Assembly: GCF_056746865.1 (NCBI RefSeq) | Contig: NZ_CM163382.1 | Direction: 5' to 3' (one strand) | Length of the DNA: 64,000 nucleotides | Part shown: positions 1 to 64,000 of the stretch, piece by piece | How the letters are laid out: each line of letters opens with the position of its first letter | Numbering within the stretch: the stretch's first letter is position 1 | Made by a program: the position numbers and the translations under genes | Notes under the pieces: model-generated | What the model was told of the DNA's origin: nothing | Databases searched by the model: none | The model's input: only the letters and a program-made list of their open reading frames with translations

Positions 1-433
1 CGTCATGTTGCTATGCGCGGGAATTTCGTTTTCACTGGCTGTTATCGACCCGGCAGCAGTGCATCTGTTGAGTTGGGCGGGGGCGGCATATATTGTCTGG
101 CTGGCGTGGAAAATCGCTACCAGTCCAACAAAGGAAGATGGGCTTCAGACAAAACCAATCAGTTTTTGGGCCAGCTTTGCTTTGCAGTTTGTGAACGTCA
201 AAATCATTTTGTATGGCATTACAGCACTGTCGACGTTTGTCCTGCCGCAAACGCAGGCGCTAAGCTGGATAATTGGCGTCAGCGTTTTGCTGGCGATGAT
301 TGGGACGTTTGGCAATGTGTGCTGGGCGCTGGCGGGGCACCTGTTTCAGCGATTGTTTCGCCAGTATGGTCGCCAGTTAAATATCGTGCTCGCGCTGCTG
401 CTGGTCTATTGCGCGGTACGCATTTTCTATTAA
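1..433 (+). CDS. eamB: LysE-family amino-acid exporter EamB/YfiK, C-terminal part (5' end outside window)
   Basis: ORF 5..433 translation is hydrophobic and matches the recalled C-terminus of E. coli EamB; position upstream of grcA-ung as in K-12. Confidence 0.8.
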   Translation, partial: VMLLCAGISFSLAVIDPAAVHLLSWAGAAYIVWLAWKIATSPTKEDGLQTKPISFWASFALQFVNVKIILYGITALSTFVLPQTQALSWIIGVSVLLAMIGTFGNVCWALAGHLFQRLFRQYGRQLNIVLALLLVYCAVRIFY

Positions 434-440
434 TGAAAAA

Positions 441-464
441 GCGGAAGAGGTCGCCCTCTTCCGC
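441..464. terminator. GC-rich hairpin between convergent eamB and grcA (bidirectional terminator)
   Basis: gcggaagagggcgacc/ggtcgccctcttccgc-type inverted repeat gcggaagaggtcgccctcttccgc read directly. Confidence 0.6.
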
Positions 465-486
465 TTAGTAACTTGCTACTTAAGCC

Positions 487-870
487 TTACAGGCTTTCAG
501 TAAAGGTACGAGCGATAACGTCGCGCTGCTGTTCCGGAGTCAGAGAGTTAAAGCGAACTGCATAACCGGATACACGGATGGTCAGCTGCGGATATTTTTC
601 CGGATGCTTAACTGCATCTTCCAGAGTTTCACGACGCAGAACGTTTACGTTCAGGTGTTGACCACCTTCAACGCGAACTTCTGGTTTCACTTCTACTGGA
701 ACTTCACGGTACTCAATGTCACCCAGTTTGCTTACTGCAACCACTTCGTCTTCTGCAAAACCTGCTTTCGCAACGATGCAACGCGCTTCGCCTTTTTCGC
801 TGTCCAGCAGCCAGAAAGAGTTCAGCAGATCGTCGTTAGCGGCTTTAGTAATCTGGATACCTGTAATCAT
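487..870 (-). CDS. grcA: autonomous glycyl radical cofactor GrcA (YfiD)
   Basis: ORF 487..888 contains the 127-aa GrcA sequence starting [14 protein letters not shown]; start trimmed to that Met. Confidence 0.92.
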
Positions 871-1174
871 GTGATGCCTCCCCGGCAAAATTATTTGATT
901 TGTTCAGCCTGTCGCGGCCAATTGGTAAAACCATTGTTGCTTGAGTGTATATATACTCCTCAAACACCCTTGAATCTTTGATTTAAATCAATAAAAACCA
1001 CACATCAAGTATGGTCGCAAATGGATTTTATTGTTTTACATCAACTTATGCAGGTGTGAAATTTTACCAATTTACATTTTTTTGCACTCGTTTAAGTCTA
1101 AAAAATGAGCATGATTTTGTTCTGTAGAAAGAAGCAGTTAAGCTAGGCGGATTGAAGATTCGCGGGAGAGCGAG

Positions 1175-1864
1175 ATGGCAAACGAATTAACCTGGCATGA
1201 CGTGCTGGCTGAAGAGAAGCAACAACCCTATTTTCTTAATACCCTACAGACCGTCGCCAGCGAGCGGCAGTCCGGCGTCACTATCTATCCGCCACAAAAG
1301 GATGTCTTTAACGCGTTCCGCTTTACAGAGTTGGGTGACGTTAAAGTGGTGATTCTCGGCCAGGATCCTTATCACGGACCGGGACAGGCGCATGGTCTGG
1401 CATTTTCCGTTCGCCCCGGCATTGCGACACCGCCGTCACTGCTGAATATGTATAAAGAGCTGGAAAATACTATTCCCGGTTTCACCCGCCCTAATCATGG
1501 TTATCTTGAAAGCTGGGCGCGTCAGGGCGTTCTGCTACTCAATACTGTGTTGACGGTTCGCGCAGGTCAGGCGCATTCCCACGCCAGCCTCGGCTGGGAG
1601 ACCTTCACCGATAAAGTCATCAGCCTGATTAACCAGCATCGCGAAGGCGTGGTGTTTTTGTTGTGGGGCTCACATGCGCAAAAGAAAGGGGCGATTATTG
1701 ATAAGCAACGCCATCACGTACTGAAAGCGCCGCATCCATCACCGCTTTCTGCGCATCGTGGGTTCTTTGGCTGCAACCATTTTGTGCTGGCAAATCAGTG
1801 GCTGGAACAACATGGCGAGACGCCGATTGACTGGATGCCAGTATTACCGGCAGAGAGTGAGTAA
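1175..1864 (+). CDS. ung: uracil-DNA glycosylase
   Basis: 229-aa ORF with [18 protein letters not shown] and HPSPLSA motifs typical of Ung. Confidence 0.95.
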
Positions 1865-1911
1865 ATTTGCGGGGAAATGCCGGATGGCAGAGTTGCCACC
1901 CGGCTGATTTA

Positions 1912-2949
1912 TCAGGCTTTATTCTGACGCCACCATTCACCAAGCAAAACGCCGGTTGCGACAGAGATATTCAGCCCGGCAACGTTGCCCGTACCGTCAA
2001 TCTTCACGCGCAGATCGTTCGGATCGCGTGCGGCATCCGGTAACCCTTCATATTCCTGACCCAGCACCAGTACCATTTTCGCTGGCAGACTAGTTTTGAA
2101 CAGCGGTTTACCCTGCTCGCTGGAAGTGGTCACTACGGTGTAACCTGCCTGACGGAAATCATCCAGCACGTTAACAATGTTGTCGCCAGTAATCGGCTGA
2201 ACGTGCTCTGCGCCGCCTTCTGCGGTACGGATAGCCGCCCCCGACTCCAGCAGTGCCGCATCCTGCACCACGACACCTTTCACGCCGAAGTGCGCGCAGC
2301 TGCGCATCATGCCACCCAGGTTATGCGGGTTAGATTCGTTTTCCAGTGCCAGAACGCAATCCTGCGCGCCTGCCTGGCTTACCCACTGCTGCACGGTTGT
2401 ACCGTTACGCTTTTTGATCAGGAAGCAAACGCCGCCGTGATGTTCCGTGCCTGACGCTTTTGTCAATTCAGCTTCATCCACCACATGGTACGCTTTGCGG
2501 TTTGCCGCCATCCAGCGCAAGGCTTCTTTAAAACGTGGCGTTACGCTCTGGATAAACCAGGCGCGAACAATTGCTTCCGGACGGCTCTGGAACAGTGCCT
2601 GACATGCATTTTCGCCGTAGACGCGGGTTTCTTCCGCACGCTGACGACGCAAAACTTCCGGATCAATAAAACTTTTACCACTTATGCCACCGTGATCGGC
2701 CTTTTCCGGCGTCTCATCACCCGGCGCGCGGGAAACTGTACGCCAGGGCGACTCTTCCCACTTGCGGTCACGGGGCTGACTTTGTTTGTCATCGCGGGCG
2801 GGGCGACGGCCACCGTCAGCACGAGATTTTCCTGGACGCCCGCCCCCTTTCCCGGTACGCGGGTTGTGGGTACGTTTATCAGAATCATCATCACTGCGGA
2901 CATACATCACTTTGACCTTGCCGCTTTTACCTTTCATTTCATCGTTCAT
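1912..2949 (-). CDS. yfiF: SpoU-family RNA 2'-O-methyltransferase YfiF
   Basis: ORF 1912..3024; basic Arg/Gly-rich N-terminus plus SpoU-type C-terminal domain; start placed at MNDEMKG by recalled K-12 length. Confidence 0.8.
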
Positions 2950-3155
2950 GCTTTTCTCCACCAGCGCTGCGCGAAGCGCGCAGATTACCCGAAGTGCGCG
3001 CGGTTCGCCATGATTTCGTACCAAAGCCTGCGACTATCATACCTATTGAATAAAACAGATTGTTGTCTGGAACAATGTCCCCGATAATATGTAACATATT
3101 AGAAACATACCGGCGTCGTTGCCGATAAGTCTCCTTACTCATCCCGAGGTTAGTT

Positions 3156-3575
3156 ATGAATACCGTTTGTACCCATTGTCAGGCCATCAATCGCATTCCC
3201 GACGATCGGATCGAAGATGCGGCAAAATGCGGACGCTGCGGTCACGACTTGTTTGACGGAGAGGTTATTAATGCGACCGGTGAAACGTTCGACAAATTGC
3301 TGAAAGATGATCTACCTGTGGTGATCGACTTCTGGGCACCGTGGTGCGGTCCCTGCCGTAATTTCGCACCAATTTTTGAAGATGTCGCGCAAGAGCGTAG
3401 CGGTAAAGTGCGCTTTGTGAAAGTGAATACCGAAGCTGAACGTGAATTAAGCAGCCGCTTTGGAATTCGTAGCATACCGACGATCATGATTTTCAAAAAC
3501 GGTCAGGTTGTCGACATGCTTAATGGCGCAGTACCGAAAGCGCCGTTCGACAGCTGGCTGAACGAATCTCTTTAA
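3156..3575 (+). CDS. trxC: thioredoxin 2
   Basis: 139-aa ORF with N-terminal CxxC..CxxC zinc finger and WCGPC active site. Confidence 0.95.
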
Positions 3576-3643
3576 TCTTACCGGGGCGCATCTTGTGCCC
3601 CGTTTTCTCCTCTGCGACAATGGCGTTTTTTCGACACTCTCTT

Positions 3644-4342
3644 ATGACCGAAAACGCTGTTCTCCAGTTACGCGCCGAGCGTATTGCGCGCGCAACACGT
3701 CCTTTTCTTGCCCGCGGAAATCGCGTTCGTCGCTGCCAACGCTGTCTTTTGCCAGAGAAATTATGTCTCTGTTCGACAATTACCCCAGCACAAGCAAAAA
3801 GTCGCTTTTGTTTGCTGATGTTCGACACCGAGCCAATGAAGCCCAGTAATACCGGGCGTCTGATTGCTGATATTTTGCCTGATACCGTTGCGTTTCAATG
3901 GTCGCGTACCGAACCCTCGCAAGATTTGCTGGATCTGGTGCAAAACCCGGACTATCAACCAATGGTGGTCTTTCCCGCCTCGTATGCTGACGAGCAACGG
4001 GAAGTGATCTTCACACCACCTGCCGGTAAGCCACCGCTGTTTATCATGCTCGATGGCACCTGGCCAGAAGCTCGCAAGATGTTTCGTAAAAGTCCGTATC
4101 TGGATAATCTTCCCGTCATTTCCGTCGATCTTTCCCGGCTTTCTGCCTATCGCCTGCGTGAAGCCCAGGCTGAAGGCCAATATTGTACTGCCGAAGTAGC
4201 CATCGCACTGTTAGATATGGCCGGCGATACCGGGGCGGCGGCAGGGTTAGGCGAGCATTTTACCCGCTTTAAAACACGCTATCTGGCAGGAAAAACGCAA
4301 CATCTGGGTAGCATCACAGCAGAACAGTTAGAAAGCGTTTAA
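3644..4342 (+). CDS. yfiP: DTW-domain tRNA-uridine aminocarboxypropyltransferase YfiP (TapT)
   Basis: ORF 3593..4342 contains CQRC...LCLC cysteine motif and DGTW motif; start approximate. Confidence 0.75.
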   Translation: MTENAVLQLRAERIARATRPFLARGNRVRRCQRCLLPEKLCLCSTITPAQAKSRFCLLMFDTEPMKPSNTGRLIADILPDTVAFQWSRTEPSQDLLDLVQNPDYQPMVVFPASYADEQREVIFTPPAGKPPLFIMLDGTWPEARKMFRKSPYLDNLPVISVDLSRLSAYRLREAQAEGQYCTAEVAIALLDMAGDTGAAAGLGEHFTRFKTRYLAGKTQHLGSITAEQLESV

Positions 4343-4373
4343 AATCATTCGGTCACTTCTGCGGGAGACCGGT

Positions 4374-7034
4374 ATGAGTCAGCGAGGACTGGAAGCACTA
4401 CTGCGACCAAAATCGATTGCGGTAATTGGCGCATCGATGAAACCCAATCGCGCAGGTTACCTGATGATGCGTAACCTGCTGGCGGGAGGCTTTAACGGAC
4501 CGGTACTCCCGGTGACGCCAGCCTGGAAAGCGGTGTTGGGTGTGTTGGCCTGGCCGGATATTGCCAGCTTGCCCTTTACACCCGACCTTGCGGTTTTATG
4601 TACTAATGCCAACCGTAATCTTGTTCTTCTGGAAGTGCTCGGCGAGAAAGGCTGTAAAACCTGCATTATTCTTTCCGCCCCGGCATCGCAACATGAAGAT
4701 CTCCGCGCCTGCGCCCTGCGCCATAACATGCGCCTGCTAGGACCAAACAGTCTGGGCTTACTGGCTCCCTGGCAAGGTCTGAATGCCAGCTTTTCGCCTG
4801 TGCCGATTAAACGCGGCAAGCTGGCGTTTATTTCGCAATCGGCTGCTGTCTCCAACACCATCCTCGACTGGGCGCAACAGCGTGAGATGGGCTTTTCCTA
4901 CTTTATTGCGCTCGGCGACAGCCTGGATATCGACGTTGATGAATTGCTCGACTATCTGGCGCGCGACAGTAAAACCAGCGCCATCCTGCTCTATCTCGAA
5001 CAGTTAAGCGACGCACGACGCTTTGTTTCGGCGGCCCGTAGTGCCTCTCGCAATAAACCGATTCTGGTGATTAAAAGCGGACGTAGCCCGGCGGCTCAAC
5101 GTCTGTTGAACACCACGGCAGGAATGGATCCGGCGTGGGATGCGGCTATTCAGCGTGCCGGTTTGTTGCGGGTACAGGATACTCACGAGCTGTTTTCGGC
5201 GGTGGAAACCCTCAGCCATATGCGCCCGCTGCGTGGCGACCGGCTGATGATTATCAGCAACGGTGCTGCGCCTGCCGCGCTGGCGCTGGATGCCTTATGG
5301 TCACGCAATGGCAAGCTGGCAACGCTAAGCGAAGAAACCTGCCAGAAACTGCGCGATGCACTGCCAGAACATGTGGCAATCTCTAACCCGCTCGATCTAC
5401 GCGATGACGCCAGCAGTGAGCACTATATTAAAACGCTGGATATTCTGCTCCACAGCCAGGATTTTGACGCGCTGATGGTTATTCATTCGCCCAGCGCCGC
5501 TGCTCCCGCAACAGAAAGTGCGCAAGCATTAATTGAAGCGGTAAAGCATCATCCCCGCAGCAAGTATGTTTCTCTGCTGACGAACTGGTGTGGCGAGTAC
5601 TCCTCGCAAGAGGCACGACGATTATTCAGTGAAGCCGGGCTGCCGACCTATCGCACGCCGGAAGGAACCATCACTGCTTTTATGCATATGGTGGAGTACC
5701 GGCGTAATCAGAAGCAACTACGCGAAACGCCGGCGTTGCCCAGCAATCTGACCTCCAATACCGCAGAAGCGCATCTTCTGTTGCAACAGGCGATTGCCGA
5801 AGGGGCTACGTCGCTTGATACCCATGAGGTTCAGCCCATCCTGCAAGCGTATGGCATGAACACGCTCCCCACCTGGATTGCCAGCGATAGCACCGAAGCG
5901 GTGCATATTGCCGAACAGATTGGTTATCCGGTGGCGCTGAAATTGCGTTCGCCGGATATTCCACATAAATCGGAAGTTCAGGGCGTCATGCTCTACCTGC
6001 GTACAGCTAATGAAGTCCAGCAAGCGGCAAACGCTATTTTCGATCGCGTAAAAATGGCCTGGCCGCAGGCGCGGATCCACGGCCTGTTAGTGCAAAGTAT
6101 GGCTAACCGTGCTGGCGCTCAGGAGTTGCGGGTTGTGGTTGAGTACGATCCGGTTTTCGGGCCGTTGATCATGCTGGGCGAAGGCGGTGTGGAGTGGCGT
6201 CCTGAAGATCAAGCCGTCGTCGCGTTACCACCGCTGAACATGAACCTGGCCCGCTATCTGGTTATTCAGGGGATCAAAAGTAAAAAGATTCGTGCGCGCA
6301 GTGCGCTACGCCCATTGGATGTTGCAGGCTTGAGCCAGCTTCTGGTGCAGGTTTCCAACTTGATTGTCGATTGCCCGGAAATTCAACGTCTGGACATTCA
6401 TCCTTTGCTGGCTTCTGGCAGTGAATTTACCGCGCTGGACGTCACGCTGGATATCGCGCCGTTTGAAGGCGATAACGAGAGCCGGCTGGCAGTGCGCCCT
6501 TATCCACATCAGCTGGAAGAGTGGGTAGAATTGAAAAACGGTGAACGCTGCTTGTTCCGCCCGATTTTGCCAGAAGATGAGCCACAACTTCAGCAGTTCA
6601 TTTCGCGAGTCACCAAAGAAGATCTTTATTACCGCTACTTTAGCGAGATCAACGAATTTACCCATGAAGATTTAGCCAACATGACGCAGATCGACTACGA
6701 TCGGGAAATGGCGTTTGTAGCGGTACGACGTATTGATCAAACGGAAGAGATCCTCGGCGTCACGCGTGCGATCTCCGACCCTGATAACATCGATGCCGAA
6801 TTTGCCGTGCTGGTTCGCTCGGATCTCAAAGGGTTAGGCTTAGGTCGACGCTTAATGGAAAAGTTGATTACCTATACGCGAGATCACGGACTGCAACGTC
6901 TGAATGGTATTACGATGCCAAACAATCGTGGCATGGTGGCGCTGGCCCGCAAGCTCGGGTTTAACGTTGATATCCAGCTCGAAGAGGGGATCGTTGGGCT
7001 TACGCTAAATCTTGCCCAGCGCGAGGAATCATGA
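4374..7034 (+). CDS. patZ: protein lysine acetyltransferase PatZ/YfiQ (acyl-CoA synthetase-like + GNAT)
   Basis: 886-aa ORF, CoA-binding/ATP-grasp-like N-terminal part and C-terminal GNAT region; matches K-12 size and position. Confidence 0.9.
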   Translation: MSQRGLEALLRPKSIAVIGASMKPNRAGYLMMRNLLAGGFNGPVLPVTPAWKAVLGVLAWPDIASLPFTPDLAVLCTNANRNLVLLEVLGEKGCKTCIILSAPASQHEDLRACALRHNMRLLGPNSLGLLAPWQGLNASFSPVPIKRGKLAFISQSAAVSNTILDWAQQREMGFSYFIALGDSLDIDVDELLDYLARDSKTSAILLYLEQLSDARRFVSAARSASRNKPILVIKSGRSPAAQRLLNTTAGMDPAWDAAIQRAGLLRVQDTHELFSAVETLSHMRPLRGDRLMIISNGAAPAALALDALWSRNGKLATLSEETCQKLRDALPEHVAISNPLDLRDDASSEHYIKTLDILLHSQDFDALMVIHSPSAAAPATESAQALIEAVKHHPRSKYVSLLTNWCGEYSSQEARRLFSEAGLPTYRTPEGTITAFMHMVEYRRNQKQLRETPALPSNLTSNTAEAHLLLQQAIAEGATSLDTHEVQPILQAYGMNTLPTWIASDSTEAVHIAEQIGYPVALKLRSPDIPHKSEVQGVMLYLRTANEVQQAANAIFDRVKMAWPQARIHGLLVQSMANRAGAQELRVVVEYDPVFGPLIMLGEGGVEWRPEDQAVVALPPLNMNLARYLVIQGIKSKKIRARSALRPLDVAGLSQLLVQVSNLIVDCPEIQRLDIHPLLASGSEFTALDVTLDIAPFEGDNESRLAVRPYPHQLEEWVELKNGERCLFRPILPEDEPQLQQFISRVTKEDLYYRYFSEINEFTHEDLANMTQIDYDREMAFVAVRRIDQTEEILGVTRAISDPDNIDAEFAVLVRSDLKGLGLGRRLMEKLITYTRDHGLQRLNGITMPNNRGMVALARKLGFNVDIQLEEGIVGLTLNLAQREES

Positions 7035-7147
7035 GTAAGGTACTGGAAATGTTGACCACTTAATCGGGACTGGTGTTATTATTGCCCGCTTATGTCGTCT
7101 GCATTGCACAGAGGACCCTTCAATGAACAGAGAAGAAATGCACTGTG

Positions 7148-8503
7148 ATGTTGTCAAAATTTAAGCGTAATAAACATCAACAACACCTTGCCCAACTACC
7201 CAAGATTTCTCAATCAGTTGATGATGTCGATTTCTTTTACGCTCCCGCCGACTTCCGGGAGACGCTGCTGGAAAAAATAGCCAGCGCGAAGCAGCGCATT
7301 TGCATTGTCGCCCTGTATCTCGAACAGGATGACGGTGGCAAAGGCATTCTGAACGCGTTGTATGAGGCTAAAAGGCAGCGTCCGGAACTGGATGTGCGGG
7401 TGCTGGTCGACTGGCATCGTGCACAACGTGGACGCATTGGCGCTGCGGCATCTAACACTAACGCTGACTGGTACTGCCGCATGGCGCAGGAAAATCCGGG
7501 CGTAGATGTTCCGGTTTATGGCGTTCCAATCAATACCCGTGAAGCCCTTGGTGTTCTGCACTTTAAAGGCTTTATCATCGACGATAGCGTACTTTATAGC
7601 GGTGCCAGCCTGAACGATGTTTACCTGCATCAGCACGATAAATATCGCTACGACCGTTATCATCTTATCCGTAACCGTAAGATGTCAGACATTATGTTTG
7701 AATGGGTTACACAGAATATTATGAATGGCCGCGGCGTTAATCGTCTGGATGATGTTAATCGGCCAAAAAGCCCGGAAATCAAGAACGATATTCGTCTGTT
7801 CCGCCAGGAGCTGCGTGATGCCGCTTATCATTTCCAGGGCGATGCCGACAACGATCAGCTTTCCGTAACGCCGTTGGTAGGTCTGGGGAAATCGAGTCTG
7901 TTGAACAAGACCATTTTCCATCTTATGCCTTGTGCCGAGCAGAAACTAACCATCTGCACACCATACTTCAACCTGCCAGCAATCCTTGTGCGCAATATCA
8001 TCCAGTTACTGCGCGAAGGGAAAAAGGTCGAAATTATTGTTGGTGATAAAACCGCGAATGACTTCTACATTCCGGAAGATGAACCTTTCAAGATAATTGG
8101 CGCATTGCCTTATCTCTATGAGATCAATCTGCGTCGTTTCCTGAGCCGTTTGCAGTATTACGTCAATACTGACCAGTTAGTGGTTCGGTTATGGAAAGAT
8201 GACGACAACACCTATCACCTGAAAGGGATGTGGGTTGATGATAAGTGGATGTTGATCACCGGTAATAACCTGAACCCGCGCGCCTGGCGTCTGGATCTGG
8301 AAAACGCCATTTTGATCCACGATCCGCAACTGGAGCTTGCGCCACAGCGAGAGAAAGAACTGGAGCTGATCCGCGAGCATACCACCATCGTTAAGCACTA
8401 TCGCGATCTGCAAAGTATTGCCGATTATCCGGTGAAGGTTCGTAAACTCATCCGTCGTTTGCGCCGTATCCGCATCGACCGATTAATTAGCCGCATCCTG
8501 TAA
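7148..8503 (+). CDS. pssA: CDP-diacylglycerol-serine O-phosphatidyltransferase (phosphatidylserine synthase)
   Basis: ORF 7145..8503; two HxK-type PLD motifs (LHFKGFIID, YHLKGMWVDD). Confidence 0.93.
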   Translation: MLSKFKRNKHQQHLAQLPKISQSVDDVDFFYAPADFRETLLEKIASAKQRICIVALYLEQDDGGKGILNALYEAKRQRPELDVRVLVDWHRAQRGRIGAAASNTNADWYCRMAQENPGVDVPVYGVPINTREALGVLHFKGFIIDDSVLYSGASLNDVYLHQHDKYRYDRYHLIRNRKMSDIMFEWVTQNIMNGRGVNRLDDVNRPKSPEIKNDIRLFRQELRDAAYHFQGDADNDQLSVTPLVGLGKSSLLNKTIFHLMPCAEQKLTICTPYFNLPAILVRNIIQLLREGKKVEIIVGDKTANDFYIPEDEPFKIIGALPYLYEINLRRFLSRLQYYVNTDQLVVRLWKDDDNTYHLKGMWVDDKWMLITGNNLNPRAWRLDLENAILIHDPQLELAPQREKELELIREHTTIVKHYRDLQSIADYPVKVRKLIRRLRRIRIDRLISRIL

Positions 8504-8548
8504 TCACAACCCCGTCCTGTACGGGGTTTGTTTTTTGGAGGCCACGTT

Positions 8549-8872
8549 TTGCGTATTCTTTTTGTCTGCTCGCTATTGTTACTTTCTGGATGCAGCCATA
8601 TGGCTAACGATAGCTGGAGCGGGCAGGATAAAGCTCAACACTTTATCGCCTCGGCGATGCTTTCCGCCGCCGGAAATGAATATGCACAGCATCAGGGGAT
8701 GAGTCGCGATCGCAGTGCCACTTTCGGGCTGATGTTCTCTGTTGGGCTGGGCGCGTCAAAAGAACTTTGGGATAGCCGCCCCGAGGGGAGCGGCTGGAGC
8801 TGGAAAGATTTTACCTGGGATGTCGCCGGTGCAACTACCGGCTATACCATCTGGCAACTGGCGCATCACTAA
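8549..8872 (+). CDS. yfiM: lipoprotein YfiM
   Basis: ORF 8528..8872 with lipobox LLSGCS; precise start uncertain (non-ATG start likely). Confidence 0.7.
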
Positions 8873-10167
8873 AGACGCATCCCTTTTCCTTTACGGTGCA
8901 ATGTTAGTGAAACCAGAAACGCCACCACGGCCATCAAGGTCACATACCAGAAGAAGGCTGTTTCCATTCCTATTGATTTCAGTGACAACGCTACGTACTC
9001 TGCTGAGCCACCAAATATCGCATTAGCGACGGCATACGACAGACCAACACCTAATGCGCGAACCTGGGCCGGGAACATTTCAGCCTTCAGTATTCCACTG
9101 ATTGAAGTATAAAAACTCACTATCAGCAGGGCGCACATCACCAGACCAAAAGCGGCATAAGGCGAAGAAACGTTCTGCAATGCTGAGAGAATAGGAACGG
9201 TAAAAATGGTTGCCAGAGAACCGAAACATAACATTGAGGTACGACGACCAATCTTATCCGACAGCGCGCCAATAAGTGGTTGAATAAGCATGAATACAAA
9301 CAATGCGGCAGTCATAATGCCACTCGCCACGTTGGCATGCATTCCCGCAGTATTTACCAGATACTTCTGCATATAAGTGGTGAAGGTATAGAAACAAAGG
9401 GAGCCCGCAGCGGTAAAACCGAGAACCATGATGAATGCACGGCGATTGCGCCATAATCCTTTCAGAGATCCAGCTTCTTTTAAAGCGCGTGTTTCTTGTT
9501 GTGAAGTTTCATCTAACTGACGACGTAACCACAACGCCACAACAGCTAACACAGCTCCTAACGCGAAAGGAATACGCCATCCCCACTCTCTAAGTGCAGC
9601 GTCTTCCATGGTGTGTTGTAAAACCACGACAACCAGTAGAGCTAGCAGTTGCCCGCCGATCAACGTCACATACTGAAATGATGCGTAAAAACCTTTGCGC
9701 CCTTCAACGGCAACTTCACTCATATAGGTGGCGCTGGTGCCATATTCTCCGCCAACGGATAATCCCTGGAATAAACGAGCAAGAAGCAATAATGCCGGAG
9801 CCCAGGTACCGATTGTTTCGTAGCCTGGCAAACAGGCGATAACCAGTGAGCCGAAACACATCATACACACCGATAACAGCATCGATTTTTTGCGACCATG
9901 TTTATCTGCTATGCGGCCAAATAGCCAACCGCCTATCGGGCGCATCAGAAATCCCGCAGCAAAAACACCTGCTGTTTGCAGTAGTTGAGTCGTCGTGTTC
10001 CCGGAAGGGAAGAAGATGTGGGCGAAGTAGAGTGAACAGAACGAGTAGACATAGAAATCGAACCACTCGACCAGATTACCTGAAGAGGCCCCCACAATTG
10101 CCCAAATGCGGCGACGAGTATCACTACTTGTCAGTTTGCTGTCTGCCGTTACAGTACTTTCAGCCAT
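8869..10167 (-). CDS. kgtP: alpha-ketoglutarate:H+ symporter (MFS)
   Basis: 432-aa hydrophobic ORF, MFS signature, K-12 synteny. Confidence 0.93.
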
Positions 10168-10435
10168 GCCATTATGTCTCCTGCCGTAATCCGATGCTTT
10201 TGTCGGTCGCTGTTGTTTATTTTTTTGGCAAAGAAAATGTTATACATTTGTTGCATATCATTATGCAACCTTAACCATGAATTTAGTTAGCAGGAAAATG
10301 GTTATTAAGGAGCTTAAGGATAGATTTCTGGTAAGGAGGAAGTATGGAAGTGGGCAATTTGGGGAAGCCGTATTCGCTGTTGAATCTGGCTTATGTGGGG
10401 GGATAATGCGGATATTTACACTCGCCGCAACTCTT

Positions 10436-10475
10436 CGTAGGTCGGGTAAGACGCGCCAGCGTCGCATCCGGCCTT
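10436..10475. repeat. REP-like palindromic unit between kgtP and the rrn operon
   Basis: cgtaggtcgggtaagacgcgccagcgtcgcatccggcc has the GCCGGATGCGACGC...GTAGGCCGGATAAG-type REP consensus. Confidence 0.55.
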
Positions 10476-10529
10476 CTTCTGCTCCAGCGCAAAAAGGCTA
10501 TCCTGACGGATGGCCTTCTGCTTAATTTG

Positions 10530-10650
10530 ATGCCTGGCAGTTCCCTACTCTCGCATGGGGAGACCCCACACTACCATCGGCGCTACGGCGTTTCACTTCT
10601 GAGTTCGGCATGGGGTCAGGTGGGACCACCGCGCTAAGGCCGCCAGGCAA
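10530..10650 (-). rRNA. rrfG: 5S ribosomal RNA
   Basis: Reverse complement reads TGCCTGGCGGCC...GGAACTGCCAGGCAT, the E. coli 5S sequence; a T1-like terminator hairpin lies at ~10490-10520. Confidence 0.95.
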
Positions 10651-10740
10651 ATTCTGTTTATCAGACCGCTTCTGCGTTCTGATTTAATCTGTATCAGGCT
10701 GAAAATCTTCTCTCATCCGCCAAAACATCTTCGGCGTTGT

Positions 10741-13644
<2,904 letters not shown>

Positions 13645-13828
13645 TCACAACCCGAAGATGTTTCACTTCAGAGTTGCGAAAATTTGAGAGACTCACGAAC
13701 AACTTTCATTGTTCAGTGTTTCAATTTTCAGCTTGATCCAGATTTTTAAAGAGCAAATATCTCAAACATCACCCGAAGATGAGTTTTGAGATATTAAGGC
13801 AGGTGACTTTCACTCACAAACCAGCAAG

Positions 13829-13904
13829 TGGCGTCCCCTAGGGGATTCGAACCCCTGTTACCGCCGTGAAAGGGCGGTGTCCTGGGCCTCTAGACGAAGG
13901 GGAC
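13829..13904 (-). tRNA. gltW: tRNA-Glu in the 16S-23S spacer
   Basis: Reverse complement is GTCCCCTTCGTCTAGAGGCCCAGGACACCGCCCTTTCACGGCGGTAACAGGGGTTCGAATCCCCTAGGGGACGCCA. Confidence 0.95.
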
Positions 13905-13989
13905 GTATCAGTCTGCTTCGCAAGACGCCTTGCTTTTCACTTTCTATCAGACAATCTGTGTGAGCACTGCAAAGCACAGTTCTTTAAGG

Positions 13990-15531
<1,542 letters not shown>

Positions 15532-15699
15532 AAAAGTTTGATGCTCAAAGAATTAAACTTCGTAATGAATTACGTGTTCACTCTTGAGACTTGGTATTCA
15601 TTTTTCGTCTTGCGACGTTAAGAATCCGTATCTTCGAGTGCCCACACAGATTGTCTGATAAATTGTTAAAGAGCAGTGCCGCTTCGCTTTTTCTCAGCG

Positions 15700-15860
15700 G
15701 CGCGGGGTGTGCATAATACGCTTTCCCGCTACAGAGTCAAGCATTTTTTGCTTTTCTCTGTTGAGATTCTCAGGAGAACCCCGCTGACCCGGCGGCGTGT
15801 TTGCCGTTGTTCCGTGTCAGTGGTGGCGCATTATAGGGAGTTATTCCGGCCTGACAAGCG
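15700..15860 (-). promoter_or_regulatory. rrn tandem promoters P1 and P2
   Basis: Minus strand reads CTTGTCAGGCCGGAATAACTCCCTATAATGCGCCACCACTG (P1; -35 at 15852-15857, -10 at 15830-15835) and GCTTGACTCTGTAGCGGGAAAGCGTATTATGC (P2; -35 at 15735-15740, -10 at 15713-15718). Confidence 0.85.
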
Positions 15861-15942
15861 AAAAATATAAAAACTTTATCGTTCGCTCATTTTTCAGGCA
15901 AAACATCTTAAATATAGTCTTTTCCGTCTAATTTATAGACAA

Positions 15943-15967
15943 AAACGAGCCCCGAAGGGCTCGTTTT
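15943..15967 (-). terminator. clpB terminator hairpin
   Basis: aaacgagccccgaagggctcgtttt hairpin plus T-run immediately 3' of the clpB stop. Confidence 0.7.
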
Positions 15968-15971
15968 ATCA

Positions 15972-18545
15972 TTACTGGACGGCGACAATCCGGTCTTCAT
16001 TAACTTCCAGGCGAATAACTTTACCCGGAACCAATTCACCAGACAGTATTTGCTGTGCCAGCGGGTTTTCGATCTGCTGCTGGATAGCACGTTTCAGAGG
16101 ACGTGCACCATAGACCGGATCGTAACCGTTCTCGCTCAGCAGTTTCAGCGCCTCGTCAGAAATGTGGATTTCATAACCACGTTCTTCCAGACGTTTGTAC
16201 AGACGTTTCAACTGAATCTGCGCAATCGACGCAATGTGCTGTTCACCCAGCGGATGGAAGACCACCACTTCATCGATACGGTTAATGAATTCCGGACGGA
16301 AGTTATGGCTTACCACACCGAGCACCAGCTCTTTCATGTGCGCATAATCCAGTTCACCGAAGCGTTCCTGAATCAAATCGGAACCGAGGTTAGAGGTCAT
16401 AATGACAACCGTATTACGGAAGTCGACCGTTCTCCCCTGCCCGTCAGTCAGACGCCCATCATCCAGTACCTGCAACAGAATGTTGAAGACATCCGGATGC
16501 GCTTTTTCCACTTCATCCAGCAGGATGACGGAATACGGACGACGACGCACCGCTTCGGTCAGGTAGCCACCTTCTTCATAACCGACATATCCCGGAGGCG
16601 CACCAACCAGACGAGACACCGAGTGTTTCTCCATAAACTCGGACATATCGATACGGACCATCGCCTCGTCGCTATCAAACATAAAGTTCGCCAGCGCCTT
16701 ACAAAGCTCAGTTTTCCCCACACCCGTTGGGCCGAGGAACAGGAATGAACCAATCGGGCGATTCGGGTCAGCAAGCCCTGCGCGGCTACGACGAATAGCG
16801 TTAGATACCGCATCAACCGCTTCGTTCTGACCAATAACGCGATGGTGCAGCTCTTGCTCCATACGCAGCAGTTTTTCGCGCTCGCTTTCCATCATGCGAG
16901 AAACCGGAATCCCCGTCCAACGCGCCAGCACTTCAGCAATTTCGGCATCGGTCACTTTATTACGCAACAGACGCATAGTTTTGCCTTCGAGCTGCGTTGC
17001 GGCTTCCAGTTGCTTTTCCAGTTCCGGGATTTTGCCGTATTGCAGTTCAGACATCCGCGCCAGGTCACCCACACGGCGAGCCTGTTCAATAGCGATTTTC
17101 GCCTGTTCCAGTTCCGCTTTAATGGTCTGTGTACCAGAAAGCGATGCTTTCTCTGCTTTCCACTCTTCTTCTAACTCGGAGTACTGACGTTCTTTGTCGC
17201 TCAGTTCTTCGTTGAGCATATCCAGGCGTTTTTTACTGGCTTCATCAGACTCTTTCATTAACGCCTGTTGTTCCAGTTTAAGCTGGATGATACGACGATC
17301 GAGTCGGTCGAGTTCTTCTGGTTTTGAGTCGATCTGCATACGAATGCTGGATGCTGCTTCATCGATCAGGTCGATGGCTTTATCCGGCAGCTGACGGTCA
17401 GCAATGTAGCGATGAGACAACGTCGCCGCTGCAACAATTGCCGGGTCAGTAATTTGCACATGGTGGTGCAATTCGTAACGTTCTTTCAGGCCACGCAGAA
17501 TCGCAATGGTATCTTCAACAGAAGGCTCGGCAACAAACACTTTCTGGAAACGACGTTCCAGCGCAGCATCTTTTTCGATGTACTGGCGATATTCGTCAAG
17601 CGTCGTGGCACCTACGCAGTGCAATTCACCACGCGCCAGCGCCGGTTTCAGCATGTTTCCGGCGTCCATTGCGCCATCGGCTTTACCCGCGCCGACCATG
17701 GTATGTAATTCGTCGATAAACAGGATGACGTTGCCTTCCTGTTTGGCAAGATCGTTAAGCACGCCTTTTAAACGTTCTTCAAACTCACCGCGATATTTCG
17801 CCCCAGCCACCAGCGCGCCCATATCCAGCGCCAGTACGCGGCGGCCTTTCAACCCTTCCGGCACTTCGCCGTTGATAATACGCTGCGCCAGACCTTCAAC
17901 GATGGCAGTTTTACCGACGCCGGGTTCACCAATCAGTACTGGGTTATTTTTAGTACGACGTTGCAGCACCTGAATGGTACGGCGAATTTCTTCATCACGA
18001 CCAATCACCGGATCGAGTTTGCCCTGTTCGGCTCGTTCGGTAAGGTCGATGGTATATTTTTTCAAAGCCTGACGTTGGTCTTCAGCACCTTGATCGTTCA
18101 CGCTTTCACCTCCACGCATTTGTTCAATCGCTTGAGTAATGTTGGCGGTGGTCGCCCCTGCTGCTTTCAGGATGTCGGCCAGCGTGCCGCGAGACTCAAG
18201 TGCCGCCAGAACGAACAGTTCTGACGAGATAAAGTTATCACCACGTTTTTGCGCCAGCTTGTCGCAAAGATTAAGAACGCGCACCAGATCCTGTGATGGC
18301 TGGACATCACCACCAGTACCTTCAACCTGCGGTAAACGATTTAATGCCTGATTGATATCTGTGCGCAACTGGCCAGCATTTATGCCAGCGGATGTTAATA
18401 AAGGACTAACCGAACCCCCTTCCTGATTCAGCAGGGCGCTCATTAAATGAAGTGGTTCGATGAATTGGTTGTCGTGCCCGAGTGCAAGTGATTGGGCATC
18501 GGCAAGAGCAAGCTGGAATTTATTAGTAAGACGATCCAGACGCAT
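15972..18545 (-). CDS. clpB: ATP-dependent disaggregase chaperone ClpB (Hsp100)
   Basis: ORF 15972..18557; two AAA+ modules with Walker A GEPGVGKT and GPTGVGKT; start set at [10 protein letters not shown]. Confidence 0.96.
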
Positions 18546-18674
18546 AACTCCTCCCATAACGGATCAAAGTTGCTACTGGAGATTAAATGAGGTCATCCCT
18601 CAATTATTCAAGGTTATTGACCAGATTAATGTGAAAAGAAAATCACGCGTACCGGATCGTCTTGATTCTTTAGG

Positions 18675-19406
18675 TTATATCAGCCAAATGAAACTTGCCA
18701 TACGACCGGTGGTCTTGTCGCGACGATAAGAGAAGAAAGTCTCATTTTCCGTATATGTACAACGGTCGCCGCCGAAAATTTGTTCAACACCAACGCTCGC
18801 CAGACGCTGCCGGGCAAGCTGATAAATGTCCACCAGATACTTATCACCATGCTGAATGAAAGCTGTACTCGCTTCGGCGTCTACTGCCATAAACGCCTCG
18901 CGAACCTCCGCCCCCACTTCAAACGCGCGTGGACCAATTGCCGGCCCTAACCAGGCGAGAATATTTTCTGGATTATCAGCAAAACAGGAAACTGTCTCTT
19001 CCAACACGCCTGCGCACAGTCCACGCCAGCCAGCATGAGCGGCGGCGACTTCCGTTCCCGCTCGATTGCAAAACAGCACAGGGAGGCAGTCGGCAGTCAT
19101 CACTGCGCAAACCGTGCCGGGCGTATTGCTATAAGAGGCATCTGCTCGTTTTGAGGCATAAGGTTCGCCAGTAAGCTTAAGCACATCTTTGCCGTGTACC
19201 TGCTCAAGCCAGACCGGTTTAGAAGGCAAATTGCCCGCAGCAAAAAGTCGCTTGCGATTCTCCTCAACGTGAACCGGGTTATCGCCACAATGAGCACCGA
19301 GGTTGAGCGAGTCATACGGGGGCAAGCTCACGCCGCCGATACGAGTAGAGCTACAGGCCGCAACACCTTTTGGCAGCGGCCACTGCGGGACAATCAGCTT
19401 ACTCAT
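18675..19406 (-). CDS. yfiH: YfiH/PgeF-family purine nucleoside phosphorylase / peptidoglycan editing factor
   Basis: 243-aa ORF, K-12 synteny between clpB and rluD. Confidence 0.88.
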   Translation of the reverse strand: MSKLIVPQWPLPKGVAACSSTRIGGVSLPPYDSLNLGAHCGDNPVHVEENRKRLFAAGNLPSKPVWLEQVHGKDVLKLTGEPYASKRADASYSNTPGTVCAVMTADCLPVLFCNRAGTEVAAAHAGWRGLCAGVLEETVSCFADNPENILAWLGPAIGPRAFEVGAEVREAFMAVDAEASTAFIQHGDKYLVDIYQLARQRLASVGVEQIFGGDRCTYTENETFFSYRRDKTTGRMASFIWLI

Positions 19407-20383
19407 AACCAGTCCACTTCATCCTTATGCTCTTCGAAATCGGCGCGCATCACCTCAATCAGCTCCACCATATCTTGTGGAATAGGCGCATGCCATTCCA
19501 TTTCGATGCCGGAGATCGGGTGATAAAGACGCAGCATGGTTGCATGAAGCGCCTGGCGGTCAAACTTACGCAGCGTGGAGATAAACGCTTCCGAAGCACC
19601 TTTTGGAGGACGCGGACGGCCACCATAAATCGGATCGCCCACCAGCGGATGAGTGATATGGGCCATATGCACGCGGATCTGGTGCGTACGTCCAGTTTCC
19701 AGACGCAACCGCAGACGCGTGTGCACACGGAAGTGTTCCATGATGCGATAGTGAGTCACCGCTGGTTTGCCCATCGGATGCACCGCCATGTGAGTACGTT
19801 TGGTCGGGTGGCGACTGATTGGCTCATCCACCGTACCGCCAGCGGTCATATGACCAATTGCGACAGCTTCATACTCACGAGTAATTTCACGCCGTTGCAA
19901 AGATTCGACTAAACGCGTCTGAGCCGGAACGGTTTTTGCCACAACCATCAGGCCAGTGGTGTCTTTATCCAGACGATGGACGATGCCCGCACGCGGTACA
20001 TCGGCAATGGGCGGATAGTAATGAAGCAACGCATTCAGTACCGTGCCATCCGGGTTACCCGCGCCAGGATGTACCACCAGGTCGCGTGGTTTATTAATGA
20101 CGATGATATCTTCATCTTCATAGACGATATCCAGCGGGATATCCTGCGGTTCAAAACGCGCTTCTTCTTCAATCTCAGCGTTGATGGCCACCTGCTCGCC
20201 ACCCAATACTTTTTCTTTCGGCTTATCACAAACTTTGCCGTTAACCAGCACGCGCTGGTCGAGGATCCATTCTTTTATCCGCGAACGTGAATAATCCGGG
20301 AACATTTCGGCCAAAGCCTGATCTAAGCGTTGACCGAGTTGGTTTTCGGACACCGTTGCAGTGAGCTGTACTCGTTGTGCCAT
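19403..20383 (-). CDS. rluD: 23S rRNA pseudouridine synthase RluD
   Basis: 326-aa ORF with S4 domain N-terminus and HRLDKDTTGL catalytic motif. Confidence 0.93.
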   Translation of the reverse strand: MAQRVQLTATVSENQLGQRLDQALAEMFPDYSRSRIKEWILDQRVLVNGKVCDKPKEKVLGGEQVAINAEIEEEARFEPQDIPLDIVYEDEDIIVINKPRDLVVHPGAGNPDGTVLNALLHYYPPIADVPRAGIVHRLDKDTTGLMVVAKTVPAQTRLVESLQRREITREYEAVAIGHMTAGGTVDEPISRHPTKRTHMAVHPMGKPAVTHYRIMEHFRVHTRLRLRLETGRTHQIRVHMAHITHPLVGDPIYGGRPRPPKGASEAFISTLRKFDRQALHATMLRLYHPISGIEMEWHAPIPQDMVELIEVMRADFEEHKDEVDWL

Positions 20384-20517
20384 ATATACTGCTTCTTCGT
20401 TTATCGTTGGGGTTTTACGGCTTTGCCGTTTAATATAGTGTGCTATTGTAGCTGGTCTTAACCGGGAGCAGGAACAGAGAATCTCCCGTATTACATTTTG
20501 AGGAAAGTCAAAACGTC

Positions 20518-21255
20518 ATGACGCGCATGAAATATCTGGTGGCAGCCGCCACACTAAGCCTGTTTTTGGCGGGTTGCTCGGGGTCAAAGGAAGAAGTACC
20601 TGATAACCCGCCAAATGAAATTTACGCGACTGCACAACAAAAGCTGCAGGACGGTAACTGGAGACAGGCAATAACGCAACTGGAAGCGTTAGATAATCGC
20701 TATCCGTTTGGTCCGTATTCGCAGCAGGTGCAGCTGGATCTCATCTACGCCTACTATAAAAACGCCGATTTGCCGTTAGCACAGGCTGCCATCGATCGTT
20801 TTATTCGCCTTAATCCGACCCATCCGAATATCGATTATGTCATGTACATGCGTGGCCTGACCAATATGGCGCTCGATGACAGTGCACTGCAAGGGTTCTT
20901 TGGCGTTGACCGTAGCGATCGCGATCCTCAACATGCACGAGCTGCGTTTAGTGACTTTTCCAAACTGGTGCGCGGCTATCCGAACAGTCAGTACACCACC
21001 GATGCCACCAAACGTCTGGTATTCCTGAAAGATCGTCTGGCGAAATATGAATACTCCGTTGCCGAGTACTATACAGAACGTGGTGCATGGGTTGCCGTCG
21101 TTAACCGCGTAGAAGGCATGTTGCGCGACTACCCGGATACCCAGGCTACGCGTGATGCGCTGCCGCTGATGGAAAATGCATACCGTCAGATGCAGATGAA
21201 TGCGCAAGCTGAAAAAGTAGCGAAAATCATCGCTGCAAACAGCAGCAATACATAA
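20518..21255 (+). CDS. bamD: outer membrane protein assembly factor BamD (YfiO)
   Basis: 245-aa lipoprotein (LFLAGCSG lipobox), TPR-like. Confidence 0.93.
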
Positions 21256-21275
21256 CAAAAACCTGAAACACAAAA

Positions 21276-21303
21276 CGGCAGCCCTTGAGCTGCCGTTTTT
21301 TTA
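21276..21303 (+). terminator. bamD intrinsic terminator
   Basis: acggcagcccttgagctgccgt hairpin followed by T-run. Confidence 0.75.
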
Positions 21304-21471
21304 TTCTGTTAGTTGTGAAACTGAAGCGATTTAGTCACTATCGATCTCATCAAATATGGCTCGCTTTGAGATATTCCTCAAGTAAAAAAACACCTCTTCC
21401 TGCGATTTCTCACAAAAAAGATTCGTTGACAAAAAGTGACAAAATTATGAGATTTCCATCACACATTTTGA

Positions 21472-21867
<396 letters not shown>

Positions 21868-21890
21868 TCCTTTATATTGAGTGTATCGCC

Positions 21891-21914
21891 AACGCGCCTT
21901 CGGGCGCGTTTTTT
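21891..21914 (+). terminator. raiA intrinsic terminator
   Basis: aacgcgccttcgggcgcgtt hairpin plus T6. Confidence 0.75.
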
Positions 21915-21970
21915 GTTGACAGCGTGAAAACAGTACGGGTACTGTACTGAAGTCACTTAAGGAAACAAAC

Positions 21971-22018
21971 ATGAAACACACACCGTTTTTCTTCGCATTC
22001 TTTTTTACCTTCCCCTGA
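21971..22018 (+). CDS. pheL: pheA leader peptide (15 aa, Phe-rich)
   Basis: atg aaa cac aca ccg ttt ttc ttc gca ttc ttt ttt acc ttc ccc tga read directly; 7 Phe codons. Confidence 0.92.
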   Translation: MKHTPFFFAFFFTFP

Positions 22019-22064
22019 ATGGGAGGCGTTTCGTCGTGTGAAACAGAATGCGAAGACGAACAAT

Positions 22065-22094
22065 AAGGCCTCCCAAATCGGGGGGCCTTTTTTA
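22065..22094 (+). promoter_or_regulatory. pheA attenuator terminator hairpin
   Basis: aaggcctcccaaatcggggggcctttttt between pheL and pheA. Confidence 0.85.
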
Positions 22095-22116
22095 TTGATA
22101 ACAAAAAGGCAACACT

Positions 22117-23277
22117 ATGACATCGGAAAATCCATTACTGGCGCTGCGAGAGAAAATCAGCGCGCTGGATGAAAAATTATTAGCATTACTCGCAGAGCGG
22201 CGCGAACTGGCCGTCGAGGTGGGAAAAGCCAAACTGCTCTCGCATCGCCCGGTACGTGATATTGATCGTGAACGCGATTTACTGGAAAGATTAATTACGC
22301 TCGGTAAAGCGCACCATCTGGACGCCCATTACATTACTCGCCTGTTCCAGCTCATCATTGAAGATTCCGTATTAACTCAGCAGGCTTTGCTCCAGCAACA
22401 TCTCAATAAAATTAATCCACACTCTGCCCGCATTGCTTTTCTCGGCCCCAAAGGCTCCTATTCACATCTTGCCGCTCGTCAGTACGCTGCCCGTCACTTT
22501 GAGCAATTCATTGAAAGTGGCTGCGCCAAATTTGCCGATATTTTTAATCAGGTGGAAACCGGCCAGGCCGACTATGCCGTCGTACCGATTGAAAATACCA
22601 GCTCCGGTGCCATAAATGACGTTTACGATCTGCTGCAACATACCAGTTTGTCGATTGTTGGCGAGATGACGTTAACTATCGACCATTGTTTGTTGGTCTC
22701 CGGCACTACTGATTTATCCACCATCAATACGGTCTACAGCCATCCGCAGCCATTCCAGCAATGCAGCAAATTCCTTAATCGTTATCCGCACTGGAAGATT
22801 GAATATACCGAAAGTACGTCTGCGGCAATGGAAAAGGTTGCACAGGCAAAATCACCGCATGTTGCTGCGTTGGGAAGCGAAGCTGGCGGCACTTTGTACG
22901 GTTTGCAGGTACTGGAGCGTATTGAAGCGAATCAGCGACAAAACTTCACCCGATTTGTGGTGTTGGCACGTAAAGCCATTAACGTGTCTGACCAGGTTCC
23001 AGCGAAAACGACGTTGTTAATGGCGACCGGGCAACAAGCTGGTGCGCTGGTTGAAGCGTTGCTGGTACTGCGCAACCACAATCTGATTATGACCCGTCTG
23101 GAGTCACGCCCGATTCACGGTAATCCATGGGAAGAGATGTTTTATCTGGATATTCAGGCCAATCTTGAATCAGCGGAAATGCAAAAAGCATTGAAAGAGT
23201 TAGGGGACATCACCCGTTCGATGAAGGTATTGGGCTGTTACCCAAGTGAGAACGTAGTGCCTGTTGATCCAACCTGA
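22117..23277 (+). CDS. pheA: bifunctional chorismate mutase / prephenate dehydratase
   Basis: 386-aa ORF, K-12 synteny and size. Confidence 0.95.
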
Positions 23278-23284
23278 TGAAAAG

Positions 23285-23312
23285 GTGCCGGATGATGTGA
23301 ATCACCCGGCAC
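23285..23312. terminator. hairpin between convergent pheA and tyrA
   Basis: gtgccggatgatgtgaatcacccggcac inverted repeat. Confidence 0.65.
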
Positions 23313-23319
23313 TGGATTA

Positions 23320-24441
23320 TTAGTGGCGGTTGTCATTCGCCTGACGCAATAACACGCGGCTTTCACTCTGAAAACGCTGTGCGTAATCGCCGAACCAGTG
23401 CTCCACCTTGCGGAAACTGTCAATAAACGCCTGCTTATCGCCCTGCTCCAGCAACTCAATCGCCTCGCCGAAACGCTTATAGTAACGTTTGATTAACGCC
23501 AGATTACGCTCTGACGACATAATAATGTCGGCATAAAGCTGCGGATCCTGAGCAAACAGTCGCCCAACCATCGCCAGTTCAAGGCGGTAAATCGGCGAAG
23601 AGAGCGCCAGAAGTTGCTCAAGCTGAACATTTTCTTCTGCCAGGTGCAGCCCATAAGCAAAAGTAGCAAAGTGGCGCAGAGCCTGAATAAACGCCATATT
23701 CTGATCGTGCTCGACAGCGCTAATACGATGCAGCCGAGCGCCCCAGACCTGAATTTGCTCCAGAAACCATTGGTATGCTTCCGGCTTACGTCCATCACAC
23801 CAGACCACAACTTGCTTTGCCAGGCTACCGCTGTCCGGACCGAACATCGGGTGTAGCCCCAGCACCGGACCATCATGCGCCGCCAGCATGGCCTGTAATG
23901 GCCCATTTTTCACTGATGCCAGATCGACCAGAATACAATCTTTCGGTAAAGGCGGTAATTTGCCGATAACTTGCTCAGTAACGTGGATTGGCACACTAAC
24001 AATCACCATTCCGGCATCGGCAACAATTTCAGCCGCTCGATCCCAGTCATGTTGCTCCAGAATCCGCACCTGATAACCCGAGAGTGTCAGCATCTTCTCG
24101 AACAGGCGTCCCATCTGACCGCCACCGCCGACGATAACCACCGGACGCAGTGACGGACAAAGTGTTTTAAATCCTTTGTCGTTTTCACTGGAGTAAGATT
24201 CACGCATCACCCGACGCAAAACATCCTCAATCAGATCTGGCGGTACACCCAGAGCTTCCGCCTCTGCACGACGCGAGGCCAACATAGATGCCTCGCGCTC
24301 CGGAACATAAATAGGCAGTCCAAAGCGGCTTTTCACCTCGCCCACTTCAGCAACCAGTTCCAGACGCTTCGCTAATAAATTCAGCAGCGCTTTATCGACT
24401 TCATCAATTTGATCGCGTAATGCGGTCAACTCAGCAACCAT
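23320..24441 (-). CDS. tyrA: bifunctional chorismate mutase / prephenate dehydrogenase
   Basis: 373-aa ORF, K-12 synteny. Confidence 0.95.
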
Positions 24442-24451
24442 AATAAACCTC

Positions 24452-25522
24452 TTAAGCCACGCGCGCCGTCAGCTGCCCGTTGAGATCATGATGGATCTCA
24501 CGCAGTAAGGCATCGGTCATTTCCCAGCTAATGCAGGCATCGGTTACAGACACGCCGTATTTCATTTCGCTACGCGGCTGTTCGGAAGACTGATTACCTT
24601 CGTGGATATTACTTTCAATCATCAGACCAATAATGGAGCGATTACCATCTTTGATCTGAGCAACCACGGACTCTGCCACCGCAGGCTGACGGCGATAATC
24701 TTTATTGGAATTACCGTGGCTGCAATCTACCATCAGAGACGGGCGCAGTCCCGCCTGTTCCATCTCTTTTTCACATTGCGCAACATCCGCAGGGCTATAG
24801 TTCGGCGCTTTACCACCGCGCAGGATCACATGCCCGTCCGGATTCCCCTGAGTTTGTAGCAACGCAACCTGCCCTGCCTGGTTAATGCCAACAAAACGGT
24901 GCGGCTGGGCGGCGGCACGCATAGCGTTAATTGCCGTTGCAAGGCTGCCGTCGGTGCCGTTTTTAAAACCAACCGGCATGGAAAGCCCGGAGGCCATTTC
25001 ACGGTGAGTTTGCGATTCCGTTGTACGAGCACCAATTGCTGACCAGCTAAACAGATCGCCCAGGTATTGCGGGCTATTTGGATCTAACGCTTCCGTCGCC
25101 AGTGGCAGTCCCATATTCACCAGCTCAAGCAGCAATTTACGCGCGATCTGCAGCCCGGCTTCTACATCAAAAGAGCCATCCATATGGGGATCGTTAATTA
25201 ACCCTTTCCAGCCGACAGTGGTACGGGGTTTTTCAAAATAGACGCGCATTACCAGATAGAGGCTATCGCTGACCTCTGCGGCAAGGGCTTTAAATCGACG
25301 AGCATATTCCAGAGCAGTTTCCGGATCATGAATGGAACAAGGACCACATACTACCAACAGACGAGGATCGCGCCCGGCGATAATATCTGAAATGGTTTTA
25401 CGCGAGTCAGCAATCTGGGCTTCTTGTTGCAGGCTTAATGGAAAAGCGGCCTTCAGTTGTTCCGGAGTCATTAAAACCTGTTCGTCGGTAATATGTACGT
25501 TATTCAGCGCGTCTTTTTGCAT
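24452..25522 (-). CDS. aroF: DAHP synthase, Tyr-sensitive
   Basis: ORF 24452..25591; start set at [11 protein letters not shown] (356 aa). Confidence 0.93.
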
Positions 25523-25730
25523 GATGGCGATCCTGTTTATGCTCGTTTGCGATAGTTGATCCTCAGCGAGGATGACGTAACGATAACACATAAAGTAAAG
25601 TTTTCAATCCATATTTCGTACATTTTTCTTTACAGGAACAATTTACTCGCGCTTTTGATGCTTATTTTGTACAAATAAATTTACACCTCCTTTAAAAACA
25701 ATCCGCTATGCTTTGAAAAAGGAGAAAGAA

Positions 25731-26096
25731 ATGATGAAAAAGTTTATCGCCCCCTTGTTGGCTTTACTGGTTAGCGGATGTCAGATTGATCCTTATACTC
25801 ACGCGCCAACCTTGACCAGCACCGACTGGTATGATGTCGGTATGGAAGATGCGATATCGGGCAGCGCCATAAAAGATGACGATGCATTTAGCGATTCACA
25901 GGCGGATCGCGGTCTATACCTTAAAGGATATGCCGAAGGACAAAAGAAAACTTGCCAGACCGATTTTACTTATGCCCGAGGACTTTCTGGTAAAAGCTTT
26001 CCTGCCAGCTGCAATAATGTTGAAAATGCCAGCCAACTGCATGAAGTATGGCGAAAAGGGGCTGATGAAAATGCCAGCACAATACGATTAAATTAA
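25731..26096 (+). CDS. yfiL: lipoprotein YfiL
   Basis: ORF 25713..26096 with lipobox LLVSGCQ; start approximate. Confidence 0.75.
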   Translation: MMKKFIAPLLALLVSGCQIDPYTHAPTLTSTDWYDVGMEDAISGSAIKDDDAFSDSQADRGLYLKGYAEGQKKTCQTDFTYARGLSGKSFPASCNNVENASQLHEVWRKGADENASTIRLN

Positions 26097-26242
26097 TTAC
26101 CCCCCAAATAAATTAAGCATGAGATTTTACTCATTATGTTTTATTTCTCACATTGATGACGACTGCATGAAAAAATGATATTTTAATGAGCATTCTGAAA
26201 AAATATCGATGCATTTCGAGCGAAGATGGTGAGGATCCCTGA

Positions 26243-26761
26243 ATGCGTTTTTCTCACCGACTGTTCTTACTGCTGATTCTCCTGCTGACGGGAGCACCAA
26301 TACTCGCTCAGGAACCTTCTGACGTTGCGAAAAACGTGCGTATGATGGTTTCCGGTATTGTCAGTTACACCCGCTGGCCTGCGCTATCAGGGCCACCAAA
26401 GTTATGTATCTTTTCATCTTCACGTTTTAGTACCGCCCTACAAGAGAATGCCGCGACATCTTTGCCTTATCTGCCTGTCATCATTCACACTCAACAAGAG
26501 GCGATGATTTCAGGCTGCAATGGTTTTTATTTTGGCAACGAGTCACCGACATTCCAGATGGAATTAACCGAACAATATCCGTCAAAGGCGTTATTATTAA
26601 TTGCCGAACAAAATACCGATTGCATTATTGGTAGCGCCTTTTGTCTGATCATCCACAATAATGACGTCAGATTTGCCGTAAACCTGGATGCCTTATCGCG
26701 TAGCGGTGTAAAGGTCAACCCGGATGTCTTAATGCTCGCACGGAAGAAAAATGATGGATAA
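26243..26761 (+). CDS. yfiR: periplasmic repressor of DgcN, YfiR
   Basis: 172-aa ORF with signal peptide; overlaps dgcN start as in K-12. Confidence 0.88.
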
Positions 26762-27977
26762 CGATAATTCTCTTAATAAGCGCCCCACGTTTAAAAGAGC
26801 ATTACGCAACATCAGTATGACCAGCATATTTATCACTATGATGCTGATCTGGTTGCTGCTTTCAGTGACCTCGGTGCTGACCCTGAAACAGTACGCGCAA
26901 AAAAACCTGGCACTGACAGCAGCAACAATGACTTACAGTCTGGAAGCAGCGGTCGTTTTTGCCGATGGCCCTGCAGCAACTGAAACACTGGCGGCGCTGG
27001 GGCAGCAAGGGCAATTTTCAACTGCAGAAGTGCGTGATAAGCAGCAAAATATTCTGGCATCCTGGCATTACACCCGTAAGGATCCAGGCGATACTTTCAG
27101 TAATTTCATAAGCCACTGGCTCTTCCCTGCCCCCATCGTTCAGCCGATTCGTCACAATGGTGAAACCATTGGCGAAGTTCGCTTAACCGCTCGCGACAGT
27201 TCAATCAGCCATTTCATCTGGTTTTCGCTCGCTGTCCTGACCGCCTGCATTCTGCTGGCATCAGGCATCGCAATTACCCTCACCCGCCATTTGCACAATG
27301 GTCTGGTTGAAGCGTTAAAAAACATCACCGATGTCGTACATGATGTGCGTTCCAACCGCAATTTTTCCCGACGAGTTTCGGAAGAACGTATCGCAGAGTT
27401 TCACCGCTTCGCTCTCGACTTCAACAGTCTGCTGGATGAAATGGAAGAGTGGCAGCTTCGTTTACAGGCCAAAAATGCGCAGCTTCTGCGTACCGCGCTA
27501 CATGACCCATTAACCGGGCTGGCTAACCGCGCAGCGTTTCGTAGCGGTATCAATACGTTGATGAACAATTCCGATGCCCGAAAAACGTCGGCGTTACTAT
27601 TTCTTGATGGCGATAATTTCAAATATATCAATGATACCTGGGGTCATGCGACGGGCGATCGTGTCTTGATTGAGGTAGCAAAACGGTTAGCTGAATTTGG
27701 CGGGCTGCGACATAAAGCATACCGCCTGGGCGGCGATGAATTCGCGATGGTGCTCTATGATGTACAGTCGGAATCTGAAGTGCAGCAGATATGCTCAGCA
27801 CTGACACAAATCTTTAATCTCCCGTTTGATCTTCATAATGGCCATCAGACCACCATGACATTAAGCATTGGTTACGCGATGACCATTGAGCACGCCTCTG
27901 CGGAAAAATTACAAGAGCTTGCCGATCACAATATGTATCAGGCCAAACACCAGCGTGCCGAAAAGCTGGTGAGATAA
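26751..27977 (+). CDS. dgcN: membrane diguanylate cyclase DgcN (YfiN), GGDEF domain
   Basis: 408-aa ORF with TM segments, HAMP-like region and RLGGDEF motif. Confidence 0.92.
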
Positions 27978-27992
27978 CAAGGATATATCGAT

Positions 27993-28475
27993 ATGATAAA
28001 GCACCTGGTAGCACCCCTGATTTTCACCTCACTAATACTGACTGGCTGCCAGTCCCCTCAGGGAAAGTTTACTCCTGAGCAAGTCGCCGCTATGCAATCT
28101 TATGGATTTACTGAATCCGCCGGCGACTGGTCGCTGGGCTTATCAGATGCCATTCTGTTCGCAAAAAATGACTACAAATTGCTCCCGGAAAGCCAGCAAC
28201 AGATCCAAACCATGGCAGCCAAATTGGCCTCGACAGGGCTAACACATGCCCGTATGGATGGACACACCGATAACTATGGTGAAGACAGTTACAACGAAGG
28301 CTTATCATTGAAACGGGCGAATGTCGTGGCCGATGCATGGGCTATTGGTGGACAAATTCCACGCAGCAATCTCACCACACAGGGTTTAGGAAAAAAATAT
28401 CCCATAGCCAGTAACAAGACCGCCCAGGGCCGCGCCGAGAACCGCCGCGTCGCAGTGGTGATTACAACCCCTTAA
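27993..28475 (+). CDS. yfiB: OmpA-family lipoprotein YfiB
   Basis: 160-aa ORF, lipobox LTGCQ, OmpA-like C-terminus. Confidence 0.9.
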   Translation: MIKHLVAPLIFTSLILTGCQSPQGKFTPEQVAAMQSYGFTESAGDWSLGLSDAILFAKNDYKLLPESQQQIQTMAAKLASTGLTHARMDGHTDNYGEDSYNEGLSLKRANVVADAWAIGGQIPRSNLTTQGLGKKYPIASNKTAQGRAENRRVAVVITTP

Positions 28476-28550
28476 AACACGAGCAAACAGATAAAAAAGG
28501 GCCAGCCAATTGGCCAGCCCTTCTTAACAGGATGTCGCTTAAGCGAAACC

Positions 28551-28901
<351 letters not shown>

Positions 28902-28939
28902 TTAATCTCTTATCCTGGGTAAACTGATATCTCGGGGGC

Positions 28940-29707
28940 TTACGCCATCCCATCATGTTTATGTTGCTGTTGTGCGTGTTCCGTTTTGAACTCCGCCAGC
29001 AACCTTGCTTGCTCTTCAGTCAGAGCCAGGTTTTCCAGAAGTTCAGGTCTTCTAAGCCAGGTACGGCCCAGCGACTGTTTCAAACGCCAGCGACGTATCT
29101 CGGCATGGTTGCCCGACAGTAACACTGGCGGAACTTCCATCCCTTCTAACACCTCAGGCCGCGTATAGTGCGGGCAATCCAGCAATCCTTCAGCAAAGGA
29201 ATCTTCCGTTGCTGAGGCTTCATGTCCCAGTACTCCCGGAATAAACCGGGAAACGGAGTCAATCAGCGTCATTGCTGGTAACTCACCACCACTGAGAACG
29301 TAATCGCCGATTGACCATTCTTCGTCAATTTCGGTTTGGATCACGCGCTCATCTATACCTTCGTAGCGACCGCACACCAGAATCAATTTTTGATTCGTTG
29401 CCAGTTCGCTGACGCCCGCTTGATCAAGCTTGCGTCCCTGTGGTGAAAGATAAATCACCTTTGCGCCTTCACCCGCCGCGGCTTTTGCTGCATGAATGGC
29501 GTCCCGCAAGGGTTGCACCATCATTAACATCCCCGGTCCGCCGCCGTAAGGACGATCGTCCACGGTACGGTGCCGGTCATGCGTGAAGTCGCGAGGACTC
29601 CAGCTCTGGATGCTCAGCAGGCCATTTTTAACTGCCCGGCCAGTTACCCCGTAATCGGTAATTGCGCGGAACATTTCAGGAAACAGGCTAATTATGCCAA
29701 TCCACAT
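28940..29707 (-). CDS. trmD: tRNA (guanine37-N1)-methyltransferase
   Basis: 255-aa ORF, SPOUT fold, synteny in rpsP-rimM-trmD-rplS operon. Confidence 0.96.
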
Positions 29708-29737
29708 AGCGCCGTCTTTTACCGTTTATCCGGTGGT

Positions 29738-30286
29738 TTAAAAACCAGGATCCCAATCTACTTCGATTGAACGAGTAGTGAGATCGACTTTCTTGATAAC
29801 CTGCCCATCGAGGAACGGTACGAGACGTTCCTTGATACCAAACGCATCTTTCAGGTTTGCCTTAATGACGAGAACGTCATTAGATCCGGTTTCCATCATA
29901 TCGACGACTTTACCGAGATCGTAGCCTTCAGTGGTTACTACCTGGCAGCCCATCAGGTCTTTCCAGTAGTAGTCACCCTCTTCAAGCTGAGGCAGCTGCG
30001 ATGAATCCACGACAATTTCACAATTCGTCAGCAGGTTCGCCGCATCACGATCGTCAACGCCTTTCAGCTTGATGATCATGTCCTGATTGTGGTGCTTCCA
30101 GCTTTCCAGCTGGACTTGCTGCCACTGACCCGCCTTCTGGATAAACCAGGGCTGATAGTCAAAAATGCTTTCGGCGTCTTCGGTGGAAGAAAACACTCTG
30201 AGCCACCCACGAATACCGTAAGACGAACCCATTTTTCCCAAAACGATGGGATCAACAGGTGCTTGCGCGGTGAGTTGTTTGCTCAT
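29738..30286 (-). CDS. rimM: 16S rRNA processing protein RimM
   Basis: ORF 29738..30295; start set at [10 protein letters not shown]. Confidence 0.93.
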
Positions 30287-30304
30287 CATGACCACCGTGA
30301 CAGA

Positions 30305-30631
<327 letters not shown>

Positions 30632-30801
30632 TTACTCATTTTTGCGGAAATTGCAATCAACAGTTGCTAACTCTGCTGTAAAAGGCCGTCGGCGGTGCAG
30701 CCAGTTTGGCACCGGAGTGCGCGCAGTCACCGGAGCGTACACGCAGTACGTGAGGATGACGAGCACACCCCGGTGCCAAAATGGCAAACAAGCCAGGCCG
30801 A

Positions 30802-32163
30802 TTAGCGACCAGGAAATCCCGGCGGCATCATACCCTTCATGCTTCTCATCATCTTCGCCATTCCGCCCTTCTTCATTTTCTTCATCATGCGCTGCATGTC
30901 GTCGAACTGCTTCAGAAGGCGGTTAACGTCCTGTACCTGCATCCCGCAACCGGCGGCGATACGACGCTTACGTGAACCTTTGATGATTTCTGGCTTAGCG
31001 CGCTCTTTCATCGTCATTGAGTTGATGATGGCTTCCATACGCACCAGCACTTTATCGTCCATCTGCGACTTGACGTTATCCGGGATCTGCCCCATGCCCG
31101 GCAGTTTGCCCATCAAGCTGGCCATGCCGCCCATATTTTTCATCTGCCGCAGCTGCTCAAGGAAGTCGTTGAGATCGAAGCCGTCGCCTTTTTTCAGCTT
31201 GCTGGCTAATTTCTCTGCCTGCGCGCGGTCAACTTTGCTTTCGATATCTTCGATCAGCGACAGTACGTCGCCCATGCCGAGAATACGCGACGCGATGCGG
31301 TCCGGATGGAACGGCTCCAGCGCCTCAGTTTTCTCGCCAACACCGAGAAACTTGATCGGTTTGCCAGTGATGTGACGAATAGAGAGTGCCGCACCGCCGC
31401 GGGCATCGCCGTCCACTTTGGTCAACACTACGCCGGTAAGCGGTAACGCTTCATTAAATGCTTTTGCCGTATTGGCCGCATCCTGACCGGTCATGGCGTC
31501 AACCACAAACAGGGTTTCAACCGGATTAATCGACGCATGGACTTGTTTGATCTCATCCATCATCGCTTCGTCAACGTGCAGACGACCAGCGGTATCCACC
31601 AGCAGCACGTCGTAGAATTTCAGTTTGGCTTCTTTCAGCGCCGCGTTAACGATATCTACCGGCTTCTGACCAACATCAGAAGGGAAGAAATCAACGCCCA
31701 CCTGCTCTGCCAGCGTCTCAAGCTGTTTGATTGCCGCCGGGCGATAAACGTCGGCGGAAACCACCAGCACTTTCTTCTTGTGCTTCTCGCGCAGGAACTT
31801 ACCGAGTTTACCAACGCTGGTTGTTTTACCGGCACCTTGCAGGCCCGCCATCAGCACGACCGCTGGCGGTTGCGCAGCCAGGTTCAGGGTCTGGTTCTCT
31901 TCGCCCATCGCCGCAACCAGTTCGTTACGGACGATTTTGACGAACTCCTGCCCCGGCGTCAGGCTCTTATTAACTTCATGACCAACCGCTTTCTCTTTTA
32001 CGCGATTGATAAACTCACGCACTACCGGCAGAGCGACGTCCGCCTCCAGCAGCGCCATGCGCACTTCGCGCAGCGTATCTTTTACGTTGTCTTCAGTGAG
32101 GCGTCCACGGCCACTGATATTGCGCAGCGTGCGCGACAAACGATCGGTTAAATTATCAAACAT
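30802..32163 (-). CDS. ffh: signal recognition particle protein Ffh
   Basis: 453-aa ORF with GLQGAGKTT Walker A and Met-rich C-terminal M domain. Confidence 0.96.
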   Translation of the reverse strand: MFDNLTDRLSRTLRNISGRGRLTEDNVKDTLREVRMALLEADVALPVVREFINRVKEKAVGHEVNKSLTPGQEFVKIVRNELVAAMGEENQTLNLAAQPPAVVLMAGLQGAGKTTSVGKLGKFLREKHKKKVLVVSADVYRPAAIKQLETLAEQVGVDFFPSDVGQKPVDIVNAALKEAKLKFYDVLLVDTAGRLHVDEAMMDEIKQVHASINPVETLFVVDAMTGQDAANTAKAFNEALPLTGVVLTKVDGDARGGAALSIRHITGKPIKFLGVGEKTEALEPFHPDRIASRILGMGDVLSLIEDIESKVDRAQAEKLASKLKKGDGFDLNDFLEQLRQMKNMGGMASLMGKLPGMGQIPDNVKSQMDDKVLVRMEAIINSMTMKERAKPEIIKGSRKRRIAAGCGMQVQDVNRLLKQFDDMQRMMKKMKKGGMAKMMRSMKGMMPPGFPGR

Positions 32164-32329
32164 TGTCTCTCGCCTGGGGTGGAAACGGTTGGCCGCAATC
32201 GCGACACATCATCAGTATATTGCCGCAGTATAACATGAAGGCGTCTTTGTTGTTATGCAACGGTTGGAGCAGCGTTCACCTAACGCTATACTGCTTCTCT
32301 TTCTTATTGCTCAAACTGTCGACATTACT

Positions 32330-33121
32330 ATGCCCGTTTTTGCTCTGCTCGCGCTTGTCGCCTACTCCGTCAGTCTTGCGCTGATTGTTCCCGGTCTGCT
32401 GCAAAAAAACGGCGGCTGGCGGCGCATGGCTATTATTTCTGCGGTCATCGCGCTGGTCTGCCACGCAATCGCTCTGGAAGCCCGCATCCTGCCCGACGGT
32501 GATAGCGGACAAAACCTCAGCCTGCTGAACGTTGGTTCATTGGTCAGTTTGATGATCTGTACGGTAATGACCATTGTGGCTTCTCGCAATCGTGGCTGGT
32601 TGCTGCTACCCATTGTCTATGCCTTTGCGCTTATCAACCTGGCGCTGGCGACCTTCATGCCCAATGAATACATCACTCATCTGGAAGCAACGCCTGGGAT
32701 GCTGGTGCACATTGGCTTATCGCTCTTTTCCTATGCCACGCTGATTATCGCCGCCCTGTACGCGCTGCAACTGGCGTGGATTGATTACCAACTGAAGAAC
32801 AAGAAGCTGGCGTTTAACCAGGAAATGCCGCCATTAATGAGTATCGAGCGTAAAATGTTCCACATCACGCAGATTGGCGTGGTGCTGCTAACGCTCACGC
32901 TTTGCACTGGCCTGTTCTACATGCACAACTTATTTAGCATGGAAAATATCGACAAGGCCGTGCTCTCTATCGTGGCGTGGTTTGTCTATATTGTGCTGCT
33001 GTGGGGACATTATCATGAAGGATGGCGTGGACGCCGCGTCGTCTGGTTTAACGTTGCGGGTGCAGTCATCCTGACACTGGCCTACTTCGGCAGCCGAATT
33101 GTCCAGCAGTTAATCAGCTAA
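32330..33121 (+). CDS. ypjD: inner membrane protein YpjD (cytochrome c assembly-like)
   Basis: ORF 32255..33121, polytopic membrane protein; start approximate. Confidence 0.8.
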   Translation: MPVFALLALVAYSVSLALIVPGLLQKNGGWRRMAIISAVIALVCHAIALEARILPDGDSGQNLSLLNVGSLVSLMICTVMTIVASRNRGWLLLPIVYAFALINLALATFMPNEYITHLEATPGMLVHIGLSLFSYATLIIAALYALQLAWIDYQLKNKKLAFNQEMPPLMSIERKMFHITQIGVVLLTLTLCTGLFYMHNLFSMENIDKAVLSIVAWFVYIVLLWGHYHEGWRGRRVVWFNVAGAVILTLAYFGSRIVQQLIS

Positions 33122-33165
33122 ACCCAGAAAAGGAGTTTCCCCTGGAACACATTTCTACTACTACG

Positions 33166-34428
33166 TTGATCATTATTCTGATCATCATGGTGGTCATTTC
33201 AGCCTATTTTTCCGGGTCCGAAACCGGAATGATGACCCTCAACCGCTATCGTCTGCGACATATGGCGAAACAGGGTAATCGCTCGGCCAAACGCGTCGAA
33301 AAATTGCTGCGTAAGCCAGACCGCCTGATTAGCCTGGTGTTAATCGGCAATAACCTGGTCAATATTCTTGCCTCCGCGCTCGGCACTATTGTTGGGATGC
33401 GTTTGTACGGCGATGCGGGCGTGGCAATTGCGACTGGTGTGCTGACTTTTGTCGTACTGGTTTTTGCTGAGGTATTGCCGAAAACCATTGCCGCGCTGTA
33501 CCCGGAAAAAGTCGCTTATCCGAGTAGTTTTCTGCTGGCTCCGCTGCAAATTTTGATGATGCCGCTGGTCTGGTTGCTGAATGCTATCACCCGTATGCTG
33601 ATGCGCATGATGGGTATCAAAACCGATATCGTGGTTAGCGGCTCTTTGAGCAAAGAAGAGTTGCGCACTATCGTGCACGAATCGCGCTCACAAATTTCCC
33701 GTCGCAATCAGGATATGCTGCTGTCGGTGCTCGATCTGGAAAAGATGACCGTTGATGACATCATGGTGCCGCGCAGTGAAATTATCGGTATTGATATCAA
33801 CGATGACTGGAAATCGATTCTGCGCCAACTCTCCCACTCACCTCACGGGCGCATCGTGCTCTACCGTGATTCGCTGGACGACGCCATCAGTATGCTGCGA
33901 GTACGTGAAGCCTGGCGGTTGATGTCGGAGAAAAAAGAGTTCACCAAAGAAACCATGCTGCGCGCCGCGGACGAGATCTATTTTGTCCCGGAAGGTACGC
34001 CCCTCAGCACGCAGTTGGTGAAGTTTCAGCGCAACAAAAAGAAAGTCGGCCTGGTCGTCAACGAGTATGGAGACATTCAAGGGCTGGTGACGGTTGAAGA
34101 TATTCTGGAAGAGATAGTTGGTGATTTCACCACGTCGATGTCGCCAACACTTGCCGAAGAAGTCACTCCGCAAAACGACGGTTCGGTGATTATTGATGGC
34201 ACCGCCAACGTGCGGGAAATCAACAAAGCCTTTAACTGGCATCTACCGGAAGATGATGCACGAACGGTTAATGGCGTCATTCTGGAAGCGCTGGAAGAGA
34301 TCCCTGTCGCAGGCACCCGCGTGCGTATTGGCGAGTACGATATTGATATTCTCGACGTACAGGACAATATGATTAAGCAGGTAAAAGTTTTTCCTGTGAA
34401 ACCGCTGCGCGAGAGTGTGGCGGAGTAA
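33166..34428 (+). CDS. yfjD: CNNM/CorB-family membrane protein (DUF21-CBS-CorC_HlyC)
   Basis: 420-aa ORF with N-terminal TM segments and CBS-pair region. Confidence 0.88.
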   Translation: MIIILIIMVVISAYFSGSETGMMTLNRYRLRHMAKQGNRSAKRVEKLLRKPDRLISLVLIGNNLVNILASALGTIVGMRLYGDAGVAIATGVLTFVVLVFAEVLPKTIAALYPEKVAYPSSFLLAPLQILMMPLVWLLNAITRMLMRMMGIKTDIVVSGSLSKEELRTIVHESRSQISRRNQDMLLSVLDLEKMTVDDIMVPRSEIIGIDINDDWKSILRQLSHSPHGRIVLYRDSLDDAISMLRVREAWRLMSEKKEFTKETMLRAADEIYFVPEGTPLSTQLVKFQRNKKKVGLVVNEYGDIQGLVTVEDILEEIVGDFTTSMSPTLAEEVTPQNDGSVIIDGTANVREINKAFNWHLPEDDARTVNGVILEALEEIPVAGTRVRIGEYDIDILDVQDNMIKQVKVFPVKPLRESVAE

Positions 34429-34435
34429 CGAAAAC

Positions 34436-34459
34436 GGCCCTGCATTCGCATGCAGGGCC
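34436..34459. terminator. hairpin between convergent yfjD and grpE
   Basis: ggccctgcattcgcatgcagggcc perfect inverted repeat. Confidence 0.7.
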
Positions 34460-34482
34460 GTGATTTATTACGAAAGCAGAAA

Positions 34483-35109
<627 letters not shown>

Positions 35110-35198
35110 CTAACTTCGCTTATTATGGGGATCAGTTTCAGGGTTTCAAGGGAAGCACTCACATTGTCATCAATCTTCGCAACAAGGACCTCGGAAAA

Positions 35199-36077
35199 AT
35201 GAATAATCATTTCAAGTGTATTGGCATTGTGGGACACCCACGGCACCCTACTGCACTGACAACACATGAAATGCTCTACCGCTGGCTGTGCACAAAAGGT
35301 TACGAGGTCATCGTTGAGCAACAAATCGCTCACGAACTGCAACTGAAGAATGTGAAAACTGGCACGCTCGCGGAGATTGGGCAACTGGCTGATCTCGCGG
35401 TAGTCGTTGGTGGCGACGGTAATATGCTGGGCGCGGCGCGCACGCTCGCCCGTTACGATATTAAAGTTATTGGAATCAACCGTGGCAACCTGGGTTTCCT
35501 GACTGACCTTGACCCCGATAACGCCCAGCAACAGTTAGCCGATGTGCTGGAAGGTCACTACATAAGCGAGAAACGTTTTTTGCTGGAAGCGCAAGTCTGT
35601 CAGCAAGATTGCCAAAAGCGCATCAGCACCGCGATAAATGAAGTGGTACTTCATCCAGGCAAAGTGGCGCATATGATAGAGTTCGAAGTGTATATCGACG
35701 AGATCTTTGCGTTTTCTCAGCGTTCTGATGGCCTGATTATTTCGACGCCAACAGGCTCCACCGCCTATTCCCTCTCTGCGGGCGGTCCTATTCTGACCCC
35801 CTCTCTGGATGCGATTACCCTGGTGCCCATGTTCCCGCATACGTTGTCAGCGCGACCGCTGGTGATAAACAGCAGCAGCACGATCCGTCTGCGTTTTTCG
35901 CATCGCCGTAACGACCTGGAAATCAGTTGCGACAGCCAGATAGCACTGCCGATTCAGGAAGGTGAAGATGTCCTGATTCGTCGCTGTGATTACCATCTGA
36001 ATCTGATTCATCCGAAAGATTACAGTTATTTCAATACATTAAGCACCAAGCTCGGCTGGTCAAAAAAATTATTCTAA
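35199..36077 (+). CDS. nadK: NAD kinase
   Basis: 292-aa ORF with GGDGN motif. Confidence 0.95.
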
Positions 36078-36162
36078 TTTTACGCCAGCCTCTTTACTGT
36101 ATATAAAACCAGTTTATACTGTACACAATAACAGTAATGGTTTTTCATACAGGAAAACAACT

Positions 36163-37824
36163 ATGTTGGCACAACTGACCATCAGCAACTTTGCTATCGT
36201 TCGTGAGCTTGAGATTGATTTTCATAGCGGCATGACCGTAATAACTGGCGAGACCGGCGCGGGTAAATCTATTGCAATAGATGCCCTCGGCCTTTGTCTC
36301 GGTGGTCGCGCTGAAGCCGACATGGTGCGTACCGGCGCTGCTCGTGCCGACCTGTGCGCCCGTTTTTCTCTGAAAGATACGCCAGCGGCCCTGCGCTGGC
36401 TGGAAGAAAACCAGCTTGAAGACGGGCATGAATGTTTGCTTCGTCGCGTAATCAGCAGCGATGGTCGCTCACGAGGTTTTATCAACGGTACAGCGGTTCC
36501 TCTGTCACAACTGCGCGAACTGGGTCAGTTGCTGATTCAGATCCATGGTCAGCACGCTCATCAGTTACTCACCAAACCCGAGCACCAAAAATTCCTGCTT
36601 GATGGCTATGCCAATGAAACCTCTCTACTCCAGGAAATGACCGCACGTTATCAGTTGTGGCATCAAAGCTGCCGTGACCTCGCGCATCATCAACAGTTAA
36701 GTCAGGAACGCGCTGCCCGTGCGGAACTGCTGCAATACCAATTAAAAGAACTTAACGAATTTAATCCGCAGCCCGGAGAGTTTGAGCAAATCGACGAAGA
36801 GTACAAACGTCTGGCGAACAGCGGTCAATTGCTGACCACCAGCCAGAATGCATTGGCATTAATGGCCGACGGTGAAGACGCAAACCTGCAAAGTCAGCTT
36901 TACACGGCTAAACAACTGGTGAGCGAATTGATTGGCATGGACAGCAAACTGTCCGGCGTACTTGATATGCTGGAAGAAGCTACCATCCAGATTGCTGAAG
37001 CCAGCGACGAACTGCGCCACTACTGCGATCGTTTGGATCTCGATCCCAACCGGCTGTTTGAACTTGAACAACGCATCTCAAAACAGATTTCGCTGGCACG
37101 TAAACATCACGTCAGCCCTGAGGCATTGCCACAGTATTACCAGTCGCTACTGGAAGAACAGCAGCAACTGGACGATCAGGCCGACTCACAAGAAACGCTC
37201 GCGCTGGCGGTAACGAAACATCATCAGCAGGCACTGGAAACGGCGCGCGCGTTACACCAGCAACGCCAGCACTATGCAGAAGAACTTGCACAGCTGATCA
37301 CCGACAGTATGCATGCACTCTCTATGCCGCATGGGCAGTTTACGATTGATGTTAAATTTGACGAGCATCACCTGGGCGCTGACGGCGCTGATCGTATTGA
37401 ATTTCGGGTAACCACCAACCCAGGTCAGCCAATGCAGCCTATTGCCAAAGTCGCATCCGGTGGTGAATTGTCCCGCATCGCACTGGCAATTCAGGTCATC
37501 ACGGCGCGTAAAATGGAAACCCCGGCACTGATTTTTGATGAAGTGGATGTAGGGATTAGCGGTCCAACAGCGGCAGTTGTCGGCAAACTGCTGCGTCAAC
37601 TCGGCGAATCAACTCAAGTGATGTGTGTTACCCACCTGCCACAAGTCGCGGGATGTGGTCATCAACACTATTTTGTCAGCAAAGAAACCGATGGTGCGAT
37701 GACAGAAACGCATATGCAATCCCTGGATAAAAAAGCGCGGTTACAAGAGCTGGCGCGCCTGCTTGGTGGCAGTGAAGTCACACGTAACACACTGGCGAAT
37801 GCGAAAGAACTGCTTGCGGCGTAA
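36163..37824 (+). CDS. recN: DNA repair protein RecN (SMC-like ATPase)
   Basis: 553-aa ORF, Walker A GETGAGKS, coiled-coil middle, C-terminal signature region. Confidence 0.96.
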
Positions 37825-37972
37825 ACTTTTTTCCTGCTTCACGGTCAGAGTAAACAGCAAAACGCCGTAAGACCGGAAAGCAAAAGGTTTTAAAGTGATG
37901 AAAGGTCTATTATCATCGGCATATTACAGATGAGCCACGTACTGCTCGGGCCCGAAAAGGAATCAAATCACT

Positions 37973-38314
37973 ATGCGCTGTAAAACGCTGACTGCTGCAG
38001 CAGCAGTACTATTGATGTTGACCGCAGGCTGTTCCACTCTGGAGCGAGTGGTTTACCGTCCTGACATCAACCAGGGGAACTATCTGACCGCTAACGACGT
38101 ATCCAAAATACGTGTTGGCATGACGCAACAACAAGTTGCGTACGCATTGGGTACACCGCTGATGTCCGATCCATTTGGTACGAATACCTGGTTCTATGTC
38201 TTCCGCCAGCAACCAGGTCATGAAGGTGTAACGCAGCAAACGCTGACGCTGACCTTTAACAGTAGCGGAGTGTTGACCAACATTGATAACAAACCCGCGC
38301 TGAGTGGTAACTAA
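37973..38314 (+). CDS. bamE: outer membrane protein assembly factor BamE (SmpA)
   Basis: 113-aa lipoprotein, lipobox LTAGCS. Confidence 0.93.
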
Positions 38315-38342
38315 TCATAAAGTTGCCCTCAAAGACGTTAAA

Positions 38343-38366
38343 AAAGGTGCTCAATGAGCACCTTTT
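38343..38366. terminator. hairpin between convergent bamE and ratB
   Basis: aaaaaggtgctcaatgagcacctttttt. Confidence 0.75.
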
Positions 38367-38375
38367 TTCTGTCTG

Positions 38376-38666
38376 TTATTTATTCGCTGATTTTTCTGCT
38401 CGTTGCCTGCGCAGCTCTTTCGGATCGGCAATGAGAGGACGATAAATCTCCACCCGATCGCCATCATGCACGGTATCGCTGAGTTTTGCCGGACGGCTGT
38501 AAATGCCGACTTTGTTTTTAGTTAAATCGATATCGGTACGCAATTCCAGCAAGCCACTGGCGCGAATAGCTTCTTCAACCGTCGCGCCCTCCTGCAGCGT
38601 CACGCGCTGCAGGTACTGCTTCTCAGGTAGCGCATAAGCCACCTCAACGGCAATTTTACCTGGCAC
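38376..38666 (-). CDS. ratB: RnfH/UPF0125-family protein RatB (YfjF)
   Basis: ORF 38376..38750; start set at [11 protein letters not shown] (96 aa); overlaps ratA end. Confidence 0.8.
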
Positions 38667-39132
38667 TGTAAACCTCTTTCGCACGAACCGTAAAAGCCTG
38701 GACCATATTAGCCGCCAGCTCTTTAAACACGCGACCAAAGGCGAGTTCAATCAACTTATTGGTAAACTCAAAGTCGAGATGAAACTCGATACGACACGCC
38801 TCCTGGCTCAGCGGCGTAAACTTCCATCCACCAATCAATTTCTTGAACGGCCCATCCACCAGATTCATAAGAATACTTTGGTTACTGGTCAACTGGTTGC
38901 GGGTAGTAAACGTTTTGCTGATCCCAGCCTTAGAGACATCTACCGCCGCAGTCATCTGCCCAGGAGTGGACTCCAGAATCCGACTTCCGGTACAACCCGG
39001 CAAAAACTGAGGATAAGACTGAACGTCATTCACTAACTGATACATTTGCTCCGCGCTGTAGGGTACCAGTGCGGTCCGGCTAATCTGAGGCATAACAATT
39101 TCCATCAACAAAAATCCAACAAATAATATCAT
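38656..39132 (-). CDS. ratA: ribosome association toxin RatA (SRPBCC/polyketide cyclase-like)
   Basis: 158-aa ORF; K-12 synteny upstream of smpB. Confidence 0.85.
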
Positions 39133-39263
39133 TTATCCTGCTGTAAAAAAAACGCTATCCCGGCGCTGGGTAACATCGGGTTCATGCTAAGATAGAGCCT
39201 TGTCCCCCGCAGGATTGATATGGGGTGTTTTCGATTTCAGATTACCGATGATTCACGACGCTT

Positions 39264-39746
39264 ATGACGAAGAAAAAAGCACATAAACCTGGTTCAGCGA
39301 CCATCGCGCTTAACAAGCGCGCCCGTCACGAATACTTTATCGAAGAAGAGTTCGAAGCGGGACTTGCCCTGCAAGGCTGGGAAGTTAAATCCCTGCGCGC
39401 AGGAAAAGCCAATATCAGCGACAGCTACGTCCTTCTGCGTGACGGAGAAGCGTTCCTGTTTGGCGCAAACATCACACCAATGGCAGTGGCCTCCACGCAT
39501 GTAGTGTGCGATCCTACCCGTACCCGCAAATTACTTCTCAACCAGCGCGAACTGGACTCATTGTACGGTCGCGTCAATCGAGAAGGCTATACCGTAGTGG
39601 CGCTCTCCCTGTACTGGAAAAATGCCTGGTGCAAAGTGAAAATCGGCGTCGCCAAAGGTAAGAAACAGCACGATAAACGTTCAGACATCAAAGAACGCGA
39701 ATGGCAGGTGGATAAAGCGCGTATCATGAAAAACGCCCACCGTTAA
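39264..39746 (+). CDS. smpB: SsrA-binding protein SmpB
   Basis: 160-aa [32 protein letters not shown]... Confidence 0.96.
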
Positions 39747-39960
39747 ACCTGCACTCCAATTATTGACCAGTTCCTCACCGCGCCTCCCTCTCCGGCGGCG
39801 CGAATGAACATCTTATTGGCTATCACATCCGACACAAATGTTGCCATCCCATTGCTTAATCGAATAAAAATCAGGCTACATGGGTGCTAAATCTTTAACG
39901 ATAACGCCATTGAGGCTGGTCATGGCGCTCATAAATCTGGTATACTTACCATTACACATT

Positions 39961-40323
39961 GGGGCTGATTCTGGATTCGACGGGATTTGCGAAACCCAAG
40001 GTGCATGCCGAGGGGCGGTTGGCCTCGTAAAAAGCCGCAAAAAATAGTCGCAAACGACGAAAACTACGCTTTAGCAGCTTAATAACCTGCTTAGAGCCCT
40101 CTCTCCCTAGCCTCCGCTCTTAGGACGGGGATCAAGAGAGGTCAAACCCAAAAGAGATCGCGTGGAAGCCCTGCCTGGGGTTGAAGCGTTAAAACTTAAT
40201 CAGGCTAGTTTGTTAGTGGCGTGTCCGTCCGCAGCTGGCAAGCGAATGTAAAGACTGACTAAGCATGTAGTACCGAGGACGTAGGAATTTCGGACGCGGG
40301 TTCAACTCCCGCCAGCTCCACCA
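39961..40323 (+). ncRNA. ssrA: tmRNA (transfer-messenger RNA, 10Sa RNA)
   Basis: Starts GGGGCTGATTCTGGATTCGACGGG, contains tag-coding GCAAACGACGAAAACTACGCTTTAGCAGCTTAA and ends GGTTCAACTCCCGCCAGCTCCACCA; 363 nt. Confidence 0.97.
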
Positions 40324-40354
40324 AACATTCATTCATGATGCATCATGAACCTTA

Positions 40355-40390
40355 AAAAAGCCTGTAACTTCAACGAGTTGCAGGCTTTTT
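40355..40390 (+). terminator. ssrA intrinsic terminator
   Basis: aaaaaagcctgtaacttcaacgagttgcaggctttttt hairpin plus T-run. Confidence 0.75.
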
Positions 40391-40489
40391 TGTTGCATGT
40401 GTGGTCATGATCTCTGTATGAATCTTGACCTTTTGGCACCATGTTTAGCACCACGGTATCGTGGGGCTAAAAAAGCGTGGTGCTAAAAC

Positions 40490-41737
40490 ATGCCTAAGCA
40501 ACTGAAACCCTTAACAAATGTGGAGATCGCTGGCGCGAAGCCCCGTAGCACGGATTATGAGCTACGGGACGGTGAAGGCCTGTACTTGCTGGTTAAGACT
40601 TCAGGGAGGAAGGCCTGGCATTTCGAGTATTATCATCCCGTCACCAAAAAGCGCACCAAAACCAGCCTTGGCCCTTACCCGGTCGTTACACTGGCCATGG
40701 CTCGCGAAACTCGCACGAAATACAGACGACTGCTCTGGCAGGGCATCGATCCCCGTCAACACTTAGCAGGAATAGCCGAAGAAAAACGCCTCCAGAATGA
40801 ATGCACGCTGGAAAAAGTTGCGGAACAGTGGCTCAAAGAGAAGAAACGGACCAGCGACCTTAGCGAAGATCACGCCAAAGATGTCTGGCGCTCGCTGGAG
40901 ATGCACGTCTTCCCTTCTCTGGGCAGTACGCCCGTCACCGAGATCCGCCCGAAGATGCTCAAGGAACACCTCACCCCGCTGGAAGAACAGGGCATCCTCG
41001 AAACGCTGCGCCGGGTTATCTCACGGCTCAATGAAATCTTCCGCTTCGCCATCTCCGAAGAGCTTATCGAGTTTAACCCAGCAGACAACCTGGTCGCCCG
41101 CTTCAAGAAACCGAAAAAGCAGAACATGCCCGCCCTTCCCCCCAGCGAACTGGGCAGACTAATGTTGGCACTACAAAACGCCTCTATCCGCAAGGAAACA
41201 CGCTGCCTTATCGAATGGGAGCTACTGACCTGGGTTCGCCCCGGCGAAGCCGTTAGCGCCCGCTGGTGCGACATCGATATGAAAAAAGCGGAATGGCGTA
41301 TCCCTGACACCTTTATGAAGATGAACCGTTCACACACGGTGCCGCTCAGCAAACAGGCGCTGCGTGTTCTTCAGATCATGGAGCCCGTCAGCCGCCATCG
41401 TCCGTGGGTCTTCCCCAGCATCCGCAAACCGCTGGAGCACATGCACCAGCAGACCGCGAACGCCGCGCTTATCCGCATGGGGTTCGGCGGTGAGCTGGTC
41501 GCCCACGGCATGCGCAGCATCGCCAGAACGGCGGGCGCAGGTCATTTTCCCCGTGAAGTTCTGGAATCTGCACTGGCACACCAGAAAGAAGACGAGATCG
41601 AAGCGGCCTACAATCGCAGCGACTATCTGGAACAAAGGCGACCGCTCATGCAGTGGTGGGGAAACTACGTTGATGCCGCCAGACGGCAGGCATTGCTCGG
41701 TGAAGAAGAACCGCTGCGGATCGTGGAAGGAGAATAA
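40490..41737 (+). CDS. P4-type tyrosine integrase
   Basis: 415-aa ORF; clear similarity to recalled CP4-57 IntA (MxxQxKPLTxxEIxxAKP...NRSDYLEQRRPMMQWW), with HGMRSIAR and YNRSDY catalytic-region motifs. Confidence 0.92.
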   Translation: MPKQLKPLTNVEIAGAKPRSTDYELRDGEGLYLLVKTSGRKAWHFEYYHPVTKKRTKTSLGPYPVVTLAMARETRTKYRRLLWQGIDPRQHLAGIAEEKRLQNECTLEKVAEQWLKEKKRTSDLSEDHAKDVWRSLEMHVFPSLGSTPVTEIRPKMLKEHLTPLEEQGILETLRRVISRLNEIFRFAISEELIEFNPADNLVARFKKPKKQNMPALPPSELGRLMLALQNASIRKETRCLIEWELLTWVRPGEAVSARWCDIDMKKAEWRIPDTFMKMNRSHTVPLSKQALRVLQIMEPVSRHRPWVFPSIRKPLEHMHQQTANAALIRMGFGGELVAHGMRSIARTAGAGHFPREVLESALAHQKEDEIEAAYNRSDYLEQRRPLMQWWGNYVDAARRQALLGEEEPLRIVEGE

Positions 41738-41738
41738 T

Positions 41739-42383
41739 GTGACCAGTCCCATTCGTCAGAATCTGTTTGAACGGGAATGCGATATGCCGCTGCTGGAAGC
41801 GCGGCATCTCGCCCTTCTGCTTCTCGGCCTTGATGCTTCCCAACCTGCAAACGCCCTGCCGGAAGAACATCAGGAAAATTACCGTATCCTGCACGACGCC
41901 ATCAGTCGCACCATCAAAGCAACGGGCATGGTCAGCGCCCCGGCGAACAAACGCATGTTCTATGCCGATGAAATGTTCGCGCTGGCCTGGCGGCTTATTG
42001 ATGACGAACTCACGCCGCCAGAAATTAAGGCCCGGAGCCTGAAGGCAGTGATGAAACTGTCACGCAACAGCCGTGGCCGCAAGTGGCTGAAGACGCTCGG
42101 CGACGATGCGCTGCCGGATCTCACTGCTTCCACACAACCTTCCCTGCGTGGGATGCATAAGCGCGACAAAGCACGGGAGAATACTGCCAGGCTCTGCTGG
42201 TTACTGGTTCAGCTTCTGGTTGATGAGACTGACGGACGGTATGGCACGTCTGATAAACCGGCTTCGGATCGGATACTTCGGAAGCTGAAGGAGCTGGCGC
42301 AGGAGCGGGAATTACCGTCAGACGGGCTTGGGCGAGGGACGTTTTATGAGGTTTTGAAGATGGGAAGGGAGAAGGAAGTTTAG
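41739..42383 (+). CDS. hypothetical island protein (about 214 aa)
   Basis: In-frame GTG one codon after the integrase stop with GGAAGGAG 7 nt upstream; the longer ORF 41364..42383 overlaps the integrase and is trimmed. Confidence 0.5.
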   Translation: MTSPIRQNLFERECDMPLLEARHLALLLLGLDASQPANALPEEHQENYRILHDAISRTIKATGMVSAPANKRMFYADEMFALAWRLIDDELTPPEIKARSLKAVMKLSRNSRGRKWLKTLGDDALPDLTASTQPSLRGMHKRDKARENTARLCWLLVQLLVDETDGRYGTSDKPASDRILRKLKELAQERELPSDGLGRGTFYEVLKMGREKEV

Positions 42384-42732
42384 GTAATAACACTGCAGAT
42401 CGCACGTGAACACAGTGCCACTTTCCCTATGGAATGTGAAATTAATCGGTAATACCCCTCGAAAGAATGTGAACAGACACTCTCTTGCTTAACTGTTGAA
42501 ACTCTTCGAATTAAAGACAAGGTTCGCCATTTAATTATCTGACAGTTCGCCCCAGCACAACGTTAAAGTGATTTTTGATCAATCACCTACTCTGCTCTGG
42601 CAGAGCCAGAGCCGTTTTACTGACTAAAGCACAAGCTTCCAGCGAATGCACCTTTCCACACACCATAAGTCTTGTGTGATACCAGCACTGACGGTGTATG
42701 TTACATATCCTTAAAAAGTTCTCCAGACCGAC

Positions 42733-43905
42733 TTAGAGAACCTTAGACTGTTCTGGGAACCAGTTATTAATTATATGTCTTCGACAGACTTTAGATATTT
42801 CAAATACCTGTCGTGACACTAATGCACCATCAGGATGGCGCTGGTCAGGTATGTCATTTTCTATGTCATAAAAATTATGCGTTATTTCTGGGGGAAAGAA
42901 AACGTTTTTGTCTAAAGGCACGCTTGCATAGGGATTATAATACACATGCAAACCATCAAAATGAGTTTCCTTGTAGTCCCTTGTTCGGCACATTACAATA
43001 TCCGCGCCAACAACCTCATTGTTGTAGAATTGTCGCTTCGTAGTAACATAATGGTCAGGACCAAGTTTTCTCGTATGAGAACCTTCGTTCTTCATACCTT
43101 CATTGGCAATAAAAACATTCACATCAAGAGCTCGGAATCTCGTATATCGGACATATCGATCGACCCGACTCTGAACGATAGCCTTACCAAAAGTACCTGT
43201 CGTTGAAAACACGATAGCACTGATTTCTTTGTATGAGTCATTTGTAAAAATACCTAAAGGTATTTCAGTGTCTTCATTTTTTTTAATCGATAAAACCCTT
43301 CTTTGCCTACCATTTACTAAATCTCTCATCGTAGGTTCTTCAATGCCAAACAATACCCGGTTAATGATTGTATTATTCTGGGTTAAAGATAGATCTGAAT
43401 CAAATGGGGCCAATGCTAACACAAAAGGCTTACCGATTACATGTTCCATTGTTGAGTATGGGAACTTCTTACCATTAATTCCGGTAAAGAGATCGCGCTT
43501 ATCTTTAATTTTCCCAAGAAGTTTTAGCGTAGATTGATGCTTAAACTTAGCTTCACTGAAAATTTCACTGACTGGCGGTTTATGGGGCTTGTCAGAGACC
43601 ATAGCCTCTACGTTAAATTTATAACCTAATGGCGTGCTAACACAAAAATCAGGACTGTCTTTTGTATAGTCAACCGAATACCCCAAACGAATAAACATCT
43701 CATTTAGATATAATTCCCACATAGAAGAATTAAAGGTAGTCTGAAATTCGTTAATAAATTTAGTTTGTTCACCACTGCGTTCCAGTAATCCGCGTCCCCA
43801 TGATTGGATCACCGCCCTAACAGGAGCAAGTTTAGGATCTGTGTAGATTGTTTTAAAATTGTGATTTAGTTTATTTCTAGCTATTTTTGTTGAGAAGAGA
43901 TCCAT
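42733..43905 (-). CDS. hypothetical 390-aa protein, opposite strand, AT-rich
   Basis: Long uninterrupted ORF with good RBS (agaggtaaataATG); no family recognised. Confidence 0.7.
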   Translation of the reverse strand: MDLFSTKIARNKLNHNFKTIYTDPKLAPVRAVIQSWGRGLLERSGEQTKFINEFQTTFNSSMWELYLNEMFIRLGYSVDYTKDSPDFCVSTPLGYKFNVEAMVSDKPHKPPVSEIFSEAKFKHQSTLKLLGKIKDKRDLFTGINGKKFPYSTMEHVIGKPFVLALAPFDSDLSLTQNNTIINRVLFGIEEPTMRDLVNGRQRRVLSIKKNEDTEIPLGIFTNDSYKEISAIVFSTTGTFGKAIVQSRVDRYVRYTRFRALDVNVFIANEGMKNEGSHTRKLGPDHYVTTKRQFYNNEVVGADIVMCRTRDYKETHFDGLHVYYNPYASVPLDKNVFFPPEITHNFYDIENDIPDQRHPDGALVSRQVFEISKVCRRHIINNWFPEQSKVL

Positions 43906-44356
43906 TATTTACCTCTATAAACACTTTGTAAAACTAAACATGTGTATTTTACTGCGCTGATTGTCGAACATATGCTTCAAATTGTAATGCGGTATTCTAC
44001 ATCAGAAAAACCTCTTTTATATTTTCCTCATTAAATTTATTTACACCGAAAAATAGCCGCATGAATCATGTCTGAACAGATGAACTTCTCTAATATAGCC
44101 TAAATACCTACGACTGCGCTATAAAGAGGGAACCTCAAGCACTAATAGCACAAAGAAAATATGCGAACACAAATTTGACGCGAAACTATGACTTAGATAG
44201 GATGAATCTAGGTGGTGATGGTCACCTGGCGCCTGTCTCGCAAAGCAATAGCCCATCGTTCAGAAGTATACCAAATACTTGGCCGCCATCCATTATGACG
44301 CTGCCCGGTTAGCAGGCTATCGGTATCCAAAGCGTTACTTTATTGGAGGTACAGCC

Positions 44357-44896
44357 ATGTCTGACTATTCATACCTAAGCATTCTTAAAACGTGCGCTAA
44401 AAAGCTGGCTCGCATTCAGAAAATTAAGCTTTCCAAAGCACTCGAAATCGTTGCCCGTGACGCGAAATTCACCAGCTACCATGAGCTGTCCGAAGTCGCA
44501 AAACGTGCCCCGCTAGAACAACGGCTGGTTTTCGCTGCAATAGGCGAAGATACTCAAGAGGATGTGATTTATCGCGATGAGATTTTTTATGCCATAGACC
44601 GCGAGGTGGAAGATATGCTCTCCGGCGACATAGCGGAAACAAACGCCTATGGTTTTAGCATAGAGAATCTGGAGGCAACAAGCATAAATTACGACCCAAA
44701 GCGAGGCATTCTGGTCGTCCAAGTCATATTTGATTATCAGGGTGAACAAGATTCTGAACGCCCTTTCTCTGGTTCGTCCTTTGAAATTGTTGCGAAAATG
44801 GAGCTACTTCTTCGCGACAATGTATGGAGCCTCGTAGAAAATAGTCTGGAATTGACCTCTGTTAATTCAAATGTCGATAATGACTGGTACGATTAA
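44357..44896 (+). CDS. hypothetical acidic 179-aa protein
   Basis: ATG at 44357 preceded by GGAGG; ORF 44279..44896 trimmed. Confidence 0.6.
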   Translation: MSDYSYLSILKTCAKKLARIQKIKLSKALEIVARDAKFTSYHELSEVAKRAPLEQRLVFAAIGEDTQEDVIYRDEIFYAIDREVEDMLSGDIAETNAYGFSIENLEATSINYDPKRGILVVQVIFDYQGEQDSERPFSGSSFEIVAKMELLLRDNVWSLVENSLELTSVNSNVDNDWYD

Positions 44897-45497
44897 GACA
44901 TATAACAGTAGGAGGCATTCCAAATTTTTGGCGGAGTGCCTTTTTAGTAACTATATCCAGATGAAATCATCGAGTTATCACATGAGCATCCATCTTACGT
45001 GTACTCAAAACACTTATGGGCTTCTAAATTCAGGAAGTCCCTACTCCGCTTGCTGGCGCTTCTTTGAGCCTCGTGGCGTCCATATACACCAATTAGGCCA
45101 GACCATGCTCAAACAACTTGTCGAGAAATGCTATGTGCAAAAACCACTGGACATGTTCTCGATGACAGCAGGCAAACTAACTGGGCTTGATCAATCTGGG
45201 CCTAAACTGGCTTCCATCATATGCAGAGGGATAGAGCAGGCCAAAGATGTACAACTCGGAGAGTTACTTTTTGCCTGCGGTATCTATGGTGTGGAAGAAG
45301 AAGAAGCCTGGTTACTAGCTAAAAGATTCAGTAATCTTGAGGCCTTGTATGGTGCCAGCATAGATTCTCTGATGAGTTATAACCTTCTTAATGAGGCAGT
45401 AGCTGTCAATACGTATAACTTCTTCCGTCATCCGCTCAATGTGTCGGCTCTTAACGAGTTACAAACAGAAGGTGGATTGAAGGTGCGCCATGGATAG
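44871..45497 (+). CDS. protein with NAD-dependent DNA ligase-like C-terminal helix-hairpin-helix region (start uncertain; possible remnant)
   Basis: C-terminal ~100 aa (GPKLASIICRGIEQAKDVQLGELLFACGIYGV...LEALYGASIDSLMSYNLLNEAVAVNTYNFFRHPLNVSALNELQTEGGLKV) aligns by eye to the LigA HhH region; alternative starts TTG 44928 (AGGAGG upstream) or ATG 44961. Confidence 0.5.
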   Translation: MSIMTGTIKTYNSRRHSKFLAECLFSNYIQMKSSSYHMSIHLTCTQNTYGLLNSGSPYSACWRFFEPRGVHIHQLGQTMLKQLVEKCYVQKPLDMFSMTAGKLTGLDQSGPKLASIICRGIEQAKDVQLGELLFACGIYGVEEEEAWLLAKRFSNLEALYGASIDSLMSYNLLNEAVAVNTYNFFRHPLNVSALNELQTEGGLKVRHG

Positions 45498-45682
45498 AAT
45501 TAACACCAAGGCTGTGCCCGGCCTTTTATCTATGCAACGTAGCCGATGACAGTTAACGGTGAGACAGCAACACCTGTTGTAACATGTTTGTACTCGTGCA
45601 TTGCCATCCGTAGGCCTAAACATATCTGACTCCCACAGGATGGGGATAAAATACAACATTTGCATTTTCAATTTGTTATCGA

Positions 45683-45732
45683 AAAATCATTAGTCCTGAT
45701 GGGAAATAATATCTTCCCGGACTAATGATTTT
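45683..45732. promoter_or_regulatory. 50-bp region with perfect 14-bp inverted repeat upstream of alpA (operator or terminator)
   Basis: aaaatcattagtcc (45683-45696) and ggactaatgatttt (45719-45732) are exact reverse complements; followed by repeated tatccgg motifs. Confidence 0.45.
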
Positions 45733-45831
45733 CTATCCGGACTCCACTTTTTTATCCGGGCCTATACCTCCCCTCATCGTTCCGCGCTATAACCGCTCCG
45801 ACACTCTGTTCCCGTCCCGTGAGGTGCAATC

Positions 45832-46047
45832 ATGAAAACCAGTGCAGACAGTAACGATGCTTTTCCCGAAAGCGGCAACGTGCGTATGCGGCAGGTAGTC
45901 CAGTTTCTGGCGATGAGTGAATCGTCGGTTTACCGCCTGATTAAAAACACCGACTTTCCCCGCCCCGTCCACCTCTCTTCCCGACTGGTGGTCTTCGATG
46001 CTGCTGAAATCCGTCAGTGGCAACAGCGCCGCGCCGCCATCCGTTAA
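45832..46047 (+). CDS. alpA: AlpA-family phage transcriptional regulator (HTH)
   Basis: 71-aa ORF with RMRQVVQFLAMSESSVYRLIKNTDFPRPV helix-turn-helix typical of AlpA. Confidence 0.85.
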   Translation: MKTSADSNDAFPESGNVRMRQVVQFLAMSESSVYRLIKNTDFPRPVHLSSRLVVFDAAEIRQWQQRRAAIR

Positions 46048-46082
46048 TCCACGCTCAGGGATGAGCCGACTGATACCCCGTC

Positions 46083-48152
46083 ATGAAACGCGCCCCTTTT
46101 CTCTGTAAGCAGTCTCCGGACCGCACGCTCGAAGTGGTGATCCTTGCCGGAAGCCTGGCATGGGAGACCTCACACGTGTGGCGAAAAGATCCCGACCGGG
46201 AAGATGATGTTCCCCCGATGGTACTCGGCCCGGATGAACTGGCCGATCTGAGCAATCTGACCATTATCAGGCCCGACACGCTCTACGTCCGGGTACTTCG
46301 CACCGGCGATATCAGTGAAGAAGAGCTGCTGAAAATTGCCGTAAAACTGGCGCACGCGGGCGTGCAGATGGCCCGGCTGATGACCCCTGACGGTGAGTTA
46401 CTGGAGAACTGGACCGGACAGCTTGAACGCCTGCGACAGGAAAGACCTTCTGACATCCTGCCGGATCACTTCCGCCTCGATGAAGAAGCACTGTGGTTTG
46501 ATAAGCTCACCGAACGGCGCGACGGTGAAAGCGATGTCCAGCCCCAGCGCATCTGTTCCCCTCTGCGCGTCACTGCCATCACCTGCGACAGCCATGACGG
46601 CAGCTATGGCCGCCTGCTGGAATGGCACACCACCACCGGGCAATTGCGGCGCTGGGCCATGCCGATGGCGATGCTCAGCGGCAACGGCGAGGAGCTGAGG
46701 CGCATTCTGCTGGAGAACGGCCTGACCTATATCTCCACCCGCCCTGCCCTGCGCAGTCTGCTGTGCGAATATATCTCGCGGTCACTCCCCGGACGCCGGG
46801 TCACCTGCGCGGAGAAAACCGGCTGGCACAACGGCGTGTACGTGCTGCCGGATGAGGTTATCGGTCCCGATGGCGACAACGTCATTCTCCAGGGCAGCCA
46901 CTACCTGACTGGCGGCTTTGCACAATCCGGTACGCTGGCAGAGTGGCAGGAGCAGGTCGCCGCGCTCTGTGCAGGCAATTCACGGCTGGTCTTTGCCGTC
47001 TGCTGTGCGCTGGCCGCCCCGCTGCTGCGCCTGACAGGAACGGGCGGCGGAGGCTTTCATCTGCGCGGTGAGTCCACTGACGGTAAGACCACGGTGATGA
47101 AAGTGGCCGCTTCCGTCTGTGGCGGGACGGATTACTGGCACTCCTGGCGGGCCACCGGGAATGCGCTGGAAGGAATTGCCAGCCGCCACAACGATGCCCT
47201 GCTGCCACTTGATGAACTGCGCGAAGTGGACCCGCGTGAGGCCGGGATGATTGCCTATATGCTGGCGAACGGACAGGGCAAGGGGCGCGCCCGCACCGAT
47301 GGCGAAGTGCGTAACCGCAGGCACTGGACGCTGCTGCTGTTCTCCACCGGGGAGCTGTCGCTGGCGGAACACACCGAATGCGCCGGGGAGCGCCTCTACG
47401 CCGGGATGGACGTGCGCATGGTACAAATCCCCAGCGACACCGGGCAGCATGGTTCGTTTGAGCAGTTGCACGGGTTTGCCAGCGGCCAGCAGTTCGCCGA
47501 TACTCTCTGCGACCGGGTGGCCCGCTTCCACGGCACCGCCTTTCGTGCCTGGCTGGCCTTCCTCACCAGCGACCTGGACGCCAGCACCACGCTGGCGAGA
47601 GAGTTACTTCGCCGCTACCAGACCGCCCTGATGCCGGACAACGCCGGAAACCAGGTGCAGCGCATCGTGGCCCGTTTTGCCCTGCTGGCGGTGGCCGGGG
47701 AGATAGCGACACTGAACGGTATCACGGGCTGGCAGGAAGGCTCGGCGTATGGGGCGGTGCAGATCTGCCTTCACGCCTGGCTGAACGAGCGCGGCCATAT
47801 TGCCAACCAGGAAGATGAAGGCGTGCTGGCGCAGATCAAGCGGTTCATTACCGCGCACCAGTACAGCCGCTTTGCCTCGTGGGATGGCCCGGACCGCCCG
47901 CTGAATATGGCAGGCTTTCGCCGGGTGGAAAAAGATCCGCTGACGGGCGAGGAACACACGCTGTTCTTCATCCTGCCTGAGGGCTGGCGGGAAATATGCC
48001 GGGGATTCAGTCCTGCCAGAGCGGCCAGATTATGCCAGGAAGCGGAATGCCTGCTGCCCGGCAGCGACGGGAAATACCAGTCGCAGGTTCGCCTGCCGGA
48101 GATCGGCAAAGCCAGAGTCTACCGCCTCACCTCCCGCATCCTCAGTATCTGA
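46083..48152 (+). CDS. P4 alpha-like primase/helicase-type replication protein (P-loop NTPase C-terminal half)
   Basis: 689-aa ORF, Walker A GESTDGKTTV, position after alpA as in P4-like and PICI elements; GC-rich unlike the cargo. Confidence 0.75.
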   Translation: MKRAPFLCKQSPDRTLEVVILAGSLAWETSHVWRKDPDREDDVPPMVLGPDELADLSNLTIIRPDTLYVRVLRTGDISEEELLKIAVKLAHAGVQMARLMTPDGELLENWTGQLERLRQERPSDILPDHFRLDEEALWFDKLTERRDGESDVQPQRICSPLRVTAITCDSHDGSYGRLLEWHTTTGQLRRWAMPMAMLSGNGEELRRILLENGLTYISTRPALRSLLCEYISRSLPGRRVTCAEKTGWHNGVYVLPDEVIGPDGDNVILQGSHYLTGGFAQSGTLAEWQEQVAALCAGNSRLVFAVCCALAAPLLRLTGTGGGGFHLRGESTDGKTTVMKVAASVCGGTDYWHSWRATGNALEGIASRHNDALLPLDELREVDPREAGMIAYMLANGQGKGRARTDGEVRNRRHWTLLLFSTGELSLAEHTECAGERLYAGMDVRMVQIPSDTGQHGSFEQLHGFASGQQFADTLCDRVARFHGTAFRAWLAFLTSDLDASTTLARELLRRYQTALMPDNAGNQVQRIVARFALLAVAGEIATLNGITGWQEGSAYGAVQICLHAWLNERGHIANQEDEGVLAQIKRFITAHQYSRFASWDGPDRPLNMAGFRRVEKDPLTGEEHTLFFILPEGWREICRGFSPARAARLCQEAECLLPGSDGKYQSQVRLPEIGKARVYRLTSRILSI

Positions 48153-48171
48153 GTGCCATCTCGCGTGTCTT

Positions 48172-48382
48172 AAAAAAAGGTGGTACAGGGTGGGACAAGT
48201 GGTACACGCAGAGCTGGCGCGGGTTTCAGCGTCCCACTTTAGATAATTTGGTTTAAAAAAAGTGGTACAGAGTGGGACAGCCGTTGCTGAATCTGTCCCA
48301 CTTTTCTGACTGGTATTTTTCAGGTGGTACAGCGCAAAGCCACGGCTGGCGCGGTTGTACCACTTGTCCCACCTGTACCACC
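48172..48382. repeat. iteron-like direct and inverted repeats (putative replication origin / cis replication region)
   Basis: ggtggtacagggtgggacaagtggtacac, gtggtacagagtgggaca, ggtggtacagcgc and the inverted copy ggttgtaccacttgtcccacctgtaccacc read directly, immediately 3' of the primase gene. Confidence 0.6.
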
Positions 48383-48824
48383 TTAAAAACAGAAGAAATG
48401 AAAATGGCGAAAAGGGACTGCAAAAGCAAAGGCTGAAAGGAAGAGAGAATAAGGGGAACGGACTTACTCTTAAATGGATAACCTATATTTTTATATTCGT
48501 ACCATTTACATGATGGAGTGCAAAGTTACCATTCAACATGATTTGGATTAGATAGCAAAATTCTCTATAGAATGTTTTCTAGATTTCAGAGGGATTTAAC
48601 GATAGCTTATCTCACAAATCACAAATCGGTCAAAAAATATACAGAAAACCAAGTTTTGCCCAGAAATCCTTTTAAAATTTTTGAGTTAAAAATCATTGTG
48701 TTGTATTAATTTCAGGACGCCACATGTCAAATATCGACACCCAATATAGTGTATAAAAACACAGGAGGACTCATTGTGATTTATATAATAAAATAACCTT
48801 ATACATCTTTCTGGAAACCAAGTA

Positions 48825-49811
48825 ATGGTTAAAATTCACATTTTAGATGCCGGACATGGTGATTGCTTGTTAGTAGACTGCGATGGTGTCAAATTGTTAA
48901 TTGACGCTGGCCCAAGTACATTTAGGTATAGAAAAAAAATTTCAGCCAAGTTAGCTGAACTTCTGAATGGCGAGTCTGTTGATATCGCTTTTGTAACTCA
49001 CAATGATGATGACCATATCGGTGGTTTCAAATACCTAATTGAAAATAAAATAAACATCAAGAGATTTGTATTCAATAGTTTATCTAACATTAAACATGTA
49101 ATAAAGAATTCAAGCAATAAAATATCGACCAAACAAGATATAAATCTTGATAGAATAGTGAAAGATGGAAGTTTTGTCTTTTCGACACTAACTTCAGATG
49201 ACTCTCCTATTTTAATCAGAAATATAAAAATAACACCTATTACTCCTTCAAAAAATATCCTTTTAAAATATTTAGAACAACAAGAGCGTAAAAACACAGA
49301 AATTAAAATATCATCTTCATCTGAAAAATATAGTATTAAAGAAGCACTGCAGTTGCTAAGCAATGGAAATGATATGTTTGTAAAGGATCCATCGGCAACT
49401 AATAAAACCAGTTTATCATTTATGATTGAGTATGGGAATTTTTGTGGATTATTCCTTGGTGATGCACACGAAGAAGACATCTACTCATATATGGCTAATC
49501 ATTGTGCCAATAGAAAAATATCATTTAACGTTGTTAAGTTAGCACATCATGGTAGTGAAAAAAACACGAGTTCACGGTTATTGAAGTTAATTGGTACAAC
49601 AGAATATATCATATGTGCGAATAAAACCAAGCATAATCATCCAAATAATTTAACTCTTGCAAGAATTTTAATACATGAACAAGAACCTAAAATTCATATG
49701 AGTAGCAGCAATCAGGAGATAATAAATTTACTCAATCAAATAAATTTATTAGGCTTCGGCATTACTGCAACCCATTCTGAAAATGGAGTTAATACTTTAA
49801 TCTATGAGTAG
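48825..49811 (+). CDS. metallo-beta-lactamase-fold protein, ComEC-like (putative nuclease/hydrolase)
   Basis: 328-aa ORF: ILDAGHGDCLLVDCDGVKLLIDAG start, THNDDDHIGG metal-binding-like motif, AHHGSEKNTS motif; very AT-rich. Confidence 0.7.
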   Translation: MVKIHILDAGHGDCLLVDCDGVKLLIDAGPSTFRYRKKISAKLAELLNGESVDIAFVTHNDDDHIGGFKYLIENKINIKRFVFNSLSNIKHVIKNSSNKISTKQDINLDRIVKDGSFVFSTLTSDDSPILIRNIKITPITPSKNILLKYLEQQERKNTEIKISSSSEKYSIKEALQLLSNGNDMFVKDPSATNKTSLSFMIEYGNFCGLFLGDAHEEDIYSYMANHCANRKISFNVVKLAHHGSEKNTSSRLLKLIGTTEYIICANKTKHNHPNNLTLARILIHEQEPKIHMSSSNQEIINLLNQINLLGFGITATHSENGVNTLIYE

Positions 49812-51269
49812 AAAAAATGCTGTAAAAATAAAAGTCAATGATTCGGAATCAAGTGGCTATTTTTTCAAAGCAAGCTCCAAGGATGATTCTTTTGTAATTT
49901 CATCCAAGCACGGCCTTTGTTCTAGACAGTCAGATTGTGAAGAATTTCTTGATAATGTTCAGAATTGTTGCCGTTTATGCACTCAAGATTTAAATATTGA
50001 CAATATATCTTTTGAAATTGAAGGAAATAAGAAGCTAAAGCCAATAAGTTATTTCAGTCTTGAAAACAAAGATATTGTCATCACCAAAGTGGATGGGGTA
50101 TCTAATTATCCTTTAAGGATAGGAAAGATAGAAAAAGAAAAGTATTATACTTATGGTTACAAGAGTAAATGTGATAAGCCTGGCAGAATTTTATTAAATG
50201 AGCCAGATTTATTAGATGGGATTTGTTATTTCAATATATGTTCCGATGCAACACCTGAGTTGATTGAGAAAAGTGAAGAATATTATGGAATTTCAGGTTC
50301 ATTAGTTTTTGATTCTCCAGAAAAAGATGTTTTAACCGCACATGCAGTAATAACAACTAATGAAACCAATAATGACTTAGGTTCAGAAATATTACATGAT
50401 ATTGATTTCAAAGAAATTAATAACTTTTTCGGCTGTGAAGTATTCTTGGGTAAAAAACTCCAATTTCAACTAGATGATACTTTTAGTAAAAATTTTTCAA
50501 AGATTGGAGAAGTGCTTGTTAGCGACAAACTCCAAATTGAAATATTTATTTCATCTTATAAAGGTATACCATATTTTAATTTGACACCAATTGCTGATGC
50601 ATTAATTCAAAGTAAGTTTTATTATGTTTTTGGAAATGTTAGTAGAAGTGATCATATAAATATAATCGCTGCATCAAACATTATACTCAACAAATCTCAT
50701 TTAGAACCAGCTAATAAATTATTAACTAGCAAATTAACTGAATCGATATTATCAGCACCTCATATTTATTCCACTAGCATTGATGATAATAATTATCATC
50801 ATATTCATTTTAAACAAATGACTTCTGGTGATATTGAGCTCATAATATCATGTTATGGTGGAGGAGATGATCTTCCTAAAGATATAAATGGCACTTTAAC
50901 TGAGTTGTTACACAATATAAATACTTATAACTTAAATAAAAATTCAATAATTGAGAGGTCTTTTCTTAATCAAAAATTTACAGATGCACAATGCGAAATT
51001 TTATATGAGATTTTTTTGAGCGATTAACTGATTCAATCGACAGAATTTCATTATTGCATGTAATTCCTTTGGACCATTATTTAATAAAAGATAAATCAGA
51101 AATTAAAAATGAAATTATTACCATTGTTGAGAAAGCGTGTCAAGAATTAGACAGCAACATTTTAGATTATCTTGAGCATGGAATATCTATAAATCTATTA
51201 ATATTTCCAACTAATAATAAAGATGAATTATCAGGGTTAATGCAAAGGTTGATAAATAATTATGAATGA
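49804..51269 (+). CDS. protein with trypsin-like serine protease-type motifs; reading frame interrupted at a T7 run (ORFs 49804..51027 and 51054..51269 probably one gene)
   Basis: Start overlaps the MBL gene stop by 8 nt (ATGAGTAG); motifs SSKHGLC, NKDIVITKV, GISGSLVF; frame 1 stops at 51027 while frame 0 stays open from the T7 run (51011-51017) to 51269 and has no ATG or RBS of its own. Confidence 0.6.
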
Positions 51270-60467: not shown

Positions 60468-61306
60468 GCGTCCTCCTGACAGAGCGGGAATAAATCATCC
60501 TCATACTGGAGCATCCCCATGATTTCCCGGACATAGTTATCGACATGCCCCAGAAAGTGAAAACGTTCCGGTGCGGCGCGATAGCGTTGATAAAGCGGCG
60601 TATCGAAGGTGATGCCAAGATGCGGGTTCCCTTTGACGGTGGCGAATTTGATGCGCGGAATATGCGGGTAGTAATGATTCTTGCGCACGCAGAGCTGCCC
60701 GTTCTCTTCCACGATGTAGCAGGCCATACCGTGATAAAACTGCACCGTGTCGTAGTGAACCGCGCAGGGTTTATAGGCCAGATTGCTGAACACCAGCGGC
60801 CCGTCGCCAATATTGATGGAGCAGTGGCCGTAATTCGGCGGCACGATAATGCTTTCCCCCTCCTTCACCACCGCCACGATAAGATCGTCCACCAGCAGAT
60901 CTTTTGGCGCGACTGCAAAATCCGGCGACTTTTGCAGGATATATGCCGCAGTCCCCTTAATCACTTCATATAATTCCGGATGGGTGTTGCGCCGCGTGTC
61001 GTTATAGCCGTGATAATGACCGCTGGTTTTCTTGCGCTCCCTACCAATCGTTCCCGACATGATGATGGTGATGTCGTACTGATACTGGTCGGCAGCAAGC
61101 CGTTCCTGATCCTCCGCAAAACTGAGCCCGCGATAAACATCGTAAGCCGGTTCATCACGCTGCGCTTCGGTGAACTCCGGTAAGACCACCGCCATCTGCC
61201 CGGCGCTTTTGCGGCCAAAGCCGAGATAGTTCAGCGGGGGTTTCAGCACCATCACGCCGTCGTCATCGAGATACAGCGGTAAGCCGCTGTGGTGTAGCTG
61301 TTTCAT
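60464..61306 (-). CDS. cupin-type sugar-phosphate isomerase (cupin phosphoglucose isomerase-like)
   Basis: 280-aa ORF with TSGHYH, ELYEV and PPNYGHCSIN motifs. Confidence 0.6.
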   Translation of the reverse strand: MKQLHHSGLPLYLDDDGVMVLKPPLNYLGFGRKSAGQMAVVLPEFTEAQRDEPAYDVYRGLSFAEDQERLAADQYQYDITIIMSGTIGRERKKTSGHYHGYNDTRRNTHPELYEVIKGTAAYILQKSPDFAVAPKDLLVDDLIVAVVKEGESIIVPPNYGHCSINIGDGPLVFSNLAYKPCAVHYDTVQFYHGMACYIVEENGQLCVRKNHYYPHIPRIKFATVKGNPHLGITFDTPLYQRYRAAPERFHFLGHVDNYVREIMGMLQYEDDLFPLCQEDA

Positions 61307-62829
61307 TTTGCCTCCTGTGTATACGCGTTAGCTGCGCGGATCGCCTCTTTCAGCCGATCGGATTTCATGCCAAAGACGCTTTGAATGTTGTTCCCGACCT
61401 CGACGACACCCGCCGCACCAAGCTGTTTCAGCAGCGCTTTGTCCACCAGCGACTTATCCGTCACGTCAATGCGCAGACGCGACATGCAGGCTTCGATGCG
61501 GGTCATATTCCCCAGCCCGCCATAGGCCAGAATGATGCCGCTCACCAGGTCGTTCTGTTCGTTTTCCTGCGCCACAGTGCTTTCTTCGACTTCACACCCC
61601 GGCGTCAGCAAATTCCAGCGGCGGATGGCAAAGGTAAACAGGGCGTAGTACACCGCTCCCATCACCAGCCCGACCGGGAACACCATGTACCAGTGAGGCG
61701 CGCGCGGCAGGACGCCAAAGAACAAATAGTCGATAAGCCCGCCGGAGAAAGAGAGCCCGATGTGCACGCTGAACCACTCCATCAGCAGGAACACCAGCCC
61801 CGCCAGGACGGCGTGAATGCCATATAGCACGGGCGCAACAAACAGGAAGGAGAACTCAATCGGCTCGGTGATGCCGCAGACGATGGAGGTGATCGCGCCA
61901 GAGAGCATAATGCCCTTCACCCGCGCTTTGTTTTCCGGGCTGGCGCAGCGGTAGATCGCCACCGCAATCGCCGGAATGCAGAACATCTTGATCGGCGTCA
62001 GCCCGGCCATAAAGGTTCCGGCGGTAATCGGCACCTGATCTTTCAACTGGGCAAAGAAGATAAGCTGGTCGCCATGCACCACCTGCCCGGCTTTGTTCAC
62101 GTACTCGCCAAACTGCAGCCAGAACGTCGGCCACCAGACATGGTTAAGACCAAACGGAATCAGCAGCCGCTCGACAAAACCGAACAGGAAGGCGGACACG
62201 CCCGGCCCCTGCACCGTCATAGTATTCGACAGGCCATTAATCAGATGCTGAACCGGCGGCCAGACCACCGTCATCACCAGCCCGACAAACAGCGCGGCGA
62301 AGGAGGTCACTATCGGCACAAATCGCTTGCCGGAGAAGAACTCCAGCCATGAAGGAAGCTGGATGCGGTAATAGCGTTTATACAGCCAGGCGGCGATAAT
62401 CCCGATAATGATGCCGCCAAACACGCCGGTCTGGAGCGAAGGGATGCCCAGCACCATCGTGTAGTCACGTACCTGCGCCACCGACTCGGGCGTGATCCCC
62501 AGAAACTGGCCGATGGTGACGTTCATAATCAGAAAACCGGCGATCGCCGACAACCCGGCAATCCCCTGATCGTCACTCAGTCCTACCGCCACGCCGACCG
62601 CAAACAGCAGCGGCAGGTTAGCGAAAATCGCACTGCCCGCTTCAGCCATCAGCTTCAGCACGTGAACCAGCCAGTCAGCGCCGAGAAACGGCAGGCTGGC
62701 GACAATATTGGGATCCTGAAAGCTGACGCCGAAGGCCAGCAAAATACCGGCGGCAGGCAGCATGGCAATGGGGATCATTAACGATCGCCCGATGCTTTGT
62801 AACATTTGCAGAAGGTTGAATCTTTTCAT
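61303..62829 (-). CDS. PTS glucose-family EIICB permease
   Basis: 508-aa ORF: polytopic EIIC part and C-terminal EIIB with GNMTRIEACMSRLR cysteine motif. Confidence 0.85.
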   Translation of the reverse strand: MKRFNLLQMLQSIGRSLMIPIAMLPAAGILLAFGVSFQDPNIVASLPFLGADWLVHVLKLMAEAGSAIFANLPLLFAVGVAVGLSDDQGIAGLSAIAGFLIMNVTIGQFLGITPESVAQVRDYTMVLGIPSLQTGVFGGIIIGIIAAWLYKRYYRIQLPSWLEFFSGKRFVPIVTSFAALFVGLVMTVVWPPVQHLINGLSNTMTVQGPGVSAFLFGFVERLLIPFGLNHVWWPTFWLQFGEYVNKAGQVVHGDQLIFFAQLKDQVPITAGTFMAGLTPIKMFCIPAIAVAIYRCASPENKARVKGIMLSGAITSIVCGITEPIEFSFLFVAPVLYGIHAVLAGLVFLLMEWFSVHIGLSFSGGLIDYLFFGVLPRAPHWYMVFPVGLVMGAVYYALFTFAIRRWNLLTPGCEVEESTVAQENEQNDLVSGIILAYGGLGNMTRIEACMSRLRIDVTDKSLVDKALLKQLGAAGVVEVGNNIQSVFGMKSDRLKEAIRAANAYTQEAK

Positions 62830-63051
62830 CTCGATCTCCTGAGCGCGTCTTTATGACAGGGATTCGCACAACAGCAGGTTCTGCTCCGAACACCTTCAGT
62901 ATCCGAACCGGAGATGATTAAAAAAACAGCAACCGACAACGAAAGTTATTTCCGGTTTTCGCTTAAAACCGGAAAATTTATGAGGACAATCACGCCGGAA
63001 ACCGTGAGAAAGGGATAAAAGAGGAAATCGCGTTCGGTGGGAGGCCATCAT

Positions 63052-64000
63052 ATGAGTATCTTCGAGGCGCATTTTCGCAGGCTGCACGCCCGCTACGGCG
63101 CAGGTCAGACGCACGAATTACAGATGCAGGAGATCGCCGCCATCTTCGGCTGTTCAGTGCGTAATTGCCGGATTGCTTTGAAAAAGATGCATCAGGAAAA
63201 ATGGCTCGACTGGCAGCCCCAGCGCGGGCGTGGCAAGCGCTCACGGCTCCACCTGTTAACCTCGCCGGAAAAGCTGTTCAGCCAGAACGTCAATAAGCTA
63301 CTGGAGAAGCAGGATTACGGCAACGTGCTGCGGTTTATCGGCAACGACAAGTATCTGCTGGATCGCCTGAGCCTGTGGCGCTTTGGGGTACAGGATAAAA
63401 GCAGTGAAACGCGGGTGCGCATCCCCTACTATCGCAATCTGGATCCGCTTAACCCGCTCGTCCCCCTGCGGCGGACCGAACGACATCTCCTGCGACAGTG
63501 CCTCAGCGGGCTGACGCGCTATGACGCCGTTCAGGGCAGGATCATCCCCGATATCGCCCACTACTGGACCCACAACGACGACTTTACCCGCTGGGAGTTC
63601 TGGCTGAAATCCACCGCCCGCTTTGCCGATGGCAGCGAACTGAATGCCAGCGCCGTTCAGCGCTGCCTGCTCGCCGCCAGCCAGAGCCCGCAGTTCGCGC
63701 CGCTTTTCAGCCCAATCAAAACCATCACCGCTGACGCCCCCTGGCATCTGGTGATTGAAACGTACCATCCGGTCAGACGGCTCGACTGCCTGCTCGCCAC
63801 TCAGCCGACGATGCTGTTCGATTACCAGCACGGACACATCCGCTGTACCGGCGCTTTCCACCTGCAGGAACACAGTGACAACTTTATGGTTTTGCGGCGC
63901 AATCAACACTGGCACCAGGCGAGGCCCGGACTGGATGAGATCACCATTTTCACCTGGGCTCCGGAGCATATCAGCATGAGCTTTATTCCCCTGCTGCGGG
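63052..64000 (+). CDS. SgrR-family transcriptional regulator (HTH + solute-binding-protein-like domain), 3' end outside window
   Basis: Open frame from ATG 63052 to window end, absent from the ORF track because no stop is reached; MSIFEAHFRRLHARYGAGQTHELQMQEIAAIFGCSVRNCRIALKKMHQEKWLDWQPQRGRGKRSRL matches the SgrR N-terminus pattern. Confidence 0.75.
   Translation, partial: MSIFEAHFRRLHARYGAGQTHELQMQEIAAIFGCSVRNCRIALKKMHQEKWLDWQPQRGRGKRSRLHLLTSPEKLFSQNVNKLLEKQDYGNVLRFIGNDKYLLDRLSLWRFGVQDKSSETRVRIPYYRNLDPLNPLVPLRRTERHLLRQCLSGLTRYDAVQGRIIPDIAHYWTHNDDFTRWEFWLKSTARFADGSELNASAVQRCLLAASQSPQFAPLFSPIKTITADAPWHLVIETYHPVRRLDCLLATQPTMLFDYQHGHIRCTGAFHLQEHSDNFMVLRRNQHWHQARPGLDEITIFTWAPEHISMSFIPLLR

What the first reader, a model, noticed from the sequence alone, without database searches (positions are those of the whole stretch)
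40324..48400. P4-like / PICI-like integrative element at the tmRNA hotspot with cargo different from K-12 CP4-57
The backbone is collinear with K-12 up to ssrA. The integrase resembles CP4-57 IntA and an AlpA regulator is present, but the intervening and following genes (390-aa orphan on the opposite strand, ligase-HhH-like ORF, P4 alpha-like primase, iterons, defence-like operon) are not the K-12 CP4-57 set as I recall it. The int - alpA - primase - ori arrangement is that of satellite phages or phage-inducible chromosomal islands, and no capsid-remodelling genes are seen in the window. I looked by eye for a direct repeat of the ssrA 3' end (attR) downstream and did not find one, so the island end is probably beyond 64000.
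Basis: partly seen in the sequence, partly recalled or inferred. Interest (0 to 1): 0.6.

Follow-up and report, generated by a model that had tools for sequence, protein, structure and literature searches.

The report
Mobile defence island beside the tmRNA gene
This is the left 8 kb of a 31-kb horizontally acquired island inserted at the end of the tmRNA gene, which combines a satellite-phage-type integration and replication module with sugar-use genes and several swappable anti-phage systems; it is a good example of a known kind of element, not a new kind.

Summary
Immediately after ssrA (39961-40323) lie a P4-family integrase, a conserved 214-aa gene, a variable segment, AlpA, a DUF927 replication helicase and a cluster of ten iterons.
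- The "390-aa orphan" is the validated defence gene PD-T7-5.
- The "P4 alpha-like primase" has no detectable primase domain and no similarity to P4 alpha. It is 59% identical to the helicase part of a TOPRIM-DUF927 primase of a P4-like satellite, and is related to SaPI Rep and SCCmec Cch.
- The "defence-like operon" is a Hachiman-trypsin-MBL system broken here by two frameshifts.

The island is about 31.2 kb and ends about 7.5 kb beyond the window, at the junction where K-12 has the CP4-57 attR. That site keeps only CGCCAGC+CA of the ssrA end.

Relatives in Citrobacter, Raoultella, Enterobacter and Salmonella share the backbone but carry different defence systems in four slots. An Enterobacter copy is 97.8% identical, against 78.8% for the flanking core, so transfer was recent. 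In E. coli the island occurs in about 2.4% of complete genomes, as one near-identical copy.

It fails the membership tests for P4-like satellites and for bona fide PICIs: no hijacking or packaging genes, no cos site, and twice the usual size. It is a new member of a known kind, of moderate interest.

The parts
39961..40323 (+). ssrA (tmRNA gene). Its last 15 nt (40309-40323, CCGCCAGCTCCACCA) form the attL core; the predicted overlap region is CCACCA (40318-40323).
   Evidence: ARAGORN; Rfam 292.8 bits. In IMG/VR locus L012, homology to the island starts at 40309 behind a pseudo-ssrA.
40324..40489 (+). Left arm of the island: non-coding, begins AACATTCATTCATGATGC.
   Evidence: The same left end follows ssrA or pseudo-ssrA copies in L005, L012 and L013.
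40490..41737 (+). P4-family tyrosine integrase.
   Evidence: 48% identical to K-12 IntA; 33% to P4 Int; NCBIfam NF007246, 459 bits against a cutoff of 434.
41739..42383 (+). orf214, a conserved backbone gene of unknown function directly after int.
   Evidence: No Pfam domain; phrog_30524. Conserved at 84-93% nt identity in the Citrobacter and Raoultella relatives. 23% identical (E 3e-15) to the gene at the same position in a P4-like satellite.
42385..45586 (.). Variable slot 1, a defence hotspot. Here it holds PD-T7-5, orf179 and an HhH protein.
   Evidence: Replaced by Hachiman in C. sedlakii, Gabija in C. youngae, a 1022-aa protein in Raoultella and an AAA + TIR pair in C. freundii.
42733..43905 (-).
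   Evidence: PADLOC PDLC04110, 2.4e-137. Vassallo 2022 Table S2 gives the same ORF length, from strain UMB0934.
44357..44896 (+). orf179, hypothetical, part of the slot 1 cargo.
   Evidence: phrog_28020, 3.9e-48, unknown function.
45135..45497 (+). Stand-alone LigA-type helix-hairpin-helix domain protein, part of the slot 1 cargo.
   Evidence: NCBIfam LigA positions 455-565, 4e-15; PGAP name.
45587..45831 (+). Conserved alpA upstream region. It holds a perfect 14-nt inverted repeat (45683-45696 / 45719-45732) and three ATCCGGRC-like repeats (about 45716-45760). Putative operator/promoter.
   Evidence: Repeats. Conservation with the relatives starts at 45587-45717. Function is inferred.
45832..46047 (+). 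AlpA-family regulator / excision activator.
   Evidence: Pfam Phage_AlpA, 2.9e-23; 23% identical to K-12 AlpA.
46083..48152 (+). Rep, a DUF927 initiator-helicase. Residues 1-125 form a rare, weakly TOPRIM-like domain; DUF927 spans 130-413; Walker A is GESTDGKT and Walker B is LLPLDE. No primase domain was detected.
   Evidence: Pfam. PDB 8tch 'Pathogenicity island protein' 5.5e-17 and 5dgk 'Active helicase' 1.3e-12. 59% identical to the helicase part of a satellite TOPRIM-DUF927 protein. No similarity to P4 alpha. N-terminal domain.
48179..48382 (.). Replication origin: ten RGTGGKACA iterons (three direct at the left, three inverted at the right, four between them), flanked by A-runs.
   Evidence: Invariant in three species. 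It is the only iteron cluster in the island.
48477..54794 (.). Variable slot 2. Here it holds a Hachiman-trypsin-MBL operon plus an HTH regulator.
   Evidence: Homology to the Citrobacter relatives stops at 48474-48481 and resumes at 54519-54795. The slot is nearly empty in C. freundii.
48825..49811 (+). MBL-fold nuclease proenzyme of Hachiman-trypsin-MBL.
   Evidence: PADLOC LmuA 2.9e-61, RTasMBL 1.3e-48, Avs1a 2.4e-35. The operon is conserved in Aeromonas and Vibrio. Mechanism: bioRxiv 10.1101/2025.09.03.673762.
49804..51269 (+). Trypsin-HamA gene, split by a -1 frameshift at a T7 run (about 51005-51011). The intact allele encodes 488 aa.
   Evidence: The intact T8 allele is found in strain 2021CK-01784 and in E. 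hormaechei. One homologue is named DUF1837 by its source.
51262..53786 (+). HamB helicase gene, split by a -1 frameshift at an A7 run (about 52442-52448). The intact allele encodes 841 aa.
   Evidence: The two halves match HamB profile positions 4-400 and 413-842. Frames. Intact A8 allele. At least 129 of 131 E. coli copies match the window's split (A7) sequence at >=99% over 211 nt; all 38 rows displayed at 100% carry it.
53941..54420 (-). HTH (cI/RstR/CapH-like) regulator.
   Evidence: phrog_8 and phrog_4; NCBIfam RstR 3.5e-10; PADLOC capH 2.6e-5.
54781..57674 (+). Conserved backbone: glucitol/sorbitol-type PTS IIC, IIA and IIB plus a Gfo/Idh/MocA oxidoreductase.
   Evidence: PGAP names. 91-92% nt identity in the Citrobacter relatives.
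57968..59170 (+). Variable slot 3 cargo: PD-T4-1 (DUF3883), a single-gene anti-phage system.
   Evidence: PADLOC PDLC04021, 1.3e-204. Same ORF length and same source strain as in Vassallo 2022 Table S2. The segment differs in C. sedlakii and C. freundii.
59242..62829 (-). Conserved backbone: hxlA, hxlB, a glucose-6-phosphate isomerase family gene and a PtsG-like PTS IIBC.
   Evidence: PGAP names. 94.7% nt identity in C. sedlakii.
63052..64000 (+). SgrR-family regulator gene, cut by the window end. Beyond the window the island continues with an IS3 remnant, a DHFR-family gene, slot 4 with a second PD-T7-5 paralogue, a 200-aa recombinase fragment, a ~300-bp conserved right arm and attR at about window-equivalent 71495.
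   Evidence: L001 annotation.

Best explanation
Window 40324-48400 is the integration, regulation and replication module of a ~31.2-kb mosaic genomic island inserted at the 3' end of ssrA.

**Architecture (shown).**
- Conserved backbone blocks: [attL - P4-family int - orf214], [alpA - DUF927 Rep - iteron ori], [srl-like PTS + oxidoreductase], [hxlAB - pgi-like - ptsG-like - sgrR-like] and [300-bp right arm - attR].
- Four variable slots lie between these blocks. In different hosts they hold different anti-phage systems.
- In this E. coli the slots hold PD-T7-5, a Hachiman-trypsin-MBL operon (pseudogenised by two frameshifts), PD-T4-1 and a second PD-T7-5 paralogue.

**Likely life cycle (inferred by homology to CP4-57, P4-like satellites, Gram-negative PICIs and SaPIs).**
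1. AlpA switches on int and the rep operon.
2. Int recombines attL and attR across the CCACCA overlap at the tmRNA 3' end.
3. The circle is replicated by Rep, a self-loading SaPI-Rep/Cch-type helicase that binds the GGTGGKACA iterons just downstream of its own gene. Priming would be by the host, because no primase domain is present.
4. Transfer needs outside help, most plausibly a phage with a capsid of at least 31 kb, because the island encodes no packaging, capsid-redirecting or conjugation functions.

**History.** The island moved between Escherichia and Enterobacter recently. In the E. coli lineage sampled here it looks clonal and probably locked in, because attR has lost 4 nt of the overlap region.
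For: **Boundaries.**
- Left.
- Right: K-12 homology resumes at L001 43596, exactly at psaA.
- The same terminus, AATTACAAGGACGCCAGC, occurs in Raoultella and in 28 metagenome contigs with at least 6 different downstream flanks.
- Tandem arrays occur in both orders with P4/CP4-57-like elements, so the island is an independent integrative unit.

**Backbone versus slots.** blastn blocks. Slot contents.

**Horizontal transfer.** E. hormaechei is 97.8% identical over 18.2 kb of island, against 78.8% over 3.8 kb of upstream core. The Rep cluster at 90% identity spans E. coli, Salmonella, Enterobacter and Citrobacter.

**Module homology.**

**Origin.**. Literature on the position and form of the PICI ori: PMC6092414 and PMC10111431.

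**Clonality in E. coli.** 126-132 of 5426 genomes, all >=99% identical, one copy each, contiguous with ssrA.

**Defence genes.**. Hachiman-trypsin-MBL.
Against: - No excised or circular form was seen: the predicted attP junction is absent from IMG/VR and from all fetched loci.
- attR shares only 9 nt with ssrA in this lineage.
- No helper phage, pac/cos site or packaging gene was identified.
- Within E. coli there is no sign of movement.
- The functions of AlpA, Int, Rep and the iterons are inferred from homologues and were not tested.
- Identity of the window genes with the cloned PD-T7-5 and PD-T4-1 is inferred from source strain, ORF length and HMM score, not from direct sequence comparison.
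Confidence: 0.68

Rival explanations
1. It is a bona fide phage satellite (a P4-like element or PICI) that a specific helper phage induces, packages and transfers at high frequency. The 23 kb to the right of ori is simply accessory cargo.
For: - The int-alpA-replicase-ori order and orientation match Gram-negative PICIs (PMC10111431, PMC6092414).
- Four genes are homologous, in the same order, to a P4-like satellite that has psu, delta and a sid-like gene.
- A Rep homologue sits in the experimentally shown satellite phiAH14b (PMC4936722).
- Defence cargo in fixed hotspots is typical of satellites.
- The inter-genus transfer is recent.
Against: - No psu, delta, sid, epsilon, icd or DUF5375, and no cos site.
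- No CI RNA.
- No terS, capsid or rpp-type gene in PGAP or PHROG annotation.
- Size is 31.2 kb, against about 10-15 kb.
- SatelliteFinder treats int+alpA+primase-only sets ('Type C PICI') as unreliable (PMC10085698).
- No attP junction in viral contigs.
Confidence: 0.2
2. It is a decayed composite. A small P4/PICI-like element lost its right half, and the remainder between ori and ypjA is an unrelated accumulation of older insertions at the ssrA hotspot. The 31 kb would then not be one unit.
For: - G+C is extremely mosaic, from 27-30% to 65%.
- There is an IS3 remnant and a 200-aa recombinase fragment near the right end.
- Defence genes are frameshifted.
- attR is degenerate.
- The Raoultella copy has a large internal deletion.
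Against: - The same block order, from ssrA through the hxl cluster, is kept in C. sedlakii and C. freundii. In E. hormaechei it runs through the sgrR and DHFR-family genes.
- The same ~300-bp right arm and terminus recur next to many different flanks.
- The E. hormaechei copy is 97.8% identical along 18 kb without a break, variable slots included.
Confidence: 0.1
3. It is an integrative mobilizable element that moves by conjugation, exploiting a co-resident conjugative plasmid or ICE.
For: Hochhauser et al. list IMEs among the occupants of the tmRNA hotspot #9 (PMC10121019). Helicases of this family (PDB 5dgk; NCBIfam SCCmec Cch1) also occur in non-phage elements.
Against: PGAP, PHROG and Pfam annotation of the island shows no relaxase, coupling protein or other mobilisation gene. 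The closest replicase relatives are in satellites.
Confidence: 0.04

Closest known systems
CP4-57 cryptic prophage of E. coli K-12 (intA, alpA, yfjI ...)
   Same: - Same insertion site and same chromosomal junctions: the ssrA 3' end on the left and the psaA position before ypjA on the right.
- Integrase 48% identical.
- AlpA-family regulator.
- Both carry a Hachiman-type helicase system: AbpB hits the HamB halves.
   Different: - No other gene is shared.
- The replicase is DUF927 rather than DUF3987 (YfjI).
- Different cargo.
- The two elements occur in tandem in other genomes, so they are distinct elements competing for one site.
P4-like satellites, especially the subfamily with a TOPRIM-DUF927 primase (example: E. 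coli TUM2805 pMTY2805_untypable_1, locus L063)
   Same: Int, the orf214-like gene, alpA and the replicase are homologous and in the same order. GGTGGNACA iterons lie directly downstream of the replicase. A defence hotspot is present.
   Different: - The island lacks psu, delta, sid-like, icd and DUF5375 genes, a cos site and the CI RNA.
- Its replicase has lost TOPRIM.
- There is one iteron cluster, not P4's ori plus crr.
- It is 31 kb against about 11 kb, and carries metabolic operons.
Gram-negative PICIs such as EcCICFT073
   Same: Unidirectional int-alpA-pri/rep. The ori, made of two iteron sets, lies just after the replicase. No phage structural or lysis genes. Accessory defence genes are present (PMC6092414, PMC10111431).
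   Different: - No packaging or interference module.
- About twice the usual size.
- ssrA is not a PICI-exclusive site.
- Induction by a helper is untested.
- In SatelliteFinder terms it would score only as a 'Type C' PICI (PMC10085698).
tmRNA-integrated defence islands I23/I44/I55 of Pseudomonas, transduced by a jumbo phage (PMC12595487)
   Same: They sit immediately downstream of tmRNA and carry a tyrosine integrase, AlpA and defence systems. They have no autonomous transfer genes, are tens of kb long, and occur in tandem with other islands.
   Different: AlpA is at the far end in those islands. Their core genes differ (YqaJ, RadC, Gp2-like). They have clean 14-bp direct repeats. No sequence relationship was tested here.
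SaPI Rep and SCCmec Cch self-loading helicases
   Same: DUF927/AAA+ core with Walker A and B motifs. The best matches to solved structures are 8tch (5.5e-17) and 5dgk (1.3e-12). The origin with iterons lies next to the gene.
   Different: About 25% identity only. The island protein has a different N-terminal domain and a longer C-terminal region.

Membership tests
P4-like satellite (SatelliteFinder core: int, alpA, alpha, epsilon, psu, delta, sid; plus cos) | P4-family integrase | tested here: met
   33% identical to P4 Int over 413 aa; NF007246 above its cutoff.
P4-like satellite (SatelliteFinder core: int, alpA, alpha, epsilon, psu, delta, sid; plus cos) | AlpA/Vis-type regulator | tested here: met
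   Pfam Phage_AlpA, 2.9e-23.
P4-like satellite (SatelliteFinder core: int, alpA, alpha, epsilon, psu, delta, sid; plus cos) | alpha-type primase-helicase | tested here: inconclusive
   No similarity to P4 alpha (E 0.39) and no primase domain. It is, however, 59% identical to the helicase part of the TOPRIM-DUF927 primase of a P4-like satellite.
P4-like satellite (SatelliteFinder core: int, alpA, alpha, epsilon, psu, delta, sid; plus cos) | psu, delta, sid and epsilon (helper exploitation and capsid size) | tested here: not met
   tblastn of the P4 proteins and the L063 satellite proteins against the whole island: no hits at E <= 0.01.
P4-like satellite (SatelliteFinder core: int, alpA, alpha, epsilon, psu, delta, sid; plus cos) | P2/P4 cos site and CI immunity RNA | tested here: not met
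   No cos match within 2 mismatches and no blastn similarity to P4. Rfam finds only tmRNA in 39800-64000.
Phage-inducible chromosomal island (Gram-negative PICI) | int, alpA and pri/rep in one orientation, with an iteron ori downstream of the replicase | tested here: met
   Gene order and strands. Iterons at 48179-48382.
Phage-inducible chromosomal island (Gram-negative PICI) | Absence of phage structural and lysis genes | tested here: met
   PGAP annotation of the whole island and PHROG scans show none.
Phage-inducible chromosomal island (Gram-negative PICI) | Size around 10-15 kb (about one third of the helper genome) | tested here: not met
   31.2 kb from the attL core (40309) to attR (about 71495).
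Phage-inducible chromosomal island (Gram-negative PICI) | Packaging or interference module (terS, rpp, capsid or cpm genes, or the helper's cos/pac) | tested here: not met
   None annotated or detected.
Phage-inducible chromosomal island (Gram-negative PICI) | Helper-phage-dependent excision, replication and packaging | not testable with these tools
   Needs experiments. The only indirect check was negative: no attP junction in IMG/VR.
tRNA/tmRNA-integrating genomic island (integrase-bounded, horizontally acquired) | Integrase gene next to the 3' end of a tRNA/tmRNA gene, with the gene end regenerated at attL | tested here: met
tRNA/tmRNA-integrating genomic island (integrase-bounded, horizontally acquired) | Direct repeat of the target 3' end at the far boundary | tested here: inconclusive
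   In this lineage only CGCCAGC+CA remains. Relatives keep CGCCAGCCCACCA (L052, L056) or intermediate lengths.
tRNA/tmRNA-integrating genomic island (integrase-bounded, horizontally acquired) | Patchy distribution and evidence of horizontal transfer | tested here: met
   132 of 5426 E. coli genomes. 97.8% island identity against 78.8% flank identity with E. hormaechei.
DUF927 / SaPI-Rep / Cch replicative helicase | DUF927 domain with an intact P-loop NTPase | tested here: met
   PF06048, 1.9e-106, full length of the model. Walker A GESTDGKT and Walker B LLPLDE are read from the sequence.
   The gene order is conserved in Aeromonas, Vibrio, E. hormaechei and one E. coli strain. In the window both trypsin-HamA and HamB carry -1 frameshifts.

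The most novel reading that the evidence does not exclude
The island represents an unnamed family of large (~30 kb), self-replicating ssrA islands of Enterobacteriaceae. On this reading:
- The family derives from P4-like satellites, has shed every helper-hijacking gene and its own primase, and still moves between genera, perhaps packaged whole by full-size capsids or by lateral transduction.
- It serves as a four-slot exchange platform for defence systems, tied to sugar-PTS metabolism.
- The length series at attR (CCACCA, CACCA, ACCA, CCA, CA, A, none, all starting at the predicted top-strand cleavage site) records repeated integrase-made 'locking' deletions that domesticate the island.
Probability: 0.2. 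Interest if true: 0.6.

Novelty: new member of a known kind. Interest (0 to 1): 0.37.

Why it matters
- The island shows how anti-phage systems travel. One conserved chassis at the tmRNA gene carries PD-T7-5, Hachiman-trypsin-MBL and PD-T4-1 in E. coli. The same slots hold Gabija, classical Hachiman, a TIR-domain gene next to an AAA ATPase, a Shedu-type (SduA_C) protein and other candidate genes in other genera.
- It probably supplies the genomic context for two experimentally validated systems, both cloned from strain UMB0934.
- It is a tractable case for asking how 'integrase-only' defence islands, which have a replicon but no packaging genes, move. That mode of mobilisation was left undetermined in E. 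coli pan-genome surveys.
- Practically, the lineage-specific frameshifts and the damaged attR predict that this E. coli lineage has an inactive Hachiman system and a trapped island. Both predictions are easy to test.

Tried and rejected
- **ssrA repeat search.** I searched for a 15-25-nt repeat of the ssrA 3' end across the whole ssrA-ypjA interval, with up to 3 mismatches and with word-7 blastn. The only hit was an inverted 16/18 chance match inside the sgrR-like gene. The right end was instead found by comparison with K-12 and Raoultella.
- **An internal attR right after ori**, which would have made the 8-kb module a separate small element: none found.
- **cos sites.** No P2/P4 cos. The lambda cosN near-matches were judged to be chance.
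- **P4 alpha homology:** rejected.
- **P4 CI RNA and other RNA families:** none.
- **PADLOC, Pfam and NCBIfam on the 407/488-aa protein:** no hit. It was resolved through homologues, operon context and the literature.
- **Arm-type repeats shared by the left and right arms:** nothing convincing.
- **Promoter and terminator scan:** counts no higher than in shuffled sequence.
- **Predicted attP junction:** absent from IMG/VR and from all fetched loci.
- **Right end in E. hormaechei.** I tried to reach it by walking along exact protein look-ups. The walk stopped in slot 4.
- **Williams 2003, 'Traffic at the tmRNA gene':** not held in the library.

Full report
**1.

ARAGORN and Rfam place the tmRNA gene at 39961-40323. 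The window from 39900 to 64000 is identical to E. coli strain 2017C-4173W12 (locus L001; window coordinate = L001 coordinate + 27899). Downstream of ssrA, on the plus strand unless stated, lie:

| Coordinates | Feature | Evidence |
|---|---|---|
| 40490-41737 | Integrase, 48% identical to K-12 IntA and 33% to P4 Int | |
| 41739-42383 | orf214, no known domain | |
| 42733-43905 (minus) | 390-aa gene | |
| 44357-44896 | 179-aa hypothetical gene | |
| 45135-45497 | Stand-alone LigA-type helix-hairpin-helix protein | |
| 45832-46047 | AlpA, Pfam Phage_AlpA 2.9e-23 | |
| 46083-48152 | 689-aa DUF927 protein | |
| 48179-48382 | Ten copies of RGTGGKACA | |

The iteron motif occurs once elsewhere in the 64 kb, and 1.08 copies are expected by chance.

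**2. Corrections to the gene calls**

- The 390-aa "orphan" matches the PADLOC model for PD-T7-5 at 2.4e-137.
- The DUF3883 gene at 57968-59170 matches PD-T4-1 at 1.3e-204.
- Table S2 of Vassallo et al. 2022 (PMC9519451) shows that both systems were cloned from one strain, UMB0934, with ORF lengths equal to those here. This island is therefore probably their source. I did not compare the sequences directly.

The "P4 alpha-like primase" needs the largest correction.
- It has no similarity to P4 alpha (E 0.39).
- Its only Pfam domain is DUF927, at residues 130-413.
- Its best solved relatives are 8tch, deposited as "Pathogenicity island protein" (5.5e-17), and 5dgk, deposited as "Active helicase" (1.3e-12). 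NCBIfam also gives a weak hit to the SCCmec Cch1 replicative helicase.
- Its closest non-identical relative is an 890-aa "TOPRIM and DUF927" protein, 59% identical over residues 126-686.
- In the window protein the TOPRIM part is replaced by a rare 125-residue domain. That domain has 45 representatives among 1.84 billion proteins and is always N-terminal.
- The conserved columns of the domain alignment do not include the acidic TOPRIM motifs.

I conclude that the protein is an initiator-helicase without a demonstrable primase.

**3. Relationship to satellites**

The 890-aa relative sits in a typical P4-like satellite. Its gene order is int, a 212-aa gene, alpA, icd-like, DUF5375, primase, sid-like, psu, delta and then a retron.
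- Four of those genes have homologues in the island, in the same order: int 34%, the 212-aa gene against orf214 23% (E 3e-15), alpA 29%, and the replicase 59%.
- That satellite's origin, directly after its primase gene, uses GGTGGAACA repeats. The island uses GGTGG(T/G)ACA, and P4 itself uses GGTGAACA.
- A further homologue lies in phiAH14b, an experimentally shown satellite (PMC4936722).
- The layout also matches the published description of Gram-negative PICIs: int, alpA and pri in one direction, with the ori made of two iteron sets just after pri (PMC10111431, PMC6092414).

The island nevertheless lacks everything that makes those elements satellites.
- No psu, delta, sid, epsilon, icd or DUF5375 homologue.
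- No P2/P4 cos site.
- No CI RNA.
- No terS, capsid or other structural gene.
- Only one iteron cluster.

In SatelliteFinder terms it would be a "Type C PICI" (integrase, AlpA and primase only). The authors of that tool regard this class as unreliable (PMC10085698).

**4. Boundaries**

No 15-25-nt copy of the ssrA end exists anywhere between ssrA and ypjA. I therefore located the right end by comparison.
- Homology to K-12 stops 7 nt after ssrA. It resumes at L001 43596 (window-equivalent 71495), exactly at psaA, the pseudo-ssrA attR of CP4-57.
- The sequence there is ..AATTACAAGGACGCCAGCCAATCATGATTGG. K-12 has ..CCGCCAGCCCACCAATCATGATTGG.
- Raoultella carries the same terminus..AATTACAAGGACGCCAGCC. 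There it is followed by the left end of a CP4-57-like element.
- An IMG/VR contig shows the converse arrangement: P4-type crr repeats, then a pseudo-ssrA, then this island's left end.

The island is thus an independent unit of about 31.2 kb that shares its site with CP4-57-like elements.

**5. State of attR**

A metagenome scan for the terminal 21-mer returned 28 contigs.
- After CGCCAGC they carry CCACCA, CACCA, ACCA, CCA, CA, A or nothing, followed by at least six different flanks. Three contigs do not fit the series.
- This fits an attP of the form ..GGACGCCAGC | CCACCA | AACATTC.., with CCACCA as the overlap region.
- On that model the window's lineage (CA) has lost four of the six overlap bases, which should impair excision.
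- The anchoring of the series on the left is partly an artefact, because my search pattern ended in CGCCAGC. Runs of C also make some of the deletions ambiguous.

I record the series as unexplained, with aberrant integrase cleavage and rejoining as a hypothesis.

**6. Architecture from relatives**

blastn against Citrobacter sedlakii, C. youngae, C. freundii, Raoultella, Enterobacter hormaechei and the metagenome contigs gives the following conserved blocks, in window coordinates.

| Conserved block | Content |
|---|---|
| 39914-42384 | ssrA, int, orf214 |
| ~45590-48480 | alpA, rep, ori |
| ~54520-57674 | srl-like PTS and an oxidoreductase |
| 59239-~65700 | hxlA, hxlB, pgi-like, ptsG-like, sgrR-like, DHFR-family |
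| 71190-71500 | right arm |

Four variable slots lie between the blocks. Some of their contents are recognised defence systems and some are uncharacterised.

| Slot | This E. coli | Other hosts |
|---|---|---|
| 1 | PD-T7-5 (plus orf179 and the HhH protein) | Hachiman (C. sedlakii); Gabija (C. youngae); AAA + TIR (C. freundii); 1022-aa protein (Raoultella) |
| 2 | Hachiman-trypsin-MBL plus an HTH regulator | nearly empty (C. freundii) |
| 3 | PD-T4-1 | NERD/kinase/helicase giant protein (C. freundii) |
| 4 | Second PD-T7-5 paralogue | Shedu-like SduA_C (read set ERR3985895); 829-aa protein (E. hormaechei) |

The ori is 96% identical among three species, and every iteron is invariant.

**7. Mobility**

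The E. hormaechei copy carries the same cargo. It is 97.8% identical over a continuous 18.2 kb, while the adjacent core (recN to smpB) is 78.8% identical. This shows recent transfer of the island between genera, and it refutes the idea that the region is core genome.

Within E. coli the picture is different.
- 132 of 5426 complete genomes hold the left module, 130 hold at least 80% of the 24 kb in the window, and 126 hold the right end.
- All copies are at least 99% identical, single-copy and next to ssrA.
- I read this as one acquisition followed by vertical inheritance.
- No attP junction was found in IMG/VR or in any fetched locus.

**8. The "defence-like operon"**

The genes at 48825-53786 are an MBL-fold protein, a 407-aa ORF and two helicase halves that together cover a HamB profile.
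- Strain 2021CK-01784 and E. hormaechei have an intact 488-aa middle gene and an 841-aa HamB.
- The window differs from them by single-base losses in a T8 run and an A8 run.
- At least 129 of 131 E. coli copies match the window's A7 sequence at >=99% over 211 nt; all 38 rows displayed at 100% carry the split form.
- The three-gene operon is conserved in Aeromonas and Vibrio.
- It corresponds to the Hachiman-trypsin-MBL system, whose mechanism was described in 2025 (bioRxiv 10.1101/2025.09.03.673762; PMC12799240).

Here it is most likely a pseudogene pair.

**9. Verdict**

- The region is the P4/PICI-type integration, regulation and replication module of a 31-kb, recently mobile, multi-slot defence and metabolism island at tmRNA hotspot #9 of E. 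coli (PMC10121019).
- It is not a member of the P4-like or PICI families as currently defined.
- It resembles in kind the tmRNA islands with integrase, AlpA and defence cargo that lack autonomous transfer genes (PMC12595487).
- It is a new member of a known kind, and interest is moderate.
- The open points are how a 31-kb island with a replicon but no packaging genes is transferred, and what produces the attR length series.

Noticed in passing
window 51005-51011 and 52442-52448: Both trypsin-HamA and HamB of the Hachiman-trypsin-MBL operon are broken by single-base losses in homopolymer runs (T7, A7). At the A-run, at least 129 of 131 E. coli copies match the window's split sequence at >=99%. 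Strain 2021CK-01784 (T8, A8) and E. hormaechei have both genes intact.
   Followed up: yes
beyond the window: L001 43577-43610 (window-equivalent ~71476-71509); loci L035-L062: At the island's right end, the remnant of the ssrA terminus after CGCCAGC forms a length series (CCACCA, CACCA, ACCA, CCA, CA, A, none) across 28 metagenome contigs and several flank types. This may mark the integrase cleavage site. It is partly an ascertainment effect of the search pattern.
   Followed up: partly
beyond the window: L001 37945-38967 (window-equivalent 65844-66866): A second PD-T7-5-family gene (PADLOC 8.2e-102) sits in a fourth variable slot of the same island. In relatives this slot holds a Shedu-like SduA_C protein or an 829-aa protein.
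   Followed up: partly
L020 and L021 (Salmonella enterica serovar Hartford): In Salmonella the alpA-rep-ori block (93.6% nt identity) lies directly after a P2/186-like prophage and directly before a DUF2971 gene and fljA-fljB-hin, the phase-2 flagellin switch. The flagellar phase-variation locus may therefore sit inside a relative of this island.
   Followed up: no
L002 6352-8541 (K-12 abpB/yfjK) against window 51664-52862: The AbpB helicase of CP4-57 is similar to the HamB halves here (34% over 121 aa). The two unrelated islands that compete for ssrA both carry Hachiman-type helicase defence systems.
   Followed up: no
window 45683-45760: Upstream of alpA there is a perfect 14-nt inverted repeat (AAAATCATTAGTCC / GGACTAATGATTTT) and three ATCCGGRC-like direct repeats spaced about 18-20 nt apart. 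This is a candidate operator for AlpA or a repressor.
   Followed up: no
L005 1-3136 (Citrobacter sedlakii, upstream of ssrA): The 3.1 kb upstream of ssrA in C. sedlakii has no blastn similarity to E. coli's recN-bamE-ratA-smpB region, although smpB-ssrA linkage is normally conserved. I did not examine the reason.
   Followed up: no
window 40324-48800 in other E. coli genomes (hits H31-H34, H56, H67): Several island-positive genomes carry IS66, IS3, IS5 or IS1 insertions inside the left module, and one has lost 44% of it. This fits ongoing decay of the island in E. coli.
   Followed up: no
beyond the window: L001 40749-41351 and 36935-37098: A 200-aa tyrosine-recombinase fragment on the minus strand and an IS3 remnant lie in the right third of the island. 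They are possibly relics of earlier insertions.
   Followed up: no
plasmid collection hits H166, H169-H171: DUF927 Rep relatives occur on small circular records of 7-16 kb in Salmonella, Legionella and Klebsiella, and a 97% identical copy lies on a 272-kb Salmonella 'plasmid' record. Some of the small circles could be excised satellites deposited as plasmids.
   Followed up: no

What the first reader, a model, noticed from the sequence alone, without database searches (positions are those of the whole stretch)
42733..43905. Orphan 390-aa protein on the opposite strand between integrase and alpA
A long intact ORF with a good RBS, AT-rich and transcribed opposite to the int - alpA - primase backbone, in the slot where these elements carry their repressor or accessory cargo. 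I recognise no family. It is too large for a simple repressor, so it could be a single-gene defence or superinfection-exclusion protein. A compact island protein without annotation is worth a targeted look.
Basis: inference. Interest (0 to 1): 0.5.

Follow-up and report, generated by a model that had tools for sequence, protein, structure and literature searches.

The report
Known phage-defence gene PD-T7-5
The unannotated 390-aa gene is a real, intact copy of PD-T7-5, a single-gene anti-phage defence system shown to work in E. coli in 2022; it is already known, although how the protein stops phage is still unsolved.

Summary
The ORF at 42733-43905 (-) is exactly as described: 390 aa, a GAGG ribosome-binding site 6 nt upstream, GC about 0.36-0.40 against 0.55-0.66 in the flanking integrase and alpA/primase genes, in an island inserted next to ssrA. 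It is not an orphan. It matches the PADLOC model for PD-T7-5 end to end (E = 2.4e-137). Vassallo et al. (2022) selected this single-gene system with phage T7 from E. coli UMB0934 and validated it from a 1.4-kb clone with its native promoter. The reference ORF has the same length (1173 nt). RefSeq, Pfam and NCBIfam still call it hypothetical. The mechanism is unpublished. My analysis supports a restriction-endonuclease-like (PD-(D/E)xK) fold with invariant E64, PD86 and E100, but the canonical lysine is replaced by Met/Val. K136, K241 and a C-terminal E313...DGL...N324-P motif are invariant across a superfamily of about 1,160 clusters that includes PD-T7-1. No solved structure resembles it closely. 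Homologues sit in prophages, ICEs, phage-plasmids and defence islands with no conserved partner gene. Novelty: already known. Interest: low.

The parts
42733..43905 (-). PD-T7-5 coding sequence (390 aa plus stop)
   Evidence: ORF list. PADLOC PD-T7-5 E = 2.4e-137 over the full length. phrog_8571 E = 1.1e-101. RefSeq WP_000362947.1 'hypothetical protein', 100% DNA identity.
43911..43916 (-). Ribosome-binding site AGAGGT, with 6 nt between GAGG and the ATG
   Evidence: Read directly from the sequence.
43906..44048 (-). AT-rich upstream region expected to hold the native promoter (inferred, not mapped)
   Evidence: The reference clone that confers defence carried only 119-143 bp beyond the ORF on each side (Table S2 of PMC9519451). 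The consensus promoter scan found no site above chance in a sensible position.
43156..43905 (-). Residues 1-250: conserved nuclease-like core, shared with PD-T7-1. Holds the candidate active-site residues Q55, E64, P85-D86-F87, E100, K136 and K241.
43018..43131 (-). Residues about 259-296: helix plus beta-hairpin insert found only in the PD-T7-5 clade
   Evidence: Gapped in most superfamily relatives in alignment A3. Predicted as helix 262-268 and strands 275-282 and 285-294.
42796..42978 (-). Residues about 310-370: universally conserved C-terminal motif (E313, G318, N324-P325, A327; also H315, D317, H357-P-D359, S364-R365 within the clade)
   Evidence: Invariant columns are. The segment is confident only in the full-length model (pLDDT 92-97) and drops to about 50 when residues 247-390 are modelled alone.
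39961..40323 (+). ssrA (tmRNA), the integration site of the island (context)
   Evidence: ARAGORN; RefSeq annotation.
40490..41737 (+). Tyrosine integrase of the island (context)
   Evidence: Pfam Arm-DNA-bind_3, Phage_int_M and Phage_integrase.
45832..48152 (+). alpA (45832-46047) and DUF927 primase-like gene (46083-48152), the island backbone (context)
   Evidence: Pfam Phage_AlpA E = 2.2e-23 and DUF927 E = 1.4e-106. PHROG DNA primase E = 1e-114.

Best explanation
The gene is PD-T7-5, a stand-alone anti-phage defence gene. It is carried as low-GC cargo in an integrase-alpA-primase island inserted at ssrA. The reference gene alone has been shown elsewhere to protect E. coli K-12 against phage T7. 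I infer here that the protein most likely acts as a metal-dependent nuclease of the restriction-endonuclease (PD-(D/E)xK) fold. The candidate acidic site is E64 (helix 1), D86 (the 'PDF' strand) and E100 (next strand). The usual strand lysine is missing (Met/Val at position 102), so an invariant lysine elsewhere (K136 or K241) would have to take its role. The invariant C-terminal E313...DGL...N324-P segment appears to pack onto the core rather than form a separate domain. On infection the enzyme would cut nucleic acid and stop phage replication. I favour phage DNA or replication/recombination intermediates as the target. The target, the trigger, and whether the infected cell survives are not established.
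For: Identity:
- The PADLOC PD-T7-5 model matches the full length at E = 2.4e-137. Eight homologues at 47-85% identity score the same way.
- The reference ORF in UMB0934 spans 27110-28283, which I take to be the same 1173-nt length as this ORF, and was cloned alone as 26967-28402 (Table S2).
- Table S1 lists it as validated, predicted 'Nuclease', with no escape plaques.
- The paper states that every cloned system reduced the efficiency of plating (EOP) of its selecting phage without affecting adsorption.

Single-gene autonomy:
- Neighbours differ completely in a Proteus lambdoid prophage, a Pseudomonas island, a Delftia ICE, a Rhizobiales defence island and an E. coli phage-plasmid.

Nuclease fold:
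- The AF2 model is confident (pLDDT 87, pTM 0.88).
- The top Foldseek hit is FokI (E = 0.05).
- The authors' HHpred run gave Hjc at 77.9% probability over residues 63-107.
- E64, P85-D86-F87, E100, K136, K241, E313 and N324 are invariant in 28 superfamily members at 24-48% identity.
Against: - A second chromosomal E. coli allele (83% identity) and a plasmid allele (76%) also exist.
- The canonical (D/E)xK lysine is absent in every member ('EAM' or 'EAV').
- No active-site mutant of PD-T7-5 and no biochemistry is reported in the papers found.
- Some of the best structural matches (CdiA-CT toxins, tRNA-splicing endonucleases) include enzymes that, from my own knowledge, cut RNA, so an RNA target is open.
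Confidence: 0.85

Rival explanations
1. Abortive-infection RNase or indiscriminate nuclease. The same PD-(D/E)xK-like site is kept inactive until infection, then destroys host tRNA, rRNA or all cellular DNA. The infected cell dies or stalls, and the phage is stopped only at the population level.
Confidence: 0.3
2. Non-catalytic blocker. The restriction-endonuclease-like fold has lost catalysis (no strand lysine). The protein defends by binding a phage DNA structure or a phage protein, for example by blocking T7 genome entry, replication or packaging.
For: The canonical lysine of the (D/E)xK motif is Met or Val in all members. Similarity to known nucleases is weak in both sequence and structure.
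Against: Three acidic residues sit at the expected topological positions, and two lysines are invariant across relatives down to 24% identity. That pattern is typical of catalytic rather than purely structural sites. From established knowledge, other PD-(D/E)xK enzymes vary or relocate this residue, for example Glu in BamHI and Gln in BglII.
Confidence: 0.1
3. A housekeeping gene of the island, such as a recombination, resolution or replication nuclease needed for the island's own life cycle. Under this reading phage protection is a side effect.
For: It lies between the integrase and alpA, where island regulators often sit. It shows weak similarity to Holliday-junction resolvases.
Against: Close homologues occur in unrelated settings: lambdoid prophages, an ICE, SSU5-like phage-plasmids, and chromosomal defence islands beside Hachiman, AbiJ-like, AbiGi-like, Cap4-nuclease and Lit-like protease genes. 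The gene's GC differs sharply from the island backbone. The gene alone protects K-12, which lacks this island.
Confidence: 0.03

Closest known systems
PD-T7-5 (Vassallo et al. 2022, Nat Microbiol; clone T7-74 from E. coli UMB0934, protein RRM82777.1)
   Same: Full-length HMM match, the same 390-aa length, the same species, a single gene, and annotation as hypothetical. The window allele is by far the commonest E. coli allele found.
   Different: Nothing was detected. Residue-by-residue identity to the reference could not be checked here.
PD-T7-1 (same study; 449-450 aa, from ECOR46; lambdoid-prophage copies such as the one in phage mEp460)
   Same: It shares the core. The PD-T7-1 profile positions 108-347 match residues 1-241 at E = 1.5e-40, and the match extends to profile position 429 for one homologue. 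It also has the same weak PD-(D/E)xK prediction. It is reported active against T7-like phages.
   Different: PD-T7-1 has an extra N-terminal region of about 107-130 aa. By inference from PD-T7-1-like relatives (P0142, P0144), it lacks the 259-296 insert of the PD-T7-5 clade. Identity is only about 23-25%.
PD-(D/E)xK (restriction-endonuclease-like) nucleases, e.g. archaeal Hjc, VRR-NUC/FAN1, CdiA-CT toxins, HamA of Hachiman
   Different: There is no lysine two residues after the strand-3 Glu. The protein has a long N-terminal helical region and a C-terminal motif that appears integrated into the core. No sequence-level match to any Pfam or PDB nuclease was found.
Defence cargo of phage satellites and integrative islands (P4-like hotspots, PICI-borne systems)
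   Same: An int-alpA-primase backbone at a tRNA-like site, carrying low-GC defence genes.
   Different: No capsid-redirection or packaging genes and no attR repeat were found in the window. The element looks like a decayed or minimal island rather than a functional satellite.

Membership tests
PD-T7-5 defence system | Full-length match to the PD-T7-5 profile used by PADLOC | tested here: met
   E = 2.4e-137, 455.7 bits, residues 1-371 against profile positions 1-342 of 346. Homologues score 417-458 bits.
PD-T7-5 defence system | Same size and architecture as the reference gene (one ORF of about 1173 nt) | tested here: met
   Reference ORF 27110-28283 on RRWJ01000050 (Table S2), which I take to be 1173 nt like the window ORF 42733-43905.
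PD-T7-5 defence system | Works alone, with no obligatory partner gene | tested here: met
   The reference clone holds only the ORF plus 119-143 bp on each side. No neighbour is conserved across six genomic contexts.
PD-T7-5 defence system | Sequence identity to reference protein RRM82777.1 | not testable with these tools
   The reference sequence is not held by any tool. No paper lists both accessions.
PD-T7-5 defence system | Reduces plaquing of phage T7 | not testable with these tools
   Reported for the reference clone in PMC9519451. Not tested for this allele.
PD-(D/E)xK nuclease superfamily | [quoted passage not shown] | tested here: inconclusive
PD-(D/E)xK nuclease superfamily | Catalytic motif D ... 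(D/E)-x-K | tested here: not met
   P85-D86 and E100 are invariant, but the residue two after E100 is Met or Val in all 32 members. Invariant K136 and K241 lie elsewhere. This is a non-canonical variant at best.
PD-(D/E)xK nuclease superfamily | Metal-dependent phosphodiester cleavage | not testable with these tools
   No biochemistry was found in the literature searches.
Restriction-modification system | Cognate methyltransferase next to the nuclease | tested here: not met
   No methyltransferase lies between int and alpA or in the homologue contexts examined.
Phage satellite (P4-like or PICI) | Integrase, alpA-type regulator and primase/replicase | tested here: met
   Pfam and PHROG hits.
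Phage satellite (P4-like or PICI) | Capsid-size or packaging redirection genes, and flanking att repeats | tested here: not met
   Downstream genes are an MBL-fold protein, an unknown 407-aa protein and HamB-like helicase halves. No second copy of the ssrA 3' end is present in the window.

The most novel reading that the evidence does not exclude
PD-T7-5 and its roughly 1,160-cluster superfamily may be a distinct nuclease architecture rather than a plain PD-(D/E)xK enzyme. The strand lysine is lost, lysines from helices (K136, K241) replace it, and an invariant C-terminal E313/N324 segment (plus H315, D317 and H357-P-D359 in the PD-T7-5 clade) folds back to complete or gate the active site. 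The clade-specific 259-296 beta-hairpin insert would then act as the phage sensor. If so, the family would be a new, structurally uncharacterised class of self-contained immune nuclease.
Probability: 0.2. Interest if true: 0.5.

Novelty: already known. Interest (0 to 1): 0.22.

Why it matters
For annotation, a gene present in about 2.5% of complete E. coli genomes (134 of 5,426) and in thousands of assemblies is still labelled 'hypothetical protein' by RefSeq, Pfam and NCBIfam, although a defence phenotype was published in 2022. It should be labelled PD-T7-5. For biology, the mechanism is still open. The conserved-residue map here gives a direct mutagenesis list: E64, D86, E100, K136, K241, E313 and N324. 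It also shows that PD-T7-1 and PD-T7-5 are two branches of one large superfamily with a shared core and variable add-ons. Apart from that, the finding itself brings nothing new.

Tried and rejected
- Pfam and NCBIfam on the protein, and Pfam on all 32 aligned homologues at E <= 10, gave no family.
- Profile searches of PDB sequences with the clade alignment and the superfamily alignment gave nothing meaningful. The best hit was E = 0.037, to a poxvirus C7 protein, which I judge to be chance.
- Foldseek against the PDB gave no hit at E <= 1e-3.
- I tried to learn whether PD-T7-5 acts by abortive infection or direct immunity. That information is only in a figure of PMC9519451 and not in the text or the supplements held.
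- I tried to confirm identity to RRM82777.1 through accessions in papers, cluster listings and PADLOC score ranking. None of these discriminated.
- I looked for alternative cargo in the same island backbone in E. coli. At megablast level the backbone is clonal, and full-length matches always carry this gene.
- I looked for the island's right-hand att site as a repeat of the ssrA 3' end. None is present in the window.
- The consensus promoter scan upstream found nothing above chance in a usable position.
- I rejected the weak HamA hit (E = 0.004) of the divergent 205-aa ORF as chance.

Full report
**Observation**

The window holds an intact 390-codon ORF on the minus strand at 42733-43905. AGAGGT lies at 43911-43916, 6 nt upstream of the ATG. 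GC across the gene is 0.35-0.41. The integrase to its left has 0.55-0.59, and the alpA/DUF927 genes to its right have 0.58-0.66.

The surrounding element starts immediately after the tmRNA gene ssrA at 39961-40323. It consists of:
- a tyrosine integrase (40490-41737);
- a 214-aa unknown protein (41739-42383);
- the ORF in question, on the opposite strand;
- a 179-aa unknown protein (44357-44896);
- a small helix-hairpin-helix protein (45135-45497);
- alpA (45832-46047);
- a DUF927 primase-like protein (46083-48152).

**Is it a real gene?**

Yes.
- The same DNA is present at >=99% identity in 134 of 5,426 complete E. coli genomes. It is always chromosomal and always annotated 'hypothetical protein' (WP_000362947.1).
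- The identical protein is indexed in 16,602 blocks of public assemblies, in the same ssrA-island context in the places read.
- Full-length homologues of 385-393 aa at 47-85% identity occur in Cronobacter, Enterobacter, Proteus, Yersinia, Salmonella, Pseudomonas, Delftia, Rhizobium/Agrobacterium, Sphingopyxis and Myxococcus.

**What it is**

Pfam and NCBIfam find nothing. The PADLOC library gives an end-to-end match to PD-T7-5 (PDLC04110, E = 2.4e-137, residues 1-371 against profile positions 1-342 of 346). It also gives a partial match to PD-T7-1 (E = 1.5e-40, residues 1-241). PHROGs places the protein in phrog_8571, of unknown function.

PD-T7-5 is one of 21 systems recovered by Vassallo et al. 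2022 (PMC9519451) in a functional selection of E. coli fosmid libraries.
- It is clone T7-74 from strain UMB0934 (contig RRWJ01000050, protein RRM82777.1). The ORF spans 27110-28283, and the cloned region spans 26967-28402 (Table S2).
- I take the reference ORF to be 1173 nt, the same length as this one.
- Table S1 lists it as predicted 'Nuclease', validated, shown in their Figure 3, with no escape plaques.
- The text states that each system was cloned with its native promoter on a low-copy vector in MG1655, did not affect adsorption, and substantially reduced the efficiency of plating of the phage used to select it.

I could not align the window protein to RRM82777.1 itself, because that sequence is not in the tools. 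The window allele is overwhelmingly the commonest E. coli allele found. Rarer 83% (chromosomal) and 76% (plasmid) alleles also exist.

**Context of relatives**

No neighbour is conserved.
- In Proteus the homologue sits in a lambdoid prophage, beside an AbiGi-like gene and near a Cap4-type nuclease.
- In Pseudomonas it sits in an island with conflict-system domains and IS66.
- In Delftia it sits in an ICE, beside a Lit-like Peptidase_U49 gene and near a DUF2971 gene.
- In Rhizobiales it sits beside Peptidase_U49, an AbiJ-like gene and a Hachiman HamA/HamB pair.
- In E. coli plasmids of about 112 kb that carry tail-fibre, DnaB-like helicase and primase genes, it sits next to DUF2971. These are probably the SSU5-like phage-plasmids in which PD-T7-5 has been reported.
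- Distant relatives of PD-T7-1 type occur in temperate phages such as mEp460.

This is the signature of an autonomous, horizontally mobile defence gene. It argues against a housekeeping role for the island.

Within E. coli the int-alpA-primase backbone is clonal. The 7.9-kb segment is found at >=99% identity in 135 genomes. In 132 of them at least 80% of the segment is covered, and every full-length match listed carries this gene. I could not see alternative cargo in the same 'slot'.

**Mechanism: what can be said**

No paper in the library reports a mechanism for PD-T7-5. It appears only in surveys and in lists of predicted PD-(D/E)xK proteins. The original HHpred evidence was weak: Hjc at 77.9% probability over residues 63-107.

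I built a 32-sequence alignment and an AlphaFold2 model with mean pLDDT 87.2 and pTM 0.88.
- Restriction-endonuclease-fold proteins recur through the list: 2okf (7.4), CdiA-CT toxins (7.0, 5.9, 5.7), VRR-NUC (6.2), tRNA-splicing endonuclease subunits (6.3-5.6), FAN1, Hjc (5.4, 5.3), HamA (5.3), Vsr, TnsA and Upx.
- The top Foldseek hit is FokI, at a non-significant E = 0.05.
- Profile searches of PDB sequences find nothing.

An exhaustive profile search of 1.84 billion representatives finds 1,161 clusters at E <= 1e-3.
- The whole PD-T7-5 clade collapses into one representative.
- Most relatives share only profile positions 1-242 plus a short second stretch.
- They fall into size classes of about 340-350, 375 and 455-470 aa. 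There are also PD-T7-1-like forms extended at the N-terminus.

In an alignment of 28 such relatives at 24-48% identity, the invariant residues are F54, Q55, W63, E64, Y66, P85, D86, F87, E100, K136, Y150, L185, F220, K241, E313, G318, N324 and A327. Mapped on the predicted secondary structure:
- E64 lies on helix 58-73.
- P85-D86 lies at the start of strand 87-90.
- E100 lies on strand 96-102.

This is the classical arrangement of a PD-(D/E)xK site. However, the residue two after E100 is Met or Val in every member, so the canonical lysine is absent. Invariant K136 (helix 118-141) or K241 (helix 238-246) would have to replace it. That step is inference.

The C-terminal part is not an independent domain.
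- Residues 259-296 are present only in the PD-T7-5 clade.
- The segment E313-x-H-x-DGL-x5-NP-x-A is universal.
- That segment is predicted with pLDDT 92-97 in the full-length model, but about 50 when residues 247-390 are modelled alone.

I infer that this segment packs onto the core, possibly at or near the active site. I had no access to model coordinates to measure this.

**Best explanation and rivals**

The best explanation is that this is PD-T7-5, a self-contained nuclease-type immune protein.
- Identity: about 0.95.
- Catalytic nuclease: about 0.6.
- Direct action on phage DNA rather than abortive infection: slightly favoured. This rests only on the screen-wide statistic that 7 of 11 nuclease-like systems gave direct immunity.

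The rivals are:
- an abortive RNase or indiscriminate nuclease, supported by the CdiA-CT and splicing-endonuclease matches and by the lack of any self-marking partner;
- a non-catalytic binder, supported by the missing lysine;
- an island housekeeping nuclease, disfavoured by the variable contexts and by function in K-12.

**Comparison with the known, and novelty**

The gene is a member of a named, experimentally validated defence family, so it is already known. It is related to PD-T7-1 through a shared core. It resembles PD-(D/E)xK nucleases in fold topology and acidic residues, but fails the strict motif test. It is not a restriction-modification system, because there is no methyltransferase.

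The island has satellite-like backbone genes. It has no packaging or capsid-redirection genes and no detectable attR in the window.

What remains open is the mechanism. The residue map and the superfamily structure given here are modest additions, not discoveries.

**Verdict**

Novelty is 'already known', and interest is low (about 0.2). The residual value is in correcting the annotation and in a short mutagenesis list for a defence protein whose mode of action has not been described.

Noticed in passing
window 48825-54420: A second, very AT-rich cargo block (GC 0.26-0.33) follows the primase. It holds an MBL-fold protein (48825-49811; PADLOC LmuA 2.9e-61, RTasMBL 1.3e-48, Avs1a 2.4e-35) and an overlapping 407-aa protein with no hit in Pfam or PADLOC (49804-51027). 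It also holds a Hachiman-type HamB helicase split into two ORFs in different frames (51262-52464 = profile positions 4-400 of 845; 52503-53786 = positions 413-842 of 845), with no HamA/DUF1837 gene. A capH-like HTH gene lies on the opposite strand (53941-54420). This may be a Hachiman-like variant with a different nuclease partner, or a decayed system.
   Followed up: partly
window 45135-45497 (longest ORF from 44871): A stand-alone helix-hairpin-helix protein that resembles only the C-terminal HhH region of NAD-dependent DNA ligase LigA (TIGR00575 positions 427-565 of 652, E = 3.6e-21; Pfam HHH_2; phrog_22334). It sits just upstream of alpA. Its role in an island is unclear. It was not found next to the PD-T7-5 homologues examined elsewhere.
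   Followed up: partly
window 41739-42383 and 44357-44896: Two further island proteins with no Pfam or PADLOC family: 214 aa (phrog_30524) and 179 aa (phrog_28020). Both belong to phage-protein families of unknown function. The 179-aa gene is divergent from PD-T7-5 across a 450-bp AT-rich spacer.
   Followed up: no
L008 6079-6930 and 8816-9424; L009/L010 8230-9093; L011 4215-4934: PD-T7-5 homologues in unrelated taxa repeatedly have a Peptidase_U49 (Lit-like) gene as immediate neighbour (Delftia ICE, Rhizobiales). A DUF2971 gene lies close by in the Delftia ICE and immediately adjacent in the E. coli phage-plasmid. This may only reflect clustering in defence islands, but the recurrence was not tested statistically.
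   Followed up: no
window 40324-64000: No second copy of the ssrA 3' end (attR) is present in the window, so the right end of the island is undefined. GC jumps from about 0.3 to about 0.61 at 54.5-54.8 kb, where sorbitol-type PTS and oxidoreductase genes begin. That GC is itself unusual for E. coli and suggests a further acquired segment.
   Followed up: partly
window 42594-42612: A perfect 8-bp GC-rich hairpin followed by a T-run on the plus strand. It lies between the convergent 214-aa gene and PD-T7-5 and probably terminates the plus-strand gene. On the minus strand there is no T-run.
   Followed up: no

What the first reader, a model, noticed from the sequence alone, without database searches (positions are those of the whole stretch)
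44871..45497. Stand-alone DNA-ligase-like helix-hairpin-helix module in the island
The C-terminal ~100 residues align by eye to the HhH region at the C-terminus of NAD-dependent DNA ligase LigA, with the same order of motifs (GxKxAxxI, LxxLxxAS[IE]xxL, NFF, then an acidic LxxxG end). No adenylation or OB domain is present and the N-terminus is unrelated, with ambiguous start codons. It could be a remnant of a captured ligase gene or a DNA-binding decoy or adaptor.
Basis: partly seen in the sequence, partly recalled or inferred. Interest (0 to 1): 0.5.

Follow-up and report, generated by a model that had tools for sequence, protein, structure and literature searches.

The report
Stand-alone ligase DNA-binding domain gene
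A small, well-conserved gene carried by temperate phages, phage-plasmids and this E. coli island encodes only the DNA-gripping (helix-hairpin-helix) domain of the bacterial DNA ligase LigA, with half of its DNA contacts rewritten; it is a working gene of unknown role, probably used in phage-versus-phage conflict.

Summary
The ORF at 44871-45497 aligns without gaps to E. coli LigA residues 427-580 (38% identity, E about 1e-24 to 1e-30). An AlphaFold model superposes on the LigA HhH domain (TM 0.83-0.86). No adenylation, OB or BRCT remnant exists in any frame.

It is not a decaying relic. The conserved protein starts at M38 (44982; 171 aa). Homologues of 168-173 aa occur in many Klebsiella SSU5-like phage-plasmids, lambdoid prophages and other islands. 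Synonymous sites are saturated while dN/dS is 0.09-0.27.

Only 2 of the 6 LigA HhH residues reported as essential survive. Hairpins 3 and 4 are replaced by motifs fixed across the close (69-81% identical) homologues; GIYGVEEEEAW, once GIYGVEEDEAW, replaces hairpin 3.

The gene always sits as a lone accessory gene in variable slots next to lysis, partition or defence genes. Here it lies in an ssrA island between PD-T7-5 and alpA, on a block derived from a phage-plasmid.

Function is untested. My best guess is a non-catalytic DNA- or ligase-interface competitor or adaptor, expressed in lysogeny for conflict between mobile elements. The family is uncharacterised: PGAP gives a generic name and PHROG 22334 has unknown function. 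Interest is moderate.

The parts
44982..45497 (+). geneB: the real coding sequence of the stand-alone LigA-type HhH protein (171 aa plus stop).
   Evidence: Its start is shared by all homologues. Purifying selection covers codons 1-36 as well (pN/pS 0.1-0.27). The AF2 model has pLDDT 89.7.
44871..44981 (+). It is not conserved and is probably untranslated.
   Evidence: Other loci have in-frame stops 3-19 codons upstream of the shared ATG. Indels shift the frame in this stretch.
45012..45473 (+). Segment homologous to E. coli LigA residues 427-580 (end of the Zn-finger region plus the four-HhH domain).
   Evidence: Foldseek gives TM 0.83-0.86 and rmsd 1.5-1.8 A to 5TT5/2OWO/4GLX.
45039..45242 (+). 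HhH motifs 1 and 2 (aa 20-48 and 63-87). The hairpin glycines are kept (G39 = LigA G455, G73 = G489). This is also the mosaic, most variable segment among Klebsiella alleles.
   Evidence: Essential residues are taken from PMC8123306.
45255..45428 (+). HhH motifs 3 and 4 (aa 92-116 and 127-149), remodelled. LigA G521 is E105 inside GIYGVEEEEAW (45279-45311). LigA G553 is N137 within LLNE.
   Evidence: The GIYGVEE.EAW and N137 columns are fixed in the close (69-81% identical) homologues; one of them has GIYGVEEDEAW. GIYGIEE is also seen in the 57%-identical P0029.
45508..45525 (+). Terminator-like hairpin just after the geneB stop codon.
   Evidence: Consensus scan only.
44910..44945 (+). Hairpin followed by a U-run between geneA and geneB (core stem GGCAUUCC/GGAGUGCC). 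It looks like an intrinsic terminator.
   Evidence: Fold. The hairpin is conserved, with base changes that keep pairing, in the three loci where geneA precedes geneB. Function not tested.
44357..44896 (+). geneA: an acidic 179-aa protein of unknown function (PHROG 28020). It is a frequent neighbour of geneB and an alternative occupant of the same phage-plasmid slot.
   Evidence: dN/dS is 0.09-0.13. The AF2 model (pLDDT 87) has no significant PDB match.
44175..44356 (+). Promoter-like site (TTGACG-17-TAGGAT) followed by a ~130-nt, almost invariant non-coding leader of geneA.
   Evidence: No Rfam match.
44092..44136 (+). Relic of the parA-proximal intergenic DNA of SSU5-type phage-plasmids. It marks the origin of the geneA-geneB block.
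42733..43905 (-). PD-T7-5 anti-phage defence gene, the neighbouring cargo gene.
   Evidence: PADLOC E=2.4e-137. The same gene sits in the adjacent variable slot of Citrobacter and E. coli phage-plasmids.
45832..48152 (+). alpA (45832-46047) and a DUF927 primase/helicase gene (46083-48152). These are core genes of the island, downstream of geneB.
39961..41737 (+). ssrA (tmRNA, 39961-40323) and the island integrase (40490-41737). This is the island's attachment end.

Best explanation
Shown: geneB (44982-45497) is a functional, non-catalytic protein. It descends from the C-terminal tail of the Zn-finger plus the four-HhH domain of an enterobacterial LigA. It was cut out close to the domain boundaries and then diverged to 38% identity without a single indel. 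It travels as a self-contained accessory ('moron') gene of temperate mobile elements. These are SSU5-like phage-plasmids, lambdoid prophages and integrative islands such as this ssrA island.

Inferred mechanism (about 40% for the class, less for any detail):
- The protein is made in the lysogenic or carrier state.
- It still grips duplex DNA through its first (HhH)2 pair, where the hairpin glycines are kept.
- Its second (HhH)2 pair no longer contacts DNA. It has become a fixed, acidic protein-binding surface.
- The protein cannot close a ligase clamp itself.
- It could instead occupy DNA or ligase-partner sites, acting as a competitor or adaptor. That would interfere with a ligase-dependent or DNA-end step of an incoming phage or rival element (superinfection exclusion or defence).
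For: Identity and fold:
- Searches give the sequence match.
- The AF2 model has pLDDT 89.7.
- Foldseek gives TM 0.83-0.86 to E. coli LigA structures.

No catalytic remnants.

Functional gene:
- Homologues are 168-173 aa with a shared start.
- dN/dS is 0.09-0.27 with saturated synonymous sites.
- One allele (P0005) is listed in 2338 index blocks of the assembly collection, mostly on 50-200 kb contigs.
- About 100 Klebsiella plasmids of ~110 kb carry it, as do 144 of 5426 complete E. coli genomes.

Moron-like placement:
- It is a lone gene on the strand opposite its neighbours, between parA and the Rz1/endolysin/holin cassette, in phage-plasmids.
- In lambdoid prophages it lies with hicAB between the DUF968 gene block and the holin/lysozyme genes.
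- In the window it lies between PD-T7-5 and alpA.
- The adjacent phage-plasmid slot holds PD-T7-5, KAP NTPase or DUF2971 genes.
- The island also carries Hachiman-like and PD-T4-1 genes.

Residue logic:
- The LigA residues reported essential are R446, G455, R487, G489, G521 and G553 (PMC8123306).
- In geneB they map to P30, G39, Q71, G73, E105 and N137.
- The replaced hairpin 3 lies in the most conserved block of the close homologues, LLFACGIYGVEE.EAWLLA.
Against: - No experiment, complex prediction or electrostatic calculation was possible, so DNA binding by HhH1-2 is only inferred.
- The HhH1-2 segment is the most variable part among Klebsiella alleles. The commonest allele has GLK instead of GPK in hairpin 2. 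That argues against strict conservation of DNA contacts.
- Net charge is only about -2, so the protein is not a DNA mimic.
- It matches no PADLOC defence model.
- No promoter of its own was convincingly identified in the window. A terminator-like hairpin lies just upstream.
- Placement in variable slots is compatible with anti-defence or with functions unrelated to conflict.
Confidence: 0.4

Rival explanations
1. Protein-directed ligase mimic. The protein imitates the HhH domain of an NAD+-dependent ligase and binds a protein, not DNA. Candidates are the catalytic part of host LigA, subunit A of the split NAD+ ligases of T5-like phages, or a phage factor that targets LigA. It would act as a dominant-negative inhibitor or as a decoy.
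For: - The whole LigA HhH fold is kept although 4 of 6 essential residues are changed.
- It has a fixed new acidic surface.
- Stand-alone HhH polypeptides that work in trans exist in phages, as 'NAD-dependent DNA [ligase] subunit B'.
- The phage-plasmid hosts of geneB carry their own ATP-dependent ligase, so they could tolerate interference with NAD+ ligases.
- The mosaic, variable HhH1-2 segment could be a conflict interface.
Against: - LigA R446, the residue reported to contact the NTase domain, is a fixed proline in the family.
- Constitutive inhibition of the essential host LigA would be toxic in lysogens.
- The E. coli island and the lambdoid prophages showed no ligase gene in the regions examined.
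- There is no detectable similarity to T5-type subunit B at the sequence level.
- pN/pS in the variable segment is 0.4, not above 1.
Confidence: 0.2
2. Helper subunit. The protein is a trans-acting DNA-binding subunit that assists a ligase or another DNA enzyme of the mobile element. The model is subunit B of split phage ligases. It could also be an accessory to the phage-plasmid ATP-dependent ligase.
For: - Split ligase subunit B proteins are the only other stand-alone relatives seen among viral structures.
- Phage-plasmids with geneB encode a 439-aa ATP-dependent ligase about 9 kb away.
Against: - No ligase catalytic gene is adjacent in any context.
- No ligase gene was seen in the examined parts of the E. 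coli island or the lambdoid prophages.
- Two of the four DNA-binding hairpin glycines, plus R487, are lost.
- Related phage-plasmids carry geneA or unrelated genes in the same slot, so geneB is dispensable for the element.
Confidence: 0.1
3. Component of a two-gene system with the upstream geneA (or, in lambdoid prophages, a third component of hicAB). One example would be a toxin-antitoxin-like or sensor-effector pair.
For: - geneA directly precedes geneB in three unrelated contexts, with 77-80% identity and a conserved intergenic hairpin.
- geneB follows hicAB by 72 nt in four prophage loci.
Against: - Each gene occurs alone many times.
- geneB is alone in Klebsiella phage-plasmids, and geneA is alone in pHCM2, pJN2-26, Citrobacter, Dickeya, Enterobacter and Rahnella.
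- A terminator-like hairpin separates them.
Confidence: 0.1
4. Non-functional remnant of a captured ligase gene, kept only by hitch-hiking.
For: - It has no catalytic domains.
- PGAP calls only a 120-aa fragment.
- Essential LigA residues are lost.
Against: - dN/dS is 0.09-0.27 with saturated synonymous sites.
- There are no indels or stops across lineages that are 57-81% identical.
- Start and length are conserved.
- The model is confidently folded.
- The gene persists independently in at least four element types.
Confidence: 0.03

Closest known systems
[quoted passage not shown]
   Same: - It has the same four-HhH fold (TM 0.83-0.86, rmsd 1.5-1.8 A).
- The alignment is gapless at 38% identity.
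- Hairpin glycines 1 and 2, and the GPK of hairpin 2, are kept.
   Different: - It is a separate 171-aa polypeptide.
- It has no Ia, NTase, OB or BRCT domains.
- Zn ligands are lost: C408 and C411 are absent and C432 is N.
- R446 is P, R487 is Q, G521 is E and G553 is N.
- It has a fixed acidic GIYGVEEEEAW motif.
- It is encoded on mobile elements.
Subunit B of split NAD+-dependent DNA ligases of T5-like phages (e.g. Vibrio phage vB_VpS_PG07, 207 aa)
   Same: It is a stand-alone, phage-encoded polypeptide built from the ligase HhH region.
   Different: - Structural similarity is weak (TMq 0.51, E=0.08) and no sequence hit is seen.
- Subunit B genes would be expected to lie beside a catalytic subunit A gene (from background knowledge, not checked here). 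geneB has no such neighbour.
- Whether subunit B keeps the DNA-binding hairpins was not examined.
Degenerate (HhH)2 modules used for protein-protein binding (XPF-ERCC1, FANCM-FAAP24)
   Same: Foldseek gave local ~50-residue matches to these modules, with E above 1. From general knowledge, not tested here, HhH motifs that have lost the hairpin glycine can serve as protein-interaction surfaces.
   Different: - There is no detectable sequence relationship.
- Those modules are eukaryotic or archaeal nuclease subunits.
- The analogy is a lead, not a test.
Other stand-alone bacterial HhH DNA binders (ComEA C-terminal domain, DisA C-terminal domain, RuvA domain II)
   Same: They are small non-catalytic HhH DNA-binding units. 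Source names for one homologue cluster (P0005) include 'DisA/LigA helix-hairpin-helix motif'.
   Different: - They are only distantly related. DisA matches cover about 70 residues at E~0.7-1.
- geneB is specifically LigA-derived and has four motifs, not two.

Membership tests
NAD+-dependent DNA ligase LigA (TIGR00575 / NF005932) | Adenylation (NTase) domain with the KxDG lysine, plus the Ia and OB domains. | tested here: not met
   tblastn of full LigA finds only residues 401-580, and nothing in other frames or flanks. The NCBIfam score is 75 bits against a cut-off of 444.
NAD+-dependent DNA ligase LigA (TIGR00575 / NF005932) | Four-cysteine Zn finger (C408, C411, C426, C432). | tested here: not met
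   The protein starts after C411. C426 and C432 align to N10 and N16.
NAD+-dependent DNA ligase LigA (TIGR00575 / NF005932) | Four-HhH domain fold. | tested here: met
NAD+-dependent DNA ligase LigA (TIGR00575 / NF005932) | Essential HhH residues R446, G455, R487, G489, G521 and G553 (PMC8123306, citing Wang, Nair and Shuman 2008). | tested here: not met
   Only G455 and G489 are kept. The others are P30, Q71, E105 and N137.
NAD+-dependent DNA ligase LigA (TIGR00575 / NF005932) | C-terminal BRCT domain. | tested here: not met
   The protein ends about 7 residues after LigA G580. No BRCT match is found downstream.
Pfam HHH_2 (PF12826) | Score above the gathering threshold. | tested here: met
   31.3 bits against 27, at residues 132-190 of the 208-aa ORF.
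PHROG 22334 (phage protein family, unknown function) | Significant full-length profile match. | tested here: met
   E=7.5e-45, profile positions 1-111 of 116.
Split phage NAD+ ligase, subunit B | Adjacent gene for the catalytic subunit A (criterion taken from background knowledge, not checked in those phages). | tested here: not met
   No NTase-encoding gene lies next to geneB in the window or in any of the homologue loci.
Known anti-phage defence systems (PADLOC-DB v2) | Match to a defence-system protein model. | tested here: not met
   No PADLOC hit for geneB at E<=0.1. geneA has only a weak HamA-like hit at E=0.004.
Prophage moron / lysogeny-expressed accessory gene | Self-contained gene in a variable slot, often on the strand opposite the flanking phage operons, and absent from related elements. 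| tested here: met
Prophage moron / lysogeny-expressed accessory gene | Own promoter and terminator, with expression in the lysogen. | not testable with these tools
   Only consensus scans are available. A terminator-like hairpin lies downstream and no convincing conserved promoter was found.

The most novel reading that the evidence does not exclude
Temperate phages, phage-plasmids and islands of Enterobacterales carry a domesticated copy of the DNA-binding domain of the host's essential ligase. Half of its DNA contacts are rewritten. It would act as a dominant-negative or decoy against NAD+-ligase-dependent steps. Examples are sealing of cohesive ends, or poisoning the split NAD+ ligase of T5-like phages. 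Alternatively it would bait a phage factor aimed at LigA. Either way it would be a defence or exclusion principle based on mimicry of a host enzyme domain.
Probability: 0.15. Interest if true: 0.75.

Novelty: new variant of a known kind. Interest (0 to 1): 0.45.

Why it matters
- The family would be a clean example of a mobile element excising one domain of an essential host enzyme and keeping it under selection for a new, non-catalytic job.
- It is common in clinically important Klebsiella phage-plasmids, yet it has no assigned function.
- It sits in the variable slots where defence genes such as PD-T7-5 are found, so it is a cheap and well-defined candidate for a phage-challenge screen.
- If it acts on ligase-dependent steps, it would add ligase mimicry to the known ways of excluding phages.
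- If it proves to be only a generic DNA binder, the finding is ordinary.
- The work also corrects the gene model: the start is at 44982, not the 120-aa PGAP call or the 208-aa ORF.

Tried and rejected
- LigB origin: no significant match.
- Remnants of other LigA domains in other frames or flanks, or DNA-level similarity to ligA: none.
- Longer N-terminus (208 aa) and the PGAP 120-aa model: both rejected from homologue starts, upstream stops and selection on codons 1-36.
- DNA-mimic idea: net charge is only -2.1 and pI 6.2.
- Local positive selection in the variable HhH1-2 segment: pN/pS is 0.39-0.45 and synonymous divergence is also high there. This looks like recombinational mosaicism, not dN/dS above 1.
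- My early note that LigA R446 is conserved was wrong. Exact indexing shows R446 is P30, and it is R447 that is kept.
- geneA fold search: no PDB match below E=1e-3, only vague NTF2/cystatin-like sheets. Pfam and NCBIfam gave nothing significant.
- Rfam scan of 43900-45800: no hit.
- Promoter-like site at 44852-44881: its -10 box is not conserved in the other geneA-geneB loci, so it is probably chance.
- Literature searches on LigA-domain decoys, phage inhibitors of LigA, HHH_2 in phages and PD-T7-5 neighbours found nothing on this family.
- The representative-library search (1.84 billion proteins) found only the family itself, one 57%-identical subfamily, and full-length, fragmentary or chimeric LigA sequences.
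Full report
**1. What is at the coordinates**

The 208-aa ORF at 44871..45497 (+) is present.
- Its residues 48-201 match E. coli LigA residues 427-580 with E=2.5e-24 against all PDB chain sequences. Thermus and Deinococcus LigA come next.
- Pairwise BLASTP against MG1655 LigA gives 59/154 identities (38%), no gaps, E=3e-30. LigB gives nothing.
- Pfam HHH_2 passes its gathering score.
- The NCBIfam LigA equivalog models match only their HhH portion, at 75 bits against a cut-off of 444.
- tblastn of the whole LigA against the window finds only LigA 401-580 at 44934-45473. No trace of the Ia, NTase, OB or BRCT domains appears in any frame, and there is no DNA-level similarity to ligA.

**2. The gene model**

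Eight homologues begin with MSI[EHYRF]L at the codon equivalent to M38 of the ORF (window 44982). They are 168-173 aa long.
- In the other loci an in-frame stop lies 3-19 codons upstream of this ATG. The upstream DNA carries frame-shifting indels.
- Codons 1-36 of the 171-aa version are under purifying selection (pN/pS 0.1-0.27).
- The protein is therefore 171 aa (44982-45497). It is neither the 208-aa ORF nor the 120-aa PGAP model that starts at a GTG at 45135.

**3. A working gene, not a relic**

- Between the E. coli copy and the Klebsiella or other copies, synonymous sites are saturated (pS 0.68-0.83) while pN is 0.15-0.19.
- Where dS can be estimated, dN/dS is 0.09-0.27.
- There are no indels against LigA, and no stops in lineages 57-81% identical.
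- The AlphaFold2 model is confident (mean pLDDT 89.7, pTM 0.86).
- It superposes on the HhH domain of E. coli LigA structures with TM 0.83-0.86 and rmsd 1.5-1.8 A over 152-161 residues.

**4. What has changed relative to LigA**

A paper on LigA inhibitors summarises the essential residues of the HhH domain (PMC8123306). R446 contacts the NTase domain. G455, R487, G489, G521 and G553 bind DNA.
- Exact indexing maps these residues to P30, G39, Q71, G73, E105 and N137.
- Only the hairpin glycines of motifs 1 and 2 survive.
- Hairpin 3 lies inside LLFACGIYGVEE.EAWLLA. This is the longest fixed block among the close (69-81% identical) homologues, of which one has D for the third E. It is still recognisable as GIYGIEE in the 57%-identical subfamily.
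- Hairpin 4 carries a fixed Asn.
- The Zn site is gone.
- Net charge is about -2, so this is not a DNA mimic.
- Among close Klebsiella alleles the HhH1-2 segment (aa 37-86) is a mosaic. It has high synonymous and non-synonymous divergence (pN/pS about 0.4), while the flanks are nearly identical. That points to allele exchange in this segment, not simple positive selection.

**5. Where the family lives**

In a library of 1.84 billion representative proteins, the specific family consists of the E. coli/Klebsiella cluster and one 57%-identical subfamily. Everything else is full-length, fragmentary or chimeric LigA. The family matches PHROG 22334, of unknown function. Four contexts were seen.
- **Klebsiella pneumoniae SSU5-like phage-plasmids of ~110 kb.** The gene is a lone + strand gene between the parA operon and the Rz1/endolysin/holin cassette. 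One allele (P0005) is listed in 2338 index blocks of the assembly collection.
- **Lambdoid prophages.** The 57% subfamily sits with hicAB, on the opposite strand, between the DUF968 gene block and the holin/lysozyme genes.
- **Two other islands or prophages** (L014, L018), where it follows geneA.
- **This window.** It is an E. coli island integrated at ssrA (tmRNA 39961-40323, integrase 40490-41737), present in 144 of 5426 complete genomes.

**6. The neighbourhood**

- Upstream on the minus strand is PD-T7-5 (42733-43905; PADLOC E=2.4e-137).
- Directly upstream on the plus strand is geneA (44357-44896). It encodes an acidic 179-aa protein, PHROG 28020, with dN/dS 0.09-0.13.
- geneA occupies exactly the same parA|lysis slot in Salmonella Typhi pHCM2, Klebsiella phage pJN2-26 and Citrobacter pCAV1741-110.
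- geneA also occurs alone next to BREX-like, Gabija-like and deaminase genes in Dickeya, Enterobacter and Rahnella.
- geneA and geneB are therefore independent cargo genes that sometimes travel together.
- A hairpin plus U-run (44910-44945) separates them.
- The window keeps about 45 nt of the parA-proximal intergenic DNA of SSU5-type elements at 44092-44136.
- In Citrobacter and E. coli phage-plasmids PD-T7-5 sits in the adjacent variable slot. The PD-T7-5/geneA/geneB block of the island therefore came from such an element.
- The rest of the island carries Hachiman-like and PD-T4-1 genes.

**7. How it most likely works**

Shown:
- It derives from LigA.
- The full fold is kept, while catalysis and 4 of 6 essential HhH residues are lost.
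- It is under purifying selection.
- It is placed like a moron in variable, defence-rich slots of temperate elements.

Inferred:
- The protein is made in the carrier state.
- It can still touch duplex DNA with HhH1-2.
- It uses the rewritten, fixed acidic HhH3-4 face for a protein contact.
- It thereby acts as a competitor or adaptor at DNA or ligase-partner sites, to the detriment of incoming elements.

I put about 40% on this class of explanation. Rivals:
- A protein-directed ligase mimic or decoy (20%). It is weakened because R446 is a proline and because inhibiting host LigA would be toxic.
- A helper subunit for a ligase, by analogy with the split ligase subunit B seen in the viral structure library, or with the phage-plasmids' own ATP-dependent ligase (10%). 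It is weakened by the lack of a partner gene in the island and prophages, and by dispensability of the slot.
- A two-gene system with geneA or hicAB (10%). It is weakened because each gene occurs alone.
- A dead remnant (3%). It is contradicted by selection.

The remainder is 'something else'.

**8. Comparison with what is known**

- The closest relative by every measure is the HhH domain of enterobacterial LigA. The protein nevertheless fails every catalytic and most functional criteria of LigA membership.
- It is a member of Pfam HHH_2 and of PHROG 22334.
- It matches no PADLOC defence model.
- I found no paper that describes it.
- Databases call it 'helix-hairpin-helix domain-containing protein' or, wrongly, 'DNA ligase'.

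**9. Verdict**

This is a real, conserved, uncharacterised family: a stand-alone, remodelled LigA HhH domain carried by temperate mobile elements. It is a new variant of a known kind (host-derived HhH domain protein, phage accessory gene). Its mechanism is untested but easy to test. Interest is moderate at 0.45. It would rise substantially if ligase mimicry in phage exclusion were demonstrated.

Noticed in passing
window 44175-44356: A promoter-like site is followed by a ~130-nt non-coding leader of geneA. The leader is almost invariant in 8 loci from six genera, although geneA coding DNA is saturated at synonymous sites. Block 1 is AGGTGGTGATGGTCACCTGGCGCCTGTCTCGCAAAGCAATAGCCCATC (about 44210-44257). 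Block 2 ends in GGTTAGCAGGCTATCGGTA. There is no Rfam match. In E. coli genomes it matched in about the same number of genomes as the geneA-geneB region and is unannotated there. It is a candidate structured 5' UTR or small RNA.
   Followed up: partly
window 42733-43905 (-): A PD-T7-5 anti-phage defence gene (PADLOC E=2.4e-137). The same gene sits in a variable slot of Citrobacter and E. coli SSU5-like phage-plasmids.
   Followed up: partly
window 44092-44136; L019, L021, L002, L013: About 45 nt of the parA-proximal intergenic DNA of SSU5-type phage-plasmids is retained upstream of geneA in the chromosomal island. The PD-T7-5/geneA/geneB block was therefore transferred from a phage-plasmid, minus its par genes.
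   Followed up: yes
L019 6001-6552, L021 4001-4558, L033 7293-7844 versus L002-L011 8001-8522; L032 10114-11291: The slot between parA and the lysis cassette of SSU5-like phage-plasmids holds geneA, or geneB, or unrelated genes, depending on the element. It is a previously undescribed variable cargo slot.
   Followed up: partly
window 48825-53786: A metallo-beta-lactamase-fold gene (LmuA/RTasMBL-like) and a 407-aa unknown gene are followed by a Hachiman HamB helicase. HamB is split into two ORFs (51262-52464 and 52503-53786) that match the N- and C-halves of one 845-aa model. It is probably a disrupted or unusual Hachiman-type system.
   Followed up: no
window 57917-59170 (+): A PD-T4-1 defence gene (DUF3883; PADLOC E=1e-204) lies further along the island, beyond sorbitol PTS genes.
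   Followed up: no
geneB codons 37-86 (window 45090-45239) in L002, L008, L015: Klebsiella alleles that are nearly identical elsewhere differ sharply, at both synonymous and non-synonymous sites, in the HhH1-2 segment. This is a recombinational mosaic confined to the part that still resembles LigA's DNA-binding hairpins.
   Followed up: partly
L028-L031, genes at 7291-8507: In lambdoid prophages a 57%-identical geneB homologue lies 72 nt downstream of a hicA-hicB toxin-antitoxin pair. All three genes are on the strand opposite the flanking late genes.
   Followed up: no
protein P0028 (metagenomic, 933 aa): This protein is made of six tandem LigA-type HhH domains followed by a BRCT domain, with no recognisable ligase catalytic domain in the available sequence. 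It may be a partial gene.
   Followed up: no
L001 21136-21498 = window 45135-45497: The RefSeq/PGAP model of geneB is truncated to 120 aa from a GTG start. Some database entries for homologues are named 'DNA ligase', which is misleading.
   Followed up: yes

What the first reader, a model, noticed from the sequence alone, without database searches (positions are those of the whole stretch)
45683..45790. Perfect 14-bp inverted repeat and tatccgg repeats upstream of alpA
aaaatcattagtcc and ggactaatgatttt form a perfect inverted repeat around a near-palindromic spacer, followed by three tatccgg(a/g)c repeats before the alpA start. This looks like an operator/promoter architecture for the island's regulatory switch, or a terminator for the upstream genes.
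Basis: seen in the sequence. Interest (0 to 1): 0.3.

Follow-up and report, generated by a model that had tools for sequence, protein, structure and literature searches.

The report
alpA promoter with phased protein-binding repeats
The stretch upstream of alpA looks like the control region of a mobile phage-defence island: three evenly spaced repeats, conserved across many bacteria, sit where an activator protein would switch the gene on, while the eye-catching perfect hairpin occurs only in this E. coli lineage and is probably secondary.

Summary
A perfect 14-bp inverted repeat (45683-45696 / 45719-45732) is present. So are three direct CCGG(A/G)C repeats at 45717, 45737 and 45756, spaced 20 and 19 bp; only two of them read "tatccgg".

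I compared 31 distinct homologous alpA upstream regions from E. coli, Citrobacter, Raoultella, Buttiauxella and metagenomes. The two features behave differently:
- **Repeats.** The three GGAC repeats, their 20/19 spacing, their T-tracts and the 30-31-nt distance from the third repeat to an invariant TATAAC are kept in all 31. This includes a Buttiauxella locus whose AlpA is only 63-71% identical.
- **Hairpin.** The inverted repeat is perfect only in the window lineage. Other sequences pair at 2-11 of 14 positions, with no covariation.

The geometry puts the repeats near -41, -60 and -80 of a promoter that has no -35 element. That suggests an activator-dependent alpA promoter. The binder is probably a winged-helix AlpA/excisionase-type protein, as in PICI satellites where AlpA activates its own promoter.

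The hairpin is a quasi-palindrome that became perfect in this lineage. At most it may act locally as a read-through terminator. The island's replication origin is a separate iteron field at 48170-48385.

Verdict: an ordinary but cleanly defined regulatory region of modest interest.

The parts
45551..45617 (.). Left-most conserved block of the alpA regulatory module (agttaacggtgagacagcaacacctgttgtaacatgtttgtactcgtgcattgccatccgtaggcc). Everything to its left is variable cargo. Function unknown.
   Evidence: Alignment of 28 homologues. No consensus RNA structure on either strand. No codon-like substitution pattern (my reading). Unique in the window.
45666..45678 (+). Conserved AT-rich block TTTCAATTTGTTA. 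It resembles an IHF site (WATCARNNNNTTR with one mismatch) and could also be an H-NS nucleation region.
   Evidence: TTTCAAT..TTA is nearly invariant in 28-31 sequences. It matches only the relaxed IHF pattern. The assignment is inference.
45683..45696 (.). Left arm of the perfect 14-bp inverted repeat (AAAATCATTAGTCC).
   Evidence: In homologues the matching columns pair with the right arm at only 2-11 of 14 positions.
45701..45718 (.). Inner stem-loop inside the spacer: GGGAA (45701-45705), 8-nt loop, TTCCC (45714-45718).
   Evidence: Folds. Only 53.6% of cells are paired across homologues.
45719..45732 (.). Right arm of the inverted repeat (GGACTAATGATTTT). It overlaps repeat 1 and ends in TTTT, followed by CTAT.
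   Evidence: The arm differs from the family consensus GGACTCATTACTTT at three positions, and each change creates a Watson-Crick pair with the left arm.
45717..45723 (+). Direct repeat 1 (CCGGACT), centred near -80 of the proposed promoter.
   Evidence: GAC is invariant and T nearly invariant in 28 sequences. Spacing of 20 bp to repeat 2 is kept in all, including Buttiauxella L066.
45737..45743 (+). Direct repeat 2 (CCGGACT, preceded by TTTTCTAT), centred near -60.
   Evidence: CCGGA is invariant..
45756..45762 (+). Direct repeat 3 (CCGGGCC here, CCGGACC in most homologues, preceded by TTTTTTAT), centred near -41, where a -35 element would be.
   Evidence: Its GG starts 30 nt before TATAAC in the window and in L066; four homologues carry a 1-nt insertion there (31 nt).
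45788..45793 (+). Proposed -10 hexamer TATAAC of the alpA promoter. No -35 match lies 16-18 bp upstream (TACCTC). Predicted start near 45800.
   Evidence: TATAAC is invariant in 31/31 sequences, including L066 where the flanks diverge. The consensus scan finds no complete sigma-70 promoter on the + strand. The start site is inferred, not measured.
45821..45826 (+). Shine-Dalgarno GAGGTG, 5 nt before the alpA ATG.
   Evidence: Sequence; conserved.
45832..46047 (+). alpA, 71 aa, Phage_AlpA winged-helix DNA-binding protein. First gene of the alpA-DUF927 pair.
46083..48152 (+). DUF927 replication protein (related to part of the P4 alpha primase-helicase, but with no TOPRIM match). It starts 35 nt after alpA.
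48170..48385 (.). Replication-origin-like iteron field: about 14 copies of GTGG(T/G)ACA in both orientations, directly 3' of the DUF927 gene. It shows that the CCGGAC repeats are not the origin.

Best explanation
The region 45551-45831 is the cis-regulatory module of the alpA-DUF927 operon. This operon belongs to a PICI/P4-related island integrated at ssrA that carries phage-defence genes. The core of the module is a sigma-70 promoter with a -10 (TATAAC, 45788-45793) but no -35. Three head-to-tail sites of the form T-tract + CCGGAC(T/C) lie two helical turns apart, centred near -41, -60 and -80. I propose that a small winged-helix protein binds these sites cooperatively on one face of the DNA and recruits RNA polymerase, with the promoter-proximal copy standing in for the missing -35. 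The most likely binder is AlpA itself, giving positive autoregulation. A helper-phage Xis/Cox-like inducer is the alternative. An upstream AT-rich IHF/H-NS-like block and a further conserved block probably set basal silencing. The perfect 14-bp inverted repeat is not part of the conserved design. It is an ancestral quasi-palindrome (about 9-11 of 14 pairs in the closest homologues) between the flank of site 1 and a sequence 27 bp upstream, and it became perfect in this E. coli lineage. That could have happened by a templated (strand-switch) mutation or by recombination plus selection. Its only plausible local role is to stop read-through from the co-oriented cargo genes upstream. Shown here: the sequence features, their conservation and their geometry. 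Inferred: the -10 and start site, activation, the identity of the binder, and how the palindrome arose.
For: The repeats, the 20/19 spacing and a 30-31-nt distance to TATAAC are kept in 31/31 distinct homologues, including Buttiauxella L066 with AlpA 63-71% identical. This is the only phased triplet in 64 kb. No complete sigma-70 promoter is found on the + strand. alpA is PF05930 and is followed by a DUF927 gene and then an iteron origin. That is the gram-negative PICI layout, in which the origin lies downstream of pri and AlpA activates its own promoter (PMC10111431). Published work shows that PICI AlpA activates PalpA and that helper phage induces it by an unknown route (PMC6092414; PMC11773190). 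Excisionase-type winged-helix proteins bind head-to-tail direct repeats and can regulate promoters (PMC7498355; PMC3936717). The experimentally studied EcCICFT073 also has phased direct repeats upstream of alpA: ACAAC x6 and GACACAA x2, at 10-bp spacing. For the inverted repeat: it is perfect only in the window lineage, its fold z-score is -6.95 against -2.65 to +1.30 in the others, and pairing and covariation do not exceed shuffles (135/500 and 204/500). All four arm differences from L104 convert a mismatch or wobble into a Watson-Crick pair.
Against: No transcription start, expression or binding data were available, so the -10 rests on conservation alone. The 19-20-bp spacing is twice the 10-11 bp usual for excisionase-type arrays. 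No GGACT array lies near attL or int, so if AlpA is also the island's excisionase its att sites are either different or at the unseen attR. A sister AlpA clade (L064/L067) with a similar recognition helix has a partly different repeat, CTTTCACTG(G/T)A, so protein-site co-variation is uninformative. Most homologues are close relatives found through an exact 17-mer beside the -10, which inflates apparent conservation downstream of the repeats. Only L066 is an independent outgroup. The AATGAT right-arm allele also occurs in L089 and L160 without a perfect palindrome, so a single template-switch event is not proven.
Confidence: 0.5

Rival explanations
1. In this lineage the inverted repeat is an intrinsic, possibly bidirectional, terminator. 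It insulates alpA from transcripts reading through from the co-oriented cargo genes at 44357-45497. Untimely alpA expression would trigger the island and is toxic in related systems.
For: The hairpin is strong. If the four outer A-U pairs open, a 10-bp stem is followed by UUUUCUAU on the + strand and UUUUUCGAU on the - strand (sequence). The upstream genes are co-oriented, and the terminator-like site after the HhH gene has a weak T-tail, TTATCTATGC. AlpA overexpression is toxic in CP4So and CP4-57 (PMC8034616).
Against: The terminator scan did not call it. The stem is AT-rich, with a 22-nt interior and a 4-nt bulge. It is not conserved. Hairpin stability in homologues does not follow upstream gene orientation. 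It lies inside the conserved regulatory module and overlaps site 1.
Confidence: 0.2
2. The three repeats are bound by a helper-phage protein (Cox/Xis-like or another inducer) rather than by AlpA. They would then be the element through which a helper phage switches the island on, as P2 Cox switches on P4 at PLL.
For: Helper phages induce PalpA in PICIs without AlpA being strictly needed, and the inducer is unknown (PMC6092414; PMC11773190). P2 Cox activates the promoter upstream of the P4 alpA homologue vis through arrays of repeats (PMC3936717). The motif occurs nowhere else in the island.
Against: No cox boxes or Ogr/Delta dyad are present. The island has no recognisable packaging or late genes in the RefSeq annotation, so dependence on a helper is unproven. 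Conservation of the sites across genera alongside a conserved AlpA fits a self-encoded binder equally well.
Confidence: 0.2
3. The inverted repeat is an operator for a dimeric repressor that keeps alpA off.
For: Perfect dyad symmetry close to a promoter. An HTH gene lies on the opposite strand at the far side of the cargo, at 53941-54420.
Against: The half-sites are 36 bp apart start to start, and the GGACT/AGTCC cores 27 bp apart centre to centre, which puts them on opposite faces. The dyad is absent or degenerate in 30 of 31 homologues, although the E04 island also carries an HTH gene at the equivalent place. The centre lies near -92, too far upstream to occlude polymerase.
Confidence: 0.05
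4. The repeats mainly provide DNA curvature (T-tracts in phase every two helical turns) for H-NS/IHF-type silencing of a horizontally acquired promoter. They would not be sites for a specific activator.
For: The T-tracts are phased (sequence). A conserved AT-rich IHF-like block lies upstream. H-NS silences the alpA promoter of the ssrA-integrated prophage CP4So (PMC8034616).
Against: The most conserved bases are the G+C-rich CCGGAC cores, not the T-tracts. No strict H-NS or IHF consensus is present.
Confidence: 0.1
5. The repeats are iterons of the island's replication origin, bound by the DUF927 protein.
For: They are direct repeats next to the replication gene.
Against: A dense field of about 14 GTGG(T/G)ACA iterons of a different sequence lies immediately 3' of the DUF927 gene, at the position expected for PICI-type origins.
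Confidence: 0.03

Closest known systems
Gram-negative PICI alpA promoter (EcCICFT073, EcCIMP1): AlpA positive autoregulation and helper-phage induction
   Same: The gene order matches: int, then alpA (PF05930), then primase/rep, then the origin 3' of rep, all on one strand. Phased direct repeats lie upstream of alpA in both.
   Different: The AlpA proteins differ. The repeat motif and period differ: ACAAC / GACACAA at 10 bp in EcCICFT073 against CCGGAC at 19-20 bp here. This island has defence cargo between int and alpA and no annotated capsid or packaging genes. Autoactivation was not tested here.
Satellite phage P4 late promoter PLL upstream of vis (an AlpA homologue), activated by P2 Cox and by Delta/Ogr and regulated by Vis
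   Same: In both, an AlpA-family gene lies upstream of an operon that leads to a DUF927-containing replication protein. P4-like elements in E. coli carry a TOPRIM+DUF927 alpha protein. Both have an activator-dependent promoter with arrays of repeats for a winged-helix protein.
   Different: There are no cox boxes and no TGT-N12-ACA dyad. The replication protein gives no TOPRIM match. No psu/delta/sid genes are present. The vis upstream region of a P4-like element has GTAATAC repeats instead.
Excisionase/RDF binding arrays (lambda Xis X1-X1.5-X2, 186 Apl, P2 Cox)
   Same: Head-to-tail direct repeats on one DNA face, flanked by A/T-rich DNA, for a small winged-helix protein, sometimes at promoters far from att. 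From my own knowledge, the lambda X1 and X2 specific sites are 20 bp apart start to start, with a low-specificity site between them.
   Different: The usual period is 10-11 bp; here the recognisable sites are 19-20 bp apart and nothing similar lies at the half-way positions. No matching array lies next to attL. Binding was not tested.
alpA of the ssrA-integrated prophages CP4-57 (E. coli K-12) and CP4So (Shewanella)
   Same: An island at ssrA with int next to the tmRNA gene and an alpA gene downstream. alpA expression must be kept low, and H-NS silences PalpA in CP4So.
   Different: AlpA here is only 24% identical to K-12 AlpA. The CP4So GATAATG motif is absent.
Quasi-palindrome 'perfection' by template-switch mutation (known from E. 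coli mutagenesis studies; cited from my own knowledge)
   Same: A cluster of nearby substitutions all act to make an imperfect inverted repeat perfect.
   Different: A single event was not demonstrated. Parts of the derived arm also occur in lineages without the perfect repeat (L089, L160).

Membership tests
Excisionase/RDF-type direct-repeat binding array | Three or more repeats in the same (head-to-tail) orientation | tested here: met
   CCGG(A/G)C at 45717, 45737 and 45756, all on the + strand. Conserved in 31/31 homologues.
Excisionase/RDF-type direct-repeat binding array | Repeats about one helical turn (10-11 bp) apart | tested here: not met
   Spacing is 20 and 19 bp. The half-way positions hold TTTTC / TTTTA, with no GGAC-like sequence (sequence).
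Excisionase/RDF-type direct-repeat binding array | Bound cooperatively by the element's winged-helix protein | not testable with these tools
   Needs EMSA or a footprint with AlpA.
Excisionase/RDF-type direct-repeat binding array | Matching sites in an att arm | tested here: inconclusive
   None near attL or int. attR is not in the window.
Intrinsic (rho-independent) terminator | G+C-rich stem with a short loop | tested here: not met
   The outer stem has 5 G-C pairs in 14, and its interior is 22 nt with a bulge. The consensus scan did not call it.
Intrinsic (rho-independent) terminator | T-run directly after the stem | tested here: inconclusive
   TTTTCTAT is present, but its first four T are paired within the stem. 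The - strand has TTTTTCGAT.
Intrinsic (rho-independent) terminator | Hairpin kept among homologues at the same place | tested here: not met
   z = -6.95 in the window against -2.65 to +1.30 elsewhere. No covariation.
Gram-negative PICI (phage-inducible chromosomal island) | int, alpA and primase/rep on one strand, with the origin downstream of rep | tested here: met
   Layout as described in PMC10111431.
Gram-negative PICI (phage-inducible chromosomal island) | Capsid, packaging or other helper-exploiting late genes | tested here: not met
   None in the RefSeq annotation up to the srl-like genes. The cargo is PD-T7-5, an LmuA-like protein and a split HamB. Only annotation and PADLOC were checked; no PHROG search was run.
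Gram-negative PICI (phage-inducible chromosomal island) | Induction by a helper phage and AlpA autoactivation | not testable with these tools
   Experimental.
P4-like satellite, PLL-type promoter | Ogr/Delta dyad TGT-N12-ACA or cox boxes TTAAA(G/C)NC(A/C) upstream | tested here: not met
   No match in 45540-45832 on either strand.
Rfam RNA families | Match to any curated covariance model | tested here: not met
   No hit at E <= 1 in 44000-47000.

The most novel reading that the evidence does not exclude
The phased T-tract + CCGGAC array is the so far undescribed cis-element through which AlpA or a helper-phage inducer turns on a widespread family of enterobacterial alpA-DUF927 defence islands. 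In addition, the perfected palindrome of the E. coli lineage acts as a gate: as a cruciform in DNA or a hairpin in RNA it hides the distal site or stops read-through, changing the induction threshold of this particular island.
Probability: 0.1. Interest if true: 0.5.

Novelty: new member of a known kind. Interest (0 to 1): 0.3.

Why it matters
alpA is the master switch of PICI-type satellites and related islands, and these elements carry and spread phage-defence systems. This island carries PD-T7-5, an LmuA-like protein and Hachiman-like genes. [quoted passage not shown] I found no paper that defines the DNA sites involved. This analysis offers a precise, testable candidate: three conserved sites with fixed geometry relative to a -10 element. 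Mutating them would show directly how such an island senses its trigger. It also shows that the most conspicuous feature, the perfect hairpin, is the least conserved one.

Tried and rejected
**Known RNA.** Rfam found no hit at E <= 1.

**Conserved RNA structure in the upstream block.** RNAalifold gave none on either strand.

**Small protein in the upstream block.** A 25-codon minus-strand ORF starts at 45607, but the substitutions are not codon-like, so I rejected it (my reading).

**Replication origin.** Rejected, because a separate iteron field lies at 48170-48385.

**P4-type activator sites.** No Ogr/Delta dyad, no cox boxes, and no strict IHF or H-NS consensus.

**Searching for the architecture elsewhere.** A pattern scan of viral contigs for the triple CCGGAC layout gave 58 hits. 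One was a true homologue (L027). I left L008 unchecked, and the rest looked like high-GC or tandem-repeat chance matches.

**Hairpin strength against upstream gene orientation.** No relationship, with small numbers.

**Co-variation of the AlpA recognition helix with the repeat motif.** Uninformative, because the sister clade's repeat still contains GGAC.

**attR and AlpA sites beside it.** attR is not in the window.

**P. aeruginosa AlpA and its GGGACG element.** That protein is larger (contact residues 128-142) and acts as an antiterminator, so I treat the resemblance to CGGGAC as unexplained and did not use it.

**Minus-strand promoter-like match in the hairpin loop** (TAGAAA-18-TATTAT). By eye its -10 hexamer is not conserved in the other lineages.

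Full report
**Context.** The window is E. coli chromosome. A tmRNA gene (ssrA, 39961-40323) is followed by an island. Its genes, as annotated in identical RefSeq genomes, with the window ORFs, are:
- a tyrosine integrase (40490-41737);
- a hypothetical gene (41739-42383);
- a minus-strand gene (42733-43905);
- two small plus-strand genes, the second encoding a helix-hairpin-helix protein that ends at 45497;
- alpA (45832-46047);
- a DUF927 replication protein (46083-48152);
- low-GC cargo.

Pfam confirms Phage_AlpA (E = 2e-23), DUF927 (E = 1e-106) and the integrase domains. PADLOC identifies the cargo as defence genes: PD-T7-5, an LmuA-like metallo-beta-lactamase-fold protein, and a HamB helicase split into two ORFs. 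The finding therefore lies in the 334-bp gap between cargo and the alpA-rep core of a PICI/P4-related defence island.

**Checking the observation.** The repeat finder reports arms at 45683-45696 and 45719-45732, 14 nt long, 100% complementary and 22 nt apart. An inner GGGAA/TTCCC stem tightens the fold to -29.3 kcal/mol with z = -4.3 over 91 nt, or -23.1 kcal/mol with z = -6.95 over 63 nt. Perfect 14-bp inverted repeats with loops of 3-50 nt occur twice in the window and never in 100 Markov simulations. The repeats are TCTTCCCGGACT, TCTATCCGGACT and TTTATCCGGGCC, with cores at 45717, 45737 and 45756, spaced 20 and 19 bp. So there are two "tatccgg" copies, not three, but three CCGG(A/G)C. No other phased triplet exists in the 64 kb.

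**Homologues.** The region is identical in 132 of 5426 complete E. coli genomes, and two carry a diverged version. Further copies came from several sources:
- a scan of species-representative genomes: Citrobacter youngae, C. sedlakii and Raoultella ornithinolytica;
- contigs encoding AlpA relatives: Buttiauxella, C. portucalensis, and a Salmonella/metagenome sister clade;
- one viral contig;
- a metagenome scan with the 17-mer TTCCGCGCTATAACCGC.

Together these gave 31 distinct upstream sequences. One caveat applies. The 17-mer scan can only return close relatives, so conservation around and downstream of that 17-mer is partly built in. The Buttiauxella locus L066 is the one real outgroup. Its AlpA is 63% identical in the alignment and 71% by local match.

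**What is conserved.** All 31 sequences keep three co-oriented GGAC(T/C) cores, each preceded by a T-run. All keep exactly 20 and 19 bp between them, with no indels between repeats. All keep an invariant TATAAC. L066 reads ...tatCGGACT-N15-CGGACT-N14-GGACT-N25-TATAAC, the same 20/19/30 geometry, although its flanks differ. The distance from the third core to TATAAC is 30 nt in most and 31 nt in four.

There is no -35-like hexamer 16-18 bp upstream of TATAAC; the sequence there is TACCTC. The consensus scan finds no full sigma-70 promoter on this strand. If transcription starts about 7 nt after the hexamer, near 45800, the cores are centred near -41, -60 and -80. That is the classic layout of an activator-dependent promoter, with the proximal site replacing the -35. 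This step is inference.

The conserved module extends left to about 45551. It includes an AT-rich TTTCAAT..TTA block (IHF-like with one mismatch) and a 65-bp block of unknown role. Everything further left differs between lineages. The 65-bp block shows no consensus RNA structure on either strand and no coding-like substitution pattern.

**What is not conserved.** In register with the window's 14 pairs, the other sequences form 2-11 Watson-Crick pairs. Fold z-scores are -2.65 to +1.30, against -6.95 in the window. On a 28-sequence alignment, 60.9% of cells pair. That is no better than shuffles (135/500 reach it), and the covariation score is also unremarkable (204/500). In-register pairing does exceed slid registers (27-45%), which is expected for an ancestral imperfect palindrome and for a structure taken from one of the sequences.

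The closest left arm belongs to L104 (AAAATCATTAGTTC), paired with the family-consensus right arm GGACTCATTACTTT: 10 Watson-Crick pairs plus one wobble. The window differs from L104 at four arm positions, and each change turns a mismatch or wobble into a Watson-Crick pair. My rough estimate for four random substitutions doing this is below 1e-5. Three of the four changes fall in an otherwise well-conserved stretch next to site 1.

This is the signature of a quasi-palindrome made perfect, either by a templated strand-switch mutation or by recombination and selection. It is not a clean single event. L160 has the window's right half exactly but a different left half that keeps only an 8-bp outer stem, and L089 carries AATGAT without a palindrome.

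**Is the hairpin a terminator?** The HhH gene has its own terminator-like hairpin at 45508-45525, though with a poor T-tail. The inverted repeat was not called by the scan. It is AT-rich with a long structured interior. If its outer A-U pairs open, however, it presents a 10-bp stem followed by UUUUCUAU, and UUUUUCGAU on the other strand. Hairpin strength in homologues does not depend on whether the upstream gene is co-oriented. I keep a local insulating role as a 0.2 rival.

A dimeric-repressor operator is unlikely. The dyad is missing in nearly all relatives, the half-sites are far apart, and the centre sits near -92.

**Who binds the repeats?** This cannot be tested here. The arguments for AlpA are:
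- It is a small winged-helix protein of the excisionase type.
- Such proteins bind head-to-tail repeats cooperatively and can regulate promoters.
- In EcCICFT073, where this was shown, I found arrays of direct repeats between int and alpA: ACAAC x6 just after int and GACACAA x2 about 60-70 bp before the start codon, both at a 10-bp period.

The arguments against are the 20-bp period, the absence of the motif near attL, and the lack of informative co-variation with the recognition helix. A helper-phage Cox/Xis-like inducer is a live alternative, by analogy with P2 Cox acting at P4 PLL upstream of vis. However, no cox boxes or Ogr/Delta dyad are present.

The repeats are not the replication origin. 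About 14 GTGG(T/G)ACA iterons fill 48170-48385 immediately after the DUF927 gene, which is where PICI origins lie.

**Comparison with known systems.** Functionally the region resembles a PICI PalpA or P4 PLL control region. Membership in the RDF-array class is incomplete: orientation and clustering are met, the one-turn spacing is not, and binding is untested. The island has the PICI core order but no annotated packaging genes, so I do not file it as a PICI. P4-like elements in E. coli share the DUF927 domain within a TOPRIM-containing alpha protein, whereas this replication protein gives only a DUF927 match. H-NS silencing of alpA is documented for the ssrA prophage CP4So and may apply to the AT-rich upstream blocks, but no consensus motif is present.

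**Verdict.** The conserved feature, and probably the functional one, is the triple phased repeat at an activator-dependent alpA promoter. The perfect inverted repeat is a lineage-specific elaboration. This is a new, well-delimited example of a known kind of control region. It is useful as a concrete target for experiments on how alpA-type islands are switched on, but not surprising. Interest 0.3.

Noticed in passing
window 48170-48385: A dense field of about 14 iterons, GTGG(T/G)ACA, in both orientations, including 18-bp and 13-bp perfect inverted pairs. It lies directly 3' of the DUF927 gene and is probably the island's replication origin.
   Followed up: partly
window 42733-43905 (-), 48825-51027, 51262-53786: Defence cargo flanks the alpA-rep core: PD-T7-5 (E = 2e-137); an LmuA-like MBL-fold protein plus a 407-aa partner with no match; and a Hachiman HamB helicase split into two ORFs (51262-52464 and 52503-53786), which could be a pseudogene or a two-part variant. 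No HamA was recognised.
   Followed up: partly
window 45551-45617: A strongly conserved non-coding block marks the left edge of the alpA module (consensus ...GAGATAGCGACAGCTATTGTGAAGTGTTTGTAGTCGTGCGTTGCCATTCGTTAACC). It has no consensus RNA fold, no coding signal and no second copy in the window. Its role is unknown.
   Followed up: partly
window 40444-40487: A perfect 12-bp inverted repeat, TTTAGCACCACG / CGTGGTGCTAAA, with a 20-nt spacer ends 3 nt before the integrase ATG (40490). It could be an operator or a translational control element for int.
   Followed up: no
window 53813-53850: The second perfect 14-bp inverted repeat of the window (AAGATAAATAGGTT / AACCTATTTATCTT, 10-nt loop) lies between the HamB C-terminal ORF and the convergent HTH gene. 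It is probably a bidirectional terminator.
   Followed up: no
window 45810-45819: A tandem duplication, TCCCG TCCCG, in the alpA 5' untranslated region. It is present only in the window lineage and in metagenome contig L160; all other homologues have one copy.
   Followed up: no
window 40324-64000: No second copy of the ssrA 3' end (12 nt or longer) lies downstream, so the right end of the island (attR) is beyond the window or degraded. srl-like PTS genes and further genes follow the defence cargo, which suggests a composite island.
   Followed up: partly
L064 / L067 (about 90-130 nt upstream of alpA, which starts at 4001 / 1423): A sister AlpA clade (69-72% identical in the alignment; Salmonella and metagenomes) has two CTTTCACTG(G/T)A repeats 20 bp apart in place of CCGGACT. 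The period is the same but the motif partly differs.
   Followed up: partly
L168 4187-4246 and 4444-4470 (E. coli CFT073, EcCICFT073): The experimentally studied PICI has six ACAAC repeats at 10-bp spacing just after int, and GACACAA repeats close to alpA. It also has AT-rich inverted repeats between them (4246-4281 TAAAAATCA/TGATTTTTA; 4334-4363).
   Followed up: partly
L090, L113, L122, L069 and relatives (columns aligned to window 45688-45703): One subfamily has a local hairpin, (G)CCATCA-GYTT-TGATGG(C), at the position of the window's left arm. It is mutually exclusive with the long inverted repeat and has no clear covariation.
   Followed up: no

What the first reader, a model, noticed from the sequence alone, without database searches (positions are those of the whole stretch)
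48155..48390. Iteron-like repeat cluster with a 29-bp inverted repeat directly after the primase gene: putative origin
Within ~230 bp after the primase stop there are several copies of GTGGTACAG and GTGGGACA units, each preceded by A-runs (aaaaaaaggtggtacagggtgggacaagtggtacac; aaaaaaagtggtacagagtgggacag), and an inverted copy ggttgtaccacttgtcccacctgtaccacc. This is the arrangement expected for a replication-protein binding region (P4 crr/ori-like, PICI ori). It is not CRISPR-like: there are no regular spacers.
Basis: partly seen in the sequence, partly recalled or inferred. Interest (0 to 1): 0.5.

Follow-up and report, generated by a model that had tools for sequence, protein, structure and literature searches.

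The report
Replication origin beside an island's helicase gene
The repeats are real and are most likely the replication origin of a mobile island inserted at the E. coli ssrA gene. They would be bound by the initiator-helicase encoded just upstream, an ordinary arrangement already known from phage satellites, although that gene is not a primase.

Summary
Ten exact GTGGKACA units plus one 7/8 copy lie in 48180-48381, starting 27 nt after the stop codon. The whole 64-kb window holds 12 against 2.5 expected. The outer triplets form the reported inverted repeat, with a one-base offset.

The interpretation as an origin is supported, but not by experiment. The upstream gene (46083-48152) is a DUF927 initiator-helicase related to the SaPI Rep and SCCmec Cch proteins. 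Its predicted C-terminal domain is a winged helix. No primase domain was detectable, so "primase" is a mislabel.

In 59 of 80 related loci the same layout follows the gene. The median is 11 copies, with the first 27 nt after the stop and a span of about 194 nt. Only one cluster occurs per locus. The 8-9-bp unit differs by lineage.

Among E. coli and Citrobacter, 0 of 80 iteron columns vary against 16 of 141 spacer columns. In Serratia, 9 of 10 units carry the same single-base change. In three near-identical protein pairs with different units, 12 of 26 fixed residue changes fall in the last 50 residues.

The layout matches the tested EcCICFT073 origin and the SaPI origins. It is not P4's two-part ori/crr. 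Verdict: a new member of a known kind, of modest interest.

The parts
45832..46047 (+). alpA (AlpA-family regulator/excisionase). This is the first gene of the conserved alpA-rep-ori module.
   Evidence: Pfam Phage_AlpA, E = 2e-23. RefSeq annotation. The module 45664-48481 is conserved with Citrobacter.
46083..48152 (+). DUF927 Rep-type initiator-helicase, 689 aa.
   Evidence: Pfam DUF927, E = 1e-106, over aa 130-413. NCBIfam Cch1 helicase. PDB hits are SaPI Rep 8tch (E = 5.5e-17) and Cch 5dgk. No Toprim or primase domain was found.
46083..46457 (+). N-terminal domain (aa 1-125) of unknown function. It replaces the Zn-ribbon and Toprim primase part found in the P4-like relatives.
47700..48149 (+). 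C-terminal domain (aa 540-689), a predicted winged helix and the presumed iteron-recognition domain.
48172..48178 (+). A7 tract before the left iteron triplet.
   Evidence: Sequence. Repeat D3/D5.
48180..48206 (+). Left iteron triplet GTGGTACA-GTGGGACA-GTGGTACA, with starts 10 and 9 bp apart. It forms the left arm of the inverted repeat.
48213..48225 (+). First copy of a second conserved motif, GCTGGCGCGGGTT. Its role is unknown.
   Evidence: Repeat D9. Conserved in Citrobacter and largely in Serratia.
48231..48238 (-). Degenerate iteron (GTGGGACg, 7 of 8).
   Evidence: It is altered in Citrobacter sedlakii L009.
48238..48261 (.). AT-rich patch TTTAGATAATTTGGTTTAAAAAAA, a candidate DNA-unwinding region.
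   Evidence: GC is 0.33-0.38 here against about 0.63 in the flanks. Sequence.
48262..48279 (+). Internal iteron pair GTGGTACA-GTGGGACA, preceded by an A7 run at 48254-48260.
   Evidence: It is the second copy of the 82-bp-spaced 28-nt direct repeat.
48294..48301 (-). Internal inverted iteron GTGGGACA.
48324..48331 (+). Internal direct iteron GTGGTACA.
48345..48357 (+). Second copy of the GCTGGCGCGGTT motif.
48356..48381 (-). Right iteron triplet, with starts 9 and 9 bp apart. It forms the right arm of the inverted repeat and converges on the left triplet.
48385..48470 (+). Purine-rich tract (78% A+G) that travels with the module. Its role is unknown. The module ends at about 48481.

Best explanation
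The cluster at 48172-48384 is the replication origin of an integrative island inserted next to ssrA. Its core genes are int, alpA and rep, all in one direction. The 8-9-bp units (G)GTGGKACA are iterons recognised by the C-terminal winged-helix domain of the DUF927 protein encoded just upstream. That protein is both initiator and replicative helicase, as in the SaPI Rep proteins. By analogy with SaPI and PICI, AlpA-driven expression after a trigger would produce Rep. Rep would assemble on the two converging outer triplets and the internal copies. Direct copies start 82 and 62 bp apart, so they lie on roughly the same face of the helix. Rep would then melt the AT-rich DNA between the arrays, load itself as opposed hexamers and start bidirectional replication of the excised circle. 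Shown here: the repeats and their statistics, the protein's homology, the predicted fold, the family-wide layout, selection on the units, and concerted unit changes matched by changes in the winged helix. Inferred: binding, melting, loading, the trigger, and how primers are made. No primase domain was detectable, so a host primase may be used.
For: The units are enriched and confined: 12 in the window against 2.5 expected, with 10 in 202 bp. The protein is a SaPI Rep/Cch homologue. Its C-terminal model has pLDDT 91.7 and is a winged helix closest to the SaPI Rep C-terminal domain. The published definition of SaPI origins matches point by point. That definition is 6-12 iterons right after rep, an AT-rich centre, and at least two iterons on each side in opposite orientation, bound by the winged helix of the C-terminal domain (PMC9371898). 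The experimentally tested EcCICFT073 origin has the same layout (PMC6092414; sequence). Of 80 related loci from Enterobacterales to Burkholderiales, 59 hold at least 9 copies of a lineage-specific unit in the 450 nt after the stop. The median is 11 copies, with the first 27 nt after the stop and a span of 194 nt. In 45 of the 59 the outer arrays converge. Each locus has a single cluster: 7-15 copies in the 300 nt after the stop, against about 0.03-0.6 per 300 nt elsewhere in nearly all loci. Among E. coli and two Citrobacter species, 0 of 80 iteron columns vary against 16 of 141 spacer columns (P = 7e-4). Serratia L012 has K changed to A at 9 of 10 units. The Proteus pair L014/L017 and the pair L002/L024 show the same kind of concerted one-base switch in otherwise alignable DNA. 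In three near-identical protein pairs with different units, 12 of 26 fixed differences lie in the last 50 of 564 aligned residues (P = 7e-7). They map to the predicted recognition helix and wing. The unit alpA-rep-cluster (45664-48481) moves as one block between different cargo contexts.
Against: There is no experimental evidence for binding or replication of this element. The Rep has no detectable primase, and no separate primase gene lies in the module. No capsid, packaging or interference genes were seen in the part of the island inside the window, so it may not be an active satellite. Relatives show decay. L010 has rep but no cluster, L009 has a stop inside rep, L011 is truncated, and the Salmonella copy has lost 82 bp. 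A coarse test linking unit class to protein columns across all Enterobacterales loci was only weakly positive.
Confidence: 0.78

Rival explanations
1. The cluster is an origin by descent but is no longer used. The island would be a domesticated, immobile defence and metabolic island, and the cluster a relic.
For: The Rep lacks a primase domain. No packaging or capsid genes were found in the window part of the island. Decay is seen in relatives L009, L010, L011 and L090. No attR was found in the window.
Against: The 689-codon rep ORF is intact, and the cluster region is at least 99% identical in 132 of the 134 E. coli genomes that carry it. The units are invariant across E. coli and Citrobacter while the spacers change (0 of 80 against 16 of 141), which indicates ongoing selection. 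A copy sits on a Salmonella IncHI2 plasmid, which implies recent mobility.
Confidence: 0.12
2. The cluster is a crr-like cis-acting replication enhancer, as downstream of P4 alpha. The true start site would lie elsewhere.
For: P4 crr occupies the same position, directly 3' of the initiator gene, and uses a related unit, GGTGAACA.
Against: There is no second cluster of the unit in the 64-kb window, even allowing one mismatch. None was found within about 4 kb on either side in 57 related loci. The protein belongs to the SaPI Rep/Cch family, not the P4 alpha D5 family.
Confidence: 0.05
3. It is a nucleic-acid structure rather than a protein-binding array. The candidates are a long hairpin in the rep mRNA 3' end (terminator or stabiliser) or a cruciform or single-strand initiation signal.
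For: As single-stranded DNA the region folds to -59.3 kcal/mol, z = -8.1 against shuffles.
Against: Complementarity stops at the edges of the iteron triplets. Internal direct copies that have no partner are equally conserved and change in concert. No terminator-like site was found. No Rfam family matched. The strong fold is an automatic consequence of converging arrays.
Confidence: 0.03
4. It is an operator, packaging (pac/cos) or partition site bound by some other protein, such as AlpA, a terminase or a ParB-like protein.
For: Repeated short units with A-tracts are generic protein-binding architecture.
Against: No copy of the unit lies near the alpA or int promoters or anywhere else in the island. 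No terminase or partition genes were seen in the window part of the island. The array always follows the DUF927 gene, whatever the neighbouring genes are.
Confidence: 0.02

Closest known systems
SaPI Rep and ori (SaPIbov1, SaPI1, SaPI5; Staphylococcus aureus pathogenicity islands)
   Different: The units here are 8-9 bp rather than 5-6 bp. The host is Gram-negative. The N-terminal domain is unrelated and of unknown function, and there is no fused or adjacent primase. The island carries defence and sugar-uptake cargo rather than packaging genes.
EcCICFT073 pri-ori (E. coli PICI; the origin was tested by plasmid rescue, PMC6092414)
   Same: The island order is int, alpA, replication gene, origin. 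The iterons (TGTCTACC/GGTAGAYA) begin just after the stop. The outer arrays are inverted, about 190 nt apart, around an AT-rich stretch.
   Different: The EcCICFT073 protein is of the D5_N/DUF5906/Pox_D5 type, not DUF927. The unit sequence differs. EcCICFT073 carries capsid, head-decoration and cos functions, which were not seen here.
Satellite phage P4 alpha with ori and crr
   Same: crr lies directly 3' of the initiator gene. The unit is related (GGTGAACA against GGTGGKACA). DUF927 relatives of the window protein sit in P4-like satellites that carry psu, delta and Icd-like genes.
   Different: P4 alpha is a Zn-ribbon, Toprim and D5 helicase protein. P4 needs two separate clusters, ori and crr, about 4.5 kb apart, and crr is two 120-bp direct repeats. 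Here and in 57 relatives there is one cluster with converging arrays.
SCCmec Cch/Cch2 (DUF927 MCM-like helicases)
   Same: They share the DUF927 helicase core (NCBIfam Cch1; 5dgk).
   Different: I did not compare any SCC origin here. The host is Gram-positive and the element type differs.
HTH plus DUF927 gene pairs of the MGIVchHai6 and MGIVflInd1 mobilisable islands
   Same: A small HTH (AlpA/Xis-like) gene is followed by a DUF927 gene in an integrative island of a Gram-negative host (PMC7449626).
   Different: In those islands the role of the pair is reported as elusive and dispensable for mobilisation. I did not examine whether they have an adjacent iteron cluster.

Membership tests
SaPI/PICI-type Rep-iteron origin | The iteron cluster lies immediately 3' of the rep open reading frame. 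| tested here: met
   The stop codon ends at 48152 and the first unit starts at 48180. The median offset in relatives is 27 nt.
SaPI/PICI-type Rep-iteron origin | About 6-12 short iterons. | tested here: met
   There are 10 exact copies and one 7/8 copy of an 8-9-bp unit. The units are longer than the 5-6 bp of SaPIs.
SaPI/PICI-type Rep-iteron origin | Two sets of iterons in opposite orientation flank an AT-rich region. | tested here: met
   The triplets 48180-48206 (+) and 48356-48381 (-) converge. The AT-rich patch 48238-48261 has GC 0.33-0.38.
SaPI/PICI-type Rep-iteron origin | The adjacent protein is an initiator-helicase with a C-terminal winged-helix domain. | tested here: met
SaPI/PICI-type Rep-iteron origin | Iteron sequence and Rep specificity change together between elements. 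| tested here: met
   Concerted one-base switches occur in all or most units. Of 26 fixed protein differences, 12 lie in the last 50 residues in three close pairs. The coarse family-wide test was weak.
SaPI/PICI-type Rep-iteron origin | Rep binds the iterons, and the cluster supports Rep-dependent replication. | not testable with these tools
   This needs EMSA or footprinting and a conditional-replicon rescue.
P4 ori/crr system | The initiator is an alpha-type protein: Zn-ribbon, Toprim primase and D5-type helicase. | tested here: not met
   The window protein has DUF927 only. P4 alpha has Zn_Ribbon_Prim, Toprim, D5_N, DUF5906 and Pox_D5.
P4 ori/crr system | Type I repeat TGTTCACC. | tested here: not met
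   The unit here is GTGGKACA. The P4 units are GGTGAACA. They are related in form but not identical.
P4 ori/crr system | Two separate clusters, ori and crr, are both required. | tested here: not met
   There is one cluster in 64 kb and one per locus in relatives.
P4 ori/crr system | A cluster lies directly 3' of the initiator gene. | tested here: met
   P4 crr is at 4291-4590, next to the end of alpha at 4636. The window cluster starts 27 nt after the stop.
Gram-negative PICI (the island as a whole) | int, alpA and the replication gene are transcribed in one direction, with the origin after the replication gene. | tested here: met
   int is at 40490-41737 (+), alpA at 45832-46047 (+) and rep at 46083-48152 (+).
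Gram-negative PICI (the island as a whole) | Phage-derived capsid, packaging or interference genes, or a cos/pac site. | tested here: inconclusive
   None were found among the annotated genes up to about window 60300, which are defence and sugar-uptake genes instead. I did not search for cos or pac sites, and the right end of the island is outside the window.
Gram-negative PICI (the island as a whole) | Helper-phage-dependent excision, replication and transfer. | not testable with these tools
   This requires experiments.
Theta-plasmid iteron origins (RepA, Pi, TrfA class) | Tandem 17-22-bp direct iterons, DnaA boxes, and an initiator without helicase activity. | tested here: not met
   The units are 8-9 bp in both orientations. 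There is no DnaA box or IHF site within one mismatch. The initiator is a helicase homologue.

The most novel reading that the evidence does not exclude
The DUF927 initiator-helicases of Gram-negative satellites and defence islands share one conserved origin grammar. Three direct units begin about 27 nt after the stop, internal units of mixed orientation follow, and three inverted units close the array, all in about 200 bp and with a single cluster per element. Specificity would be reset by one-base changes in every unit, matched by a few residues in the recognition helix and wing of the C-terminal winged helix. That would give a natural series of mutually orthogonal replicons. The window element would be a primase-less branch of this family, with a new N-terminal domain. 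This would also assign a function to the 'elusive' HTH-DUF927 pairs of other Gram-negative islands.
Probability: 0.35. Interest if true: 0.45.

Novelty: new member of a known kind. Interest (0 to 1): 0.3.

Why it matters
The finding marks the replication module, and so the likely autonomous-replication ability, of an ssrA-linked defence island present in about 2.5% of complete E. coli genomes and on a Salmonella IncHI2 plasmid. It corrects a "primase" reading to an initiator-helicase. The comparative data yield a concrete, testable DNA-recognition code. Unit position 5 (T/G, A, and so on) is matched against residues at about 644, 648, 664-668, 676-685. That code could explain compatibility between co-resident satellites, and it could provide orthogonal replicons. 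As a kind of element it is not new. Rep-adjacent iteron origins are established for SaPIs and for E. coli PICIs.

Tried and rejected
1. I looked for a second, P4-ori-like cluster. None exists in the window or in relatives.

2. I looked for an intrinsic terminator or a known RNA. There is no terminator-like site in the cluster and no Rfam match up to E = 1.

3. I looked for DnaA boxes and IHF sites. None lies within one mismatch.

5. A protein-database search with the N-terminal 125 aa returned only close, fragmentary relatives and was uninformative.

6. Family-wide mutual information between unit class and protein columns gave no fully discriminating column. Enrichment in the C-terminal stretch was only modest (same-class/different-class identity ratio 1.29 against 1.15-1.18). 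The close-pair comparison was the informative version of this test.

7. I searched for attR, a repeat of the ssrA 3' end. It was not found inside the window.

Full report
**What is there.** The window is E. coli chromosome. A tmRNA gene (ssrA) lies at 39961-40323. It is followed by an inserted island:
- integrase, 40490-41737 (+)
- a small ORF, 41739-42383
- a PD-T7-5-like gene, 42733-43905 (-)
- two further ORFs
- alpA, 45832-46047
- a 689-aa DUF927 protein, 46083-48152
- the repeat cluster
- AT-rich cargo

The cargo comprises an MBL-fold LmuA/Avs1a-like protein, an unmatched ORF, a HamB helicase in two pieces, an HTH gene and PTS genes.

There are ten exact GTGGKACA units, six on the + strand and four on the - strand, between 48180 and 48381. 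One 7/8 copy lies at 48231-48238. The whole window has 12 exact matches against 2.5 expected from shuffles. Ten in 202 bp has a Poisson probability of about 3e-28.

The outer triplets, 48180-48206 and 48356-48381, are inverted copies of each other with a one-base offset. A7 runs precede the first and second arrays. An AT-rich patch at 48238-48261 sits between them, with GC 0.33-0.38 against 0.63 in the flanks. Direct copies start 82 and 62 bp apart, which is close to whole numbers of helical turns.

**It is not a dispersed repeat.** The 351-bp region occurs once per genome in 134 of 5426 complete E. coli genomes, always at the end of the DUF927 gene. It is absent from the phage records. It occurs in two records of the plasmid collection. 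One is an IncHI2 plasmid of Salmonella, where it again follows alpA and the DUF927 gene. The other is a 4.9-Mb E. coli record that I did not examine further.

**The neighbouring gene.**
- It is not a recognisable primase. Pfam finds only DUF927, over aa 130-413. NCBIfam finds the SCCmec Cch1 replicative helicase.
- The best solved relatives are a SaPI replication initiator-helicase (8tch, E = 5.5e-17) and Cch (5dgk).
- Relatives of about 59% identity in P4-like satellites of E. coli carry a Zn-ribbon and a Toprim domain in front of DUF927. The window protein has an unrelated 125-aa N-terminal domain instead.
- That domain has no Pfam match and no profile similarity to the Toprim segment (hhalign probability 3.7%). 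Its predicted fold is a generic alpha/beta fold of moderate confidence.

**Comparison with characterised origins.**
- For SaPIs, the literature states that Rep is both initiator and helicase. Its C-terminal winged helix recognises the iterons. Six to twelve iterons lie immediately downstream of rep, with an AT-rich centre, and at least two iterons on each side point in opposite directions (PMC9371898).
- For Gram-negative PICIs, the same organisation directly 3' of the replication gene was reported. It was tested by plasmid rescue for EcCICFT073 (PMC6092414).
- I read the EcCICFT073 region. TGTCTACC/GGTAGAYA units begin just after the stop, and the outer arms are inverted about 190 nt apart around an AT-rich stretch. 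Its protein belongs to the D5 family, not DUF927.
- P4 crr also lies directly 3' of alpha and uses GGTGAACA. However, P4 has a second cluster (ori) 4.5 kb away, and its crr is two 120-bp direct repeats.
- The window has no second cluster, even with one mismatch allowed.

**Family-wide evidence.**
- A scan of one genome per species returned 80 loci encoding relatives of 33-96% identity, from Enterobacterales, Burkholderiales, Pseudomonas and others.
- Together with the loci fetched earlier and the window, 81 sequences could be read downstream of the gene. In the 450 nt after the stop, the best 8-mer (one mismatch, both strands) had 10.1 copies on average. It had 5.7 inside the gene and 5.3 about 900 nt further on.
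- After dropping the duplicate of the window locus (L001), 59 of these 80 loci have at least 9 copies. The median is 11, with the first 27 nt after the stop and a span of 194 nt. The outer arrays converge in 45 of the 59.
- The typical strand order is three direct, one inverted, two direct, one or two inverted, one direct, three inverted.
- The unit differs by lineage. It is GTGGKACA here and in Citrobacter, and GGTGRAACA, GGTAACA or GTGTAACA in other Enterobacterales. It is GGTGTGAC in Burkholderia, GGGTTACR in Caballeronia and TGGGGAC in Pseudomonas.
- Each locus has one cluster only.

**Selection and co-variation.**
- Among the window and two Citrobacter species, which are about 93% identical over the module, none of the 80 iteron columns varies. 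Sixteen of the 141 spacer columns do (Fisher P = 7e-4).
- The Serratia L012 origin aligns with the window's. Nine of its ten units show the same change at the K position, to A.
- The Proteus pair L014/L017 shows the switch GTGTAACA to GGGTAACA. The pair L002/L024 shows GGTGRAACA to GGTGTAACA. In both pairs the switch recurs in most units of both orientations, within otherwise alignable DNA.
- In three such pairs the proteins differ at only 6-11 fixed positions of 564. Twelve of the 26 differences lie in the last 50 residues against 2.3 expected (P = 7e-7).
- These fall at or next to the predicted recognition helix (aa 644, 648) and the wing strands (aa 664-668, 676-685) of the model.
- A cruder family-wide association test was only weakly positive.

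**Module boundaries.** Homology with Citrobacter runs from 45664 to 48481, covering alpA, rep, the cluster and an 86-nt purine-rich tract. It stops where the AT-rich cargo begins. The Salmonella plasmid copy has different cargo after the same boundary. It also has an exact 82-bp deletion between the two 28-nt direct repeats, which leaves seven units.

**Alternatives.**
- No terminator-like site lies in the cluster and no Rfam family matches. There are no DnaA or IHF sites.
- The strong single-strand fold (z = -8.1) follows automatically from converging arrays. It does not explain the conservation of unpaired internal copies.
- A relic origin cannot be excluded. The Rep lacks a primase, no packaging genes were seen, and some relatives are decayed.
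- Against a relic, the rep ORF is intact, the cluster is nearly identical in the E. coli genomes that carry it, and the units are invariant across genera.

**Conclusion.** The repeats are most likely the iteron origin of an alpA-rep-ori module of the SaPI/PICI kind, served by a DUF927 initiator-helicase. The PICI/SaPI analogy fits better than P4 ori/crr. This is a new member of a known kind. The conserved grammar and the one-base specificity switches are the only parts that may be new, and they are directly testable.

Noticed in passing
window 51262-52464 and 52503-53786: A Hachiman-type HamB helicase is split into two ORFs in different frames. They match PADLOC HamB model positions 4-400 and 413-842. 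RefSeq annotates both as intact CDS. It may be a frameshifted pseudogene or a natural split.
   Followed up: partly
window 48825-51027: An MBL-fold protein (LmuA/Avs1a/DRT-associated-like) is followed by a 407-aa ORF with no match in Pfam, NCBIfam or PADLOC. Both lie upstream of the HamB pieces. This may be an undescribed Hachiman-like defence variant.
   Followed up: no
window 42733-43905 (-): A PD-T7-5-like defence gene (PADLOC E = 2e-137) lies between int and alpA. This appears to be a second cargo slot of the island.
   Followed up: no
window ~48481 onward; L090 7410-9556; L008/L009 beyond ~6398: The position just after the origin is a cargo hotspot. It holds MBL/unknown/HamB in E. coli and AAA ATPase plus DUF4435 (PARIS-like) in the Salmonella plasmid copy. 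In Citrobacter, homology to the window simply ends at the same boundary.
   Followed up: partly
L090 (Salmonella pS2122_1) 6990-7220, against window 48170-48279: A natural 82-bp deletion lies exactly between the two 28-nt direct repeats of the origin. It leaves seven units. The island copy sits on an IncHI2A plasmid.
   Followed up: yes
window 48213-48225 and 48345-48357: A second repeated motif, GCTGGCGCGG(G)TT, lies inside the origin with 132-bp spacing. It is conserved in Citrobacter and largely in Serratia. It is not an iteron, and its role is unknown.
   Followed up: partly
window 48385-48470: An 86-nt purine-rich tract (78% A+G on the + strand) lies directly after the right triplet. It is conserved with the module in Citrobacter and Salmonella but not in Serratia. 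No RNA family matches it.
   Followed up: partly
L010 6040-6640; L009; L011: The module has decayed in some lineages. Buttiauxella keeps rep at 73% identity, but no unit repeats more than 4 times in the 450 nt after its stop, and DNA homology to the window ends inside the gene. In Citrobacter sedlakii rep has an internal stop, although the origin is intact. The Raoultella copy is truncated.
   Followed up: partly
L002-L006 (E. coli P4-like satellites): Many P4-like satellites that carry psu, delta and Icd-like genes use a Toprim-DUF927 protein instead of a P4-type (D5) alpha. They have a single origin cluster after it, with no separate P4-like ori.
   Followed up: partly
window 41739-42383: A 214-aa ORF starts two bases after the integrase stop (phrog_30524, function unknown). 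The same pairing is seen in L002 and L003. It recalls the integrase-overlapping gene (iolg) needed for PICMI excision.
   Followed up: no

What the first reader, a model, noticed from the sequence alone, without database searches (positions are those of the whole stretch)
49804..50320. Trypsin-like catalytic-triad signature in the middle gene of the operon
The N-terminal ~170 residues contain, in the canonical order and with plausible spacing, SSKHGLC (compare TAAHC), NKDIVITKV (compare NNDITLLKL, catalytic Asp) and GISGSLVF (compare GDSGGP, catalytic Ser) at roughly residues 36, 90 and 165. A protease in a helicase/nuclease operon would fit an effector or activating role. The remaining ~300 residues match nothing I recognise.
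Basis: partly seen in the sequence, partly recalled or inferred. Interest (0 to 1): 0.6.

Follow-up and report, generated by a model that had tools for sequence, protein, structure and literature searches.

The report
Protease domain of a Hachiman-MBL defence gene

Summary

The operon is MBL pro-nuclease (48825-49811), then protease-HamA, then HamB helicase. This is Hachiman-MBL / HamMAB (Tuck et al., Science 2025; Huang et al., bioRxiv 2025; PDB 9WH1). Our H36 aligns with the mutated catalytic H38 of Klebsiella trypsin-HamA.

The "unrecognised ~300 residues" are a divergent DUF1837/HamA domain. The upstream MBL has two low-confidence loops, each with an invariant Ile-Ser (I100-S101, I162-S163). 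These are the likely cleavage sites, by analogy with mapped Ile|Ser sites in related MBLs.

Three points go beyond the finding:
- The 407-aa ORF is truncated. Homologues are 482-497 aa, and the frame continues at -1 after a T7 run (51011-51017) to 51269.
- hamB is likewise split at an A7 run (52448-52454).
- Both shifts are present in 123-126 of the 131 complete E. coli genomes that carry the locus. The system is therefore probably inactive here.

Verdict: a new, divergent and decayed member of a known kind.

The parts
48825..49811 (+). hamM: MBL-fold (ComEC-like) pro-nuclease, 328 aa. Its stop overlaps the hamA start by 8 nt.
   Evidence: PADLOC MBL-type models LmuA 2.9e-61, RTasMBL 1.3e-48, Avs1a 2.4e-35. 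NCBIfam Avs1a 3.1e-42, below the curated cut-off. AF2 model pLDDT 83.5. Best PDB fold match is the ComEC beta-lactamase-like domain 9ic4, E 5e-15, followed by Pce.
49095..49154 (+). MBL insertion loop 1 (residues 91-110) with invariant I100-S101 (codons 49122-49127). Predicted protease cleavage site.
   Evidence: The residue blocks 91-100 and 101-110 have mean pLDDT 45 and 62, and 93-100 is below 50. I100, S101, Q104 and D105 are 38/38 in homologues. Mapped Ile|Ser cleavage sites in related MBLs.
49275..49334 (+). MBL insertion loop 2 (residues 151-170) with I162-S163 (codons 49308-49313). Predicted second cleavage site.
   Evidence: Mean pLDDT 63-66. I162 is 38/38 and S163 is 37/38.
49804..50448 (+). 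Trypsin-like (chymotrypsin-fold) serine protease domain of HamA, residues 1 to about 215. Catalytic H36 (49909-49911), D90 (50071-50073), S164 (50293-50295).
49918..49980 (+). Cys cluster C39-x5-C45-x9-C55-C56-x2-C59, inserted between the catalytic His and Asp. A possible structural Zn site.
   Evidence: C39 and C45 are 23/23; C56 and C59 are 22/23. Mean pLDDT of residues 41-60 is 57-58. Neither paper's main text mentions zinc or cysteine in this domain.
50449..51269 (+). Divergent DUF1837/HamA domain (residues about 216-488). It is read in frame 1 up to the T7 run and in the -1 frame from there to the stop at 51267-51269.
   Evidence: The family profile matches 9wh1_A residues 307-522 (i-Evalue 1.1e-08). 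One homologue is named DUF1837 by NCBI. Pfam HamA hits 1/21 members weakly. No PADLOC HamA hit.
51011..51017 (+). T7 run in hamA, the frameshift site. The annotated ORF stops at 51027. Adding one T gives a 488-aa protein colinear with homologues.
   Evidence: The identical sequence is in 123 of 131 complete E. coli genomes.
51262..52464 (+). hamB 5' part (400 aa: N-terminal domain plus RecA1; GKS at 163, DEAH at 255).
   Evidence: PADLOC HamB1 1e-89, profile positions 4-400 of 845..
52448..52454 (+). A7 run in hamB, the frameshift site (in-frame A_AAA_AAG). Adding one A gives an uninterrupted 841-aa HamB.
   Evidence: The rebuilt HamB matches 9wh1_B in one stretch, 6-831 vs 6-844, E 1.5e-94. 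The identical sequence is in 126 of 131 genomes.
52455..53786 (+). hamB 3' part (RecA2 plus C-terminal domain), annotated as a separate ORF from the ATG at 52503.
   Evidence: PADLOC HamB1 2.6e-92, profile positions 413-842 of 845. RefSeq annotates it as 'helicase-related protein'.

Best explanation
The gene is hamA of a three-gene Hachiman-MBL (HamMAB) anti-phage operon: hamM (MBL pro-nuclease), then protease-hamA, then hamB (SF2 helicase).

Its first ~215 residues are a chymotrypsin-fold serine protease with triad H36/D90/S164. The rest is a DUF1837/HamA domain that serves as the adaptor to HamB rather than as a nuclease.

Mechanism, inferred by homology to tested systems:
1. ATP-bound HamB holds the protease in check.
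2. DNA ends or damage produced during infection stimulate ATP hydrolysis by HamB.
3. The protease is released and oligomerises.
4. It cuts the two gating loops of the MBL protein, most likely after I100 and I162.
5. This unmasks a non-specific DNase that kills or arrests the infected cell.

In this E. coli lineage hamA and hamB each lack one base in a homopolymer run (T7 at 51011-51017; A7 at 52448-52454). As encoded, the system is most likely a decaying, non-functional copy.

What is shown here: the fold, triad conservation, homology, operon architecture, the frameshifts and their fixation. What is inferred: activity, substrate sites, regulation and loss of function.
For: Protease identity:
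- Triad conserved 23/23.
- Weak Trypsin_2 hits in 5/21 family members.
- A weak SplD alignment pairs our Asp motif (kDIaiiKV) with SplD's DIAVVQV and places our Ser motif at SplD's GSSGSP.

System identity:
- The family profile hits 9wh1_A over both domains (4.6e-18), with H36 aligned to the tested H38.
- Rebuilt HamB matches 9wh1_B at 1.5e-94, and PADLOC HamB1 hits both halves colinearly.
- The MBL matches PADLOC and NCBIfam defence MBL models and the ComEC fold.
- Homologous loci in Vibrio, Aeromonas, Morganella and a metagenome have the same order: MBL (328-329 aa), HamA (482-488 aa), HamB (840-847 aa), all intact.

Substrate:
- Two low-pLDDT loops each carry an invariant Ile-Ser.
- Experimentally mapped Ile|Ser or post-Ile cleavage sites exist in PflHamM and VcMBL.

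Decay:
- Both frameshifts are present in 123-126 of 131 complete genomes.
- The two divergent alleles examined come from indel-ridden assemblies (15 gap openings in 5.2 kb in one; fragmented CDSs in both).
- IS1 or IS5 insertions lie inside the matched region in some strains.
- No intact E. coli-type allele turned up in a 5.8-billion-protein search.
- There is no stimulatory RNA structure downstream of either site (z -0.62 and +0.22).
Against: - No Pfam, PADLOC or NCBIfam model recognises this HamA at any threshold tried. Family assignment therefore rests on profile-to-PDB homology, fold and gene context.
- The model is of moderate confidence (pLDDT 72.8; residues 149-157 are below 50). I could not access coordinates, so triad geometry was not measured.
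- The cleavage sites are predicted by analogy only. The closest solved relative (Klebsiella) cuts Ser|Ser in KSS motifs, not after Ile.
- Loss of function is inferred. Both frameshift sites are canonical in-frame X_XXY_YYZ slippery heptamers (T_TTT_TTG, A_AAA_AAG), so some full-length protein could be made. The locus is ~100% identical in all carriers, so selection cannot be tested.
Confidence: 0.87

Rival explanations
1. The system is alive. The two -1 frameshifts are bypassed by ribosomal or transcriptional slippage on T_TTT_TTG and A_AAA_AAG. This would give low, tuned levels of full-length HamA and HamB from a system that is toxic when over-expressed. Alternatively, they act as reversible homopolymer switches (phase variation).
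For: Both sites are in-frame X_XXY_YYZ heptamers, and both need the same -1 shift. The MBL gene and every other codon of hamA and hamB are intact in high-quality genomes. Expression of HamMAB/Hachiman-MBL is reported to be toxic. A Morganella locus shows a T7/T8 length difference in the same part of hamB.
Against: A one-base deletion in a homopolymer run creates such a heptamer automatically. No downstream stimulatory structure was found. Runs of 7 are short for efficient transcriptional slippage (general knowledge). Intact relatives need no shift. Run-length variants in E. coli were seen only in error-prone assemblies. IS insertions in some strains suggest relaxed selection.
Confidence: 0.1
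2. The domain is an active protease, but its target is not the neighbouring MBL protein. It might cleave a phage protein, HamB or itself.
For: No cleavage assay exists for this clade. Its HamA is very divergent from the tested Klebsiella and Pseudomonas proteins.
Against: The MBL gene is always immediately upstream and translationally coupled. The MBL has two flexible insertions with invariant Ile-Ser, like proven substrates. In tested systems the protease did not cut other proteins.
Confidence: 0.04
3. The motifs are a chance resemblance, or the domain is a catalytically dead pseudo-protease used only as a scaffold.
For: No Pfam hit for the E. coli protein, even at E<=10.
Against: H, D and S are invariant in 23/23 divergent relatives. 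The fold matches are strong. The homologous Klebsiella and Pseudomonas domains need their catalytic residues for defence.
Confidence: 0.02

Closest known systems
Klebsiella pneumoniae Hachiman-MBL (trypsin-HamAB + MBL; PDB 9WH1/9WHK/9WHU; Huang et al., bioRxiv 10.1101/2025.09.03.673762)
   Same: Same three-gene architecture. [quoted passage not shown] Catalytic H38 aligns with H36, and the Cys-rich insert after the His is shared. HamB is colinear (E 1.5e-94).
   Different: HamA is 528 aa versus 488 aa. The Klebsiella type is recognised by PADLOC HamA models (P0166, 7.5e-32), whereas ours is not. The Klebsiella MBL is cut Ser|Ser in two KSS motifs, whereas ours has invariant (Q/K)-Ile-Ser at the two loops. 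Our hamA and hamB are frameshifted.
Pseudomonas fluorescens HamMAB (Tuck et al., Science 2025, PMC12799240)
   Same: A protease-HamA that has lost nuclease activity activates a gated MBL pro-nuclease by two cuts, each after a conserved Ile. HamB, DNA and ATP hydrolysis act as the trigger.
   Different: PflHamM is about 42 kDa with sites I118 and I218, 100 residues apart. Ours is 328 aa with I100 and I162, 62 apart, a spacing close to the 63 residues between the Klebsiella sites S128 and S191.
MBL-protease modules of AVAST/STAND systems (Avs1a; VcAvs2-VcMBL; PMC12642450)
   Same: Same MBL family (NCBIfam/PADLOC Avs1a hits). Cleavage mapped to Ile133|Ser134 and Ile232|Ser233. Relatives of our protease domain occur in proteins of 1533-1733 aa and in LmuA- and Avs-like proteins.
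   Different: The sensor is a STAND NTPase that recognises phage proteins, not a HamB helicase that senses DNA.
Canonical Hachiman HamAB (E. coli ECOR31; PDB 8VX9; PMC12278908)
   Same: HamB-type SF2 helicase partnered with a DUF1837 protein.
   Different: Canonical HamA is itself the nuclease (D-GExK motif) and has no protease domain or MBL partner. Our HamB is only distantly related to 8vx9_B (E 1.8e-08, one short stretch).

Membership tests
Chymotrypsin-fold (PA clan, S1/Trypsin_2-like) serine protease | Double beta-barrel chymotrypsin fold | tested here: met
Chymotrypsin-fold (PA clan, S1/Trypsin_2-like) serine protease | His, Asp, Ser in that order, conserved, in TxxH / D(I/L)A(I/L) / GxSG contexts | tested here: met
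   H36, D90 and S164 are 23/23 across divergent relatives, with G162 22/23 and G165 23/23.
Chymotrypsin-fold (PA clan, S1/Trypsin_2-like) serine protease | The three residues form a triad in space | not testable with these tools
S164 lies in a region of pLDDT 59-63.
Chymotrypsin-fold (PA clan, S1/Trypsin_2-like) serine protease | Significant match to the Pfam Trypsin_2 (PF13365) model | tested here: inconclusive
   No hit for the E. coli protein, even at E<=10. Five of 21 homologues hit at E<=0.1, best 2.2e-3.
Hachiman-MBL / HamMAB defence system | Gene order: MBL hydrolase, then protease-HamA fusion, then HamB helicase, in one operon | tested here: met
   The same order is found in L004, L005, L007 and L009.
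Hachiman-MBL / HamMAB defence system | C-terminal DUF1837/HamA domain homologous to that of trypsin-HamA | tested here: met
   Family profile versus 9wh1_A residues 307-522, i-Evalue 1.1e-08. Weak Pfam HamA hit in 1/21. No PADLOC HamA hit.
Hachiman-MBL / HamMAB defence system | Loss of the D-GExK nuclease motif in the HamA domain | tested here: inconclusive
   No invariant Asp and no GExK-like motif appear among the conserved C-terminal columns. The conserved set is E313, H320, H332/H333/H335, S349 and G353. No alignment to a canonical HamA could be made with these tools.
Hachiman-MBL / HamMAB defence system | MBL partner with two insertion loops carrying conserved cleavage residues | tested here: met
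   The two lowest-confidence stretches, residues 91-110 and 151-170, each hold an invariant Ile-Ser. The core matches ComEC and Pce, which are described as lacking these loops.
Hachiman-MBL / HamMAB defence system | HamB-type SF2 helicase with Walker A and DEAH motifs | tested here: met
   PADLOC HamB1 1e-89 and 2.6e-92. GKS at 163 and DEAH at 255. 9wh1_B at 1.5e-94.
Hachiman-MBL / HamMAB defence system | Intact reading frames for all three genes (needed for a functional member) | tested here: not met
   hamA and hamB each need a -1 shift or a one-base insertion. The shifts are present in 123-126 of 131 complete genomes.
Hachiman-MBL / HamMAB defence system | Protease-dependent activation of the DNase, and anti-phage defence | not testable with these tools
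   Shown only for Klebsiella and Pseudomonas homologues.

The most novel reading that the evidence does not exclude
The two same-direction (-1) frameshifts at in-frame slippery heptamers (T_TTT_TTG in hamA, A_AAA_AAG in hamB) may not be decay. They could be a way of running a self-toxic abortive-infection system at a very low level, or in a switchable state, by ribosomal or transcriptional slippage or by homopolymer phase variation. That would make this a recoding- or contingency-regulated defence locus in E. coli. A smaller open point is that the near-invariant four-Cys insert in the protease domain, not discussed in the published work, could be a Zn or redox regulatory site.
Probability: 0.1. 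Interest if true: 0.55.

Novelty: new member of a known kind. Interest (0 to 1): 0.27.

Why it matters
The finding therefore adds annotation, not a new principle.

- It identifies what RefSeq annotates as 'hypothetical protein' / 'ComEC family' / 'DEAD box helicase' / 'helicase-related protein' in 131 complete E. coli genomes as a frameshifted Hachiman-MBL system.
- It defines a divergent HamA clade that current Pfam, PADLOC and NCBIfam models miss.
- It predicts the clade's cleavage sites (I100|S101 and I162|S163).
- Anyone testing this allele must first repair two homopolymer frameshifts.

Tried and rejected
- Family libraries. Pfam, PADLOC and NCBIfam scans of the 407-aa and rebuilt 488-aa HamA found nothing. 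Identification needed a family profile against PDB plus fold search.
- Programmed frameshifting. I looked for downstream RNA structure at both sites and found none above shuffled controls (z -0.62 and +0.22). A stem that includes the hamB site itself (z -2.18) is not in the position of a known stimulator.
- Intact E. coli alleles. I looked for them in complete genomes. Eight genomes at the hamA site and five at the hamB site differ. The two I examined (SCU-313, SCU-482) are from assemblies with fragmented CDSs, and SCU-313 has 15 gap openings in 5.2 kb. I rejected these as sequencing error.
- The Morganella 'truncated' homologue. P0003 (378 aa) looked like a second decayed HamA. Translation of L009 shows the ORF is intact from an upstream ATG, so this was a gene-calling artefact.
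- Cleavage motif. I considered the KSS motif of the Klebsiella system. It is absent here, and the conserved dipeptide is Ile-Ser.
- Triad geometry. It could not be measured because model coordinates are not exposed.
Full report
**The observation.** SSKHGLC is at residues 33-39, NKDIVITKV at 88-96 and GISGSLVF at 162-169. This puts H36, D90 and S164 at nt 49909-49911, 50071-50073 and 50293-50295, all inside the reported interval. The region is a 28-36% GC insert in a ~50% GC window.

**The ORF is not the whole gene.** After the stop at 51025-51027, the -1 frame is open from 51009 to a stop at 51267-51269, which overlaps the ATG of the next gene. I joined the two frames at the T7 run (51011-51017) and searched with the resulting 488-aa protein.
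- The search returned 21 proteins. Apart from the identical E. coli 407-aa product and one mis-called Morganella entry, they are 482-497 aa and cover 97-100% of the rebuilt query at 37-48% identity.
- Adding one T to the run gives a single 488-codon frame.

**The downstream helicase is split in the same way.** ORFs 51262-52464 and 52503-53786 match the two halves of one PADLOC HamB1 profile (positions 4-400 and 413-842 of 845; E 1e-89 and 2.6e-92).
- The break is at an A7 run (52448-52454), in the codons GAA AAA AAG.
- Adding one A gives an uninterrupted 841-aa protein.
- That protein matches PDB 9wh1_B in one stretch, 6-831 versus 6-844, E 1.5e-94.

**Is it a protease?** Pfam finds nothing in the E. 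coli protein, even at E<=10. Scanned one by one, 5 of 21 homologues touch Trypsin_2 at E<=0.1 and one touches HamA.
- Conservation is strong. In the 21-sequence alignment G162, S164 and G165 are invariant, and H36 and D90 are conserved in at least 90%.
- A profile of the N-terminal 222 residues was searched against 1.84 billion 50%-identity representatives. It found only 31 proteins at E<=1e-3.
- In 23 of their N-terminal domains H36, D90, S164, G18 and G165 are 23/23. That set includes proteins of 1533 and 1733 aa and 521-aa Klebsiella-type HamAs.
- An AlphaFold2 model of residues 1-222 has pLDDT 72.8 and pTM 0.78 and is almost all beta.
- Foldseek against PDB gave 976 hits at E<=1e-3. All 50 listed are chymotrypsin-fold proteases: Esp, Umb1, astrovirus protease, RsgI9 S1C and coronavirus 3CLpro, with TM 0.5-0.6.
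- I could not measure triad geometry because coordinates are not exposed.

**What system is it?** A profile of the full-length family hits PDB 9wh1_A at E 4.6e-18 in two stretches. 9wh1_A is 528 aa and is deposited as 'Anti-bacteriophage protein A/HamA C-terminal domain-containing protein'.
- The first stretch covers profile positions 5-173 of our family alignment; the second covers 280-483.
- 9WH1 is the Klebsiella pneumoniae trypsin-HamAB complex.
- In the alignment, its ...TAKHSICK... His is H38. This is the residue mutated as the protease-dead control, and it pairs with our H36.
- Its DVAILVL and GNSGAG motifs pair with our D90 and S164 motifs.

Three papers describe the system: Tuck et al., Science 2025 (PMC12799240); Huang et al., bioRxiv 10.1101/2025.09.03.673762; and PMC12642450. 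They report the following.
[quoted passage not shown] The HamA nuclease motif D-GExK is lost.
- HamB senses DNA, and ATP hydrolysis relieves the inhibition.
- The protease cuts two gating loops of the MBL protein, which unmasks a non-specific DNase and causes abortive infection.
- Mutating the protease, MBL or helicase active sites abolishes defence.

Our locus has this layout. The MBL gene at 48825-49811 matches PADLOC MBL-type LmuA, RTasMBL and Avs1a models and NCBIfam Avs1a. Its stop overlaps the hamA start. The same three genes, all intact, occur in a metagenome contig, Vibrio splendidus, Aeromonas veronii and Morganella morganii: MBL 328-329 aa, HamA 482-488 aa, HamB 840-847 aa.

**Likely substrate sites.** I aligned 38 MBL homologues of 44-53% identity.
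- They show two invariant Ile-Ser dipeptides: (Q/K/H)-I100-S101-x-x-Q-D and (Q/K)-I162-S163.
- In the AF2 model (pLDDT 83.5, pTM 0.87) these lie in the two lowest-confidence stretches. The 10-residue blocks spanning residues 91-110 average pLDDT 45 and 62, and those spanning 151-170 average 63 and 66.
- The ordered core matches the ComEC beta-lactamase-like domain (9ic4, E 5e-15) and Pce best. The published work uses these same comparators and describes them as lacking the loops.
- Mapped cleavage sites are after I118 and I218 in PflHamM, at Ile133|Ser134 and Ile232|Ser233 in VcMBL, and at Ser|Ser in KSS motifs in the Klebsiella MBL.

I therefore predict cleavage after I100 and I162. This clade combines Klebsiella-like loop spacing (62 versus 63 residues) with an Ile P1 residue. 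That is inference, not a measurement.

**State of the E. coli copy.** The 5.2-kb operon is present in 133 of 5426 complete E. coli genomes, always on the chromosome, and in 132 of them at >=99% identity.
- I queried 80-nt windows around each run. In both cases 131 genomes matched.
- The T7 version is identical in 123 of these and the A7 version in 126.
- The two divergent records I opened (SCU-313, SCU-482) come from assemblies with fragmented CDSs, and SCU-313 has 15 gap openings across the 5.2-kb operon. I treat them as assembly errors.
- No intact E. coli-type HamA appeared among 5.8 billion protein clusters.
- Some strains carry IS1 or IS5 inside the matched region.
- The 81 residues lost from the annotated HamA include the position aligned to Klebsiella Y439. 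My count from the alignment pairs Y439 with our S411. Y439 is one of three HamA-HamB interface residues whose joint mutation abolished defence.

Together this points to decay by two homopolymer deletions (T8 to T7, A8 to A7).

The caveat is that both sites are in-frame X_XXY_YYZ heptamers and need the same -1 shift, so slippage would restore exactly the ancestral proteins. However, a deletion in a homopolymer creates such heptamers automatically. No downstream structure stands out (z -0.62 and +0.22). Intact relatives need no shift. I give the slippage or phase-variation reading about 10%.

**How far from known.** The protease-MBL-Hachiman mechanism is published, so the principle is known. The following are specific to this locus:
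- A divergent HamA clade, with only 31 representative clusters for the protease subfamily, that is invisible to Pfam, PADLOC and NCBIfam.
- The Ile-Ser sites in short loops.
- A near-invariant Cys cluster (C39, C45, C56, C59) between the catalytic His and Asp. It is shared with the Klebsiella protein, and neither paper's main text mentions zinc or cysteine in this domain.
- The fixed double frameshift.

**Verdict.** This is a new (decayed) member of a known kind, of modest interest.

Noticed in passing
window 42733-43905 (-): The 390-aa protein matches the PADLOC PD-T7-5 model at E 2.6e-136. It is a second defence gene in the same island, annotated 'hypothetical protein' in RefSeq.
   Followed up: partly
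window 57917-59170 (+): The DUF3883 protein matches PADLOC PD-T4-1 at E 1.7e-204. It lies beyond a block of higher-GC sorbitol-type PTS and oxidoreductase genes (54781-57674), so defence genes flank a metabolic cassette.
   Followed up: partly
window ~40000-48152: Upstream of the operon RefSeq annotates an integrase, an AlpA-family regulator and a DUF927 protein (46083-48152, 63% GC), which looks like a satellite/integrative-island backbone. The Hachiman-MBL operon sits as low-GC cargo right after DUF927. The Morganella locus L009 also has an integrase and AlpA nearby.
   Followed up: no
window 53941-54420 (-): A convergent 159-aa HTH protein directly downstream of hamB has a weak PADLOC capH hit (4e-05). 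It could be the island repressor or a regulator of the defence operon.
   Followed up: no
window 49918-49980 (HamA residues 39-59): A C-x5-C-x9-CC-x2-C cluster sits inside the protease domain. It is 22-23/23 conserved across divergent relatives, including the Klebsiella type, and is poorly modelled (pLDDT 57-58). It may be a Zn site, and neither paper's main text mentions zinc or cysteine here.
   Followed up: partly
L010 2560-2680 versus L009 (Morganella morganii): One Morganella assembly has hamB split into 398 + 444 aa by a T7 run, where another has T8 and an intact 842-aa gene. This is ~20 nt upstream of the E. coli site. Homopolymer frameshifts in this AT-rich gene recur, or else this is a draft-assembly error.
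   Followed up: partly
E. coli records NZ_CP043406.1 and NZ_CP095510.1 (hits H1, H2): The match to the operon is broken into two pieces, with an IS1 and an IS5 transposase annotated inside it. This indicates further disruption of the locus in some strains. The insertion points were not mapped.
   Followed up: no
L005 1-4767 (Vibrio splendidus): The intact Vibrio Hachiman-MBL operon lies next to a reverse transcriptase (RVT_1) and a PRTase-CE gene, which looks like a retron/DRT-like neighbour. The homologue therefore also sits in a defence island.
   Followed up: no
window 44279-44896 (+): The 205-aa ORF gives a marginal PADLOC HamA1 hit (E 0.004 over 67 residues). This is probably spurious.
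   Followed up: no
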